Source: Vicugna vicugna
Lineage: Eukaryota
Direction: 5' to 3'
DNA: 64,000 nt
Assembly: GCA_013265495.1 (NCBI GenBank)
Contig: MU057597.1
Coordinates: forward strand, 210,563 to 274,562
Shown here: positions 1 through 64,000 of the stretch, piece after piece
Layout of the letters: each line of letters starts with the position of its first letter
Numbering within the stretch: the stretch's first letter is position 1
Program-made: the position numbers and the translations under genes
Notes under the pieces: generated by a model
Told to the model about the DNA's origin: nothing
The model's input: the letters and a program-made list of their open reading frames with translations, nothing else
Databases searched by the model: none

Positions 1-3000
1 CAGGGGTTTTTTGACTGGAAACTAGTCCAAAAGTCAGTGTCCTTCAGCTTTTGCTGTGTATCATCTGGTTAGGAGTACCTGATAAAGGATCCTTCCATTC
101 AGGTTGGAGATAATTCTTTTAGTCATGCCGTTTCCAATATGTATAATCCCCTGGTTGCAGGTGATGGGGCATTGGACCTTCATCCAAGGAAGGATTACTG
201 AGCTTCAGAGACAAACCTAGAGTGTCCGTTTAATAATTCAATTAACTTTGCAGCAATGTAACATAACAGTAAGGAATGATTTGGGAAGTGTCTTAGTAAA
301 TATAGGCCTCAATTAACAAAACTAGAATTTAATATCCACTAAAATATAATCTTTTTCTCTCTAAAGTTACCCTCATTTTTTATCAAATATAGCCAAATCA
401 AGACTAATTTGTTTACAAGTTAAGTCTGATTATTTGATCATGTAGTCTCTTTTAAATTGGCTGTGTTGGAACTTTTAATAAGGAGTCTCAGGCTAGAATT
501 TTAATAAAGTTTCCTAAGGCCAGGAAAACCACGTCAAGGGCTTGTCATAGACTTTTGCCTTACAGATTTAGGTAAATTGTTTTCTTTTTAAGGTCCTTAA
601 AATACCTTGAGATTCCTATACCTGTTAGGAGATGATCTTTTTTTTTTTTTTTTTGAGATGATCTTCTTAATTTATCTGATAGAGCCACTGGGGACCTAAG
701 AGTTTGCAGTCTCTGGAGGGATCAGATAGAAAAGGTAACTGTTCCAAGTCTGCTTACATAGGTATAATTCATCAAATTGCTGTGAATCATAACTAGCTTA
801 AGGAGAAGTGTTTCTTTATGTCTGGGAAACAGATTAAAAGCCAGTAATATTTCAGACAAAATCAAAAATTATAACCATATTCATCAGTTTACTCAGTCCC
901 ATGCAACTAATCTTTTTGTTAACAGTTTTATGAAATCAGAGTTTTCATCAGACCTTTAAAATTTCTTACCCAGTTTAGTTCAGTGCTATAGTTTGAAATT
1001 TATTAGAAACTAGTAAATCTTGAAGAGAAAGCATTTTGCAAAATCATCAGAATAAAACAAAAACTGCTTATAAATGACAAAAGATTATAAAGAATGGTTA
1101 AACACCGTTATACTGTAATCAATAAAGAAACCTGGTCACAGTAACCAGAATTATGACTGGTAACATCTTAGATATACCAGAATTTTAGGGATTCATATAA
1201 TTTCTAGAATATCTATATTAATAATATTTTCTCATACAATATAACCTAGGAAGATTTATTCATTTGACATACTTCCCATGTTATTTAACATACCAAGTGA
1301 AACTTACTAGTTTAAAATCTCTCTTTGGGATGTTTCAGGGGTCCCTCTGTATCACCCCAAAGTTAACTGGAGGTCAAAAGAACTTTAATCAGAATTTGAT
1401 ATTTGGGAAACTTGTTAAAAGGTTTCAAAACACTTGGTAAAATAAAAGTATAGATCACTGTGAAAGAGTACCTACTCATTAACAAGAAAATATTTCAAAG
1501 GTAAATGTAGAACAGATCACTTAAGGGGTATAAGAAGCTTTACAATCTGTTACTGAAGGCGGATTAACATTTTAAGAAAACTTTGTCCTCTTAACAGAGA
1601 GAAAACTAAATCTAGTCTTGTACCAGCTTACTTCTAAGATTCATTTACTTTGACCAAATTTATTCTAAACTTAGCCAGTCCTGACCATGTACAAAACTGT
1701 TTTCTCAGGGTTCCTCTGCCACAAGCCTTCCACAGCTTTCTATACTCATGTTATTTTGTCCCTTATCTTCTCTTTCATTCAGAAGTAACCAGCTTCAGGA
1801 CAAAGTTACTATTTTCCATTAACAAAATATAACTCCATTCCTTATATCTTCCTTTACACATTCATCTTACTTTCCTAGGATACTGAGGTGTTTACCTTAA
1901 CAGTAGAGAATAGTTCAGGGTGGCACCAACCATTTATTAATATTTCTAAACACCTTTAGTTTCTCTGTAAGAGGAAGTCAAATGTTAATTAATTAATATT
2001 TTAATCTTATTTTATCTGAAAATGGCATAGCTATTTAATAAACTCCCATCATTTAACTCATCACAACTCTAGAATTTAAAGATACCAAATATTTACAGAG
2101 ATTATCTTAAGCATACATTTTAAAAAATATATTTTTAAAGAATTTACCTAAAAGCTCTCATCTCATTTGCATTTAACTTACTTAGCATTTTATCACAACA
2201 CATTACTTTTTTTTTTTTTTGACAAATCTGCAACAGATATAACAGGACCTTATTTGACTTTCATTAAACCTAGGTAGAGTAAAGGTATTATACTTAATAT
2301 TGATGACTCTAAAGATGTATATATTAATTAGAACAAACTTAAACTAAACTTAATACCAAGTATTAACTTAAAATTGAATGTTTTCCAGTTCACATGAACA
2401 TGAAAGTCAACTTGGTCAGTTTTTATTTTAGAAATATTTAATTTGTAAGCTATAATTTTTAAGTCAATTAAGCAGAGCTCTTTGATTTTGATTTTTTTTT
2501 AGCAGTAGAAATATATCTATAATGTCTATACAGACTTGTAAACAGACAAAAGCTAGAGATCTCATAGCTTCACTTTAAAATTTACTTATGAGTTAGGTAT
2601 AACAATATAAATTTATTGCTTATAAATGACAGTTGGAGGAAACTGAATTTGTTTGCTCAAATCACTAAGGCTTACTATATATGAAAAAGACATTTAAGAT
2701 TTCTATTTGTCCTTGGCAAAGTCTGAAGGACCTGTCAGATTTCTGAGTTTTAAAATGCCAAAAATTTTTTTGGCCTTAAGTTTTATCTCATTGAGCTAAT
2801 TAGGCTCCGTCCTAGGTCACTGTTTGCTGTATTTACATTTCCGATCTGCAAGACAAAGACAGACACTTCCAGTTGCCCAGAGAACTGGTCTGTCACCTAG
2901 ATCCAATTGTATCTTCTTAATTTGCTTTTGTGTATCAGTGAGAAGAGCTCTAAACAAAGAATTCCATGTTTTAAAACTGTAATGTTTACTTTATCATGTC

Positions 3001-4934
3001 TTCAAAAGCTTGCATACGGCACTTACTAAGGTCTTTTTTCCTTGAGTTATAAGTTAAACCTAGGGTAAATCTCTTAGTATTATTTTTTTATTAGCCCCTG
3101 AGTATTAGTTTTTAGTTTTACCTTATATTGGATGGCCCAGGTAATTCTATTGGTTTCTTTTAGTTTGTTTAATTAAATTTTTTTGAGGGACAGATATGTG
3201 CCCAGCCTTATAATACCAAGAAGAGGAAGCATTTTTCCACTGAAACATATTTATCCCACAACATAATTAAGCAAAAGATGTTTATATAAAGCCCATTTAA
3301 ATATACCAATTTTACAAACTTTTATCTAAATTTTATTAACACTTATACCTTTAATTTTTATATTTATTAGGTTTAATCAATAAGTCTTAATTCTGAAAGG
3401 AGTGCCAGAAGACTTTTCTTTTATTCCTTGTCCATTTTATCTAATTTTATATAAAAGTCTCTGGGATCCCCAAGTTTGAGCCAAAGGACGTAGGCCCTTG
3501 TCAGTTTTTAATTTGATTAATTGGTCTGTTGCCCCAATCATTGGTCAAGTATCTCAGTATATATATATATTTCTTCCAGACCTATGAATATATACATTTT
3601 AAACTGGGGTAAATAAAGCTGACTTGTTTGAACTTTAATGTTGGGGACCAGTAGGTGATCCCTTTGGCCTTTATTTTTTTATTTTTATTTTTTACACTTT
3701 ACGTAGTATAGTATCAAAACCTTGTATCTTAATCCAAAAATGTCCACTTTATTTATTCCATTCAAAATAACCATCTAAAAATATTTTCCATTTGGTGTAA
3801 GTTCCTTATTTTTTTCTTGTCAAGAAAAAAAATCTTTTGACATTTTTTACATTCCTTTTTCCAGTTACTCAACCTAAATAACACTAATTATTCTAACGTT
3901 TTTGTTAGCATCTCTCAAACCCATTGAGGGGAAAGGGAAAACACAAATGTAGCTTTCCAAACCGTTTTTTTTTTTTTTTTTTTTTTTTGCTCTCTCAACT
4001 TTCATCGATTTAGAAGTTTCTCCAAATTAAAGGATACAACATACAGCCATCAATTATGTATATGTATGTGTATATGTAAATGTGTATGTATATGTCTGTA
4101 TATATATATATGAAGTGATTTTAAACCAATAAGAGGAAGAGGCTTTTCCACATGAGTGGGGGGTATCATCTAAATAAAATTCAAAAGTTTACTCCACAAA
4201 AAGTAAAGGCCTTTGTGGTCCAGGGCGATGCAACAAAGGTTAAGATGGCAAAATGCCTGATAATTGGTACAATCAAAGGATTGTTGAGAATCCCAATTTA
4301 TTTGCTTGGCCGCCATATCTACACAATACTTGTGCCTTTTGAATGGCAGATTCCAAGTTTTCTTTTAAAAAAATGGAAACACATAAATGCTTACATACAC
4401 ATACATAAAACGCCCAGAGAAAGATAAAATATTTACATTTCAAGGACACAGGAAGAGAAATCCAAGTTTCCCCTAAAGGGGAATTTGTTTTTATAAGGTC
4501 AGAGTTCCAAAAAATGTTTTTATTAGGCCTGGCTAGTTATTTTCAGGGTGAAATTTTTTAAATTCCCAATTAAAATTGTAAGTTTTGTACATAAATAGAC
4601 CTGACTGGGGTATTAGTTGGAGGCTGGCAATCACTCATTCTTCTTTTGTTTTGAAAGTTCTATTCCCCATTCTAAGGTCGGATTGTCAGAACAAAATCGC
4701 TAGTAGGTTTTCCCACAGGGACAACTGCACGATATGAGGTCTTTGCCTCAATCACTCCTGCAAGTTTCTCATTGACCTGAGAAAGCTGTTGTCAGCCAGG
4801 AGGAGGGTCCCATTTTTGGAGTTGAAAAGTTCCTCATAAGATTTTTACTTTTATCCCGACAAATTTAATGGAGGTAGCCAAACTGAGGAAAGCGTTAGAC
4901 CAGCCTCTTACTTAACCACTCAGTCCAGAGCCCA

Positions 4935-5166
4935 GTATCTTTCAACCAGGCCCCACCCGGATGTCTCCACTGAGTGGGTATTTCCCTGGTATCTTTCAAC
5001 CAGCCCCACCTAGGACGCCTCCTCAAGGTGGGTATTTTCGTGGTGTCTTTCAACCAGCGCCCCCCCAGGATGTCTCATCTATGTGGGTATTTCCTGGTAT
5101 ATTTCAACCAGGCCCCACCCAGCATGTCTCCACAGGGTGGGTGTTTCCCCCCAGTATCTTTCAACT
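4935..5166. repeat. Tandem repeat of about 54 bp, about 4.3 copies, in the ERV leader
   Basis: A GTATCTTTCAAC-like core recurs at 4935, 4989, 5043, 5097 and 5154. Confidence 0.85.
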
Positions 5167-5361
5167 GGAGGGCCAGGTACCTGGATACACTGCCAAATAA
5201 AACTCAGGATCATCAACCAATATGGGAGACCTGAGAACCAGGAGAGACTCACCAAATTTGTTTGGACTCCGCGAGGAGGTGCATGGGCACAAAGGGCCAA
5301 TGCTGGTACCAAGGTTGCAGTTCCTTGGAGAGTTCAGGTGAAGGAGAGACATCTGCTCTGG

Positions 5362-5379
5362 GTCCCTTCATGGTCGCCA
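5362..5379 (-). promoter_or_regulatory. Primer-binding site, tRNA-Arg-like
   Basis: The minus strand reads TGGCGACCATGAAGGGAC just after the LTR end. This is one CpG-type change from the Arg PBS TGGCGACCACGAAGGGAC. Confidence 0.75.
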
Positions 5380-5384
5380 AAACC

Positions 5385-5848
5385 ATTGACTGAAATAAAT
5401 GCACAGCCTAAAAGTTGAGTTATGTTTTATTTGGCAGGAGGACTCGAGCCAGGATGACAGCTCCTCAGATGGCTCTGAGGGACTGCTCCGAAAGGCAGGG
5501 GAGGAGCTAGGATATAAAGGAGCTTTACAACAAAGACCAGGTAGTTGGAACAATAGATTACTAGTTATCAAAAGAAAACCAGGCATCTTGAGTTCAAGAA
5601 TTTGAACTTTTCTATGTATGGGAGGAAGCAAACTTTTGGCCTCATTGAATTCATTCCTTTGACAAGCATCTAACTATCTAGGTTCATTATTTTGTCCTTT
5701 ATCATTGTGACTCCACTCAGAGAGAACCATTGAGAGCGGCTGCAGATGCTGGGCTGTAGGCCTGTCCTTACTGGGGGGTGGCAGCAGCCACTGATGCCTT
5801 GGTTTCAGCATTTCTTGTTTACTGATATGGTTGCAGTATTTTCATTCA
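5385..5848 (-). mobile_element. 5' LTR of the ERV1 element
   Basis: Starts TGAATGAAAA and has AATAAA near its 3' end, next to the PBS. Both ends resemble the solo LTR at 52652-53278. Confidence 0.8.
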
Positions 5849-6154
5849 AACTTTCTATTCCTAATTCAGCCAGGAGGCCACCTCAACTGGCCTCAGTCCT
5901 GGGAGTAGTTATGAAATACTGTTTAGGTGAATTGCCCAAGATGTTTTTCCATATGTTTCTTGAAAATTAATGTGTGGAGGTGTTTGTTGGGTTATAAATA
6001 GGAATCATAAGATTTCAGAAGAATCAGTTTGAAAGGCCAGAAGAAAATTCTCTATTTGAAGTTACAGTTGGAAGCATTATATCCAGATTTCTCAACGGAA
6101 GTTTAATTCCATTTTGTGGACACATTTTATTAGATAGATAGATAGATTGATTGA

Positions 6155-6745
6155 TTTTAACTGAAGTATAGTTGAATTACAGTATTATATTAGCTTCAGG
6201 TGCAGAGCATCGTGACAAACTATTTTATAGGCTTTAATTCATTAGAAGTTATTTCAAAGTAATTGCTGTGATTCCCTGTGATGTACAGTATGTTGCTGAA
6301 GATAATTGCTTAATTATGTTATATATAGTAGTTTGGATTTCTTAATCTTGTACTGTTATCTTACCCCTAGCCTCTTCCTTCTCTCCAGTGATAACCTCGA
6401 TTGTTTTCTATATCACTGGATATGTTTCAGTGTGGCGATATGCATTTATTGGCTTTAATTTCTACATTCCAAATGCAAGTGATATCATACTGCCTTTCTC
6501 TTTGATTTGTTCCACTAAGCATAATATCTTCTAGTTCCATGAATATATCTGTATTTCACTTCTTTATCCATCCATCTGTTGATGGGTACGTGGCTTGCTT
6601 CTACGTCTCGGCTACTGTAAATAGCCCTAGTAAGAATATTGGGTTGCGTGTATCTTTTCGAATGAGTGGTTTTTTCCACGTATATATCCAGGAGTGGAGT
6701 TGCAGGGACATATGGCAGTTCTATTTCCAGTCGTTTCAGAAACTT
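6155..6745 (-). mobile_element. LINE-1 3' fragment(s)
   Basis: The ORF2 C-terminal motif KRLEIELPYVPATPLLDIY is followed by L1 3'UTR-like sequence. Confidence 0.75.
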
Positions 6746-7691
6746 CATTTTCAAAATCATGTATTTCATTATTTGCTTAAAGAGACTGCTTTGCACAATT
6801 TACATATTTAGCTTGGACTTCTTCACTTTACTTCAGTGGAAAACCTAGAGGATGTATAAACCAAGGGCTTGTCTTCAGATTTGTGTGGCATGGAAACTTA
6901 CATAGAGGAACAACAGGTGCAAAATTCGAGTTTTATAACCATATAGATACAAGATTCTCAGATTTTCAGCTTCAGTGAGAGTTGCAATGATACAACGTTC
7001 AAAATGGGGGAGCAAGAGACTTGTTGCTAAGGTGCAGGTGCATCACTAGGACTCTGGAAACAAAACGTGTTAATTGCACCTTAAAATGCATCTCTCCAGT
7101 TCCTCCCCATCATGCCATTGTGTCTACCGTCATGATTCCTTCCATCAACAGCACTATTACCTGAATTCAAAATGCAGATAATAGCCAGTGCTTCTTTGAT
7201 TGCATAACTTGCACACAGTAGGAGGCACCATTTTCATTTGTACAATATAGTGTGATTTAGTATGTTTGCAAGTTGTCTGACAACAATATTATCATCATAC
7301 ATCACTCTCTTAAAGAAAATGTTCAGCAGCAAGGCATTCATTGAATGAATTGATAAAATGACACAATAAATTACTATAGAGACATTATGTTACTTATATG
7401 TATTTAGTAAAAAGAGAAACTTGATTTTTGAACACCTGCCTACAGCCAACTTCCACAAAAGATTTCACATCACCATTTTGTGGTTCCAGTGCTTTGACTG
7501 AAGTGAAGCTCCAAGGTAAATCTTTCTTCACGTTTATAATGCACCTTCCTTCTACAAGTCATTTCCTTATGAGAATTATCATATCACAAGACACCCAAAA
7601 TAACTCACTGATTTATATACTTCCCTGTTGTAAAATAAAGGAAAAGCACAAGGAAGAGAAAAAAATGCTAAGAAAAATTTTACAAACATAT

Positions 7692-7697
7692 TTTATT
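7692..7697 (-). terminator. Candidate poly(A) signal of gene A
   Basis: A minus-strand AATAAA is kept at the homologous position in B (28147-28152) and D (55906-55911). Confidence 0.4.
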
Positions 7698-8637
7698 GCA
7701 ATAGAAAATTAACCACGTAACATATCGTCTGATCCACTAATTTGAAATTCAAACTTTAACAGACTTTTGATAATTGCTCCTCTAGTACACTGCTTAGTTA
7801 TATTATCTACAAAACATGCCCAGACACCAATTCTTAGCAACCTAGTGTAAAAGTCTTACATGATGCATCTAAGGAAGATTTTTCTCAAGCATTTGAAACA
7901 ACTGTATTGAACAATGGGATGTTTCTCTGCTTAGAAGGATTACACCTCACTGCAACCTCTTCCTGCTTGGCCTGAGTGATGAAGGTGACAAAAGAGTCTG
8001 AGGGCTTCCTCTTTGGAGCAACTTTAACCAACTGGAACTTCAAACCCTAAGTGGGTATGCTCCCCTAAGCCCCCACCTAGCAATCACATTAACACACCAA
8101 GAAACTCACCATTCCTTGTTTCTTCATATCATTTTTATAACAACTAGAAACTCTTCCCTGTCCCCTGAGAAATCTGAATTATACAACATTCTCATAACAC
8201 TTGAATGTTAATATCACTCTGAATGACCAAACCAACTTTTGGCTGGAGGTCCGTCCTAGCCCAGTGAATGGCCACAAAAGCAAATCAGCAACAACAAAGA
8301 ATATTTTTGCACAATATATGAAATTCCTAGTTTATCTATCAAACAAACATGCTCCCACTGTACAAGGTTCATTTTTCAGAAACCTGAGGAATATTGTTCT
8401 TTTCTAATTATTGTACTGAGTTGGCCAAGAGCAAAAGTGAACTTGTAGAATTTTTTAAATTTCTACTATTTTTCATATGCTTACTACATTCCTATTTTCC
8501 CTGCAAGTAAATGAAGGTGGAAGTCATGACACTGATTTGGCTGGACAAAAAACCCCAGGAGAAATATATTCATATACTGAATAGGAAGAAATATTCATAT
8601 GCTGAATATTCAGGACTAAGGAGCAGCTTTTAGGGAG

Positions 8638-9000
8638 TGTTTAAAAAACAAACGAAAATAGTCCCAAGGTGGAGTCACCCACAAGACAGCAAAGCAAGAC
8701 TTAACTGTAGTTTCACCCCTCAAAGAAACGCGATGGTAAACCAACCACTGTCAAGTGTCCTGAACGCCACTGAGGTAACCTACAAGGTAAGATTTCTGTC
8801 CTTCCCCTAAACAAGGTAGCCTTGCCTGAGAGAACCTTTCCCTTTACCAATAACTTTCTACCCCACCCAGTTTATGCCTGAAAAGGCTTTCCATAGTGTA
8901 CAGCTCCTTGGAGCACCTCTTTATGTAGAATAACAAATCATTCAATAAAACCAACTAGATATTTCAGTGTACTCTCTTCAATTTTTGCACATTTTTGCAC
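8638..9000 (+). mobile_element. Old solo LTR in the 3' region (copy in B at about 29044-29415)
   Basis: Starts TGTT, has AATAAA near the end and ends CA. No homologous stretch was recognised in D. Confidence 0.5.
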
Positions 9001-10608
9001 ATTAGTCAGAGTCTGAAATAAACTGCTCTGCCACTCAGGTTCTTTTGATTAATTTTTCCTCTTGCAGGAACTGCTCTCCCTTAAATTCCAAAGGTAAGAG
9101 GAACTTTTCACTAAACATACATATCTACAACACGCGATGGAGAAAGTGACCAGCTTCCCCGAGCTTTGTTCCCACCACATAACCGGTCACGCTCCTCCTG
9201 TGAAAGAGCCAGTCCCGGGATGCCCTGCTGCTCTGCAGGGTGGGGGAGCTTTCTGCGCTGTAGCCCGCTGCGGCCTGTCTACAGAAGGGCACCATGAACA
9301 CGTGTCTGCTGAGTCAAGTCACAATTTTACATTAGTCTCTGTCTCTGTGTTCCGCATAGTTGATCTTCAGATACAAGCCTTAGTACACACACTGGTTACT
9401 GAGGTCTCTCTCCAAACTGTATATTCTTAAGTCTAGTGGACTGTGAGACTGCATACATTTTCTACCATACGTTACCATGGCTGTTCTTCAACATGGACTT
9501 CCTCCTGTTGCCTAAGAAACGGAACTCAAGCTAAAGGCTTAGCCACACCATTACATTTGTAAGGTATCACGCCAGTATGTCCACCAACTTGTGATCTTTG
9601 ATTGAATTTCTTACCACACTCTTGTGTGGTCTCTCCAGGATAAATATTCTAACATCTAGTGATGAGTGAGGAGTATTATGAAAGTGCTATTTCCATTGCA
9701 TTTTTAAGTAAGATGTGTTTGGTGAAGCCCCTGCTCTAAGGCATGACCCGAAAGCTTTGCTACATTCAGAACATTTCTAACGTTCTGTCCAGTATGGACT
9801 ACCTGGTGACTGCTGAGAGGTGAGCCCCAAATAAGGATTTTCCCATTCAGGTCCTCTGTGATCTCCAGAATGCCTTCTCTGCTGAAGGAATCTCCTGTCT
9901 ACAGGCCTGGTTACACTAAACCCATGTATCTGATTGCCCTCCAGGACGGCTGTTTAATGAAGCTTAAGATGTGCACACCTGCTAAAGCCCTTACTTAACG
10001 TTCCTCACCAATAGGGATTATCTGGCTCTAAGTTAGGCTTCAAACTATAATGAAGGATTTGCCGCACACATATTTGCAACCGTCCTGTCTAGTAGGAATT
10101 CATGGAGGATCTTTTTTAATTGAAGCATAGTTTATTTACAATATTGTCAGTTGACTCATGTATGAATTTTGACTGAAGACACTGAGACATTCATTGCATT
10201 TCTCTGATTTCTGTCAACTATGGTTATCTGACAGTAAGTGAGTCTTTTCCACATTCATAGCACATCCATCATTTCTCCCAATGAATCTCCTATGAATATA
10301 AATTGTCACATTTGAATGATGACCTTCCCACATATATCATATTGATATGGTTTCCCCTGTGTATCTACTCCCTGAGGCGTAGTGAGGGTTGAGATGTGAG
10401 GAAAGGCTTTTCAATACTCATTAGTTTTGAAAGGTTCCTCCTGACTATGAATTCTCCGATGCCTTGCAAGGTGTCATTATCAACCAAAGCCTTTCCCACA
10501 TACATGACATTTATATGAGTTTTCTTGTGACTGCATTAGTTGATGTTCTGTGAGATGTGAGGCCTGATGTAAGGTTTTGAAACCTTTGTTATGTTGATAA
10601 GGTCTCTG

Positions 10609-12269
10609 TCAAGAATGAGTTCTCTGATGAGTGTTAAGCTTCCTTTTTGTGCTAAAAACCTTACGGCACCAATTACATTTGTAAGGATTCTCTTCAGTAT
10701 GAATTCTCTGATGTTTTACAAGCTCTCCTTTGCAATGAAAAGCATTGCCACACTCATTACATTTATAAGGTCTCTGTCCAGAATGAATTCTCTGATGAGT
10801 GTTCAAGTTTGTTTTTGTACTAAAAACCTTGCTGCACTCATTACATTTGAAAGGTTTCTCTCCAGTATGAATTCTCTGATGGTATGTAAGCACTACTTTG
10901 TGACGAAAGGCCCTGCCACACTCATTACATTTATAAGGTCTCTGTCCAGAATGAATTCTCTGATGAGTGTTCAAGTTTGTTTTTGTACTAAAAACCTTGC
11001 TGCACTCATTACATTTGAAAGGTTTCTCTCCAGTATGAATTCTCTGATGGTTCGTAAGCCCTCCTTTGCGATGAAAAGCCCTGCCACACTCATTACATTT
11101 ATAAGGTCTCTCTTCAGTATGAATTCCGTGATGACTTTTGAGGGTTGATTTACAGCTGAATTCCTTGCCACACTCACTACATTGATAAGGCTTCTCTCCA
11201 GTATGAATTCTCTGATGGCTTTTAAGGGTTTTTTTATAAGGAAAGACCTTGCCACATTCAGCACATTTGAAAGGTCTCTCTCCAGTATGAGTTCTCTGAT
11301 GAAGTGCAAGCGATGCATTTTGAGTAAAGCCTTTTCCACAGACGTCACATTTATATGGTCTTTCTCCTGAATGGATGACTTGATGTTGTCTGAGATGTGA
11401 TCTCTCACAAAAGCCCTTGCCACACCCACTGCATTTGTAAGGTCTCTCTCCAGAATGAATCCTGTCATGCTTGGCCAGATTTCCGACGTGAGTAAAGCCC
11501 TTGCCACACTCATTACACCTGTAAGGTTTCTCTCCAGTATGAATTCTCTTGTGACTCCCAAGTGCTTGTTTATGATTGAAGACCCTGCCACACAAATTAC
11601 ACTTGTAAGACCTGTCACAACTAGGAGTTCTCTGATGTCTTGCAAGTTTTGAATGAAAACAAAAAACTTCCCCACATACATCAGATTTATCTAATATCTC
11701 CCTTGGAGGGATGCTCTGGTGTGTACTGAGGTAGGATCCTTGGAGAAGAGCTTTGCCACTCTGAGTACTTTTGTACAGTCTTTCGCTGTGTGTCTTCAGG
11801 TCTCGTGTCAGTACTAAAGGATGCATAAAATCACTCCCATCTATTTCAGAAATGTTGGTTTGGACACTACTAGAAGTTCCTGGAAGTGGTGAAAATGAGG
11901 CACTACTGTTGCCTCTCTTGTCAGCTTCATTAAATAAATCAATTTTCTCTTCACTTTTAAAAATATGCAGTTCATTCTGAAAGCTTAATGCAAGTCTGTT
12001 TCCCCTGGGCTTGGTTCCTGCACCACTTGTGCCATGTTGGTCTCTCTCATCATGCACATTTCCACTACCGTTTACAGACGTTCCTTTGTCATTTCTTTCC
12101 TCATCTCTCTGTTGAGAGTCACTGTCATATGCATTTTCCTGGATGCTCCTGGGGTCACAATGTTTTCTTTCAGTCCTTTCATGTCTTTCTGTCATCGCTG
12201 TTTGGAATAATTCTCTATTGATGTTTGCCTTTAATTGTAATTTCTTGATTACATGTACATGAGACATAT
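10609..12269 (-). CDS. KZFP gene A, last coding exon: linker plus 12 canonical C2H2 fingers
   Basis: 552-aa ORF with CxxC..HxxxH repeats and TGEKPY linkers. The acceptor tttatag|AT at 12269 is in phase 1, matching the KRAB exon. Confidence 0.95.
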
Positions 12270-12989
12270 CTATAAAGAACCATAAGTATTCAATTCATTA
12301 TAACTCATTAATAAATGTTTCACGTTAAATACAGGATAGTACACTAAAACTAGTACTAATACCAAACAGAGTTATGAATCTCCCCAGCATGATCTTATCA
12401 ATGTTAGGACACACAAAGCAATAAAATTATTTACTAAAAGTGAACTGGTCACAGGTAATTCTAATAATTTTATGACAGCCTAATTTCAAACAACCTATGA
12501 CAAAAGGACACAAATGAAACAAAATTCTGTAACCTATCAAAGAAAGTATTTTCAATTATAACTCCAAAGTACGTGCAAACTAACAGAAGATATTGCTGTT
12601 TCATAATTGAGGATGAAACAATTATGCTAAACAGATTTTGTATACTTCCTGGAAAGGAAGAAGTGCTAAGGAACAGAAAATAGCTGTGAAAGCACATAAT
12701 TGAAATCTACAATATGTACATAATACCTGAAATTTGTGGCGGTTTAAAATAGGGAAACAAATTCAGTAGAGAAAAAGTTAAGAATTTCACAAACGAATTA
12801 AAAATAAAAATTTTTTTCAAAATACTTCCTAAGAAAAAATACACCCATAAGTTGGGGAGATGAAATATTTCCCTCAAGAGTTTTCAATAAAAATAAACTT
12901 CTGTTTGCCCAACAAACTCTCCACAGTGAGAAGAGGATCCCAAACACTATTAATGCTGTGGCTTCCTCTCTGCCCTTCTGAGAGCTGAC

Positions 12990-13158
12990 CTGTGTTCACA
13001 TTTCTCAAACATTCTGACTGATTGGAGTGCTTTTGCTTCTGTTTGATCTTTTATTTATTTATTTATTTTTACTATTTTAATGTCTCTTCTCATAGTTTAG
13101 GGCTCTTTTCTATTATCCCAAAAAGTGGAGAATATAATCAGATAAGAAACAGAAAGTC
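12990..13158 (-). pseudogene. Fossil KRAB-B-type exon in gene A
   Basis: A KEP* remnant and the ...VNT|gtcagc donor remain. The acceptor reads caa instead of cag, and there are indels. Confidence 0.65.
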
Positions 13159-13505
13159 TTGACTATCTGAAGGAAGAAATGCAAAATCCTGTGTCTTTTC
13201 CACAATCACAACCCTCTTGTTTAGCTGAGGAGTGAGGACTCTGCAGCTGAGTCTGGGAAAATGTTTGATGATTTCCACACCACATGCTTCCTAAATGTAT
13301 AGAACAGTGTGATATGCAGGTATCCAGCACTTTTCCTAAAAATAGAGAGTCGAAAGCCAAAAGGCAGAATACAGGAAGTTGGGAATTCTTTAAGAGTTTA
13401 CCACTGAGCTTTATTGATAATTCAGCCCTGGAACAACCCTGATATAACATGAAAAGGGCTGATCATCTCAAGAAAGGGTCAGTTTAAACTCGCTGTACTA
13501 TATCA

Positions 13506-13766
<261 letters not shown>

Positions 13767-14479
13767 TCACCAAGGGGTCAAGAGGAGAGTTCTTATCTCC
13801 ATACAAAGTGAAAAGAGGAGAGAAGGGTAAGGATTGTTTCAGGTGAAGTAAGTATTCTGACAGATGGAAGTTAAGTATTTGGACCAAACTGTGTGTCCCC
13901 GTTATATTTTTTAATTTTTTCTTTCCTGCTTTAAATTGTTACACGTCTTCCTAAAAGAATATGATATCTTCCAATTAATGGAGAGTTTCTGTCTGTCTGG
14001 AGAATCCATGACACATATGTAAATAAAACTCAGTAAATTGCCTATGCTAATGCAGTAGATATTCTGTCCTACACACAGAGTGACAGTCAATATCTAGATG
14101 AGCTACAGCATGAGTGGTGTCTTCAGAGATCACAAAGTCCACATTGGCTTTACAGAAATGTCAAAATCTCAATTACGATGATAACAACAACAATGTTTAA
14201 AACTGTTGGGAATACTTCTATAGGTTGAACATTCCTCGTAATAAGTAATTTAGAGGCATGAATTTATTATCAACATAACATCTCATTAGGAAAGATCTGT
14301 TCCCTTCTTACAAGGGACAAAACTGTGTCAGAAACACACTGAGAAACTCAACTCAACTCAAGAAGCTAAGACAATAAAAAATGTTAAAAAAAAAAAAAGA
14401 AGCTAAGAAATGTCACAGCAAGCACCTGAACTCAGAGGGCTGAGCTTGAAATTCAACCTTAGGAATCAAACAGTGAGTT

Positions 14480-15225
14480 ACAGAGAAATCCTGGACAGGC
14501 TTTGGAGAAATGGAAACCCTACACTGTTGGTAGGAATGTAATTTGGTCCAGCCACCATAAAACACACTACAGACATCCCTTAAAACCTTAAAATGGAGGT
14601 ACCCTTTGATCCAGCAATCCCACTGCTGGGCACTGATCAGGAGAAAACTCAAATGCAAACTAGACATGCATCCCAAGGTGCACAGCAGCAGCATTTACAG
14701 TAGCTGAGCCATGGAAGCAACCTGAATGTACTTTGACAGAGTCTAAACAAAGGCGTTGGCGAATATACAGAGTGAAACACTACTCAGCCTTAGAAAAGAA
14801 AGAAATAATGCCAGTGGCAGCAACATGGATGGGCCTAGGGATTATCATACAAAGTGAAGTAAGTCAGAGAAAGACAGATATATATGCTACCACTCATAAG
14901 TGGAATCTAACAAAATGATAAAATTGAACTTATTTTTAAAACAGACTCACAGACATAAAATACATATTCATGATGACCAAAGAGGAAAGTGGGGGAGGGA
15001 TATACATCAGGAGTTTGGGATTAGCATATACAAATTACTATAGATACAACAGAAAAACAACAAGGTCCTACTGCATATAGCACAGGGACTATATTCAATA
15101 CCTCAAAATAATCTTTAATGAAAAAGAATTTCTGTATGCATGCATAACTGTATCACTCTGATGCACACCATAAACTAACAGAAGACTGTAAATCAACTAT
15201 AACTCAATTTAAAAAAAAAAAGGAA
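14480..15225 (+). mobile_element. LINE-1 3' end (copy in B at about 35110-35790)
   Basis: HYSALEKKEIMPVAATWMGL ORF2-end motif, 3'UTR and A-rich tail. Confidence 0.85.
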
Positions 15226-15399
15226 ACACTAGATGCATTCTTTCTGAAATTACAGTTGAGTGAAGTGGCCTGGCCGGGGCTCCAGCCTCTCACCACTGTA
15301 CAATGTGCCTCAGCAGGGACCAACAGAGGAAGCAACGAGAGGAAAAACAGACAGGGAGTGACACAGAGACACAGACACAGAGGGAGTGTGTCAGAGAGT

Positions 15400-15974
15400 G
15401 GGAACTGTTAACTCTCACAAATCTAAGGAGAGGGAAAAGCTAAAGCTGAAAGGGTGGGAGAAGCCATCCCACCTACAGAGAGCAGGCGACTACACTGTGG
15501 GGCCAAATGACATCCTTCAAAGTCCAACAGCCCCCGTTCCTGGGCTCTCAGAAGGCTGCCTGCCATCACCCCAAAGATAAAGTATGTTCTGTCCTGGGTG
15601 TGTTCGCCCCAACAAACTAACAGCTCCAGGTAACACCCAATCTCACACTAGCTCAGGCTGGCTTCTTTCAGGCTGGTCTCCACCTTATCCATCATAAATC
15701 CCACAGCCCTTCACAACCCTGAGATTCTTACCTCACCTACAGCCAATCAAAAAACTTGGGCATAGCCCCCAACCCTCTGAGTTCACCAGCTCCTCCGCCC
15801 AGCCCGGAAAAAGACCCTGGACTTCCATTTCAACGCTCACACAGGCACACCTCGTGTGTGCGCTCCACTGCTGTCTATGGCAGTGTAACCTGATACTTTC
15901 CTTTTCTATTTCCAGTCTTTGTCTCTGGTAAATTCTTCTAGCACCCATGTACCTGTCTGTTGTGTTCCCCAACA
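15400..15974 (+). mobile_element. Intronic solo LTR (copy in B at about 35970-36542)
   Basis: TG...CA ends, a CCAAT box and a GTAAATTC U5-like end. Boundaries are approximate. Confidence 0.55.
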
Positions 15975-15984
15975 TACATTGTAT

Positions 15985-18790
15985 CAGAGAAAATGACAAA
16001 ATAAAGACAAAAACTAACACAAGAAACAAAAGGTATTACATAATGTTAATGGTCCATTCACTAATAAGATAAAAGAATTATATGTTTATACCTAACCTTA
16101 CAGCTTCCCCCAAAATGAAGCAAACATGAACAGAAATGAAGAAAGAAACAGAATCAGCTCAGAAATAGTTGAGGACTTCAGTGATCCAGTTTCACTTCTG
16201 GATGGAACCAAACTGAAGATGAAAAGGAATCACAGGACCTGAACAACACTACAGACTGACTGAACATAACACACACGTACAGATCACTCCACCAACAGCA
16301 GCAGAAAACACGCGCTTCTCAAGTAAACGTGAAATATTCTCCATGACAGAGCACATGTTAGGCCACAAAAGAAATCCTAACAATTTTAAGACACAGTGGT
16401 CACAGAAGGTTAACTTCTTGTAACCACAATGAAATAAAACTAAAATAGGAGAAAGAAAAAGGGAAACTTCTACAAAATATGGAAACTAAGCAACTAATTC
16501 TTAAACAATCAATGGCACAGAAAAGAAATCACACGAATATTCTTAAACATTTGGATGAAAATGAAAAGACAACATGCCATAATTTATAACATGCAGTGAA
16601 GGCTGTGGTGAAAGGGAAGCCAACATAGCAAAATAGTTACAACAAAATGCAAAGGATTTCAAACCAGAAAACCATTTTTACATCTCAAGAAAGTAGAATG
16701 AGAAGGACAAACTAAATTCAACTTGAGCAAAAAGAAAGAGTGAAATAAGATTTGACCAGAGAACAGGAAAAGGAAATTAGAAACATTTAAATATCAAAAC
16801 ATGTAAATATCAACAAAGCAAGAGTTGGTGTTTTGAAAAAACTTAAATGGAAAAACCCATATCTAGATAAGGAAAAAGGAAGGAAAAAAGAATGAAAACC
16901 AGATATGAAACAAGAGAGATTGCAACTGATATGGGGGGAGGGTATTGCTCAAGTGGTACAGCACATGCTCAGCCCGCAAGAGGTCCTGGGTTCAGTCCCC
17001 AGTACCTCCTCCTCCAAGCAGAAATCAATGAAGAAACATAAGTACCTCCCTCTCAACAACACAAGCAATTGAAATGGAAGTCTTTTTTAAAGGACTATAA
17101 GGGAATGCTATAAAAAATAATGCCTACAAATTACATAATCTAATACATTTTTAGAAGCACACAACCTACCAAACTTTAACCATTAAAAAATAAAAAATAT
17201 TGAACTGAATTATGACTAGAGAGACTCAAGTAGTAATCAAAGATTTCAAAGAAAGAAATTAAGTAAGTGCACCTAGGATTAAGTAAGTGCACTGCAGAAA
17301 TTGACCATTTAAAAAACAATAATTTCAAGAAAAAAAGAGAGAGAATTATCTTTAACCCAGTAAAAAATTCTGCAGGCAAGATACTGAAACGAAACCTATT
17401 GAAAGTCACACAAAGAAAGGGGAACTAAAAACCAATACTCTCATAAATACTGATGCAAAATCCTTGACAAAGTACTAGCAAACCAACTTTAACAGCACAT
17501 TCAAAATATCTGACTTGATGAGCAAAAGGATTCTATGCCTATAAGGCAAGGGAGACTCAATATACAAAAATCAATTCATTTGATAGACTACATTAACAGA
17601 TGAAAGAAAAAGAAACATACAGATCATCTCGACTGATCAATAAAAGAGCATTCTGAAAAATTCAACAAGCTTTCAAGACACAAACACTCAACAAAATAGA
17701 AACAGTAAATGTTCTCAACAGAATGAATATCATTTACGGGGTGGGCGTCAGTGGTAGAGTGCATGCCTAGCATACATGGGGTCCAGGGTTCAAACCCCAG
17801 TACTCAAGTAAGTAACTAATCAATAAACTGAATACCTTCCCCCATGAGCGAAGAAAACAAGTGAATACGATTAATGAAACACGTACACCTAACATCATAC
17901 TAAGAAGTGAAAGAATGAAAGTTTTTTCCTCTCAGATCAGGAAGAAGGCAAGGATGTACTCTCTGCACTACTGTTTTAAAAAGTACTGAAAGTCCTGCCA
18001 GTGGAATTAGACAAGAAAAAGAAATCAGAGTCTCGCAAAATGAAAAACAAGTAAAATTAACTTGTTTCTTATATGTATGTATAACCTGTAAAGTTTCCAC
18101 AAGAAAACTGCTACATGAAATAAGAATTTTATACAAGTTGCACAATACAAAACCAACATGCAAAAACCAGCTCCGTTTCTATATACAATGAACAAAGTCC
18201 ATACAAAATTAGAGAAGAAAATTATTTAGTAAGTATTTAAAAAGGGATGAAATATTTAGGAATACATCTGCCAAGAAGGGTAAGGACTTGTACACTGAAA
18301 ACTAGTAAACATTCCTAAAAGAAATCCAAAAATATACACATAAATGGACACACAACCTGTACTCATGCACTGCAAGTATTAATACTCTTGAAATGTCCAA
18401 ACTACCCAAACTCATCTACACATTCAGTGGATTCATTATCAAAACTCCAATGGCTTTCTCTGCAGAAATAGGAAAAACACGCTAAACGTTATAGGGAATC
18501 TCGAAGGGCCTGAAATATCCAAAACGCTGGAAGAAGAAACATGGAGGCCTCCTTTTTTCAGATTTTAAAGCATCCTACAAAGTAATCAAGATGGTGCATT
18601 ACTGGCATAGACACAGGTACACGACTCAATGGAACAGAAGAGAATGCTCGGATACAATCCTTTGCGTCTATTTAAAATGTACTGACAAGGACGTTAAGAC
18701 TGCAGAGTGGAAAAAAGACAGTCTCATAACAAATGGTGCTGGGAAACTGGGTATTTACCTGTAAAACAATGAAGCTGAAACCTTATGGGC
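15985..18790 (+). mobile_element. Old degraded LINE-1 ORF2 segment with nested SINEs (copy in B at about 36555-39900)
   Basis: A-rich L1 ORF2-like sequence (e.g. gatgcaaaatccttgacaaagtactagcaaacc and agatcaggaagaaggcaaggatg), with many stops. Confidence 0.85.
16933..17060 (+). mobile_element. tRNA-derived SINE (camelid vic-1-like)
   Basis: Has a GGGAGGGTA..GCTCAAGTGGTA A box, a GGGTTCAGTCCC B box and a GCAA(C/T)TGA(T/A)ATGG target-site duplication. Further copies lie at about 17738, 19095(-), 37482, 38838, 40205(-), 43700, 45628, 51740-51915(-), 52965-53067(-), 59465, 61675, 62400 and 62842. Confidence 0.85.
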
Positions 18791-19534
18791 CAAAAAACAC
18801 AACCAACACAGTGAAAAGGAAAAAAACAGAAGAATGCAGGTGATGAAAGTGATATAAAGAATTTCCAACCGTCAAACACTTAAATTTACTTCATAGTTTA
18901 AAATATATGATGGAATTAAACACCTTCTATTACTGATATCTCTTACTCATTATGATTTCAGTCACTGACTCACTCATTCAGCTTCGATTCTCTTAGAAAA
19001 TGTCACAAATTTCCCCTTATCGCTCTATTTCCAGCTTTTACCAGGTATTGGGCACGTTAATACCGACATCTACATGCAGCTTCTGTTATTTTAAAGGAGG
19101 TACTGGGGATAAACCCAGGCCCTCGTGTAAATATATATTTATTTAATATTTTGCTTTATTTATATTTTGGTTTTGTTTTGGGGAGAGGTAATTAGGTTTA
19201 CTTATTTATTTTAAACATGTGCAGCTCCCTTATCTCGGTTTTTAGAGATTGGACAGTGCATCTAGATGGGCCGCTACACAACCCTGCTGCCCAACAGCAC
19301 TGACACACCAGTTGTTTGAATCCACTAGTGTGAAGCCCTGCCCAGCACAATGCTCAGTGGAGACTCTTCACACGTTCTAGGTCACTGGGTCACGGGGATG
19401 GAATCTAAGTGGAGATGACAAACACTGAGGAAAGAAGCTGGGTGACTGAATGTACAGGTGTGACACAGGATACTTCAGAGTCAGACAAGATTAGCGAGTC
19501 CAAAAGAGGGCATTTTGGAAGGACAGACAAAACA

Positions 19535-20025
19535 ATCAACTGATGTGGTGTATATATACAATGGAGTACTACTCAGCCACAAAAAAGAACAAAATCATGT
19601 CATCTGTAGCAACATGGATGAATGTGGAGTGCATCATTCTAAGTGAAGAAAGCAGGAAAAAGAAAAAAATACTATAGGATATCACTTATATGTGGAATCT
19701 AGGAAAAAGAGTGTAAAAAAAAAGATACAGATAAACTCATTTACAAAAGAGCAACAAACTTACAGACATAGAAAACAAACTAAGGGTTACCAGGGGGAAC
19801 AGTGGGGTGGGAAGGGATAAATTGGGATTTCGAGATTTGCAGATACTAACTACTATATAAAATAGACAAACAACTTTATACTGTACAGCACAGGGAATAC
19901 CTTGTAGTAAGCTATAATGGAAAAGAACATGAAAAGGAATATGTGTGTGTGTGTGTATGAAGGTAACATTACGCTGTACATCAGAAATTGACACAACATT
20001 GTAAACTCACTATACTGTGATAATA
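19535..20025 (+). mobile_element. LINE-1 3' end (copy in B at about 40645-41150)
   Basis: The tatatacaatggagtactactcagcc motif and L1 3'UTR are present. It is missing from the homologous intron of C and D. Confidence 0.8.
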
Positions 20026-20059
20026 AAGAGAGAAAAGTCAACTGAGAATATGACTTTAC

Positions 20060-20074
20060 CTGAGAAGGAGCCAT
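20060..20074 (-). CDS. KZFP gene A start-codon exon (MAPSQ; exon about 20060-20154); spliced product predicted 600 aa
   Basis: ATGGCTCCTTCTCAG|gtaaag is phase 0 into the KRAB exon. It matches the MALPQ-type start exon of this ZNF subfamily. Confidence 0.85.
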
Positions 20075-21849
20075 TCCTGACTCCTCTTCTTTCTTCTTCC
20101 TCTTCCAGACTTCTTCCTCAGACGAGTGGAGTCTTCAGAGATCAATCTTTCAAGCTGAAAACATTCTGTTTAACACTCCTAAAAAACATACCCACTTCCT
20201 GTGCCACAACCACACATCAGGGGAACCTCATCACGTGGACTAAACTGTCCTCTGCTGCCCGCTGTCACAGGAGGGACTCAGGACAGGAAAACACACAGAG
20301 GCCAACCAGGGAGTTCTTCACATTTCTTGGTATCTCACCCCACTCGTGGTGAGGCCTACAAAGCGATTATTTGACAAGTGTACACACTGTGTAATAATTC
20401 TCACAAGAAAGTAATTTATACTTCTATCAACTCGAGATTACCATTTTGCCTCTATGTGGTGATTCCAAGTATACAGTCGCACTATGAGAGTAACTACAGT
20501 CAGCAGGCTGTACATTAGATGTGCGGGTTGCACTATTTTATTTTACAACTCAACGTTTGTAACCTTTGGCCTACATCTCCCCGTTTCCCTCTCCACCCAG
20601 CCCTCAGGACAACCTTTACACTCCAAGGCTCTATGAGTCTCATATTTCAGGTTTCCAAGTAGTGTCCTTCTTCTGCCCTAATACTGTCATAATTCATGGC
20701 TGACATAAATTTTCTGTCCACCCATGTGCCAATAGACATTTTAGCTCATTCTACATCTCGGCTGTCCTGAATAATGCAGTAATGCTCACTGGAGTGCAGG
20801 TATTTCCCTAAATAAAATGATTTCGTTTCCTTTGAATATCTAGCCAGAGGTGTGTAATTTAAGCAAACAAACGTTAAATGTATTACATTGTAAAGCCATC
20901 AATCAGTATGACGCAGATTAGTTGTCTACATCCAACAACTCACCTGCCATCTGCATTCAGTTTGCCCCCTCAACCTGCACTGTGTTTCCATTTCATTCTT
21001 TATCTGTCTCCCTATTTCTTTCTGTGTCTCTATCTTCGTTCCCCTCTACCTTCCCTCTGTCCCTGCTGCGCTCCTATCCCCTCCCTGGCTCCGGTCCTGC
21101 CCCACTCGGCAACGTGTTTCCCCTCTTGCTGCTCTTTCCCCCCAACCTTTCTGATTGCCCTGTATCTCCACGGATTTCTGCCTGATTCTTCCTCCACCTC
21201 TGCTCCCTGTCTGCCCTGTGGCTTACATCCCTTCTATCCTTTCACCCTCCCTTCCTCCCCACTCTCACACCCCAGGTGGCTGTGCCTCCTTCCTGCTCTT
21301 TCTCTTCCTCTGCTCTCAAAGTCAATAGCTGTCCTCTGTCCTCTGTCTCCCAGGACCACCATGCTTTGAAGGCCATGGTTCCAAGTCTTCTAAACTCTCT
21401 TTCACTCCCTGTGTGAAGCGCCTAACCGTTGTTAGTCACCGTCTCCCCGCCTTCCCGCGGACCCAGGGCCCCTCTCCTGCTGTGGCTCTCCAATGCCCGG
21501 AGATCCTGTTCCTTTATTCACGTGTGTGTTTTATCCACCTGCTACTTCAAGAGATAAATCTATTTACTACCGTTTAGCAAGTGCCTCAGCCATCCTCAAC
21601 GACACCATCCATTCGCTAACATTCTTTTCTCCTCAGTGTTTGTACTTTCCTCTGAGCTGCTCTCTGTCTCTGTTTCAACTGAACCCCTCGCCCAGGAATT
21701 TACTGCAGGAGTGAATAAATGCCTGCGTAAAGGAAGAGACCGTTTTCTAGCGGGGTGGAATTTGGGACATTACAATTCTGGGGTGGGGGTGTTCACAGGG
21801 CTGACACAGGTCACCTCCCCCTAAGCGGGTTGTGGGAAGGGCTGACTAT

Positions 21850-22459
21850 GAACGGGAGGCCCGCAGAGAAGAAGGACAGCCCTGAGGAGGACGCGAGGAC
21901 ACAGAGTCTGGGAGGACGGGGGTCTCAGGAGAGGGCCGGGCGCCCAAACTCCCGGGACTCGGTAGAGGACTCCTCCCTAAAGGAGCGGGCTGTCGGTGCC
22001 ACCCTCCAGGGCCGAGAGGGCGATGCTGTGGGCGCGAGTCCACCTCGCGGAAGAGGGCGTTACACTGGCGGGGGCGGAGGGACGGAGTAGAGGGTCCTGA
22101 GCAGGAAAATATCAGGAACAGCGGTGTCTCAGTGACGGAAGGCAGAAAAGCCAAGGCCAGGGACCAGCCTCAGAGCGGTTTCAGACCCAAAGGAAAAGAT
22201 CCCGGACGCGGAGCGGCGCCATCTGGACTTACGTGGCCGGGGGGCCAGGTGGTGAGGATTTAGGTCCGCAGTGACTCCCACACCCTGAGGACGTAGAAAG
22301 GGGGACTCCGCAGCACAGACTTACATTAGAAACTAGGAACTTACTGCTGCTGCGTGACCTTCCCCCCGCGCTCTCCACCTCCGGGTCCGTAAACATCTGC
22401 ACATCCGCGAAATCAGAGGCGGGACTTCCGGGGGCGGGGCCGCGGGGCCGCTGCCTGGG
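21850..22459 (-). promoter_or_regulatory. CpG-island promoter and non-coding exon 1 of gene A
   Basis: CpG-rich, with an ETS/GABP motif CCGGAAGT at about 22424-22431, GC boxes and a GTAAGT donor at 22344-22339. Confidence 0.75.
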
Positions 22460-22933
22460 TGTCAGGGTTAAGAAACAGCCCGGTTTGCACAGGGAGTGGC
22501 GGGAGGCGTGGCAGGGGACTGTGTCACAGGGTGGGGAGGAGGTGATGTGTCAGTGGCCTTGAGATGAGTTCAGACCCTGGGAAACAAGCCCAGGATCACA
22601 GCATGTCGTAGTATGTTGTAAATAATGATTTTACGCATACATAGGTTATGTAAGGTTTAGAACAAAGAACATAGAAGTAAGCATGCGCTAGGGATATTCT
22701 GTAAGCCTCAGGACCAAAGAAATTGACACGGGAATGTGCTGGCAGAAAAATACTGAAAAGCAGGACAGCTGCATCACAGAGCGCGTGCACCACCTTGTGG
22801 CAATAGAATAAAGTGCTGTAAACTTCATGTTCGCTCAGGGTGAAGTCCGCTTTTGGTTTGCTACCTTCTGGCGCATTTATTCGGTTGGGCGGCTCACCTG
22901 CTCGAATTCCACTTCAGCCTCCCTCAGCTGACA
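22460..22933 (+). mobile_element. 5' LTR of the class III (ERV-S-like) provirus
   Basis: TGTCAG...CTGACA inverted termini and AATAAA at 22807; followed by a PBS. Confidence 0.8.
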
Positions 22934-22935
22934 GT

Positions 22936-22953
22936 TGGCGCTGTTAGCAAGAT
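22936..22953 (+). promoter_or_regulatory. Primer-binding site, tRNA-Ser(CGA)-like
   Basis: TGGCGCTGTTAGCAAGAT has 2 mismatches to TGGCGCTGTGAGCAGGAT and starts 2 nt after the LTR. Confidence 0.75.
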
Positions 22954-22989
22954 GACGTGAGTGCCCCCTCTGAAACCCCTGCCCCTGAC

Positions 22990-24000
22990 GGAGATGCTAG
23001 CATGAAAACTATGTGATCTCCTACCTCTCTGTGGTACCCCGCAGCGGCCTATTTGCTGACGTGGTCAGCCTGAGGACTGGGACACAGTGGCGCCCTGGCG
23101 AGATGACGTTTGGAGGGCGCTGGATTTGTTAGAAAATAAAGTCCCACTAGCCCAGCGAGAGGCAGCCAGGAGGGTGGCCTGGATGTTCTCGTCGGTTTTG
23201 CGGCATGCTAGCCAAGACGTGAGAGAATTGCAGGCGCAGGTAGAGCAGTTACAGCGCAGGGAAGAGGAACTCCAGCGGAGACTCAGCCCAGCAGAAAGGT
23301 GCCCGCGTGGTCCTAGCTCCGCCGCCTCCAAGAGCTACTGTGTCTGTGCAGCTCCGGTCCCACCTTCCCGGAGGGCAGTAAGCCCGACCCCTCCCCCGAT
23401 TCCGCTGTGTTACAGCCCGTGGTGGGGCGGGGGTGAAACTGGAGGAGCCCTTGGATCAGCGGGGACCTCCTGCGGGACCGCAGCTATCGACGCGACAAAC
23501 CTACTTTATGTCTTATACATTAATGGTATTGCGAGACCTGGCAAAGCAATGTAAACAGCTTATGGTGAGTCACTCCCCTCATGGCTACTGCTCCTGTGGG
23601 TCTGTGGTGGCACTACTAGCAACATATGTAGACCGGCCCATACGTGAAGTTACTGAGGCTCTGGCTCGTCTGGGGGATGTAGAAATACTGTGGAAGGGGG
23701 TGCGCACTGCCAAGACTCACGGTGAGTCCAAGACCTATGGTGCAGTGACTTAGAAAGGGAACTTCACACAGAGGAGGAAGTTGAGGAAGGCTCCAACTTT
23801 GGTAGGGCCCCAAAAGCTAGCTCGCCGGCAGATATGATGTGATTTACTGGCGGCTGGCTTAGACCATGTAAAATTACATGGCCAGCCTTTGGAGGTGCTG
23901 ATGGCCTTATGGAAAAAATTACACCCTGAGCAACAATACACTCATTTGCCAAACTCCCATCAGGCCAAAGAAGTGGCCTTTGCTGATTTCCTCCTGGACT
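22990..24000 (+). pseudogene. gag: ERV gag remnant
   Basis: RRVAWMF..VRELQAQVEQLQ coiled coil. The C-terminal DLLAAGLDHVKLHGQPLEVLMALWKKL resembles ERV-L/S gag. Several frameshifts. Confidence 0.7.
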
Positions 24001-24049
24001 AGGAGGAAGGCTAAAGTGTTCAGTATGTGGGGCACCCTGACAATCAGAA

Positions 24050-27000
24050 ACCACATTTTAAACTGACTATCCACTAGTTCCCCATGAATCAACAGCGAGT
24101 ACTGCCACAAGTAGACACAGGAGCTGAGATTAGTGCATGGAAATCCAGAGCATTTTGGGGGACCATGGGTTAATATAGAAGGATATGGAAACAAGCAAAT
24201 TCACGTTAAACTAGTGACTGATTTTGGACATTGGTCGTCTGCCCGCTGCTGCATATGAAGTGCATATATCCCCAGTAGCTGAATATATTCTGGGAAGAGG
24301 CATTTTGCAAGGATTACAAATACAGACAACTCAAGGGGAATTTTGCCTGAGAGTTCGCGTGGTGAAAACAGTTATCCAGGGGCATCCTCATCACACACCT
24401 ATGATTTTGCCACAGGCCACACGAGTGGTGAATGTCCGGCAATGTCGATTGATCGGAGGCAATGAGGAAATAGGATAGAGTATTCTGAAGCTTGAGGAAG
24501 CCGGTTTTATTTGGGCGACCCATAGCCCGTGTAACTCTCCGCTGTGGCTAAGCCTGAAGGCTCCTGGAGGATGACAGTGGACTATCGGAAACTGCATAAA
24601 CTCACTACACGCGTGCACGCAGCTGTGCCAAATATAACAGATTTGCTGGACCGGATGTCCCATGAATTGGGTACTTGTCACTATGTGGTTGACTTGGCTA
24701 ATGCATTCTTCTCTATAGATATAGCCCCTGAGAGCCAACAACAGTTTGCCTTACCTGGGAAGGCAGATAATGGACATTTGTTGTGTTGCCGCAGGGATGT
24801 CTGCACGGTCCCACACTGTGTCATGGTCTAGTGGCCTAAGACCTGGCTACATGGAGCAAACCAGATACTGTCCATTTGTTCCATTACATAGATGACGTAA
24901 TGCTAACCTCTGATTGGCTTTCAGAGTTGGAAGCCAGTGCCACAGCGCTGCGAGAAGCCTGGCGGGCTGGGGGTGGGCCATGAACGAGGACAAAGTGCAA
25001 GGAGCTGGATATTCTGGCAAATTCTGGGGTGTTGTCTGGTTGCGTAAGACAAAAGTGCTGCCTGCAGCAGTAATAGACAAAATCCAGGCATATTCCCGCC
25101 CTGAAACAGTTAAACCATTACAGACTTATTTAGGCCTTTGGGAATACTGGTGGGTGTTTATTCGTCATTTGGCCCAGATAGCTAAACCCCGCTTTAATCT
25201 CATTAAGAAGGGAGAAGTCTGAAGTTGGTCTGATGAGATGGAATGTGCATTTGTTGAATCGAAGTGGGCGATGGCCCAAGCGAAAGTGCGGTACAGAATA
25301 GATCCAGACCTCCCTTTCTGGCTAACGCTCCATGTGGACGATGATGGATATGGTTGGGGCTAAGGGCAAAAGCATGGGCAATGGAAAGTGCCCATAGGAT
25401 TCTGGTCTCAGTTGTGGAAACAGTCTCAATATCGTTGTCCTTTAATTGAGAAACAATTTCTAGCAACTTACCCATCCTTAATAGCCACTGAACCCCTGAC
25501 GGGGAGGCAAGAGGTCCAAGTACAGACCACATACCCTGTTGCAGGATGGGCACAGACATGGGCAAAGCAACCCCGATCGGGAACTGCCCAGACCCCAGCT
25601 GACGAAGTGGGGTGCTTATTTGGAACAGAGAGCCCAATACACCGCTAGCCCCTTGGCTGCAGGTTTGTATCAGGTATTAAGACCTGTGAGATTTGCTGTG
25701 CCTGCCGAACAGATGCTCCCATAAGGGGTGGACCCTGTGCCCAGTCCCTTTCATGAAGGGAAAGGGCCACCCCTGGGAACTGCTTGGTATACAGATGGCT
25801 CTTGTAAGGGCAGCCCGCCCACTTGGGTTGCGGTAGCACTGCACCCTGCCACTGCAGCCTTCTGGTATGAGAAAGGAGAAGGCCAATCCAGCCAACGGGC
25901 TGAGTTACAGGCGCCGTGGATGGTGTTGATGAATGAACCTAGCCCCCTGCAGCTCTGCAAGGATAGTTGGGCTGTGTATCGAGGCCTCACACTGTGGATA
26001 CCCCAATGGGCCCTGCAAGACTGGATGATTGGGCAACGACCCCTGTGGGGACAACAGATGTGCAAACAGTTATGGACAATGCCCAAGAAGGTCAGTATAC
26101 TGTTTACCATGTACCAGGGCACCGCCCAGCATTGGCACTGGGCAATGCTGCTGCTGACGTGCTAGCCAAACTCCAATCTGTACAGGCCATGGTTCCGGGA
26201 CCGACATAGGTCCCTGGCGCCACGAGAAACTTGGTAATGTAGGCTCGTACACAATGAGGCAGGTAGCTGAATGGTGGGGCCAGCACCTGAGCCACAGTGA
26301 AGCCAAGGATGCCTTGCGGCAGTGCCCATGGTGTGCTAAGCACCACCCACACTGGCGGCGATGGCCCCAACAGATGGGGAGGATTGCACGGGGAATTCAG
26401 CCATTGCAGGATGGCAAATAGATTGCATAGGCCCCTTTGCTCCTAGTACGGGCTTGCGGTACCTGCTGACAGCGGGGGACACCGCTACTGGTCTAGATTT
26501 TGCTCAGCACGTGCCCCGAGCTACACAAGACACTACTAGTACAACACTGGAAGTTTTACGGGCCTTTTATGGGACTCCCTCAGAAATACAAAGTGACAGA
26601 GGGACCCCTTTTACTGCCCAACAGACCCAGGAATGGGCCAAGGAAAATGATATTAACTGGACATTGCAAGTGCCTTACAGTCCCCAAGCAGCAGGAATGG
26701 TTGAACAGTACAATCACCCATTAGAGGACAAACTGAGGGCTCTCCAACCACAAGGGCGAGGCTGGAACAGTGCCTTACCGCAGGCGGCACATCTTTTGAA
26801 TGAACAATCTCGCCGTACAGGTATGAGCCCACTGGAAAAGTTACTGCAAGGGACCATTCGGAGGCTCAGAGTTGGGCCCGTGCAGGATGCCTGCAATGTC
26901 TCAATAGTGGCGCACACCTTAATATTATGCGCCCCCAGGGTGTTGAACTCGGGACCACAGGACACCTGGACATGGAACAATCAGGTCCAGACTGAAGGCC

Positions 27001-27310
27001 CCTGGCTAGCGCTGTTGCAACCATGGGGCGACGGGCTAAAGAAAGCCCTGCCGGTAACCCCACGTGTGGGAAATGGCCTCTTAATATACAGGTCACCCTA
27101 GGGAAACAAGAGTGTCCCTACTTAAAGGAGCAGGAGCCCTAAGGCTTTGGGCAATTCCAGCAATAGCTCCTGAAGCGCTTCCAGAGTGTCACCAACCCAG
27201 CGTGGGCGGGTTGCTGTGGTACCACCGCCTGGGCAAACAGCTCTTCCTGCCAGTGTGCTCTCACAGGATGAGAAAGTGGCTTGCATCCTCCCAGAAGGGA
27301 GAGAGTTGAC
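24050..27310 (+). pseudogene. pol: ERV pro-pol remnant (protease, RT, RNase H, integrase)
   Basis: Protease VDTGAE at 24111. RT motifs KPEGSWRMTVDYRKL, VVDLANAFFSI and HYIDDV (YIDD at 24885-24896). RNase H WYTDGS..SSQRAEL. Integrase WQIDCIGP..IQSDRG..PQAAGMVE. Many stops and frameshifts. Confidence 0.95.
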
Positions 27311-27312
27311 AA

Positions 27313-27575
27313 TCATGGTGTCCACCTCTGGTCTGTCCTTCCGTCCAGGGTAACAGCAAATTCCATGTTCTCCTGGGCACATAGAGTTGTGCAAGTCCAC
27401 GTCTCTCACTTTTCGGTCTGTGCTGAACTTCCTGTAGACGCAGGAGATGGACTGCCGTGGCCCCTCCACCCCGCGTCCAGAGCTAATCGGAGCACCTTGG
27501 TTCATTGGAACGCCAACAGGACAGTGAGATCACCCTGGGAGTTGTGGCGACAGACTATTCAAAAGACACTCTGAT
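27313..27575 (+). pseudogene. env: Truncated env (SU N-terminus) remnant
   Basis: ANSMFSWAHRVVQ..SVCAELPVDAGDGLPW resembles the CWVC.ELP...GLPW motif of the SU N-terminus and lies directly after integrase. Confidence 0.6.
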
Positions 27576-30500
27576 GTGAGCCCCCCCCCTTGTGTCTTCC
27601 TTCCATTCGTACAACAGAACTATTATCTGAATTCAAAATGCAGATAATAACCAGTGTTTCTTTGATTGCACAACTTGCATACAGTAGGAGGCACCATTTT
27701 CACGTGTACAGTAGAGTGATTTAGTATGTTTGCAAGTTGTCCAACCACAATATTATCATCATACATCACTACCTCTTAAAGAAAATGTTTAGCAGCAAGG
27801 CATTCATTCATTGAATGAATTGATACAATCACACAATAAATTACTATAGAGCCATTATGTTATTTATATGTATTTAATAAAAAGGGAAGCTTGATTTTCA
27901 AACACCTGACTACAACCAACTCCCACAAAAGATTTTGTGGTTCCAGTGCTTTGACTGAAGTGAAGCTCCAAGGGAAATCTTTCTTCACATTTATAATGCA
28001 ACTTCTTTCTACAAGTCATTTCCTTATGAGCATTATCACGTCTCAAGAGACCCAAAATAACTCATTGATTTATATACTTCCCTGTTGTAAAATACAGTAA
28101 AGACACAAGGAAAAGAAAAAAATGCTTCAAAAAATTTTATAAACATTTTATTGAAATAAAAAAGTAACCATGTAACATACCGTCTGATCCCCTAATTTAA
28201 AATTCAAATTTTAACACACTTTTGACAATTGCTTCTTTAGTATATTGCTTAGTTATACTATCTAGAAAAAAATTCCCAGACACTAATTCTTAGCAACCTA
28301 GTGTAAAAGTCTTAGGTCATATATTTAAGGAAGATTTTTTTCAAACATTTCAAACATTGTTTCCCTACTGACAAGTATTAAACGTCACCACAATCTCTTC
28401 CTACTTGGCTTGTGTGATGAAGGTAACAAAACAGCCTGAGGGCTTCCTCTTTTGAGCAACTTTAACCACCTGGAAGTTCAAACCCTAAGTGGGTATGCTC
28501 CCCTAAGCCCCCACCTAGCAATCACATTTACACACCAAGCCCGTCACCATTCCTTGTTTCTTCATATCATTTTTTGAACTTGAAAGTCTCGCCTGTGCCC
28601 CTAGAAATCTGAACTATAGAACATTCTCATACTTGAACATTAATACCACTATAAATGACCAAACCAACTTTTGGCTGGAGGCCCGTCATAATCCAGTGAA
28701 TGGCCACAAAAGCAAATTAGCAACAAAAACTATTTTTGCATAATATATGAAATTCCCAGTGTATCTATCAAACAAAAACTTCCTACTGTGTATGGTTCAT
28801 TTTTAAGAGAAAACTCAGGAATATTGTTCCTCTCTAAGTACTGTACTGAGTTGGCCAAGGAGAAAAGTGAAATTATAGAATTTTTAAATTTTCTACTATT
28901 TTTCATATGTTTCCTATATTCCTATTTTCCCTGCAAATAAATGAAGGTGCATGTCATTAGATGGGTTTGGCTGGGAAAAAAACCTCAGGAAGAAATACAT
29001 TCATGTGCTGAATATTCAGGACTAAGGAGCAGCTTTTAGGGAGTGTTTCAAAAAAAAAAAAAATAGTCCCAAGGTGGAGTCGCTTACCCATGAGACAGCA
29101 AAACAAGACTTAATTGTAGTTTCACCCCTTGAAGAAACGCGACAGTAAACCAATCACTGTCAAGTGTCCTGAACGCCAGAGGTAACCTACAAGGTAAGAC
29201 TTCTGTCCTTCCCTTAAACAAAGTAGCCTTGCCTGAGAGAACCTTTCTCTTTACCAATAACTTTCTATCCCACCCAGTTTATGCCTGAAAAGGCTTCCCA
29301 TAGCGTACAGCTCCTTGGAACACCTCTTTATGTAGAAGATGGGGTGCAGCTAAATTCACAAATCATGCAATAAAACCAACTAGATCTTTAAATGTACTCT
29401 CTTCAATTTTTGCACATCATTCGGAGTCTGAAATAAACTGCTCTGCCACTCAGGCTCTTCTGATTAACTTTTCCTCTCATGGTAATTGCTCTCCCCTCAA
29501 ATTCCAAAAGTAAGAGGAACTTTCCACTAAACATACATATCTACACCACCTACTCCCACGCGATGGAGAACGTGACCAGCTTTCCCCGAGCCTTGTTCCC
29601 ACCACATAACCGGCCACGCTCCTCCTGTGAAATTCGAGCCAGTCCCTGGACGCCCTACTGCTCTGCTCATGGGTGGGGGGTGGGGGGGAGCTTTCTGCGC
29701 TGTAGCCCCCTGTGGTCTGTCTACAGAAGGGCACCCTGAACACGCGTCTGCTGAGTCAAGTCAGTTTTACATTAGTCTCCGACCCTCCCTGATGCTAATC
29801 CACACAATATTGAATCTGATAATTCAGAGTGCTGTTTTTCCTGGGAACTTGGACGTGAGTTGCCGTGCCTGATGAAGTTTGCCCCTTCATCTTACTGATT
29901 CCTTCCCAGGGAGAAAAATCAAAGGCCTATAATGTAGGAATCAAGAGACTTTAAACTTCAGGTTGAGAGGCATGAAAAGTAATGCACTTCTTTCTAGGAA
30001 ACTGAAATACTGTTTAGACATGGAAGATAATGGGTCATTTCCACATGTCCTTCTGCCTCTTATACACACATCATGTCATCAGTTTTACCCTGTTGTGACT
30101 TGTTATGATTCTGCAGTTTGCTGCATTTCAGAGAACTAAACACTTATTTATTCCTAGTTTGCATTCTCTGACGGGTGCTGTGTTTTAATTATTGCTCAAA
30201 AAATTCACAAGATTCATGACATTTGTAAGGATGGATTCCCCGAACAGGAGTTCTTCGGTGAAACCTAAGGGCAGTTTCTTAAAAGTGTTTCCATGCTCAG
30301 TGTACCTGTGTACTTTCTGACCTGTAAGGATTTTCTCATTATACCAAAGCGGTTGGGACATGATGAAAAACGTTACAACATTCGTTGTGTTTGAAAGCTT
30401 GTTCTTCAACTGAAATTCTTTGTGTTCCGCATAGTTGATCTTCAGATACAAGCCTTAGCACACATACTGCTTAGTGAGGTCTCCCTCCAAACTGTATATT

Positions 30501-31608
30501 CTTAAGTCTAGTGGACTGTGAGACTGCATACATTTTCTACCATACGTTACCATGGCTGTTCTTCAACATGGACTTCCTCCTGTTGCCTAGGAAACGGAAC
30601 TCAAACTAAAGGCTTAGCCACACCATTACATTTGTAAGGTATCATGCCAGTAAGTCGACCAACTTGTAATCTTTGATTGAATTTCTTACCACACTCTTGT
30701 GTGGTCTCTTCAGGATAAATATTCTAATCTCTAGTGATGAGTGAGGAGTATTATGAAACTGCTATTTCCATTGCATTTTTAAGTAAGATGTATTTGGTGA
30801 AGCCCCTGCTCTAAGGCATGACCCCAAAGCTTTGCTACACTCAGAACATCTCTAACGTTCTGTCCAGTATGGACTACCTGGTGACTGCTGAGAGGTGAAA
30901 CCCAAGTAAGGACTTTTCCCATTCAGGGCCTCTGTGATCTCCAGAATGCCTTCTCTGCTGAATGAATCTCCTGTCTACAGGTCTGGTCACACTAAACCCA
31001 TGTATCTGATTGCCCTCCAGGACGGCTGTTCCAATGAAGCTTAAGATGTGCACACCTGCTAAAGCCCTTACTTAATGTTCCTCACCAATAGGGATTCTCT
31101 GGCTCTAAGTTAGGCTTCAAACTACAATGAAGGACTTGCTGCACACATTATATTAGCAACCGTCCTCTCTAGTAGGAATTCATGGAGGATCTTTTTTAAT
31201 TGAAGCATAGTTTATTTACAATACTGCTGGTTGACTCTGAGGTATGAATTTTGACTGATGACACTGAGACATTCATTACATCTCTCTGATTTCTGTCTAG
31301 TATGGTTATCTGACAGTAAGTGAGGCTTTTCCACATTCATAGCACATCCATCGTTTCTCCCCACAATGAATCGCCTGTGAATTTAAAGTGTCAATTTTGA
31401 ATGATGACCTTCCCACATATACCATATTGATATGGTTTCTGCTGTGTATCTACTCCCTGAGGCGTAGTGAGGGTTGAGATGTGAGGTAAGGCTTTTCAAC
31501 ACTCTTTAATTTGAAGGGTTTCTCCTCACTATGAATTCTCCAATGCTTTGTAAGTTGTGAATTTTGACCAAAACCTTTCCCACATGTGTCACATTTACAT
31601 GGTTTTTC

Positions 31609-32522
31609 TCATGACTGGATTACTTGATGTTCTGTTAGACGTAAGGCCTGATGTAAGGTTTTGAAACCCTTATTATGTTTATATGATCTCTGTTGAGAAT
31701 GAATTCTCTGATGATTTTTAGGGTTTGTTTTTGTACTAAAACCCTTGCTGCACTCATTACATTTGTAAGGTTTCTCTCCAGTATGAATTCTCATATGGTT
31801 TGCAAGCTCTCCTTTGTGACGAAAGGTGCTGCGACACTCATTACATTTATAAGGTCTCTCTTCAGTATGAATTCCGTGATGACTTCTGAGGGTTGATTTA
31901 CACCTGAAGACCTTGCCACACTCACAACATTGATAAGGCTTCTCTCCAGTATGAATTCTCTGATGACTTTCAAGGCCTTCTTTATAACGAAAGACCTTGC
32001 CACACTCAGCACGTTTGAAAGGTCTCTCTCCAGTATGAGTTCTCTGATGAACTGCAAGATTTCCTTTACAGCCAAAGACTTTGCCACACTCATTACATTT
32101 AAAATGCTTCTCTCCAGTATGAATTCTCTGATGAAGTGCAAGCGATGCATTTTGAGTAAAGCCTTTTCCACAGACGTCACATTTATATGGTCTTTCTCCT
32201 GAATGGATGACTTGATGTTGTCTGAGATGTGATCTCTCACAAAAGCCCTTGCCACACCCACTGCATTTGTAAGGTCTCTCTCCAGAATGAATCCTGTCAT
32301 GCTTGGCCAGATTTCCGACGTGAGTAAAGCCCTTGCCACACTCATTACACCTGTAAGGTTTCTCTCCAGTATGAATTCTCTTGTGACTCCCAAGTGCTTG
32401 TTTATGATTGAAGACCCTGCCACACAAATTACACTTGTAAGACCTGTCACAACTAGGAGTTCTCTGATGTCTTGCAAGTTTTGAATGAAAACAAAAAACT
32501 TCCCCACATACATCAGATTTAT
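31609..32522 (-). pseudogene. Gene B finger array (9 fingers, one with Cys->Arg), out of frame with KRAB
   Basis: 272-aa open frame with C2H2 repeats and no ATG at its start. The deletion at about 32527 disconnects it from the upstream frame. Confidence 0.9.
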
Positions 32523-32962
32523 CTAAATCCCATCTATTTCAGAAATGTTGGTTTGGACACTACTAGAAGTTCCTGGAAGTGGTGAAAATGAGGCACTACT
32601 GTTGCCTGTCTTGTCAGCTTCATTAAAAAAATCAATTTTCTCTTCACTTTTAAAACTATGCTGTTCATTCTGAATGCTTAATGCAAGTCTGTTTCCCCTG
32701 GGCTCTGTTCCTGCACCACTTGTGCCACATTGGTCTCTCTCATCACACACATTTCCACTACCGTTTACAGAAGTTCCTTTGTGATTTCTTTCCTCATTTC
32801 TCTGCTGAGAGTCACTGTCATATGCATTTTCCTGGATGCTCCTGGGGTCAAAATGTTTTCTTTCAGTCCTTTCATGACTTTTTGTCATCGGTGTTTGGAA
32901 TAATTCTCTATTGATGTTTCCCTTTAATTGTAATTTTGTGATCACGTGTATATGAGACATAT
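32523..32962 (-). CDS. Gene B last exon: linker ending at a premature stop (EIDGI*)
   Basis: Acceptor ctttttag|AT at 32962. Homologous to the gene A linker, with a stop right after the deletion junction. Confidence 0.7.
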
Positions 32963-33673
32963 CTAAAAAGAATGATAAGTATCCCATTCATTACAACTCA
33001 TTAAAAAATGTTTCATGTTAAATACATGATAGTACACTACAACTAGTACTTATACCAAACAGAATTATGAACCTCCCTAGGATGATCTTACAAATTTTAG
33101 GAACACACAGAAAAATAGGATTCTTTCCCAAAAATGAAGTGATCCAAGTAATTTTAATACTTTTAGGACAGCCTAGTTTCAAACAACCTATGACAAAAGG
33201 ACACAAATGAAACAAAATTCTGTAACCTATCAAAGAAAGCATTTTTCGATCGTAACTCCAAAGCACATACCAATTAACAGTAGATACTGCTGTTTCATAA
33301 TTGAGGATGAAACAATTATGCTACACAGATTTTGCATACTTACTGGAAAGGAAGAAATGCTAAAGAACTGAAAGTAGCTGTGAAAGCACATAACTGAAAT
33401 CTAGCGTATGTAAGTAGTAACTGAAATTTGTGGCAGTTTAGAATAGGGAAACAAATTCAGCAAAGGGAAAGTTATGAATCTGACAAACAAATTAAAAAAA
33501 AATTTCTAAATAATTCCTAAGAAAAAAAATGTACCCAAAACTTGAGGAGATGAAATATATTCTTCAAGACTTTTCAATAAAAATAACTAAACTTCTGTTA
33601 GCCCACAAAATCTCCACAGTGAGAAGAGGATCCCAAACACTATTAATGTTGTGGGGCTCTGCTGAGAGCTGAC

Positions 33674-33819
33674 CTGTGTTCACACTTTTCATACATTCTG
33701 ACCCATTGGGGTGTTTTCGCTTTTGTTTTTTGCTATTTTCATGTCTCATCCCATAGTTTAGGGCTCTTTTCTATTCTCCCCCAAAATAGAGATAACATTC
33801 AGATCAGAAACAGAAACTC
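33674..33819 (-). pseudogene. Fossil KRAB-B-type exon in gene B
   Basis: VSVSDLNVISIL..KEP*..PNGSECMKSVNT|gtcagc, with a caa acceptor. Confidence 0.7.
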
Positions 33820-34142
33820 TTGCCTATCAGAAGAAAGAACTGCAAAATGCTGTGTCTTTTCCAGAATCACAACCCTCTTGTTTAGCTGAGGAGTGAGGAC
33901 TCTGCAGCTGAGTCTGGGAAAATGTTTGATAATTTCCTCACCACACTCCTCCTGAGTGTATAGAACAGTGTGATATGAAGGTATCTAGCTCTCTCCCCCA
34001 AAATAAGAGTCAAAAGCCAAAAGGCAGAAGACAGGAAGCTGCGAATTCTTTAAGAGTTTGCCACTGAGCTTTATTTATAATTCAGCCCTTTAACAACCCC
34101 TGATATAACATGAAAAGGGCTGATCATCTGAAGAAAGGGTCA

Positions 34143-34427
<285 letters not shown>

Positions 34428-37400
34428 TCACCAAGGGGTCAAGAGGAGAGTTCTTATCTCCATACAAAGTGAAAAGAGGAGAGAAGGGTAAGGATTGTTT
34501 CAGGTGAAGTAAGTATTCTTACAGATGGAAGTTAAGTATTTGGAGCAAGTTGTGTCTCCCTTTTTATTTTTTAATTTTTTCTTTCCTGCTTTAAATTGTT
34601 ACACGTCTTCCTAAAAGAATATGATATCTTCCAATTAATGGAGAGTTTCTGTCTGTCTGGAGAATCCATGACACATATGTAAATAAAACTCAGTAAATTG
34701 CCTATGCTAATGCAGTAGATATTCTGTGCTACACACAGAGTGACAGTCAATATCTAGATGAGCTACAGCATGAGTGGTGTCTTCAGAGATGACAAAGTCC
34801 ACATCGGCTTTACAGAAATGTCAAAATCTCAATTACAATGATGATAACAACAACAATGATTAAAAGTGTTGGAATACTTCCTTTAGGCTAAACTCAAGAA
34901 AAGTAATTTAGAGGCATGAATTTTGTTATCAACATAATATCTCATTAGGAGAGATCTGTTCCCTTCTTACAAAGGAAAAAACTGTGTCACAGACACACTG
35001 AGAAACTCAAATCAACTCGAGAAGCTAAGAAATGTCACAGCAAGGACCTGAACTCAGAGGTTTGGGCTTGAAATTCAACCTTAGGATTCAAAACAGTGAA
35101 GGTACAGAGAAATTCTGGAGAGGCTTTGGAGAAATGGAAACCCTACACTGTTGGTAGGAATGTAATTTGGTCCAGCCACCATAAAACACACTACAGAGAT
35201 TCCTTAAAAACTTGAAAATAGAGGTACACTTTGATCCAGCAATCCCACTCCTGGGCACTGATCAGAAGAAAACTCAAATGCAAACTAGACATGCATCCCA
35301 AGGTGCACAGCAGCAGCATTTACAGTAGCTGAGACATGGAAGCAACCTGAATGTCCTTTGACAAAGACTAAATAAAGGCGGCGTGGAATATCCAGAGTGA
35401 AACACTACTCAGCCTTAAAAAAAGAATTAAATGCCAGTGGCAGCAACATGGATGGGCCTAGGGATTATCATACTAAGCGAAGTAAGTCAAAGACAGATAC
35501 ATATGCTACCACTCATATGTGCAATCTAAAAAAATGATACAAATGAATATATTTATAAAACAGACTCAAAGACATAAAAAACATATTCATGGCGACCAAA
35601 GAGGAAAGTGGGGGAGGGATACATCAGGAGTATATGCTATACTGCATATAGCACAGGGACTATATTCAATACCTCAAAATAATCTTTAATGAAAAAGAAT
35701 ACTATATATGTATGCATAAGTGTATCACTCTGCTGCACACCATAAACTAACAGAAGACTGTAAATCAACTGTAACTCAATTTTAAAAAAGGAAACACTAG
35801 ATGCATTCCTTCTGAAATTACACTCAAGTGAAGTGGCTTGGCCGGGGCTCCAGCCTCTCACCACTGTACAATGTGCCTCAGCAGGGACCAACAGAGGAAG
35901 CAACGAGAGGAAAAACAGACAGGGAGTGACACAGAGACACAGACACAGAGGGAGAGTGTCAGAGAGTGGGAACTGTTAACTCTCACAAATCTAAGGAGAG
36001 GGAAAAGCTAAAGCTGAAAGGGTGGGAGAAGCCATCCCACCTACAGAGAGCAGGCGACTACACTGTGGGGCCAAATGACATCCTTCAAAGTCCAACAGCC
36101 CCCGTTCCTGGGCTCTCAGAAGGCTGCCTGCCATCACCCCAAAGATAAAGTATGTTCTGTCCTGGGTGTGTTCGCCCCAACAAACTAACAGCCCCAGGTA
36201 ACACCCAATCTCACACTAGCTCAGGCTGGCTTCTTTCAGGCTGGTCTCCACCTTATCCATCATAAATTCCACAGCCCTTCACAACCCTGAGATTCTTACC
36301 TCACCTACAGCCAATCAAAAAACTTGGGCACAGCCCCCAACCCATTGAGATCACCAGCTCCTCCGCCCCACCCCGAAAAAGACCCTGGACTTTCATCACA
36401 ACATTCACACAGGCACACCTCGTGTGTGCGCTCCACTGCTGTCTATGGCAGTGTAACCTGATACTTTCCTTTTCTATTTCCAGTCTTTGTCTCTGGTAAA
36501 TTCTTCTAGCACCCATGTACCTGTCTGTTGTGTTCCCCAACATACATTGTATCAGAGAAAATGACAAAATAAAGACAAAAACTAACACAAGAAACAAAAG
36601 GTATTACATAATGTTAATGGTCCATTCACTAATAAGATAAAAGAATTATATGTTTATACCTAACCTTACAGCTTCCCCCAAAATGAAGCAAACATGAACA
36701 GAAATGAAGAAAGAAACAGAATCAGCTCAGAAATAGTTGAGGACTTCAGTGATCCAGTTTCACTTCTGGATGGAACCAGACTGAAGATGAAAAGGAAACA
36801 CAGGACCTGAACAACACTACAGACTGACTGGACATAACACACACGTACAGATCACTCCACCAACAGCAGCAGAGAACACGCACTTCTCAAGTAAACGTGA
36901 AATATTCTCCATGACAGAGCACATGTTAGGCCACAAAAGAAGTCCTAACAATTTTAAGACACAGTGGTCATAGAAGGTTAACTTCTTGTAACCACAATGA
37001 AATAAAACTAAAACAGGAGAAAGAAAAAGGAAAAATTCTGCAAAATATGAAAACTAAGCAACCAATTCTTAAACAATCTATGGGATAAAGAAGAAATCAC
37101 ACGAATATTCTTAAACATTTGGATGAAAATGAAAAGACAACATGCCGTAATTTATAACACGCAGTGAAGTCTGTGGTGAAAGGGAAGTTGACACAGCAAA
37201 ATAGTTACAACAAAATGCAAAGGATTTCAAATCAGAAAACCATTTTTACATCTCAAGAAAGTAGAAAGAGAATATCAAACTAGATCCAACTTTAGCAAAA
37301 AGAAAGAGTGAAATAAGATTTGACCAGAGAGAAGGAAAAGGATATTAGAAACATTTAAATATCAACAAAGCAAGAGTTGGTGTTTTGAAAAAACTTAAAT

Positions 37401-37641
37401 GGAAAAACCCTTAAGTAGATCAGGAAAAAAAGAGAAAAAGAACAAAAACCAGATATGAAACAAGAGACACTGCAACTGATATGGGGGGAGGGTATAGCTC
37501 AAGTGGTACAGCACATGCTCAGCCCCCAAGAGGTCCTGGGTTCAGTCCCCAGTACCTCCTCCTCCAACCGGATATCAATGAAGAAACCTAATTACCTCCC
37601 CCTCATAAAGACAAACAACACAAGCAATTGATATGGAAGTC

Positions 37642-38199
37642 TGCCGGAGCCTGCCGGCAAAATGAACAGGGCCGAAGACACGGTCACTAAGTCTAAGAAA
37701 AGAAAGCACACAGACACAGAATGGGATCGAGAGGGACAGTCCTATGGCCTGCCGAAGCAGAAGCCAGACACCGCCAACGCAGTTTATTCTGCAACTCTTT
37801 TTATAGCATGGAAGAAGGAAGATACATTGAATACCAGAAAGCTTACATAGATTCTTTTATGACTACACTCATGTTTATCTCAAGGAATGACATTTACAAT
37901 CATCAATCTAAGAAGTCCTGTTTTTAACTTTATCTTATTTTCCTTGGGCAAAGAACAAAGCACAGAAACTCCTTCAGGGGAAACATCTGTTAATCATTCA
38001 CCTTAAGAACATTGGGGTGGCGGGATAGGGAATTCTTGGAGAACAAGTTTCCCAGAGCTGTGTCCTGTAAATAGGGTTATCAACTCCTGAATACCAGACC
38101 TTCATTCCATGAGGCAGCTCCCCGCAGGGGCTGTGTCCTGTACACAGGGCTGTTAACTCCTGGATACCAGACACTCACTTCATGAGGCAGCTCCCGGCA
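37642..38199 (-). mobile_element. Young class II (betaretrovirus/ERV-K-like) solo LTR
   Basis: TGCCGG...CCGGCA termini and a perfect 6-bp TSD GAAGTC. TATAAAA and AATAAA lie close together on the minus strand, with a 73-bp direct repeat in U3. Absent from copy A. Confidence 0.85.
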
Positions 38200-41185
38200 G
38201 AAGTCAGTTTTTAAAGGACTATAAGGGAATGCTATAAACAATAATGCCTACAAACCACATAATCTAGAACGTTTTTAGAAACACACAACCTACTAAACCT
38301 CAATCATTAAAAAATAAAAAAAAAATTTGAACTGAATTATGACTAGAGACTCAAGTAGCAATAAAAGATCTCAAAGAAAACCCAGGATCAAATAATTACA
38401 CTGCAGAATTCTACCGTTCAAAAAAGAATAATTTAAAAAAAAATAATAATCTTCAATAGTGCTAAAAATTCTGCAGGCAAGATCCTGAAACGAAACCCAC
38501 AGAAAGACCCAACAAGAAAGGGGAACTAAAAACCAAAACTCTCTTGAATACTGATGCAAAATCCTTGACAAAGTACTAGCAAACCAACTTCAACAGCACA
38601 TTCAAAATATCTGACTTCATAAGCAAAAGGATTCTATTCCTATAAGGCAAGAGGCACTCAATATACAAAAATCAATTCATTTGATAGATCACATCAACAG
38701 ATGAAAGAAAAAAAACACATAGATCATCTCAACTGATCCATAAAAAAGCATTCTGCAAAATTCAACAACCTTTCAAGACACAAACACTCAACAAAATAGA
38801 AACAGTAAATGTTCTCAACAGAATGAATATCATTTACGGGGTGGGCGTCAGTGGTAGAGTGCATGCCTAGCATACATGGGGTCCAGGGTTCAAACCCCAG
38901 TACTCAAGTAAGTAACTAATCAATAAACTGAATACCTTCCCCCATGAGCGAAGAAAACAAGTGAATATGACTTACGAAACACGTACAGATAACATGATAC
39001 TAAGAAGCGAAAGAATGAAAGTTTTTTCCTCTCAGATCAGGAAGAAGGCAAGGATGTACTCTCTGCACTACTGTTTTAAAAAGTACTGAAAGTCCTGCCA
39101 GTGGAATTAGACAAGAAAAAGAAATGAAAGTCTCACAAAGTGAAAAACAAGTAAAATTAACTTGTTTCTTATATGATAAGGTTACATATATGTATAACCT
39201 GTAAAGATTCCACAAGAACACTGGTACATCAAATAAAAATTTTATTGAAGTTGCACAATAGAAAACAAACATGCAAAAATCAGCTCCATTTCCATATACA
39301 ATGAACAAAGTCCATACAAAAAATAGAAGAAAACTATTTGGTAAGTATTTAAGAAGTGATGAAATATTTAGGGAATACATTTGCCAAGATGGACAAGGAC
39401 TTGTACACTGAAAACTACTAAACATTCCTAAAAGAAATCCAAAAATATACACATAAATGACAGACAACCTGTACTCATGCACTGCAAGTATTAATACTCT
39501 TGAAATGTCCAAACAACACAAACTCTTCTACAGATTCAATGGAGTCATCATCAAAATTCCAATGGCTTTCTCTGCAGAAATAGGAAAAACACACTAAAGG
39601 TTATAGGGAATCTCAAAGGGCCTGAAATATCGAAAACGTTGGAAGAAGAAACATGGAGGCAACCTTTTTTTAGATTTCAAAGCATCCTACAAAGTAATCA
39701 AGATGGTGCGTTACCGGCATAGACAGATACAGAGATCAGTGGAACAGAAGAGAATGCTCGGATACAATCCTTTGCATCTATTTAAAATGTACTGACAAGG
39801 ACGTTAAGATTGCAGAGTGGAAAAAAGAGTCTCACAACAAATGGTGCTGGGAAACTGGGTATTTACCTGTAAAACAATGAAGCTGAAACCTTATGGGCCA
39901 AAAAGCACAACCAACATAGTGAAAAGGAAAAAAACAGAAGAATGGAGGTGATGAAAGTGATATAAAGAATTTCCGACTCTCAAACATTTAGATTTATTTC
40001 ATAGTTTAAAATAGATGATGGAATAAAACAGCCTCTATCACTGATATCTCTTACTCATTATGATTTCAGTCACTGACTCACTCATTCAGCTTCGATTCTC
40101 TTAGAAAATGTCACAACAGATTTCCCCTTATTGCTCTATTTCCAGATTTTACCAGGTATTGGGCACGTTAATACCGACATCTACATGCAGCTTCTGTTAT
40201 TTTAAAGGAGGTACTGGGGATAAACCCAGGCCCTCGAGTAAATATATATTTTTTAATATTTTGCTTTATTTATATTTTGGTTTTGTTTTGGGGAGAGGTA
40301 ATTAGGTTTACTTATTTATTTTAAACATGTGCAGCTCCCTTATCTTGGTTTTTAGAGATTGGACAGTGCATCTAGATGGGCCGCTACACAACCCTGCTGC
40401 CCAACAGCACTGACACACCAGTTGTTTGAATCCACTAGTGTGAAGCCCTGCCCAGCACAATGCTCAGTGGAGACTCTTCGCACGTTCTAGGTCACTGGGT
40501 CACGGGGATGGAATCTAAGTGGAGATGACAAACACTGAGGAAAGGAGCTGGGTGACTGTGAATGTACAGGCGTGACACGGGATACTTAGAGTCAGACAAG
40601 ATTAGCAAGTCCAAAAGAGGGCATTTTGGAAGGACAGACAAAACAATCAACTGATGTGGTGTATATATACAATGGAGTACTACTCAGCCACAAAAAAGAA
40701 CAAAATCATGTCATCTGTAGCAACATGGATGAATGTGGAGTGCATCATTCTAAGTGAAGAAAGCAGGAAAAAGAAAAAAATACTATAGGCTATCACTTAT
40801 ATGTGGAATCTAGAAAAAAGAGTCTAAAAAAAAACCCACACAGAGAAACTTATTTACAAAAGAGCAACAGACTTATAGATGTAGAAAACAAACTTAGGGT
40901 TACCAGGGGGAATAGTAGGTGGGAAGGAATAAATTGGGAGTTTGAGATTTGCAGATACTAACTGCTATATAAAATAGATAAACAAGTTTATACTGTATAG
41001 CACAGGGAACTATATTCAATACCTTGTAGTAAGCTATAATGGAAAAGAACATGAAAAGGAAGAGAAGGAATTGTGTGTGTGTATGAAGGTAACATTACGC
41101 TGTACATCAGAAATTGACATAACATTTTAAACTCACTATACTGTGATAATAAAGAGAGAAAAATCAACTGAGAATATGACTTTAC

Positions 41186-41197
41186 CTGAGGAGTCAT
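41186..41197 (-). CDS. Gene B start exon (MTPQ; exon about 41186-41280)
   Basis: ATGACTCCTCAG|gtaaag; an in-frame 3-nt deletion relative to A. Confidence 0.75.
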
Positions 41198-42939
41198 TCC
41201 TGACTCCTCTTCTTTCCTCTTCCTCCTCTTCCCGACTTCTTCCTCAGACGAGTGGAGTCTTCAGAGATCAATCTTTCAAGCTGAAAACATTCTGTTTAAT
41301 GTTCCTAAAAAACACCCACTTCCTGTGCCACAACCACACACATCGGGGGAACCTCACCACGTGGACTAAACAGTCCTCTGCTGCCCGCTGTCACAGGAGG
41401 GACTCAGGACAGGAAACCACACAGAGACCAACCAGGGAGTTCTTCACATTTCTTGGTATCTCACCCCACTCGTGGTGAGGCCTACAAAGCGATTATTTGA
41501 CAAGTGTACACACTGTGTAATAATTCTCACAAGAAAGTAATTTATACTTCTGTCAACTCGAGATTACCATTTTGCCTCTATGTGGTGATTCCAAGTATAC
41601 AGTCGCACTATGAGAGTAACTACAGTCAGCAGGCTGTACATTAGATGTGCGGGTTGCACTATTTTATTTTACAACTCAACGTTTGTAACCTTTGGCCTAC
41701 ATCTCCCCGTTTCCCTCTCCACCCAGCCCTCAGGACAACCTTTACACTCCAAGGCTCTATGAGTCTCACATTTCAGGTTTCCAAGGAGCGTCCTTCTTCT
41801 GTCCTAATACTGTCTTAATTCATGGCTGACATAAATTTTCTGTCCACCCATGTGTCAACAGACATTTTAGCTCATTCTGCATCTCGGCTGTCCTGAATAA
41901 TGCAGTAATGCTCACTGGAGTGCAGATATTTCCCTCAATAGAATGATTTTGTTTCCTTTGGATATCTGGCCAGAGGTGTGTAATTTAAGCAAACAAACGT
42001 TAAGTGTATTACATTGTAAAGCCATCAATCAGTATGACGCAGATTAGTTGTCCACATCCAACAACTCACCTGCCATCTGCATTCAGTTTGCCCCCTCAAC
42101 CTGCACTATGTGTTTCCATTTCATTCTTTATCTGTCTCCCTATTTCTTTCTGTGTCTCTATCTTTGTTCCCCTCTACCCTCCCTCTGTCCCTGCTGCGCT
42201 CCTATCCCCTCCCTGGCTCCGGTCCTGCCCCACTCGGCAACGTGTTTCCCCTCTTGCTGCTCTTTCCCCCCAACCTTTCTGATTGCCCTGTATCTCCACG
42301 GATTTCTGCCTGATTCTTCCTCCACCTCTGCTCCCTGTCTGCCTGTGGCTTACATCCTTTCTATCCTTTCACCCTCCCTTCCTCCCCACTCTCACACCCC
42401 AGGTGGCTGTGCCTCCTTCCTGCTCCTTCTCTCTCTTCCTTTGCTCTCCAAGTCAATAGCTGTCCTCTGTTTGTCTCCCGGGATCACCATGCTTTGAAGG
42501 CCATGGTTCCAAGTCTTCTAAACTCTCTCCCACTCCCTGTGTGAAGCGCCTAACCGTTGTTAGTCACCGTCTCCCCACCTTCCCGCGGACCCAGGGCCCC
42601 TCTCCTGCTGTGGCTCTCCAATGCCCAGAGATCCTGTTCATTTATTCATGTGTCTATTTTACCCACCTGCTATTTTAAGGGATAAATGTATTTACTACCG
42701 TTTTGCAAGTGCCTCAGCCATCCTCAACGACACCATCGATTCTCCATCATTCTTTTCTCCTCAGTGTTTGTACTTTCCTCTGAGCTGCTCTCTGTCTCTG
42801 TTTCAACTGAACCCCTCGCCCAGGAATTTACTGCAGGAGTGAATAAATGCCTGCCTAAAGGGAGAGACCGTTTTCCAGTGGAGTCGAATTTGGGACTAAC
42901 AATACTGGGGAATCACACGGCTGACTCAGGTAATCTTGT

Positions 42940-43560
42940 ATGCGGGGTGGGGGAAGGGCTGACTACGAAGGGGAGGAGGAGCAGGACAGCCCTGAGGAGG
43001 CCGCGAGGATATAAGGGCTGGAGGGAGGGGATCTCTGGTGAGGCCGAGCTCCCCAAAATTCCGGGACCCGGCCTCCCGGGAGCGGGGCGGCCGGCGCCGC
43101 CCTTGAGGCTGGGGGCGCGAGTCCACCTCGTGGAAGAGGACGTTACACGGCCGGCGGAGAAGGGAGGGAGTAGAGAGTCAAGAGCAGGAAAATATCAGGA
43201 AAGGCAGCGCCTCAGTGACCGAAGGCACAAAAGCCAAGGCCAGGGAGCAGCCTCAGAGCGGTTTCAGGATCCCCGACCTGGAGCGGCGCGTCCGGACTTC
43301 CGTGGCCGAGCGGGGCCGGGTGCTGGGGCTTTAGCTCCGTAGACTCCGCGCTGCACACTTACACCAAAAAAGAGAAAGGAGCTGTGCTCCACAGCCTCCG
43401 ATCGGCGACCCCCGCTTTCGCTGCCGGAAGAATGTGAGCTGAGTTAGAGGCGGGACCTCGTAGGCCGGGGCGTGGGCGGAGCGCCAGCGGCGGGGCGGGG
43501 CGAGGAGGGAGCGCAGCTCTTTAATTGGTGCGCCGTGAGACGGGGGGCGGGGGTGCTGCT
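42940..43560 (-). promoter_or_regulatory. CpG-island promoter of gene B
   Basis: CpG-rich with GC boxes and a candidate GTAAGT donor at about 43362-43357. Homologous to the A and C promoters. Confidence 0.7.
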
Positions 43561-44708
43561 CCATATGTTAAAACGGCTCATTTTAAGTTATTCTCTGGAA
43601 CAGTTTTACGGTAAAATCTTACAGTTGTGTAGACCATTTAGGTAGGAAACTAAGATGCTACCTCATAACAACTTGAAACCGGTTTCAATAAAAAGCTGCT
43701 TGGACTTAAGAGTGTAGCTCAGGTAGCCTGTGTGCTTAGAATGTGCGAGATCCTGGGTGAATTCGCAGTCCCTCTATTAAAATTCAAATAAATATAAGGA
43801 ACCTAACTCCGACCCCGCCCCACCACCAAAGAAAAAAGCAAATTCTGCCGGAAAGAGGTTCTCTTGCCCCTCACCTGAAGCTCAAGAAATGCACTGGTTG
43901 GGAATTTGGTCTCCATGTGGTTGCTGTTGGCAGTGGTGGATCTACAAATATTTTCTTAAATTACAATTAATTTAACCGTTTTAAGGAAATAAGAGCTGGA
44001 CTCTGTCTCTGTATCACAAACTTGAATGAGAAATAAAAAACGCTCCCCGGATAGAATGGGCCATTTCATACTGACAACGTGACACAACACCTTTTCCTCT
44101 CTGCTCTTCATTCGGTCAGGAGGCCAAACTCAACACTCTGCTGGGTTCCATCAACTCAGAGACAAAACCTAGGGTCTGAGACTTAAGGACTACAACATAC
44201 GATAAATTCGATCACTAACCGTTGCTTTAAAAAGAGCAATACATTTTTCAAATGGTTATGAATTGCATTTTCTTTTTGCTAACGAGTTTTACTTGCCTTT
44301 TAAAACCACATTTTCTCCCCAGTTTTATTGACATGTACTTGACATACATCGCTGTATGACTTAAAGTGTCCAGCAAAATGTTATGACATTTATTGAAATA
44401 ATTACTGCAATAAGAAAAACTGCATTATTCTTTAAAACAGTTGCTCTTTTCCACACTCTTAAGACCTTTAACTATCTTTGACAAAAACTTGTTTATAAAA
44501 TTATACTTACATATATAACTAAACATAATGTAATATCTAATTGATTATATGTTCATTATGAAGGTAATTAAAAACGTGTTCCTTTTATTTTCAAATGGTA
44601 ATCTATTTTAGCTCCTTTCTTTATGTTCTATTCCTAAGAGTTCTGCCAAGTGTGGGTAACAAAGCCTGAGAATAATTAACTTGCAGTATTAACAAGGAGA
44701 TTTATTTG

Positions 44709-45388
44709 TGTAATAGAGAAGAACAAATGTGACTCCACATTAGGTCTGTTTCTTCTACTTTAACCTTTGTATTATTAACCTAAGCAAAGGTTATTTACTT
44801 TAAACTTTGTATTGCTCTTTTTAAAGTAAGTCACTTAAAGTCTCACCAGTGGTTTTACATCTGCAGAACACTGAGAACTGGGGTGATATTTTGAGGATTG
44901 AAATTGCTTCACATTGTGATCCTACATTTTATATTCACTATATTCCCTAAAGTATACCTTAATAAATATTTTATGACCAGGAAAAAAATGCAAATCACTA
45001 AAGAGAGATTGCCCATGAGCTCAAATGATACATAATGGCCCATCTCTGGGAATGCTGCCTCCCAGGCAATCAGTGTTCAGCTACAATACCTTTCAGTAGC
45101 TCACAGAAACATCCTGGCCCGTGAATGACTGCCAGAAAGATGAAATTAACACATCCCCTCAGGAGGCTGATCGGAATCAGGAAATATCTGACTATACTCT
45201 CCCTCTTCTTTTAGTACAAAAGAAGCCTATATTCCAGCTCAGGCAAGATGGTTTCTGAGAAGAGTAATCCCCATCTCCTCTGTCTGCTGATGGTCCAAAT
45301 AAAGCCGCTATTCCTTGCCCTAGCAACTACTCTGTTCAATTTATCTCCCTGTCATGAAGTGAACAGTATGAGTTTGAACTCAGTAACA
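44709..45388 (+). mobile_element. Solo LTR (ERV1, MER41-like)
   Basis: TGTAAT...GTAACA ends and AATAAA at about 45298. Absent from the homologous region upstream of C. Confidence 0.65.
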
Positions 45389-45974
45389 ATAGGGAGGTAT
45401 ATTCTTTCATATGAGCCCTAAAGAAAGTAAAATTAGATTAGCAAGGATACAATAACTTCATTTCACCCCTCACCATTTTTCAGGCACTATCTGTTAGATA
45501 ACTTCTACTACGAAGTAGGTTTTGTCACATCCCTGCATGTGAAACATTTCATCCACAGAGACATGAGAATCCACTGAAATGTGATGATGTTTAGATAGGG
45601 AAATTAGTATATTTAAAATATTTTCAGTGGGGAGGGTATAGCCCAGTGTTAGATCACTTGCTTAGCATGCACAAGGTCCTGAGTTCAACCCCCAGGACCT
45701 CCATTAAAAAAAATAAAATTCTTATTAAATTCAAATTAATTACCTTCCCCCCAAAATTAAAAACATTGCTTTTCATTTAAAATATTTTCAAGCAAAATGG
45801 GCAGAATGTCCTGATGTAGCACACATATGAGTACAAGGTGATCTATCACATTTTTAAGAGATGCAGTAACTCCGATAAACATAAACTTGACTAGGTAGAC
45901 TACTCCACATCAGACAGTACTGCTGCATTTCTGGGAAAACTGGAAGGCTGCCTGCAAAAGACTCTCTAGCACCA

Positions 45975-46810
45975 TACACAAGAATACTCAAAATGGATTA
46001 AAGACTTAAACCGTAAAACTCCTAGAGGAAAACACAGGGAGAACACTACTGAAGTTAAATCACAGCAATATTTATTTTTGAACAAGCTCCTGGACTAACG
46101 AAAATGAAAGCAAAAATTAACAAATGTGATCCGGGAGGTAGGAAGGAATAGACGGGATTTCAAAATGTAGAACAGATAAACCAGATTATACTGTATGGCA
46201 CATATATACACGATCTTGTGGTAGCTCACAGCGAAAAAAATGTGACAATGAATATATGTATGTTCATGTATAACTGAAAAATTGTGCTCTACACTGGAAA
46301 CGGACACAACATTGTAAAATGACTATTACTCAATAAAAAAAGTTTTAAAAAAATGTGATCTAATTAAACTGAAAAGCTTTTGCACAGCTAAGGATACCAT
46401 CACCAAAACTAAAATGGAAAGACAACCTACTGAATAGGAGAAAATATTTTCAAATGATGCAACTGACAAGGGACTAATTTCCAAAATATACAAACAGCTC
46501 ATACAAGTTAATGTCAAAAAAACAAGCAGCCCAATCAAGAAATGAGAAGACCTAAATAGACATCTCTCCAAAGAAGACAGACAGATGGCCAACAAACACA
46601 TGAAAAGATGCTCAATATCACTAATTGTTAGAGAAATGCAAATCAAAACTATAGTGAGGTATTACACCTCACACCTGTCATAATGGCCATCATTAACAAG
46701 TTCACAAACGATTAATGATGGAGAGAGTATGGAGAAAAAGGAATCTCCTACACTGCAGGTGCAAATGTAAATTGGTGCAGCCACTCTGGAGGACACTGTG
46801 GAGGACACTA
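45975..46810 (+). mobile_element. LINE-1 ORF2 3' part with a nested younger L1 3' end (about 46132-46350)
   Basis: L1 ORF2-like sequence. The nested piece has an A-rich tail and an AAATGTGATC TSD. Confidence 0.85.
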
Positions 46811-47218
46811 AGGAGTAAGTCAGAACAAATTTCCCTCTATTGTTCTGTTATCCAGATTTTACCAGGTATTGTGCATATTAACACCCGACTTCCATGGGCA
46901 CCTTCTTTATCAGCTTTACAGAGGGGGCAGTGCATCATGATGGAGGCGCTAAGTAGTCTCTCCTGCTGAACAGCACTCACACCGTGTCTGGAATATATGG
47001 GTGTCAAGCCCTGACCAGTGGAGCCTCTTCACAAGTTCCAGGTCCCGGGGTCCCGGGGGTGGAGTCTAAGTGGGGAGGACAGGCGCTGAGGGAGGGTCCT
47101 GGGTGACTGTGAATGTACAGGTGTCAGGCAGGACACTGTAGTCAGACAGGATTAGCGAGTCCAAAGAAGGGCATTTCAGGAAGGACAGACGGGGAATCCA
47201 GTGAGAATATGACGTTAC

Positions 47219-47309
47219 CTGGGAAGGAGCCATTTCTGACTCCTTTTCTGTCCTCTTCCTCCTGTTCTGGGATTCTTTCTCAGGCAACATGAGTCTTCAG
47301 AAGTCAATC
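47219..47309 (-). pseudogene. Unit C start exon (MLPEKESQNRRKRTEKESEMAPSQ); orphan 5' gene fragment
   Basis: tttcag| and |gtaacg splice sites. The peptide resembles the ZNF808-type N-terminus [21 protein letters not shown]. No KRAB or finger exon was found before the B promoter. Confidence 0.7.
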
Positions 47310-50199
47310 CTGAAAGTTGGAAAGATGCAGCTTCATGCTGAGAATCAGCACATCCCTCTCTGCGCCACAACCACACACACAGGGGAGACCTCACCACGTG
47401 GAACAGAGTCCTCTGCTGCCCGCTGTCCCAGGAGGGACTCAGGACAGGAATCTCCACACACACACCAACAAGGGAGTTTCCCCACACTGTCCTCAGATCA
47501 CCTTCCCCTCCTGGTGAGCCCCTCCCCTACACGGCAGAAGTGGGTGCCTCAGCTGGACCCGACAGCCCCCTTCAGGTCACAGACCAGGCCCTGATCCATC
47601 CCCACGCAGAGCAGAGCCCCCTCCCCCTCAGCCCAGATCCCAGCCCTCAGGATGGGAGGACTCAGTCAGGATGCTCAGTGAGGCATCCAGACTGGAATCA
47701 CCTGGGGGTCCCCGAAGTTTTATTGAGGTTGGATCTTACACACAATATGAAGGGAAATCTCTGGTCTGAGGGTACAAAGCATGTACATACAAAATGCCCC
47801 ATCAAACTAATATGAAGCCTGGGTTGAGCACCAGAGGAGGCAATCCCAGCACACCTCCCACTTTCCTTAGAACAGGATAAGCTCCCAGGAAGAGGCTGGA
47901 GACACTAGCAGGGACCTGAGGATGACACAGGGCTGTGTAGACATAGTGAGGAGCCTGGATTTTGTCCTGAAGACAAGTTAAGAGCCAATGGAGATCTGAG
48001 TGCAGGACTGACATAATTTCTCCTCAAATTACACCTAATGCAGAGAAATACATCTGACTGTGGTCACTTCTACTCTGAGTCTATGTTCTTGTCTCCATCC
48101 TAGCATTTCTCTTTTCCTTTTTCATTCTGGGAGGATTGGTACCCATTTAAAATTAAATACAACTGGACACTCTCTCAAAAATAACTACCATACACAGTCA
48201 CACAGCCAATTTGGCCAATCATTTCAGGGGTCAGTGTTGCTCAGACAGACAATTTCTGTTTGACTTTCTCATCTCTGTGTTACAGGTGGGCTCCCTGAGA
48301 CGCAGAGGAGAGCTATTTCTGAGAAAGTGCTGGGTGGAGTGAACAGAACCTGGTGTAACTGAATTCTGAAATGGGATCCTGAAGGGCCAATGGGCAGAGT
48401 CTGTCCTTCTCATCCTTCCAAATTAAAACACCAGGACCATTTTTTCACGTTCTTCAGCAAAGGAAACTTCTCCTTCAAAGTATGATCATACTGATACCAA
48501 GCATTTAATTCTTTCCCTGAAGATTGCAGTAAAAATTTTAAAGACAGAGAAATGAAAAAAAAAAGGCATTGGTGTAGAAAACACTTTAAGGGGTCAGCTT
48601 AGAAATAAGCTAAGCAAACTTCTTCATCATAAATAGACAGGCTCTTTTGGAAAAAGGTTCCAAGTCAGTCCAGCCCATCCTTCATCACATGCAGAGACAG
48701 TCAAGAGGGACCTCAGGGAACATCTTCATGTTACCTCACAGCTCACTATTTTAACAGATCACAGGAAAAGGAAGAAAACTGAATATTAGACTAAGTGGTT
48801 ACACTAGGTTTTGACTGTTAACATAAAAGATAATTGATATCTTTACCAACTGCTCATCATAATAGGCTAAAATTATTTTCTAATTACCAAAGAACTTCTC
48901 CAATATATTAGATAAAGAGGAGAAAGCAGGAAGGCCTCAAAAAAAAAAAAAAAACCCTAAAACAAGTTAAAAGAAGAAATGATTTGTGATTTTTTTTTAA
49001 TCTAAAAATTCCGGTGTCAAAGTTTTAAAAGCATGACAATAGATCATATATAGAAAAGAAGGAAATGAGTTTATTATAGAAGACCATGAAAGCTTATTCC
49101 AGAAGCTAATAATTATTTACAGGGAAACTGAATGAACTAAGATTTATTCCAATCTGCAAAAAGAATTATATGTAAAGGAACAGAAAAGTAAAAGTAAATC
49201 CATCATCATCAAAAAAAAAAAAACAAACCGACTTTTAATGTCCCATTTAAGAGGCATCATGTAGTGACACTCACTAATTGCTTTGCCCACGAGTTCTCTC
49301 CGTAATCCTCTAGGCCATGTCAGGGCAAGGCAAGAGGGTGACCCACAACCTAGTGAATCAAGCCACTGCCCCCTGATAGAAATAATTACAAAATGCACAT
49401 ACAAACTTAATAGATAAGAGTTTTGCCATTCTCATCCTCATCAGAATAACTTAAATTTTAAATGTACAATATTCTAAAGCCACAAATCATAGATCACAAC
49501 TTCATTGTGCAGATCCAAACTCACCACCCAACCGCATGCAGTTTCCCCCTCTACCTGCACTGCTATGTGTTTCCATTTGTTTGTCTCTCTCCGTATTTGC
49601 CTCTTTTTGTCCCCCCCCCACTCTTCTGTGTCTGCCCTCCCCTCTATTTCTTCACTCACTCCTGTCCTGCCCCACTCTGCAATTTCTTCTCTCTCGTTAC
49701 TCTTCCCTCACAACCTCTCTGTCTTAAATTCTCTTCGTATTTCTGCCTCTTTTTTCCAATCTCTGCTCCCTCTCTACCCTCCGGGTTACACCCCTTCTAT
49801 CCTGTTGTCTTCTCTTCCTCCTCACTCTCTGGCATCCCCTGGTGGCTGTGGTTCCTTGCTGCTCTCTCTCTGCCTCTGCTCTTCTTTGTCCTTTCTCTTC
49901 CAGCAGCATGATGCTTAGGCCATGGTTACACTTTTTATTCTCTTCCTCACTCTGGGTGAAGTGACTCAACACTGTTGCCCCCTCCCCACCGCAGATCCAA
50001 GGCCCATCTTCCCTAGGTTGCTCTCCAATCCATGGAAAGTCCGCTTTTTTGTTCACTTCTCTAATTTATCCAAGTGCTACTTTCAAGGGTTAATCTTTCT
50101 TTTTGTACCTTTGGCAATGCCTTCCTACCGGAAGAGGTCGTTTTCCAGCGGGGTGGAATTTGGAACGTAACAAAACACTGTATGTCTAGGCTGAGCCAG

Positions 50200-50900
50200 G
50201 TCACGTTCCCCTACGCGGGGTGGCGAGAGGGCTAACTACGAAGGGGAGGCCCGCGGAGCAGAAGGACCGGCCTGAGGACAGAGGGGCTGGGAGGGAGGGG
50301 GTCTCAGGAGAGGGCCGGGCTCCCTAGAATCCCGGGACCCGGGAGCGGACGCGGCCTCACGGGAGCGGGGCGGCCGGTGCGCCCTTCAGGGGCCGAGAGG
50401 GCGAGGCTGAGGGCGCGAGTCCACCTCGCGGAAGAGGACGTTACATGGAGGAGAGACGGGCACCGGTAGTATATGGGTTTAAGAAGGAAAAATATCACGA
50501 AATGCGGTGCCTACATGGATCGAAGGCAGAAAAACCAAGGAAAGAGACCAGCCTCAGGGCGATATCAAACCCAAGGGAGCGGCGCCGTCAGGCTTTACGT
50601 GGCCGGAGGGCCGGGTGCTCCAGTTTTAGGTCCGTAGTGACTCCCACATCCTGAGTAAAACGGACAACGGAACACAAACAGTAGGAAGCAGAAACTTACT
50701 ATCTGCTACGGGACCATCCCTCCCCGCTCTCCGCTTCCGGGTCTGTCAGTATCTTCGCTCGCGAAGTTAGAGGCGGGACTTCCGGGGCCTGGGCGGGGGC
50801 GCTCCGGGCGGGNNNNNNNNNNNNNNNNNNNNNNNNNNNNNNNNNNNNNNNNNGGGGGCGCTCCGGGCGGGGGCGGGGCGAGGAGGGAGCTTAGGTCTGC
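50200..50900 (-). promoter_or_regulatory. CpG-island promoter and exon 1 of unit C
   Basis: CCGGAAGT at about 50778-50785, GC boxes and a GTAAGT donor at 50699-50694. Confidence 0.75.
50813..50852. other. Assembly gap (40 N)
   Basis: Run of N. Confidence 1.
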
Positions 50901-52651
50901 GCAGGGAGACAGATAAAATCGGGAAAGAGGTGGGAAGGGGATGGTGCTTCCCCGTACCCTTAAACGACTCATTTTAAGTTACCTGTTTGCAACAGTTTTA
51001 ATGTAAAAGCTTACCGTTGTGTGGAGCAGTTATCTCGAAAACTAAGATGTTTCCTCCTCAGAAGTTGAAAACGCTCTCAATAAAAAGCCGTTTGTGCCAG
51101 CAGGCCTTGTCCTGCTTGTGAGGCGCAATGAAGTCAGTGGTTGAGAACCTGGGTCTGCAGGTGGTCGCTGTGGGGCGGTGTTGCATCACGGAATACTTTC
51201 TGCAAGTTGAATTAATTTAAGAAGTTTTAGAAAACGAGAGTTGGACTTCTCTCAGTATTACAAAATAGAATGAGAAATACAAAACTCTCCCTGGGTAGAA
51301 TGGACCATTTCAGACTGACACCGTACAGAACAGCTTTTCCCTTCTATTCCTCATTCAACCAGGATTCCAACTCAGCTTGCTGTCACTTCCAGAGACTCAG
51401 GGACAAAACCTCAGGTCTGAGATTGGAGGACTAAAGCATGTGGTAATTTCTGTCACTAACCAATTTCTTTAAAAAGGGAAAACATTTTTAAAAATTGTTA
51501 TACATTGCATTGTTCTTTCTTTTCTGCCACAGTTTTATTTTCCTTTTAAAACCACATCTCCCCAGTTTTATTGACATGAACTTGATATACATCACTATGT
51601 GAGTTTCTGGTGTACAGCATAATGTTCTGACTTACATGTATTGAAATACTTATTGCGATAAATTTAGTAATCATCCATCATCTCATGTTGATACCACAGA
51701 AACAGAAAACAAAAAAAAATTTTTATGAGTACTGCAATATATTTTTTTAATTTTTTGTTGCAGTTTTTTTAAATTAAATTTTAAATCAAATTTTTTTAGG
51801 ACGCAGGTAATTAGGTTTATTTATTTATTTATTTTTGATGGAGGTAATGAGGATTGAACCCAGGACTTTGTGCTTGCTAAGCATGTGCTCTATCGCTGAG
51901 CTATATCCTCCCCCCAATATTCTTTAAAATACTTGCTAAATTCCACACTTGTGAAAATTACCTTCAACTATCTTTCAGAAAAAATTCTTTATAAAATTAT
52001 ACTTACATATTTAGTAACTGAACATAACGTAATCTCAAAGTGACTATATGCTTAAGACCGTAATTAGAAAGTTTCACTTTTTATATTCAAATTGTTATAT
52101 AATTTAGTACTTTCCTTTGTCTTCTATTTCTGAAAATTCTAACAAGTGTGGATAACAGAGCTTGTAAAGTATTTAGTCTTCAGAAGACATTGGGATTTAT
52201 TTACATCTAAAGAAAAATTAAGTTGCAGTCCTTATAAGGGCAGTTGGTAAGTGGTATATTCTTTTTAATATGAACCATAAAGGAAGTAAAGCTAGAATAC
52301 CAATATGCAATAACTTCATTTCAGTCCTCAATATTTTTATGGCAATAACTGTGAAATAGCATCAACTATGAAGTATTATCACATCCCTACATGTGAAATA
52401 TCTCATCCATAGAGACATGGGAATCCATTGAAATATGATGATGTTTACAAAAGGAAATTTGCATATTTAAAATATTTTCAGGTAAAATGTGCAGAATGTC
52501 CTGATGTAGCACACATATGAATATAAGAAACTATGTCACATTTTAAAAAAGACACAGGGATTCAAATGAATTTTGTGAGCTTTATTAGGCAGATTACACT
52601 GTATACACAATATTTCTCAGTAGCCATATTGGTAAGAAGATTTTATGAACC

Positions 52652-53278
52652 TGTGAGTGAAAAACGTTGTCTGCCATATCAGCAAACAAAAGACGGTATG
52701 GCCACCAAGCTATCAGCCGCTACCACTGCCCCAGACAGTGAACCTGAGGGAACCCAGGATGGAGAAAAAGAGGCTTCCTGTTAGACAAGCCCTCACCCAT
52801 GGCAGCCACTCCCAATGGTTCAGCCAAGGGGCCGGGGAAGGGAAAAGAGTAGGATACTGACCTTATATCGTTAAGACTGCATATCAGAGGGATGATTTCA
52901 ATGAACTGAGAGTCTTCCAGCTTCCCATGTTTAGCAAAGAGCTGAATTCATGACCTTGAGAAGTCTGTTTTGTTTTTCATTTTCTTTTCTTTTAAAATGG
53001 AAGTCCTGGGGATTGAACCCGGGGCCTCATGCATGCTAAGCATGCACTCTACCACTAAGCTATACTCTTTAATGAAGAGTAATCTTTTGATATGCTGACT
53101 ACATGGTTTTTGTTGCAAAATTCGTATGTATCCTGGCACCCCCCACCCTCCCTTCCTCCTCAGAGCAGTCTCTCAGAGCTATGTGAGGGACTGCCGCCCA
53201 GGATGCAAGAACTCAGAAAGTCCGCCAAATAAAACATAATCCTCAACTTTTACGTTGTGCATTTTTTTTCAGTTGGCA
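52652..53278 (+). mobile_element. ERV1 solo LTR with a nested SINE
   Basis: TG...CA ends, a 4-bp TSD AACC and AATAAA at about 53228. Related to the LTR at 5385-5848. Confidence 0.8.
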
Positions 53279-54734
53279 AACCCAATGTCTTGCATCTTGT
53301 ATCTAGACTAGCACTAAAATGACTAATGGCGACATCTGCTCCTCGTGACAACCAGCAAGTCTTTGTCTCCTCAGACCCCTTTGTTTCAGACCCTAACCCT
53401 GCAGCTGTCTGGTGCTCAGGCCCCGCCCTGATACCATCTTTCTTTCTCCTCTGCAAAAGCCTGCCCCTTTAAACCCAGACCTTCTGAGGATCCAAATGCT
53501 AAACCCCATATTACTGTTTATAAGTTAGTAGCAATTGCCCTACATTTTTTATAATAGGCAAATATACTCGAAAACTCCCAGAAAACATTTTCTCTCCATG
53601 TTAGCTTTAAAACAGCTTACAATTCTGGAAATATATACATACATAATTTACATTTGAGCTATGAACTCCATAGTGTAAACCTGATTATTTCTGTGGCTGT
53701 AATGGAAATACCATGGCAGTGAAACTTCAGACTGAAGCTCCCTAAAACCTGCCTCTCCATGCCTCAGTACACACCATACGATAGTAATTCCACATGCCTT
53801 TCTTAGGGCTGAAATTAGACCCATGGTTTACATACTTAAATGAAATGAAAATAGAAATATAGTAGGACTATGGAAAATAGGAGGAAATACAATTTCAAAA
53901 ATAAGGATTAAAATGAGACTACCTTCTGTGCTTGGAGTGCTCAGAGAAACAATCGGAAAAGATCAATGTTCATGAATTTCCTCTAAGTATGAACACAAAA
54001 AATGGGATTGTTTAATAGATAAACTTGAAATTTCACCTATTCACTCTCCAACACATTTTTTATTAGTTTGCACTTTTGCTTTGTTTTTTGAAAACGAAGG
54101 CGCCCCACTCAATGTTTAGTTTGGATGTCAGGTCTAAGAACTTCATACACTAAAGTGTTAGAATATTTGTCACATAATGAGGTTTCCTGGGGAGAGCAGG
54201 GTAGACCTCCCACATTGGTCCAAAAATGGCTAGAGAGAGCAGAGAATGGAGATGGGCTCGCCTTATGGTGGGTACCGGACTGGGCTGAGTGATGGTACTT
54301 CTCTACGGTGTGAACCCACAACTACTGCCAAGGAAAGGCATGCTCAGTTTTTAGTAACAGCTTGCCATGCTCACCTGGGCAGAACACAAAGAGCCTGTAG
54401 TAAGTCTCAAAGTGTCTGGAGGATGGTTGTACTATTTCGGAATACAATATGCCAAAATGCTCTATCTGTAAAGCTGATAAAGAAAAGCGCAACAAAGAGG
54501 TACGCTTGTATAGACATAATAGGAAGTTACCATAATCACAAGTACATGTGAAGATAACCCATTTAAAAGGGTGAATACACAAAAATACTAACTACATTCA
54601 GTAGTTGAAAAATAGAAATAATTTGCTTAGGACGTTATATCCTGATATGACGGCTTCATATCCTGATTCAGCCACCTGCTGAGATGGGATTCATTAAGTC
54701 TTTAAACCTGCCTTTGTCCTAAGTTCCTTCATTT

Positions 54735-55246
54735 AAAAAAAAATAAATATTTTACTGAAGTACAGTCTGTTTACAATGTTGTGTCAAGTTCTGGTGTACA
54801 GCATGTTTCAGTCATACATGAACATACATATATTCATTTTCATTCTTTTTCACCATGTTACTACAAGGTGTTGAATATAGTTCTCTGTACTATGCAATAT
54901 AAACTTTTTTATTTTTTANNNNNNNNNNNNNNNNNNNNNNNNNNNNNNNNNNNNNNNNNNNNNNNNNNNNNNNNNNNNNNNNNNNNNNNNCCCCCCGATA
55001 ACCATGTTTGTTTCCTATGTCTTTGAGTCTGTTTCTGTTTTGTAAGTTTGTCTTTCTTTAGATTCCACATACGAGTGATACCATATGGTATTTTTCTTTC
55101 CCTTTCTGGCTTACTTCATAAATAACAATCTCCAGGTCCATCCATGTTGCTGCAAATGGCATTACTTTATTCCTTTTCATGGTTGAGTAGTAGTCCATCA
55201 TATAAATATACCACAGCTTCTTTATCCAGTCATTTGTCAATGGACA
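54735..55246 (-). mobile_element. Young 5'-truncated LINE-1 inserted in a probable MIR; contains an N gap at 54919-54990
   Basis: WIKKLWYIYMMDYYSTMKRNKVMPFAATWMDLE motif and a CCTTCATTT TSD. Confidence 0.85.
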
Positions 55247-58244
55247 CCTTCATTTGTGATATGAGAACAAACATCAGTAAATCTTTCCAAGAAGAAAACT
55301 CAATCTGTATTATGCATTAAAGCATTAATAACAGTGACTCTTATTCAAAGTGTGATAGTAGAATTCAAAATTAAGATCACTTATCAAAGAGTTATTATTT
55401 TCAGTAGGGAACAAATTCTAAGTGGAAGATACTGGGTGTCGGCTGTCATGCTAGAAATGGCACAAATTTTATTTTCTCTACAAAATCCTCTGTCTCTGAA
55501 TGTGAATCCATCACTGGGAAAAGGCAGGATGGCTTCCAAGGATTTGGCAATGGAGAGTGTCTCCTTGTCATAAACTACAGTTGTCACCTTGGGGACTTTC
55601 TCACTCACCCATATAACTTCATTCACTTCACTGTGTGCTTGCTAAACTCCACATACTTGATTTTGAAGCACCTGACTGTAGCCAAACCCAAAATAAAACA
55701 TTTTAGTTCACAATTTTGCCACTCCAAAATGAACTAAAGCACTAAAGGAATTATCTTTCTTCATGTTTAACATGCACCTACTTCGTATACGTACATCATC
55801 ACATCACAAAAGTCCTAAAACAACCCACAGATTTAACCCTTGTTGTAAAATGGGAAATAAGCGTGGAAAAAAAAATAATGCTAAGGAAAGATTTATTTAA
55901 AACATTTTATTATAGCATAAAATTAACCATGTAACATCTTAATATCGTAACTTGAAATCAAAATTTTAAGTCTTTGGATAATTGCTCTCATAGTCAATTA
56001 TTTAGTTACATTGTTTAATAAACATTTCCAAACATTTTTAGTAAACTAAGGTAAAAATAGCTTAGACAGTTTATCAAAGTATTTCTGACGCACTTTCGAC
56101 GACCACTTGAACAATCCTTTGCAGGAAGAGAAATGTAATAAATTATTGACATGAAGAAAAGTGTGGTCTTTCCTAACCAAGAAAACAGGAGTTTCAAGAC
56201 TAAACATTTAGTGTTTTATTCAAGAGTCTGACACCATTTTTTGATGTTTGAGTATTGAGAACTATTATGCCTCACCACAACCTCCTCCTATTCAGATGAT
56301 CTGGACAAGCTGATTAAAAAAAAAAAAAAGGCCTGTGGGTTTCCTCCTCTGATAGCAAATGATGTTCAAACCTTAAGTGGGTGATCTCCCCTGAGCCCCA
56401 CCCCACTTTTTAAATCCTGAGCGCCTAAAGGTACATACACCGTTAGCTTCTGTTACAAAGTACTGACACGGGATAAAACTATGTTGGTGGAAGGAAGAGG
56501 ATTCTCCAGGGTTATGACAAAAGTGATTCAATTTTATTAATTAAAACAAAACACCTATGATACATTCTGAATAAAAGAGCAGCAAAAGGGAATGGCAGCA
56601 GTTACACATGAACTGTGCACATACGTATCCTATTCCTGTTCTTTTGAATAAATTTTCCTCTCAGGATAACTGCCCTGTCTTCGGTTTCCAAAAATAAGAC
56701 CAATTTTAAAAAAAAATTGTAACCCACAGCCCTTACCTATGGAAGGCACCATGAACAGAAGCATGATGAGCCATGTCACAGTTTTACATTATTCTCTGCC
56801 CACGCTGTTCCTATTTCACACAATATTGAGCTTGGTAACTCAGGGTCCTCATTTTTCCAGGGAACATGGCTGTGAATAAACCACACCCACTGACGTCGGC
56901 GCCTTCTTACTGAACCTTCCTAGAGACCCTCATAAAAGTCCTGTGATGAAGGCACCAGATTAAACAGACTTCAGGTTGAAAGGCATAGTCATTCTGCCTT
57001 TTCAAAAAACTCAAATAACTTAACACTTATACACTGAAGATGATGGCACATTTTCACATCATACACACATCATAAGTTTCACCATCCTGAGACTTGTAAT
57101 GATTCTGCAGTGTGTAAGACCTCCGATTCATCTCAGAGACCTGAAGACTATTTATTCCTAGCATGCATTCGCTGATGTGGGCTCTGTTTTAAGTATTCCT
57201 CAAAAAACTGAATCAAGTTCATTACATTCCTAAGGATTCTCCCAAAGATGAGTTTTATGGTGACCCCTGAGGATGCACTTTCTTAAAAGTATTTCCAAGT
57301 TCAGCTTATCTGTATACTTTCTGACCTGTATGAATTCTCATTGCAGCAAAGACGTGACCACTTGATGAAAACATTTTACAACATTCATCACGTTTGGAAG
57401 CTTGTCCTCCGACATAAATCCTCTATGTCCCACATTCTGGATCCTCAGGTAGAAGCCTTTAGCACACATATTGTTTTGTGTGGTTTCTCTCAAAGACGTG
57501 AGTTCTGCAGTCCAGTGCACTGCACAAGGTAAAGACCACATTTACTGCATTTCTAAGGCATTGCTCAGTGTTTCCCAACTTGTGATCTTTGGGTAAAATC
57601 CTTGCCACACACACACTTTGTGTGGTTTCTCTCCATGAAAATTTAATTTTATTACCTGATTATTGGTGAGATGTGAGCCCTGAGTATAGGTTTTTCACAT
57701 TCGTGGCATATGAGAAGAATCGTTTCAGAATGAATTCATTTTCTAAAGGCCTGACCAAATTAATACATTTATCAGGCTTCTATCCAATATGGATTTTCTC
57801 ATGAAGCCTGAGATGTGAATGCCCGCTAAAAGCCTCACCCCATTCATTACATTTTTAAGGGCTCTCGCTCGTGTAGATGATCTGATGGTAAATTAGGCTT
57901 GAAAGCGCACTGAAGGACTTGACACATTCGTAACATTTAAAAGATTTCTCTCCAGTATGAATTCTTTGGTGGATCATAAGGTATAAATTTCCACTGAACA
58001 TGCTGACAAAGTCATCACATTTGTAAGGTTTCTTTCCATTGTGGATCATCTCATGGTGAGACCCAATACACAAAAGCTTTGCCACATTCATACTTGTATG
58101 GTTTCTCTATACTATGAATTCTCCCAAGAACAGTAAGGTGTGAATTTTGAAGTCTGAATTTTTAAAACTTCCAACATATATCACATTTATATGGTCTGTC
58201 TCATGCATGGATTTTCTGATGTGTGGTGAGGGTTGAGACCTGAG

Positions 58245-59343
58245 TCAAAGGTTTTCCAGACTCAATTTGGAAGATTTCTTTGCAAAATGTATTCTCCGAT
58301 GACTTGTAAGGCATGAATTGCGACTGAAGACCTTGCCACACTCACTACATTTGAAAGGTTTCTCTCCAGTATGAATTCTCCAATGAACACGGAGATGTGG
58401 TTTTTGACTAAAGACCTTGCCACACTCACATTTGTAAGGTTTCTCACCTGTATGAACTCTCCGATGACTTACAAGGGTTCCGTATAGACGAAATACTTTG
58501 CCACACTCATTACATTTGTAAGGCTTCTCTCCAGTATGAACCCTCTGATGAATTTTAAGGTGTGACTTTTGAGTGAAGACTCTACCACATATATCACATT
58601 TATGTAATTTCTCTCCTGTGTGAATTTTCTGATGCCTACTGAGGTTTGAGCTTTGAGTAAAGGTTTTGCCACACTCACTACATTTGTAAGGTTTCTCTGC
58701 AGCATGAACATTCTGATGACGTGTAAGGCATGAATTTTGACCAAAGATTTTACCACACACATCACATTGATATAATTTTGCTCCTGGGTGGGTGATCTGA
58801 TGTCTGGTGAGATGAGAGCTCCTGAGAAAGCTTTTCCCACCCTCGTCACGTCTGTGAGGTCTTTCCCTGTGAGCTGTCTGGTGTTGCGTCCTCACTGAAG
58901 GATGCATAAAATCACTCCACGTGTGTTAGGAACACTGGTTTGGACACTGGGGGGAATTCTCTGAACTGGTGAAAATGAGGAACTACTACTGGTAGACTTG
59001 TCAACCTCATCACATTCATAAACTTGCCCTTTACTTTTAATAATACGCGGCTCATCCTGAAAGCTTAATCCAAGCCTATTTCCAACAGGCTTGACTCCTG
59101 CATCCCTTCTATCAGGTCGACGTCTTCCACCCGTGAGATGTTCCTCGTGGGTTACAGGCACTCCTTTGTCATTTCTCTCACCATCTCTCCACTGACACTC
59201 ATACTTATTTTCCTTGATTTCCCTGAAGTGAAAACATTTGATTTCATGGCTTTCAGGTCTTCCCAACATTGTTGTTTGGAATACTTCTGTATTACTGTTC
59301 GCTTTGGGTTGTAAATGTTTGACCACATGCACAGGAGGGAGAT
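58245..59343 (-). pseudogene. Gene D last exon: linker plus 6 fingers (one with CxC spacing), 1-nt frameshift at about 58917
   Basis: Acceptor cttgcag|AT at 59343. The linker ORF (58892-59377) and finger ORF (58245-58907) are in different frames; D reads GTGGAGTGATTTT where A reads ATGGGAGTGATTTT. Confidence 0.85.
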
Positions 59344-61281
59344 CTGCAAGACAAAGAACCACAGGTATCCTGCTCACTACAGGTAACTGGCTATTTAGAA
59401 CTGAAAAACTTATATAGGACTGAGAAAATGAAGAATTTTATAAAACTATTTTCAAGAAAACAGAAGGAGGGTATAGCTCAAGAGGCAGAGCACATACTTA
59501 GTATACACAAGGTCCTGGGTTCAATCCCCAGTACCTCCTCCAAAAGTAAATTAATAAGTAAACCTAATTACCCCACCAAAAAAAAGAAAACACAATCTTT
59601 TTCACAATATTTGCTATACAACTATGCACCCATAAAGAAAAGGCACTTTACAACCTTACCCAGTAACGCATAAGAGCTGTACTGCATGATATGCTGAAAG
59701 ATCAGCACCTGCAAATCACAATTAAAAATTAATACAGAAAACATTCTCCAGTTATCCAACAGCCAATGAACAGAGCAATCCCAACTTACACAGAGCCTGT
59801 AAATTATCTACGTTATTGACTCCAAATGTATGTATAAGAGCAACAACTCTAAAAATTTTAACTAGGGTCAGACCAAATGGTGTTGAGAAAATTGCAAAAG
59901 CATACAACATATAGTGAGGAAAAAGGGATATAAAAAACCTGACAGAATATTCTCTTTTTTATACAAAAGTAGCTTCTTAATCTTTACTAAGAACCACACA
60001 ATATTTTAAGCAATCTGACAGCACTCATTTCTTTCCAATGGCTTGAAGTCAATTAACACGATTTTCTAAATCAGGGCAGCAGACTCAGATTACGTACAAG
60101 ACCCCAGGGGACACAGAAAGCAGGGAGAGGACCCAGATGTGAACCCTGACAGACAGACTGAACAAGATTCTTAAGCATAACTGCTAATCCAGACAGTACA
60201 GAAAAGAAAATATTACAACAGAAGTGGGAGTTTAGAAATAAAACATTCAGGGAGATGCAAGAAGAGGCAAGCAGTGTGACTAATACAGTTATTCAGCCGT
60301 CCCTCCTGGAAATGGTCTCTGAGTCATCACGGCTGCACATGGTGATTTAGGCTGTGTCCTGAGAAAGGTGATCAATGGATGAAGAGTGGTCATTTTTTCC
60401 CCTGTTTTTAAATGAACTATTTTATTAAGATATACATATTAAGGTATGCAAAACAGCACATAATGTTGAAGCTAATCTGGGAGTGGTAAATAAATGAACA
60501 TAACTGCTAACAAGCAACAGCCAGAATTTAAAGCAGTTCTAGCAGATTCCCAAGGCCAAGTAAGAGGGGTCATTTTTATACTGAGTCATGTGGAAGGTGG
60601 AGGGATGGCTAAGGGAGGGATGTGGAAACTGGGAAGCTCAGAACAACTTAAATGTGCTAACGAATAACCGTGTTTCCATCCACATCCAGGTGCCGTGTAA
60701 GGAAAGGTCAGGACAGAGAGAGGGTCTGAGTGGAGCACGGGGCACATGCACACGTGGGAGCACAGCCTGGGACTGCGCGTCTGTGTGACTGTAACTGCAT
60801 CATTCACACCTGCACCTAACGTACTGACCTCGAGAGAAAAGATGAACTGATTTAGCAAGTAGCATGATAATGTGCCATTTTTAACTATGGGTATGCAACA
60901 GAACAAAGAGATGTAAGAAGTTAAGAGACCCGGATGTTGTAGGGAGAAATAGGATTACATCTGTTACACTACTTACTAAATATTACATGAGTTCCTTTTT
61001 CATGCATATATTCAAGAAAAACATACATTCTATTCCAGGAGATTCTGTAAGAATGTTCTTAGAGAAACCAGAAGGAAAAACTAGGAGGCCATCAAAAGGA
61101 GATGGATGAGTTTCTTTTGCTCACACACGTGCAGATACAAAGAAATCGTATCAATGGTAAAGTAGGAGCCCATGATTTTGAAAGTGAATCCCTCTAAATC
61201 GGAGCTCCCCTGCTGAGTCTGATCATCCTCATTATCTAAAATCATATTCCCTTTTTGTCCCACAGCTGTTCCCCTCAAGAC

Positions 61282-62166
61282 TGAGAAACATCAAAGTAAA
61301 GAAGGGATGGAAATGCAGTGGGACCCTGAGGGGCCCTGCTGGGTACAAAAGCCTTTCCACATCGCCCATTTCCTGTTTGGAGAAAAGGCTTTAGTCTCCT
61401 AGACCTTCCCTGAGATCCAAAGAGTAGATCCACTATTAGGGCAGTGAGGGACTGCAGAAAGAAAGGAAAATCAAGTCCAGGATAATCTTTTCCATGATTG
61501 GTAGTGTAAACCAATGCCTCTATCTATGACCCCAAACTGTGGCTTCAACCAAATGGCCCAGAGGTTTAAAAAGTTGATGATACCCAGAGGGTCAACAGAG
61601 AACTGAAATACTTAACCCATCACATCAGTTCTAAGTGAATAACAAACTGCCTCCACCATCACTTTTGCTCTCTCGGGTGGAGGGTACAGCTCAGTGGCAG
61701 AGCACGTGCTTAGCATGCACAAGGTCCTGGGTTCAATCCCCAGTACCTCCTCTAAAAATAAATAAATCTAATTTCCCATCAAAATAAAATAATTAAATAA
61801 TACAATAATAAAACAGAGCGCCCTCTCCCAGAAAGAAGTTAAGGGACCACAAGACCGGGATTTAGAAGCTTGTTTTATAGGATCATACAGAATAATCATG
61901 AAGGAAGTCCCAGCGTGGTCCTAAAGCCTGCAGCTGCAGTTTTACGGGAAAGCTGGGATCCCAGACACTCTCCTCCCCTTTCTCCTTTTGCCTTGAAAAA
62001 TCTTACATCCCGTCCAGCCAGCGAGATGGAGCTGAGACAAGGCTAGGTCTCCATCATCCAGGTTGGTGCCTCCTCAACTAAGAAACATATCTCTGCTCCA
62101 AACTCTGAACCTAAGGCTTGTCTGGACTCACTGTGCATCGGGCACAAGAACTCAGGCTCGACATCA
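61282..62166 (+). mobile_element. Solo LTR with a nested SINE
   Basis: TG...CA ends, a U5-like end GACTCACTGTGCATCGGGCA and a SINE at about 61675-61815. Confidence 0.55.
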
Positions 62167-62259
62167 TGTTTGATGAATGTTCTCTGTTAGGAAAAGGTGT
62201 AAGACTCTGTTGAAAACCGTGGTTCAAAGGAGCAGCTCCTCAGAGCTCTCATTACACTC

Positions 62260-63300
62260 AGTGGTGAAAGAATGAAGGCTTTTCCTGTAAGGTCAGGAAC
62301 AAGACAAGGATACCTGCTCTATTTCTAAAAAAACGTATTACTGGAAGTCTGGGTGAGAACACAGAGGCGCAGGGGGCAGGGACAGGGGAAGGGAGGGAAC
62401 GATGTATGTAACTCAGTGGTAAAATGCAAGCTTATCATGCATGAGGTCCTGGGTTCAGCAAAATACTGAAACTCCTAGCCACAGCAATTGAAGAAAGAAA
62501 TCAAAGTTATCAAAACCTGAAAAAGAAAAATTATCTCATTTCCTAGATAACAAGGTTTTTACATGTACAAACTGTAAATATTCCACAAGAAAACTGCTAC
62601 ATCCAAAAAAATTTTAGAAAGTTGCAGGATACAAAATCAACATGCAAAAATCAGTTGCATCTCTATACACAATGAGGAATGTCAAGACAATTGGAAAACA
62701 ATCCTATCTACTACAGCATTACAAAAAGAATGAAATACTTAGGAATAAATCAGCAAAGGAGGTGAAAGACTTATATACTGAAAACCATTAAACACTGCTA
62801 AAAGAAATCCACAACATACAAATAAACAGAAAGACATCACCTGGAGGGAATGGGTAATAGTTCAGTGGTAGAGTACGTGCTTAGCATGCACGAGGTACTG
62901 GGTTCTAGCCCCAGTACCTGCATTTAAAAAAATAAATAAATTGGGGAGGGGGGAAGCATTAAAAAAGAAAGAAAAATATCCTGTCATCCTGTACTCATGG
63001 AAGACTTAAAGCTCTTTAAAGGTCCCAACTACCCAAAGTGTTCTACAGTTTCAATAGAATCCCTATCAAAATTCCAATGGCAATTTTTTCAGAAATAGAA
63101 AATCATGCTAAAAGTCACAGAGAATCAAGTGAACACAAACTGCCAAAAGGCTCTTGAAAAAGAAGAAAGATGAATGCCTCTCCTTTTTAGATTTCAAAAC
63201 ACATTATAAAAGTATTCAAGATGGTGTGGTACTGATATAAACAGACACATAAACCAATGGAACAGAACATAATGCTCAGAAATAACCCTTTGCATATAGG
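62260..63300 (+). mobile_element. LINE-1 ORF2 fragment with SINEs, homologous to 17915-18665
   Basis: Collinear similarity with the L1 in the gene A intron. Confidence 0.8.
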
Positions 63301-63447
63301 CACTGAGACAGGCACTGAGGGGGGGCCCTGGGTGACTGTGGATGTACAGGTGTCAGACAGGACACTGCAGAGTCAGACAAGATTAGTGAGTCCAAAGAAG
63401 GGCATTTCAGGGAGGACAGACTGAGAATCCAGTGAGAATATGACTAC

Positions 63448-63462
63448 CTGAGAAAGAGCCAT
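63448..63462 (-). pseudogene. Gene D start exon (MALSQ)
   Basis: ATGGCTCTTTCTCAG|gtagtc. The flanks are about 90% identical to unit C 47080-47715. Confidence 0.7.
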
Positions 63463-64000
63463 CCCTGACTCCTTTTCTGTCCTCTTCCTCCTCTTCTGGG
63501 CTTTCTCAGGAACATGAGTCTATCCTGAACATTGAGAAGATGCTGCTTAATGTTGAGAATCAACACATCCCTCCCTGTGCCACAACCACACACACACAAG
63601 GGAGACCTCACCACGTGGAACAGGAGGGACTCTGCTGCCCACTGTCACAGGAGGGACTCGCGACAGGAAGCTCCACACACAGAACAAGGGAGTTTCCCCA
63701 CACTGTCCTCAGATCACCCTCCCCTCCTGGTGAGCCCCTCACCCACAACGCAGCAGCGGGCGCCTCAGCTGGACCCGACAGCCCCCTTCAGGTCACAGAC
63801 TAGGCCCTGATCCATCCCCACGCAGAGCAGAGCCCCCACCCCCTCAGCCCGGATCCCAGCCCTCAGGATGGGAGGACTCAGTCAGGATGCTCAGTGAGGG
63901 ACCCAGACTGGAATCACCTGGGGCCCCGTACATGGGAGCACAAACTTGGATTAAAAACTTTAAAACTGCCTTGCTAGCAGAATGGGTTAATGAACTTTAA

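Follow-up and report, generated by a model that had tools for sequence, protein, structure and literature searches.

A decayed HERV-S-lineage provirus, probably a passenger, beside the promoter of an intact KZFP gene in Vicugna vicugna

When the LTR of an endogenous retrovirus lies directly upstream of an intact KZFP gene, does the gene obey the LTR, or is the provirus a passenger? The question is raised by a 64,000-nucleotide stretch of Vicugna vicugna DNA (contig MU057597.1; this whole stretch is called the window), where a provirus on the plus strand, from 22460 to about 27590, faces the KZFP gene A on the minus strand (Table 1). The original prediction described an ERV-S-like class III provirus with a Ser primer binding site (PBS) and an env remnant, head-to-head with A, and proposed that A may be coupled to the chromatin state of the LTR, possibly in a feedback loop. 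The RT tree, the motifs and the tRNA comparison bear out the description of the element, and the two units are indeed head-to-head, the LTR being 28 bp from the ETS motif of A and 115 bp from its likely exon 1 donor at 22344. In our reading, to which we give a probability of about 0.6, the decayed provirus is a passenger beside A's own CpG-island promoter and was cut by a later rearrangement.

Table 1. Coordinates of gene A, the provirus and paralog sequences in the window.
Feature	Position	Strand	Remarks
Gene A zinc-finger exon	10609..12270	-	open frame with 12 C2H2 fingers, of which 7-12 form three repeats of a two-finger unit
Gene A KRAB-A exon, 127 nt	13622..13748	-	phase fits start-codon exon and finger exon
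Gene A coding start	20060..20074	-	5 codons, then GT donor; exon common to B, C and D
Host CpG island	21850..22459	.	covers exon 1, the beginning of intron 1 and the core promoter of A; 65% GC, CpG o/e 0.75
Putative exon 1 and core promoter of A	22345..22459	-	donor 22344, ETS 22424-22431, one GC box at 22432; predicted from sequence
5' LTR, 474 bp	22460..22933	+	6-bp inverted ends TGTCAG/CTGACA; AATAAA at 22807; no canonical TATA
Primer binding site	22936..22953	+	16/18 to tRNA-Ser(CGA)
gag remnant, HERV-S type, broken	23002..24040	+	no CCHC knuckle; ~120 capsid codons absent near 23610; by eye in part
pro-pol remnant	24045..27353	+	protease, RT, RNase H 25782-26105, integrase core 26406-26684; no dUTPase
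env stub	27350..27575	+	~75 codons of SU N-terminus, HERVS env-like, by eye; TM and remainder absent
Junction at run of C	27581..27597	.	truncated provirus meets 3' flank of paralog B
Paralog B unit	27597..43560	-	92% identical overall to 7136-22278, mosaic (82-100%); finger exon broken by deletion near 32527
Ancestral-type upstream sequence of B and C	43552..45627	.	absent beside A

The lineage of the provirus was analyzed with an RT phylogeny, as had been suggested along with the prediction. In a tree of 29 rows (the provirus and 28 rows hand-picked from 72, mammalian HERV-L and MuERV-L proteins not among them), the provirus and two Camelus copies (98/95) belong to a clade (95/95) that also contains HERV-S-like rows, and the provirus is set apart from the dUTPase-bearing ERV-L-type row by a branch with support of 100/99. 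The HERV-S-like rows (P0289, P0292, P0304, P0317) were named by a by-eye match to the published HERVS consensus, not by database names. The provirus had the same place in a quick tree of 73 rows, for which 61 of 133 candidates were excluded because fewer than 115 residues aligned, and in which motif labels mislabelled some gypsy rows. By hand count, the RT matches the published HERVS consensus at 81 of 114 residues and the HERVL consensus at 54; its identity is 63% to P0304 versus 45% to the ERV-L-type P0129. The RT end branch of the provirus has a length of 0.17, versus 0.028 for a C. ferus copy. PDB matches of a camelid copy were generic RTs.

The predicted Ser PBS was recovered with tRNA-Ser-CGA-1-1 of PMC10359600 as reference, rather than camelid tRNA genes; complementarity to Ser(AGA) (13/18) and His (11/18) was lower. 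No entry of the PBS table of PMC4724089 begins like 22936-22953, among the 67 matches listed, and none in the master table of the same paper has the first nine letters of this PBS.

The gene content distinguishes the element from ERV-L in the same sense as the RT. A dUTPase remnant after the integrase, suspected by eye, was ruled out, as PF00692 matched neither the pol stretch of the window nor the C. ferus protein P0125, while the control P0129 matched at 2e-28. An env remnant of class I-like type follows pol directly, with 19 of 41 columns matching the HERVS env start by eye; the stub has no Pfam match and no usable ESM Atlas match. No CCHC zinc finger was found in the three frames of 22940-24400, where the broken gag could hide a decayed motif. 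With 9 frame changes within 24045-26858 (2.8 kb), pol has decayed considerably. The provirus is also incomplete, since it has a single LTR, with no 3' LTR or second LTR copy within the 64-kb window. An Rfam search of 21000-29000 gave 0 matches. Together, these comparisons support a decayed HERV-S-lineage class III element that would represent a separate camelid lineage.

Further copies of this provirus were not confirmed for any of 3 candidates in viral contigs or any of 20 in metagenome contigs. Seven loci from LTR-PBS pattern scans were dismissed as chance, because the match was confined to the pattern (18-27 nt). ERV-S also has members in three species of camelid as well as in bat and horse, and this qualifies the assumption that env-bearing, Ser-primed class III elements are much rarer than ERV-L: they are fewer, but their rarity is modest (20 HERVS versus 161 HERVL chains in hg19; PMC4724089, Table 4). 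ERV-S is not named in the available passages of the camelid ERV literature, and no literature was found that combines camel, alpaca, endogenous retrovirus and class III.

The boundary between LTR and host DNA deserves attention, because a second TGTCAG at 22548 offers an alternative LTR start. Just 5' of 22548, ungapped matches to C (14/20) and B (13/20) can be found. However, 22460-22547 resembles B and C no better than shuffled sequence (688/1000 and 520/1000 shuffles score as high), whereas no shuffle among 1000 matched the score of B versus C. The shuffle test thus gives no support to 22548, and 22460 is the favoured start.

On the host side of this boundary, the reading frame of A is open (start, KRAB-A, C2H2 array), provided that a decayed KRAB-B exon is skipped. 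A word search of sequencing runs found 0.56-0.60 of the words in 14 of the 24 listed runs and 0.05-0.09 in RNA runs, fractions that speak neither for nor against expression. The ETS motif ACTTCCGG and the exon 1 donor are retained in C and lost or altered in B. One GC-box match remains in A versus 4-6 in B and C, and host sequence more than 28 bp beyond the ETS motif is wholly gone. As A has lost this DNA together with GC boxes, some dependence on the adjoining U3 is possible. The host side of the boundary retains the CpG island, exon 1, the ETS motif and one GC box; A would have survived for this reason, and most likely it is still transcribed from its own CpG-island promoter.

At its other end the provirus is cut inside env. 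From 27597 onward, the sequence aligns with 7136-9339 and is the 3' flank of B. A provirus that lacks its 3' LTR and ends where this flank begins points to a later deletion or duplication breakpoint. It was proposed that the LTR replaces the upstream sequence common to B and C. This sequence is indeed absent beside A: B and C share blocks at 43552-44668 and 50943-52164 (75-77%) and at 45396-45627 and 52253-52481 (81%), with no match beside A. Insertion as the sole cause of the absence does not stand, because the cut inside env at the B-flank junction would make the 'replaced' DNA the outcome of a second rearrangement, at about 27590. The use of B as a pre-insertion control for A was rejected, as B is frameshifted and has lost the ETS motif, and A-B identity drops to 77% over exon 1 and 61% over the promoter. 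Two features of the locus had escaped the original prediction, namely the later rearrangement that cut the provirus, and the differences between the promoters of B and A that are independent of the LTR.

Other readings of the locus have to be weighed against a passenger provirus. The LTR might now be an enhancer or upstream promoter module, so that A rises when ERV-S LTRs open, without protein A binding the ERV-S family. We consider this unlikely, yet a realistic prospect. U3 directly adjoins the core promoter, the provirus is all the upstream DNA left to A, and SP/KLF-like G boxes lie at 22501-22539 inside the LTR (22501, 22505, 22529, 22534), but G-rich boxes are frequent in LTRs and CpG islands alike. 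The retention of CpG in LTR and leader (47 of 72 expected in the 5' kb of the provirus versus 106 of 270 in its body, p=0.003) could mean an open LTR, although leaders may start out CpG-rich and the 88 bp of LTR nearest the island are CpG-poor (3 versus 6.2 expected). In the available part of PMC7577720, reporter assays and CRISPR excision provide a human precedent, by which it would be plausible for A to be coupled to the chromatin of the LTR. Silencing of A by the spread of H3K9me3 and methylation from the provirus, which would make A a gene on its way out, is very improbable. PBS and leader are less than 600 bp from exon 1, and KZFP-TRIM28 marks reach ~1 kb from bound sites (PMC8931336), but the CpG island is retained, and the frame of 12 fingers stayed open while the provirus gained about 3 frameshifts per kb. 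It is improbable, too, that the provirus is in truth longer and seems cut at ~27590 through a misjoin of the assembly within a segmental duplication: the window holds two N gaps and near-identical A/B tracts, and the junction is on a C run, but the nearest gap is more than 23 kb away, and the B flank differs from that of A by 10% and is therefore not a collapsed copy.

A full feedback loop, in which opening of the LTR induces A and protein A binds the LTR family of the provirus or the Ser PBS and recruits TRIM28, is to be regarded with strong doubt. Gene A is intact, and fingers 7, 9 and 11 are variable in 4 of 4 contact columns versus 6 of 20 others (p=0.02, post hoc), but changes of contact residues are general in KZFPs. 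Only P0007, 1 of 272 proteins compared, shares the fingerprints of protein A, and no relative with a known target was found among them. KZFPs number in the hundreds per genome and ERV families are numerous too, and this copy is old and decayed. Several KZFPs of the mouse Chr4 cluster target ERVs of their own cluster (PMC12575710, part of the text), but proximity does not confer specificity according to the available part of PMC13709654. Just as hard to credit is a single-locus sensor and repressor, with A as a cis readout of ERV-S LTR chromatin and protein A binding the LTR or the Ser(CGA) PBS 500 bp from the start of A. As a sequence of changes, this would comprise the exchange of the entire upstream region for the LTR of a class III element, a frame that was kept, a finger pair that was later triplicated, and altered contacts. 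PBS sequences had been named as classic KZFP targets; this holds for Pro and Lys sites, while no KZFP for PBS-Ser is named in the literature found.

We therefore return to a passenger provirus. An ERV-S-lineage retrovirus would have integrated long ago, in the opposite orientation, into the GC-box cluster just 5' of A; the clean LTR end suggests 22460 as the integration point, and the anatomy of the element shows its orientation. SP/KLF-like boxes within the initial 90 bp of U3 stand in the place of the GC boxes of B and C and may have rendered the insertion harmless. The provirus would then have decayed, and a deletion or duplication with its breakpoint at ~27590, where the junction is observed, would have taken the old upstream DNA of A together with the 3' LTR and the greater part of env, and fused the stub to the 3' flank of B. 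What is left is most likely a non-coding, tolerated passenger of the type that accumulates in KZFP clusters.

The locus contributes an ERV-S copy from a camelid and another ERV caught in KZFP duplication. For human and mouse, the literature already covers ERVs close to KZFP promoters, KZFP expression driven by LTRs, and the idea of feedback. As an intact KZFP with an LTR as its sole upstream DNA, A is a test locus for whether a CpG-island promoter needs, tolerates or obeys an adjacent LTR. If A bound the provirus family, it would provide, at one locus, a direct example of the feedback loop proposed between ERVs and KZFPs, and binding to the Ser PBS, if true, would make it the first KZFP for such a site.

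Among known elements, HERV-S (HERVS, HERV18/HERVL18, LTR18; PMC4724089) is similar in RT, tree clade, type of gag N-terminus, Ser PBS, absence of zinc knuckle and dUTPase, and a class I-like env that begins immediately 3' of pol; the provirus differs in belonging to a separate camelid lineage, and this copy is without ~120 codons of gag, without the 3' LTR and without all but the start of env. EqERV-S1 to S3 of the horse (PMC5682256) are likewise Ser-primed ungulate proviruses, some of them env-less, likened here by description and not by sequence; they are named by PBS only, and S1 is reported as full-length. HERV-L/ERV-L shares the class III RT, a gag without knuckle and a similar C-terminal tail of pol, but has a dUTPase after the integrase, no env and mostly Leu or Met primers (PMC4724089).

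The arrangement beside A also has counterparts. In the available part of PMC7577720, where a negative HERV-KZFP feedback is already proposed, HERVs adjoining KZFP promoters raised reporter activity in 7 of 12 human promoters tested. As here, the LTRs are near KZFP transcription starts; there, the effect was measured and the elements are kilobases off, whereas the LTR here lies 28 bp from the ETS motif of A and, with the rest of the provirus, makes up its sole upstream DNA. ERV load and rearrangement are described for mouse KZFP clusters in the available parts of PMC12575710 and PMC13709654, and the present locus resembles these in having an ERV within a tandem cluster, segmental duplication and mosaic paralogs. 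Unlike in those clusters, the breakpoint joins the ERV to unrelated host DNA rather than to another ERV, and the ERV itself is unduplicated.

The window consists of a tandem minus-strand KZFP cluster, in which self-comparison resolves a duplicated unit (7136-22278, carrying gene A, versus 27597-43347, carrying gene B), along with a paralog, C, that is promoter-only (near 50100-52200), and gene D, which is more distant. As originally predicted, A encodes an intact KZFP: an open frame joins the 5-codon start exon, KRAB-A and the 12-finger exon, provided that the decayed KRAB-B exon is skipped. The finger exon of B carries a deletion and a stop. Neither C nor D showed a KRAB motif within the window; paralog C (44700-50100) comprises a promoter plus a start-codon exon at 47200-47480, and neither KRAB nor finger exons follow before the upstream of B is reached. 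Two stretches of the B unit, 29780-30417 and 37642-38200, are absent from the A unit, and ARAGORN tRNA-Ala calls at 52999-53068, 61680-61752 and 62850-62922 are tRNA-derived SINE copies repeated through the window.

Head-to-head with A lies a decayed plus-strand provirus, extending from 22460 to about 27590. Its LTR had been placed about 30 bp from the ETS motif and about 115 bp from the exon 1 donor of A, in agreement with the gaps measured here.

Features of the provirus and of the adjoining promoter of A
Feature	Position	Strand	Remark
ETS motif of A	22424-22431		gap to LTR 28 bp
Likely exon 1 donor of A	22344		gap to LTR 115 bp
LTR start TGTCAG	22460	+	
AATAAA	22807	+	within LTR
LTR end CTGACA	22933	+	
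Primer site	22936-22953	+	after 2-bp spacer behind LTR

A second TGTCAG at 22548 was considered as an alternative LTR start. The first is favored because alignment of 22460-22547 to B or C does not outscore that of shuffled sequence (688/1000 and 520/1000 shuffles scored as high, with an N gap in C), while B aligns to C over the same region (0/1000 shuffles as high).

Every gene of the provirus is broken. Pfam recognized RT, RNase H and integrase core domains, and an intact class III pol aligned in 10 segments over 24045-26858, equivalent to 9 frame changes. By eye, about 120 capsid codons are absent from gag relative to published HERVS gag. No CCHC knuckle was found in the gag remnant. A pol stop at 27351 is followed by about 75 codons resembling the start of HERVS env (19/41 columns by eye), as expected for the predicted env remnant, although neither Pfam nor Atlas recognized this stub. 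The primer site matches the 3' end of tRNA-Ser-CGA-1-1 (sequence from PMC10359600) at 16 of 18 bases, versus hand counts of 13 for Ser-AGA, 11 for His and 9 for Leu-CAG, supporting the predicted Ser PBS. A second provirus remnant lies at 4400-5850 on the minus strand; the PBS table of PMC4724089 lists an Arg/Trp-type entry with the same sequence as the PBS of this remnant at 5379, and its LTR shows 71% similarity to a stretch of solo-LTR type, inverted, at 53078-53273.

No 3' LTR was found in the window; near 27590, at a run of C residues, the env stub gives way to the 3' flank of B, and nothing beside A matches the upstream blocks common to B and C. Insertion would only have pushed the old upstream of A aside, so a second event is needed to account for its loss and for that of the 3' LTR and the remainder of env. 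This was either a post-duplication deletion or the breakpoint of the duplication itself; an assembly join at this junction is a less likely alternative. The prediction that the LTR replaced the upstream shared by B and C was correct as to the loss but not as to its cause; the original observation as a whole was largely right but had missed the truncation. Decay does not order insertion and duplication: the provirus has accumulated frame changes at about 3.2 per kb, and the 81 non-triplet indels separating A from B over 12.3 kb correspond to about 3.3 per kb per lineage, two measures that are not strictly alike.

Identity between A and B is 92% overall but uneven: it reaches 98-100% in places, falls to 82-89% in the CpG island, and is 77% and 61% for exon 1 and the promoter. 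This unevenness suggests patchy gene conversion or a chimeric B, and B is therefore not a clean pre-insertion control. The ETS motif and exon 1 donor are kept in C and both lost in B, whose exon 1 and promoter (43340-43560) have diverged from A far more than the gene body has; over this region A is closer to C than to B. Fingers 1-4 of A (11272-11607) and B (32104-32439) differ at 1 of 288 bases compared, versus 5-12 differences per 72 bases in each of fingers 5-8, reflecting recent gene conversion between intact A and pseudogene B.

Fingers 7-12 of A (10612-11103) are a two-finger unit repeated three times. Fingers 8 and 10 have identical DNA, whereas most differences among fingers 7, 9 and 11 fall at contact residues, which hints at selection on specificity. 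Among these three and finger 7 of B, 4/4 contact columns vary versus 6/20 others (p = 0.02, post hoc), which favors A as an evolving repressor and is uninformative on its target. No target can be borrowed, because only 1 of 272 proteins compared shares any fingerprint with A (P0007, a B-like model) and the best named full-length relatives, ZNF813-like and ZNF415, reach 46-55%. P0007, a KZFP model of 788 aa, is almost the same as B but uninterrupted at the sites where B is broken in the window; it may represent either an intact allele or a model that has been corrected.

The host side of A retains the ETS motif, one GC box, exon 1 and the CpG island (65% GC, o/e 0.75), and the frame of A stayed open while the provirus decayed. 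Transcription of A probably still starts from the host island, with the provirus a passenger beside it. SP/KLF-like boxes in the U3 at 22501-22539, where B and C carry GC boxes, may be why the insertion was tolerated. Regulatory coupling of A to the LTR is possible, and would be unexceptional. CpG observed/expected is 47/72 in LTR core plus leader versus 106/270 in the provirus body (p = 0.003), which fits shelter by the island or an open LTR, but CpG is scarce over the 88 bp closest to the island (3 versus 6.2 expected). According to PMC7577720, human KZFP starts are enriched for nearby HERVs, reporter activity rose with 7 of the 12 tested, and excision lowered KZFP expression; a negative HERV-KZFP feedback loop is proposed there, so the idea itself is already in print. 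For A, a putative loop in which LTR opening would induce A and protein A would bind and repress the ERV family is unsupported. In mouse, duplication brings ERVs into KZFP clusters, and some of the KZFPs there act on ERVs from the same cluster (PMC12575710), but insertion does not confer specificity on a KZFP (PMC13709654). The accompanying claim that the PBS is a classic KZFP target holds for Pro and Lys sites (PMC8931336; PMC10602909), whereas PBS-Ser is not named in the portions of the literature found on PBS-binding KZFPs.

Among named sequences, the retroviral proteins are closest to gene models of Vicugna pacos, Camelus ferus and Camelus dromedarius, so the host is probably a camelid. In a 29-row RT tree, the provirus joined two Camelus copies (support 98/95) within a 95/95 clade including four rows labeled HERV-S by visual match to the HERVS consensus; a 100/99 branch separated this group from dUTPase-bearing ERV-L-type pol, mammalian ERV-L proteins not being among the rows. 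A 73-row quick tree (72/133 candidates retained), likewise of rows other than mammalian ERV-L proteins, gave the same placement. Chain counts (HERVS 16+4, HERVL 86+75; PMC4724089) show the predicted rarity to be modest, and the lineage is not exotic, given a bat model among the RT relatives and Ser-primed proviruses in horse (PMC5682256). We found no paper treating camel, alpaca, endogenous retroviruses and class III together; in the parts seen, PMC6114882 covers general ERV nomenclature and PMC8605555 counts at the ERVL superfamily level only, and the PMC8605555 supplements or Dfam/Repbase may already contain the family. The original classification as ERV-S-like class III is correct. PMC4724089 defines HERVS by class III membership, a class I env and the lack of a dUTPase, and the provirus resembles HERVS in its env start after pol, in RT identity over two blocks (81/114 residues, hand count) and in the absence of a detectable dUTPase after integrase (positive control, 2e-28), whereas HERVL carries a dUTPase and matches at 54/114.
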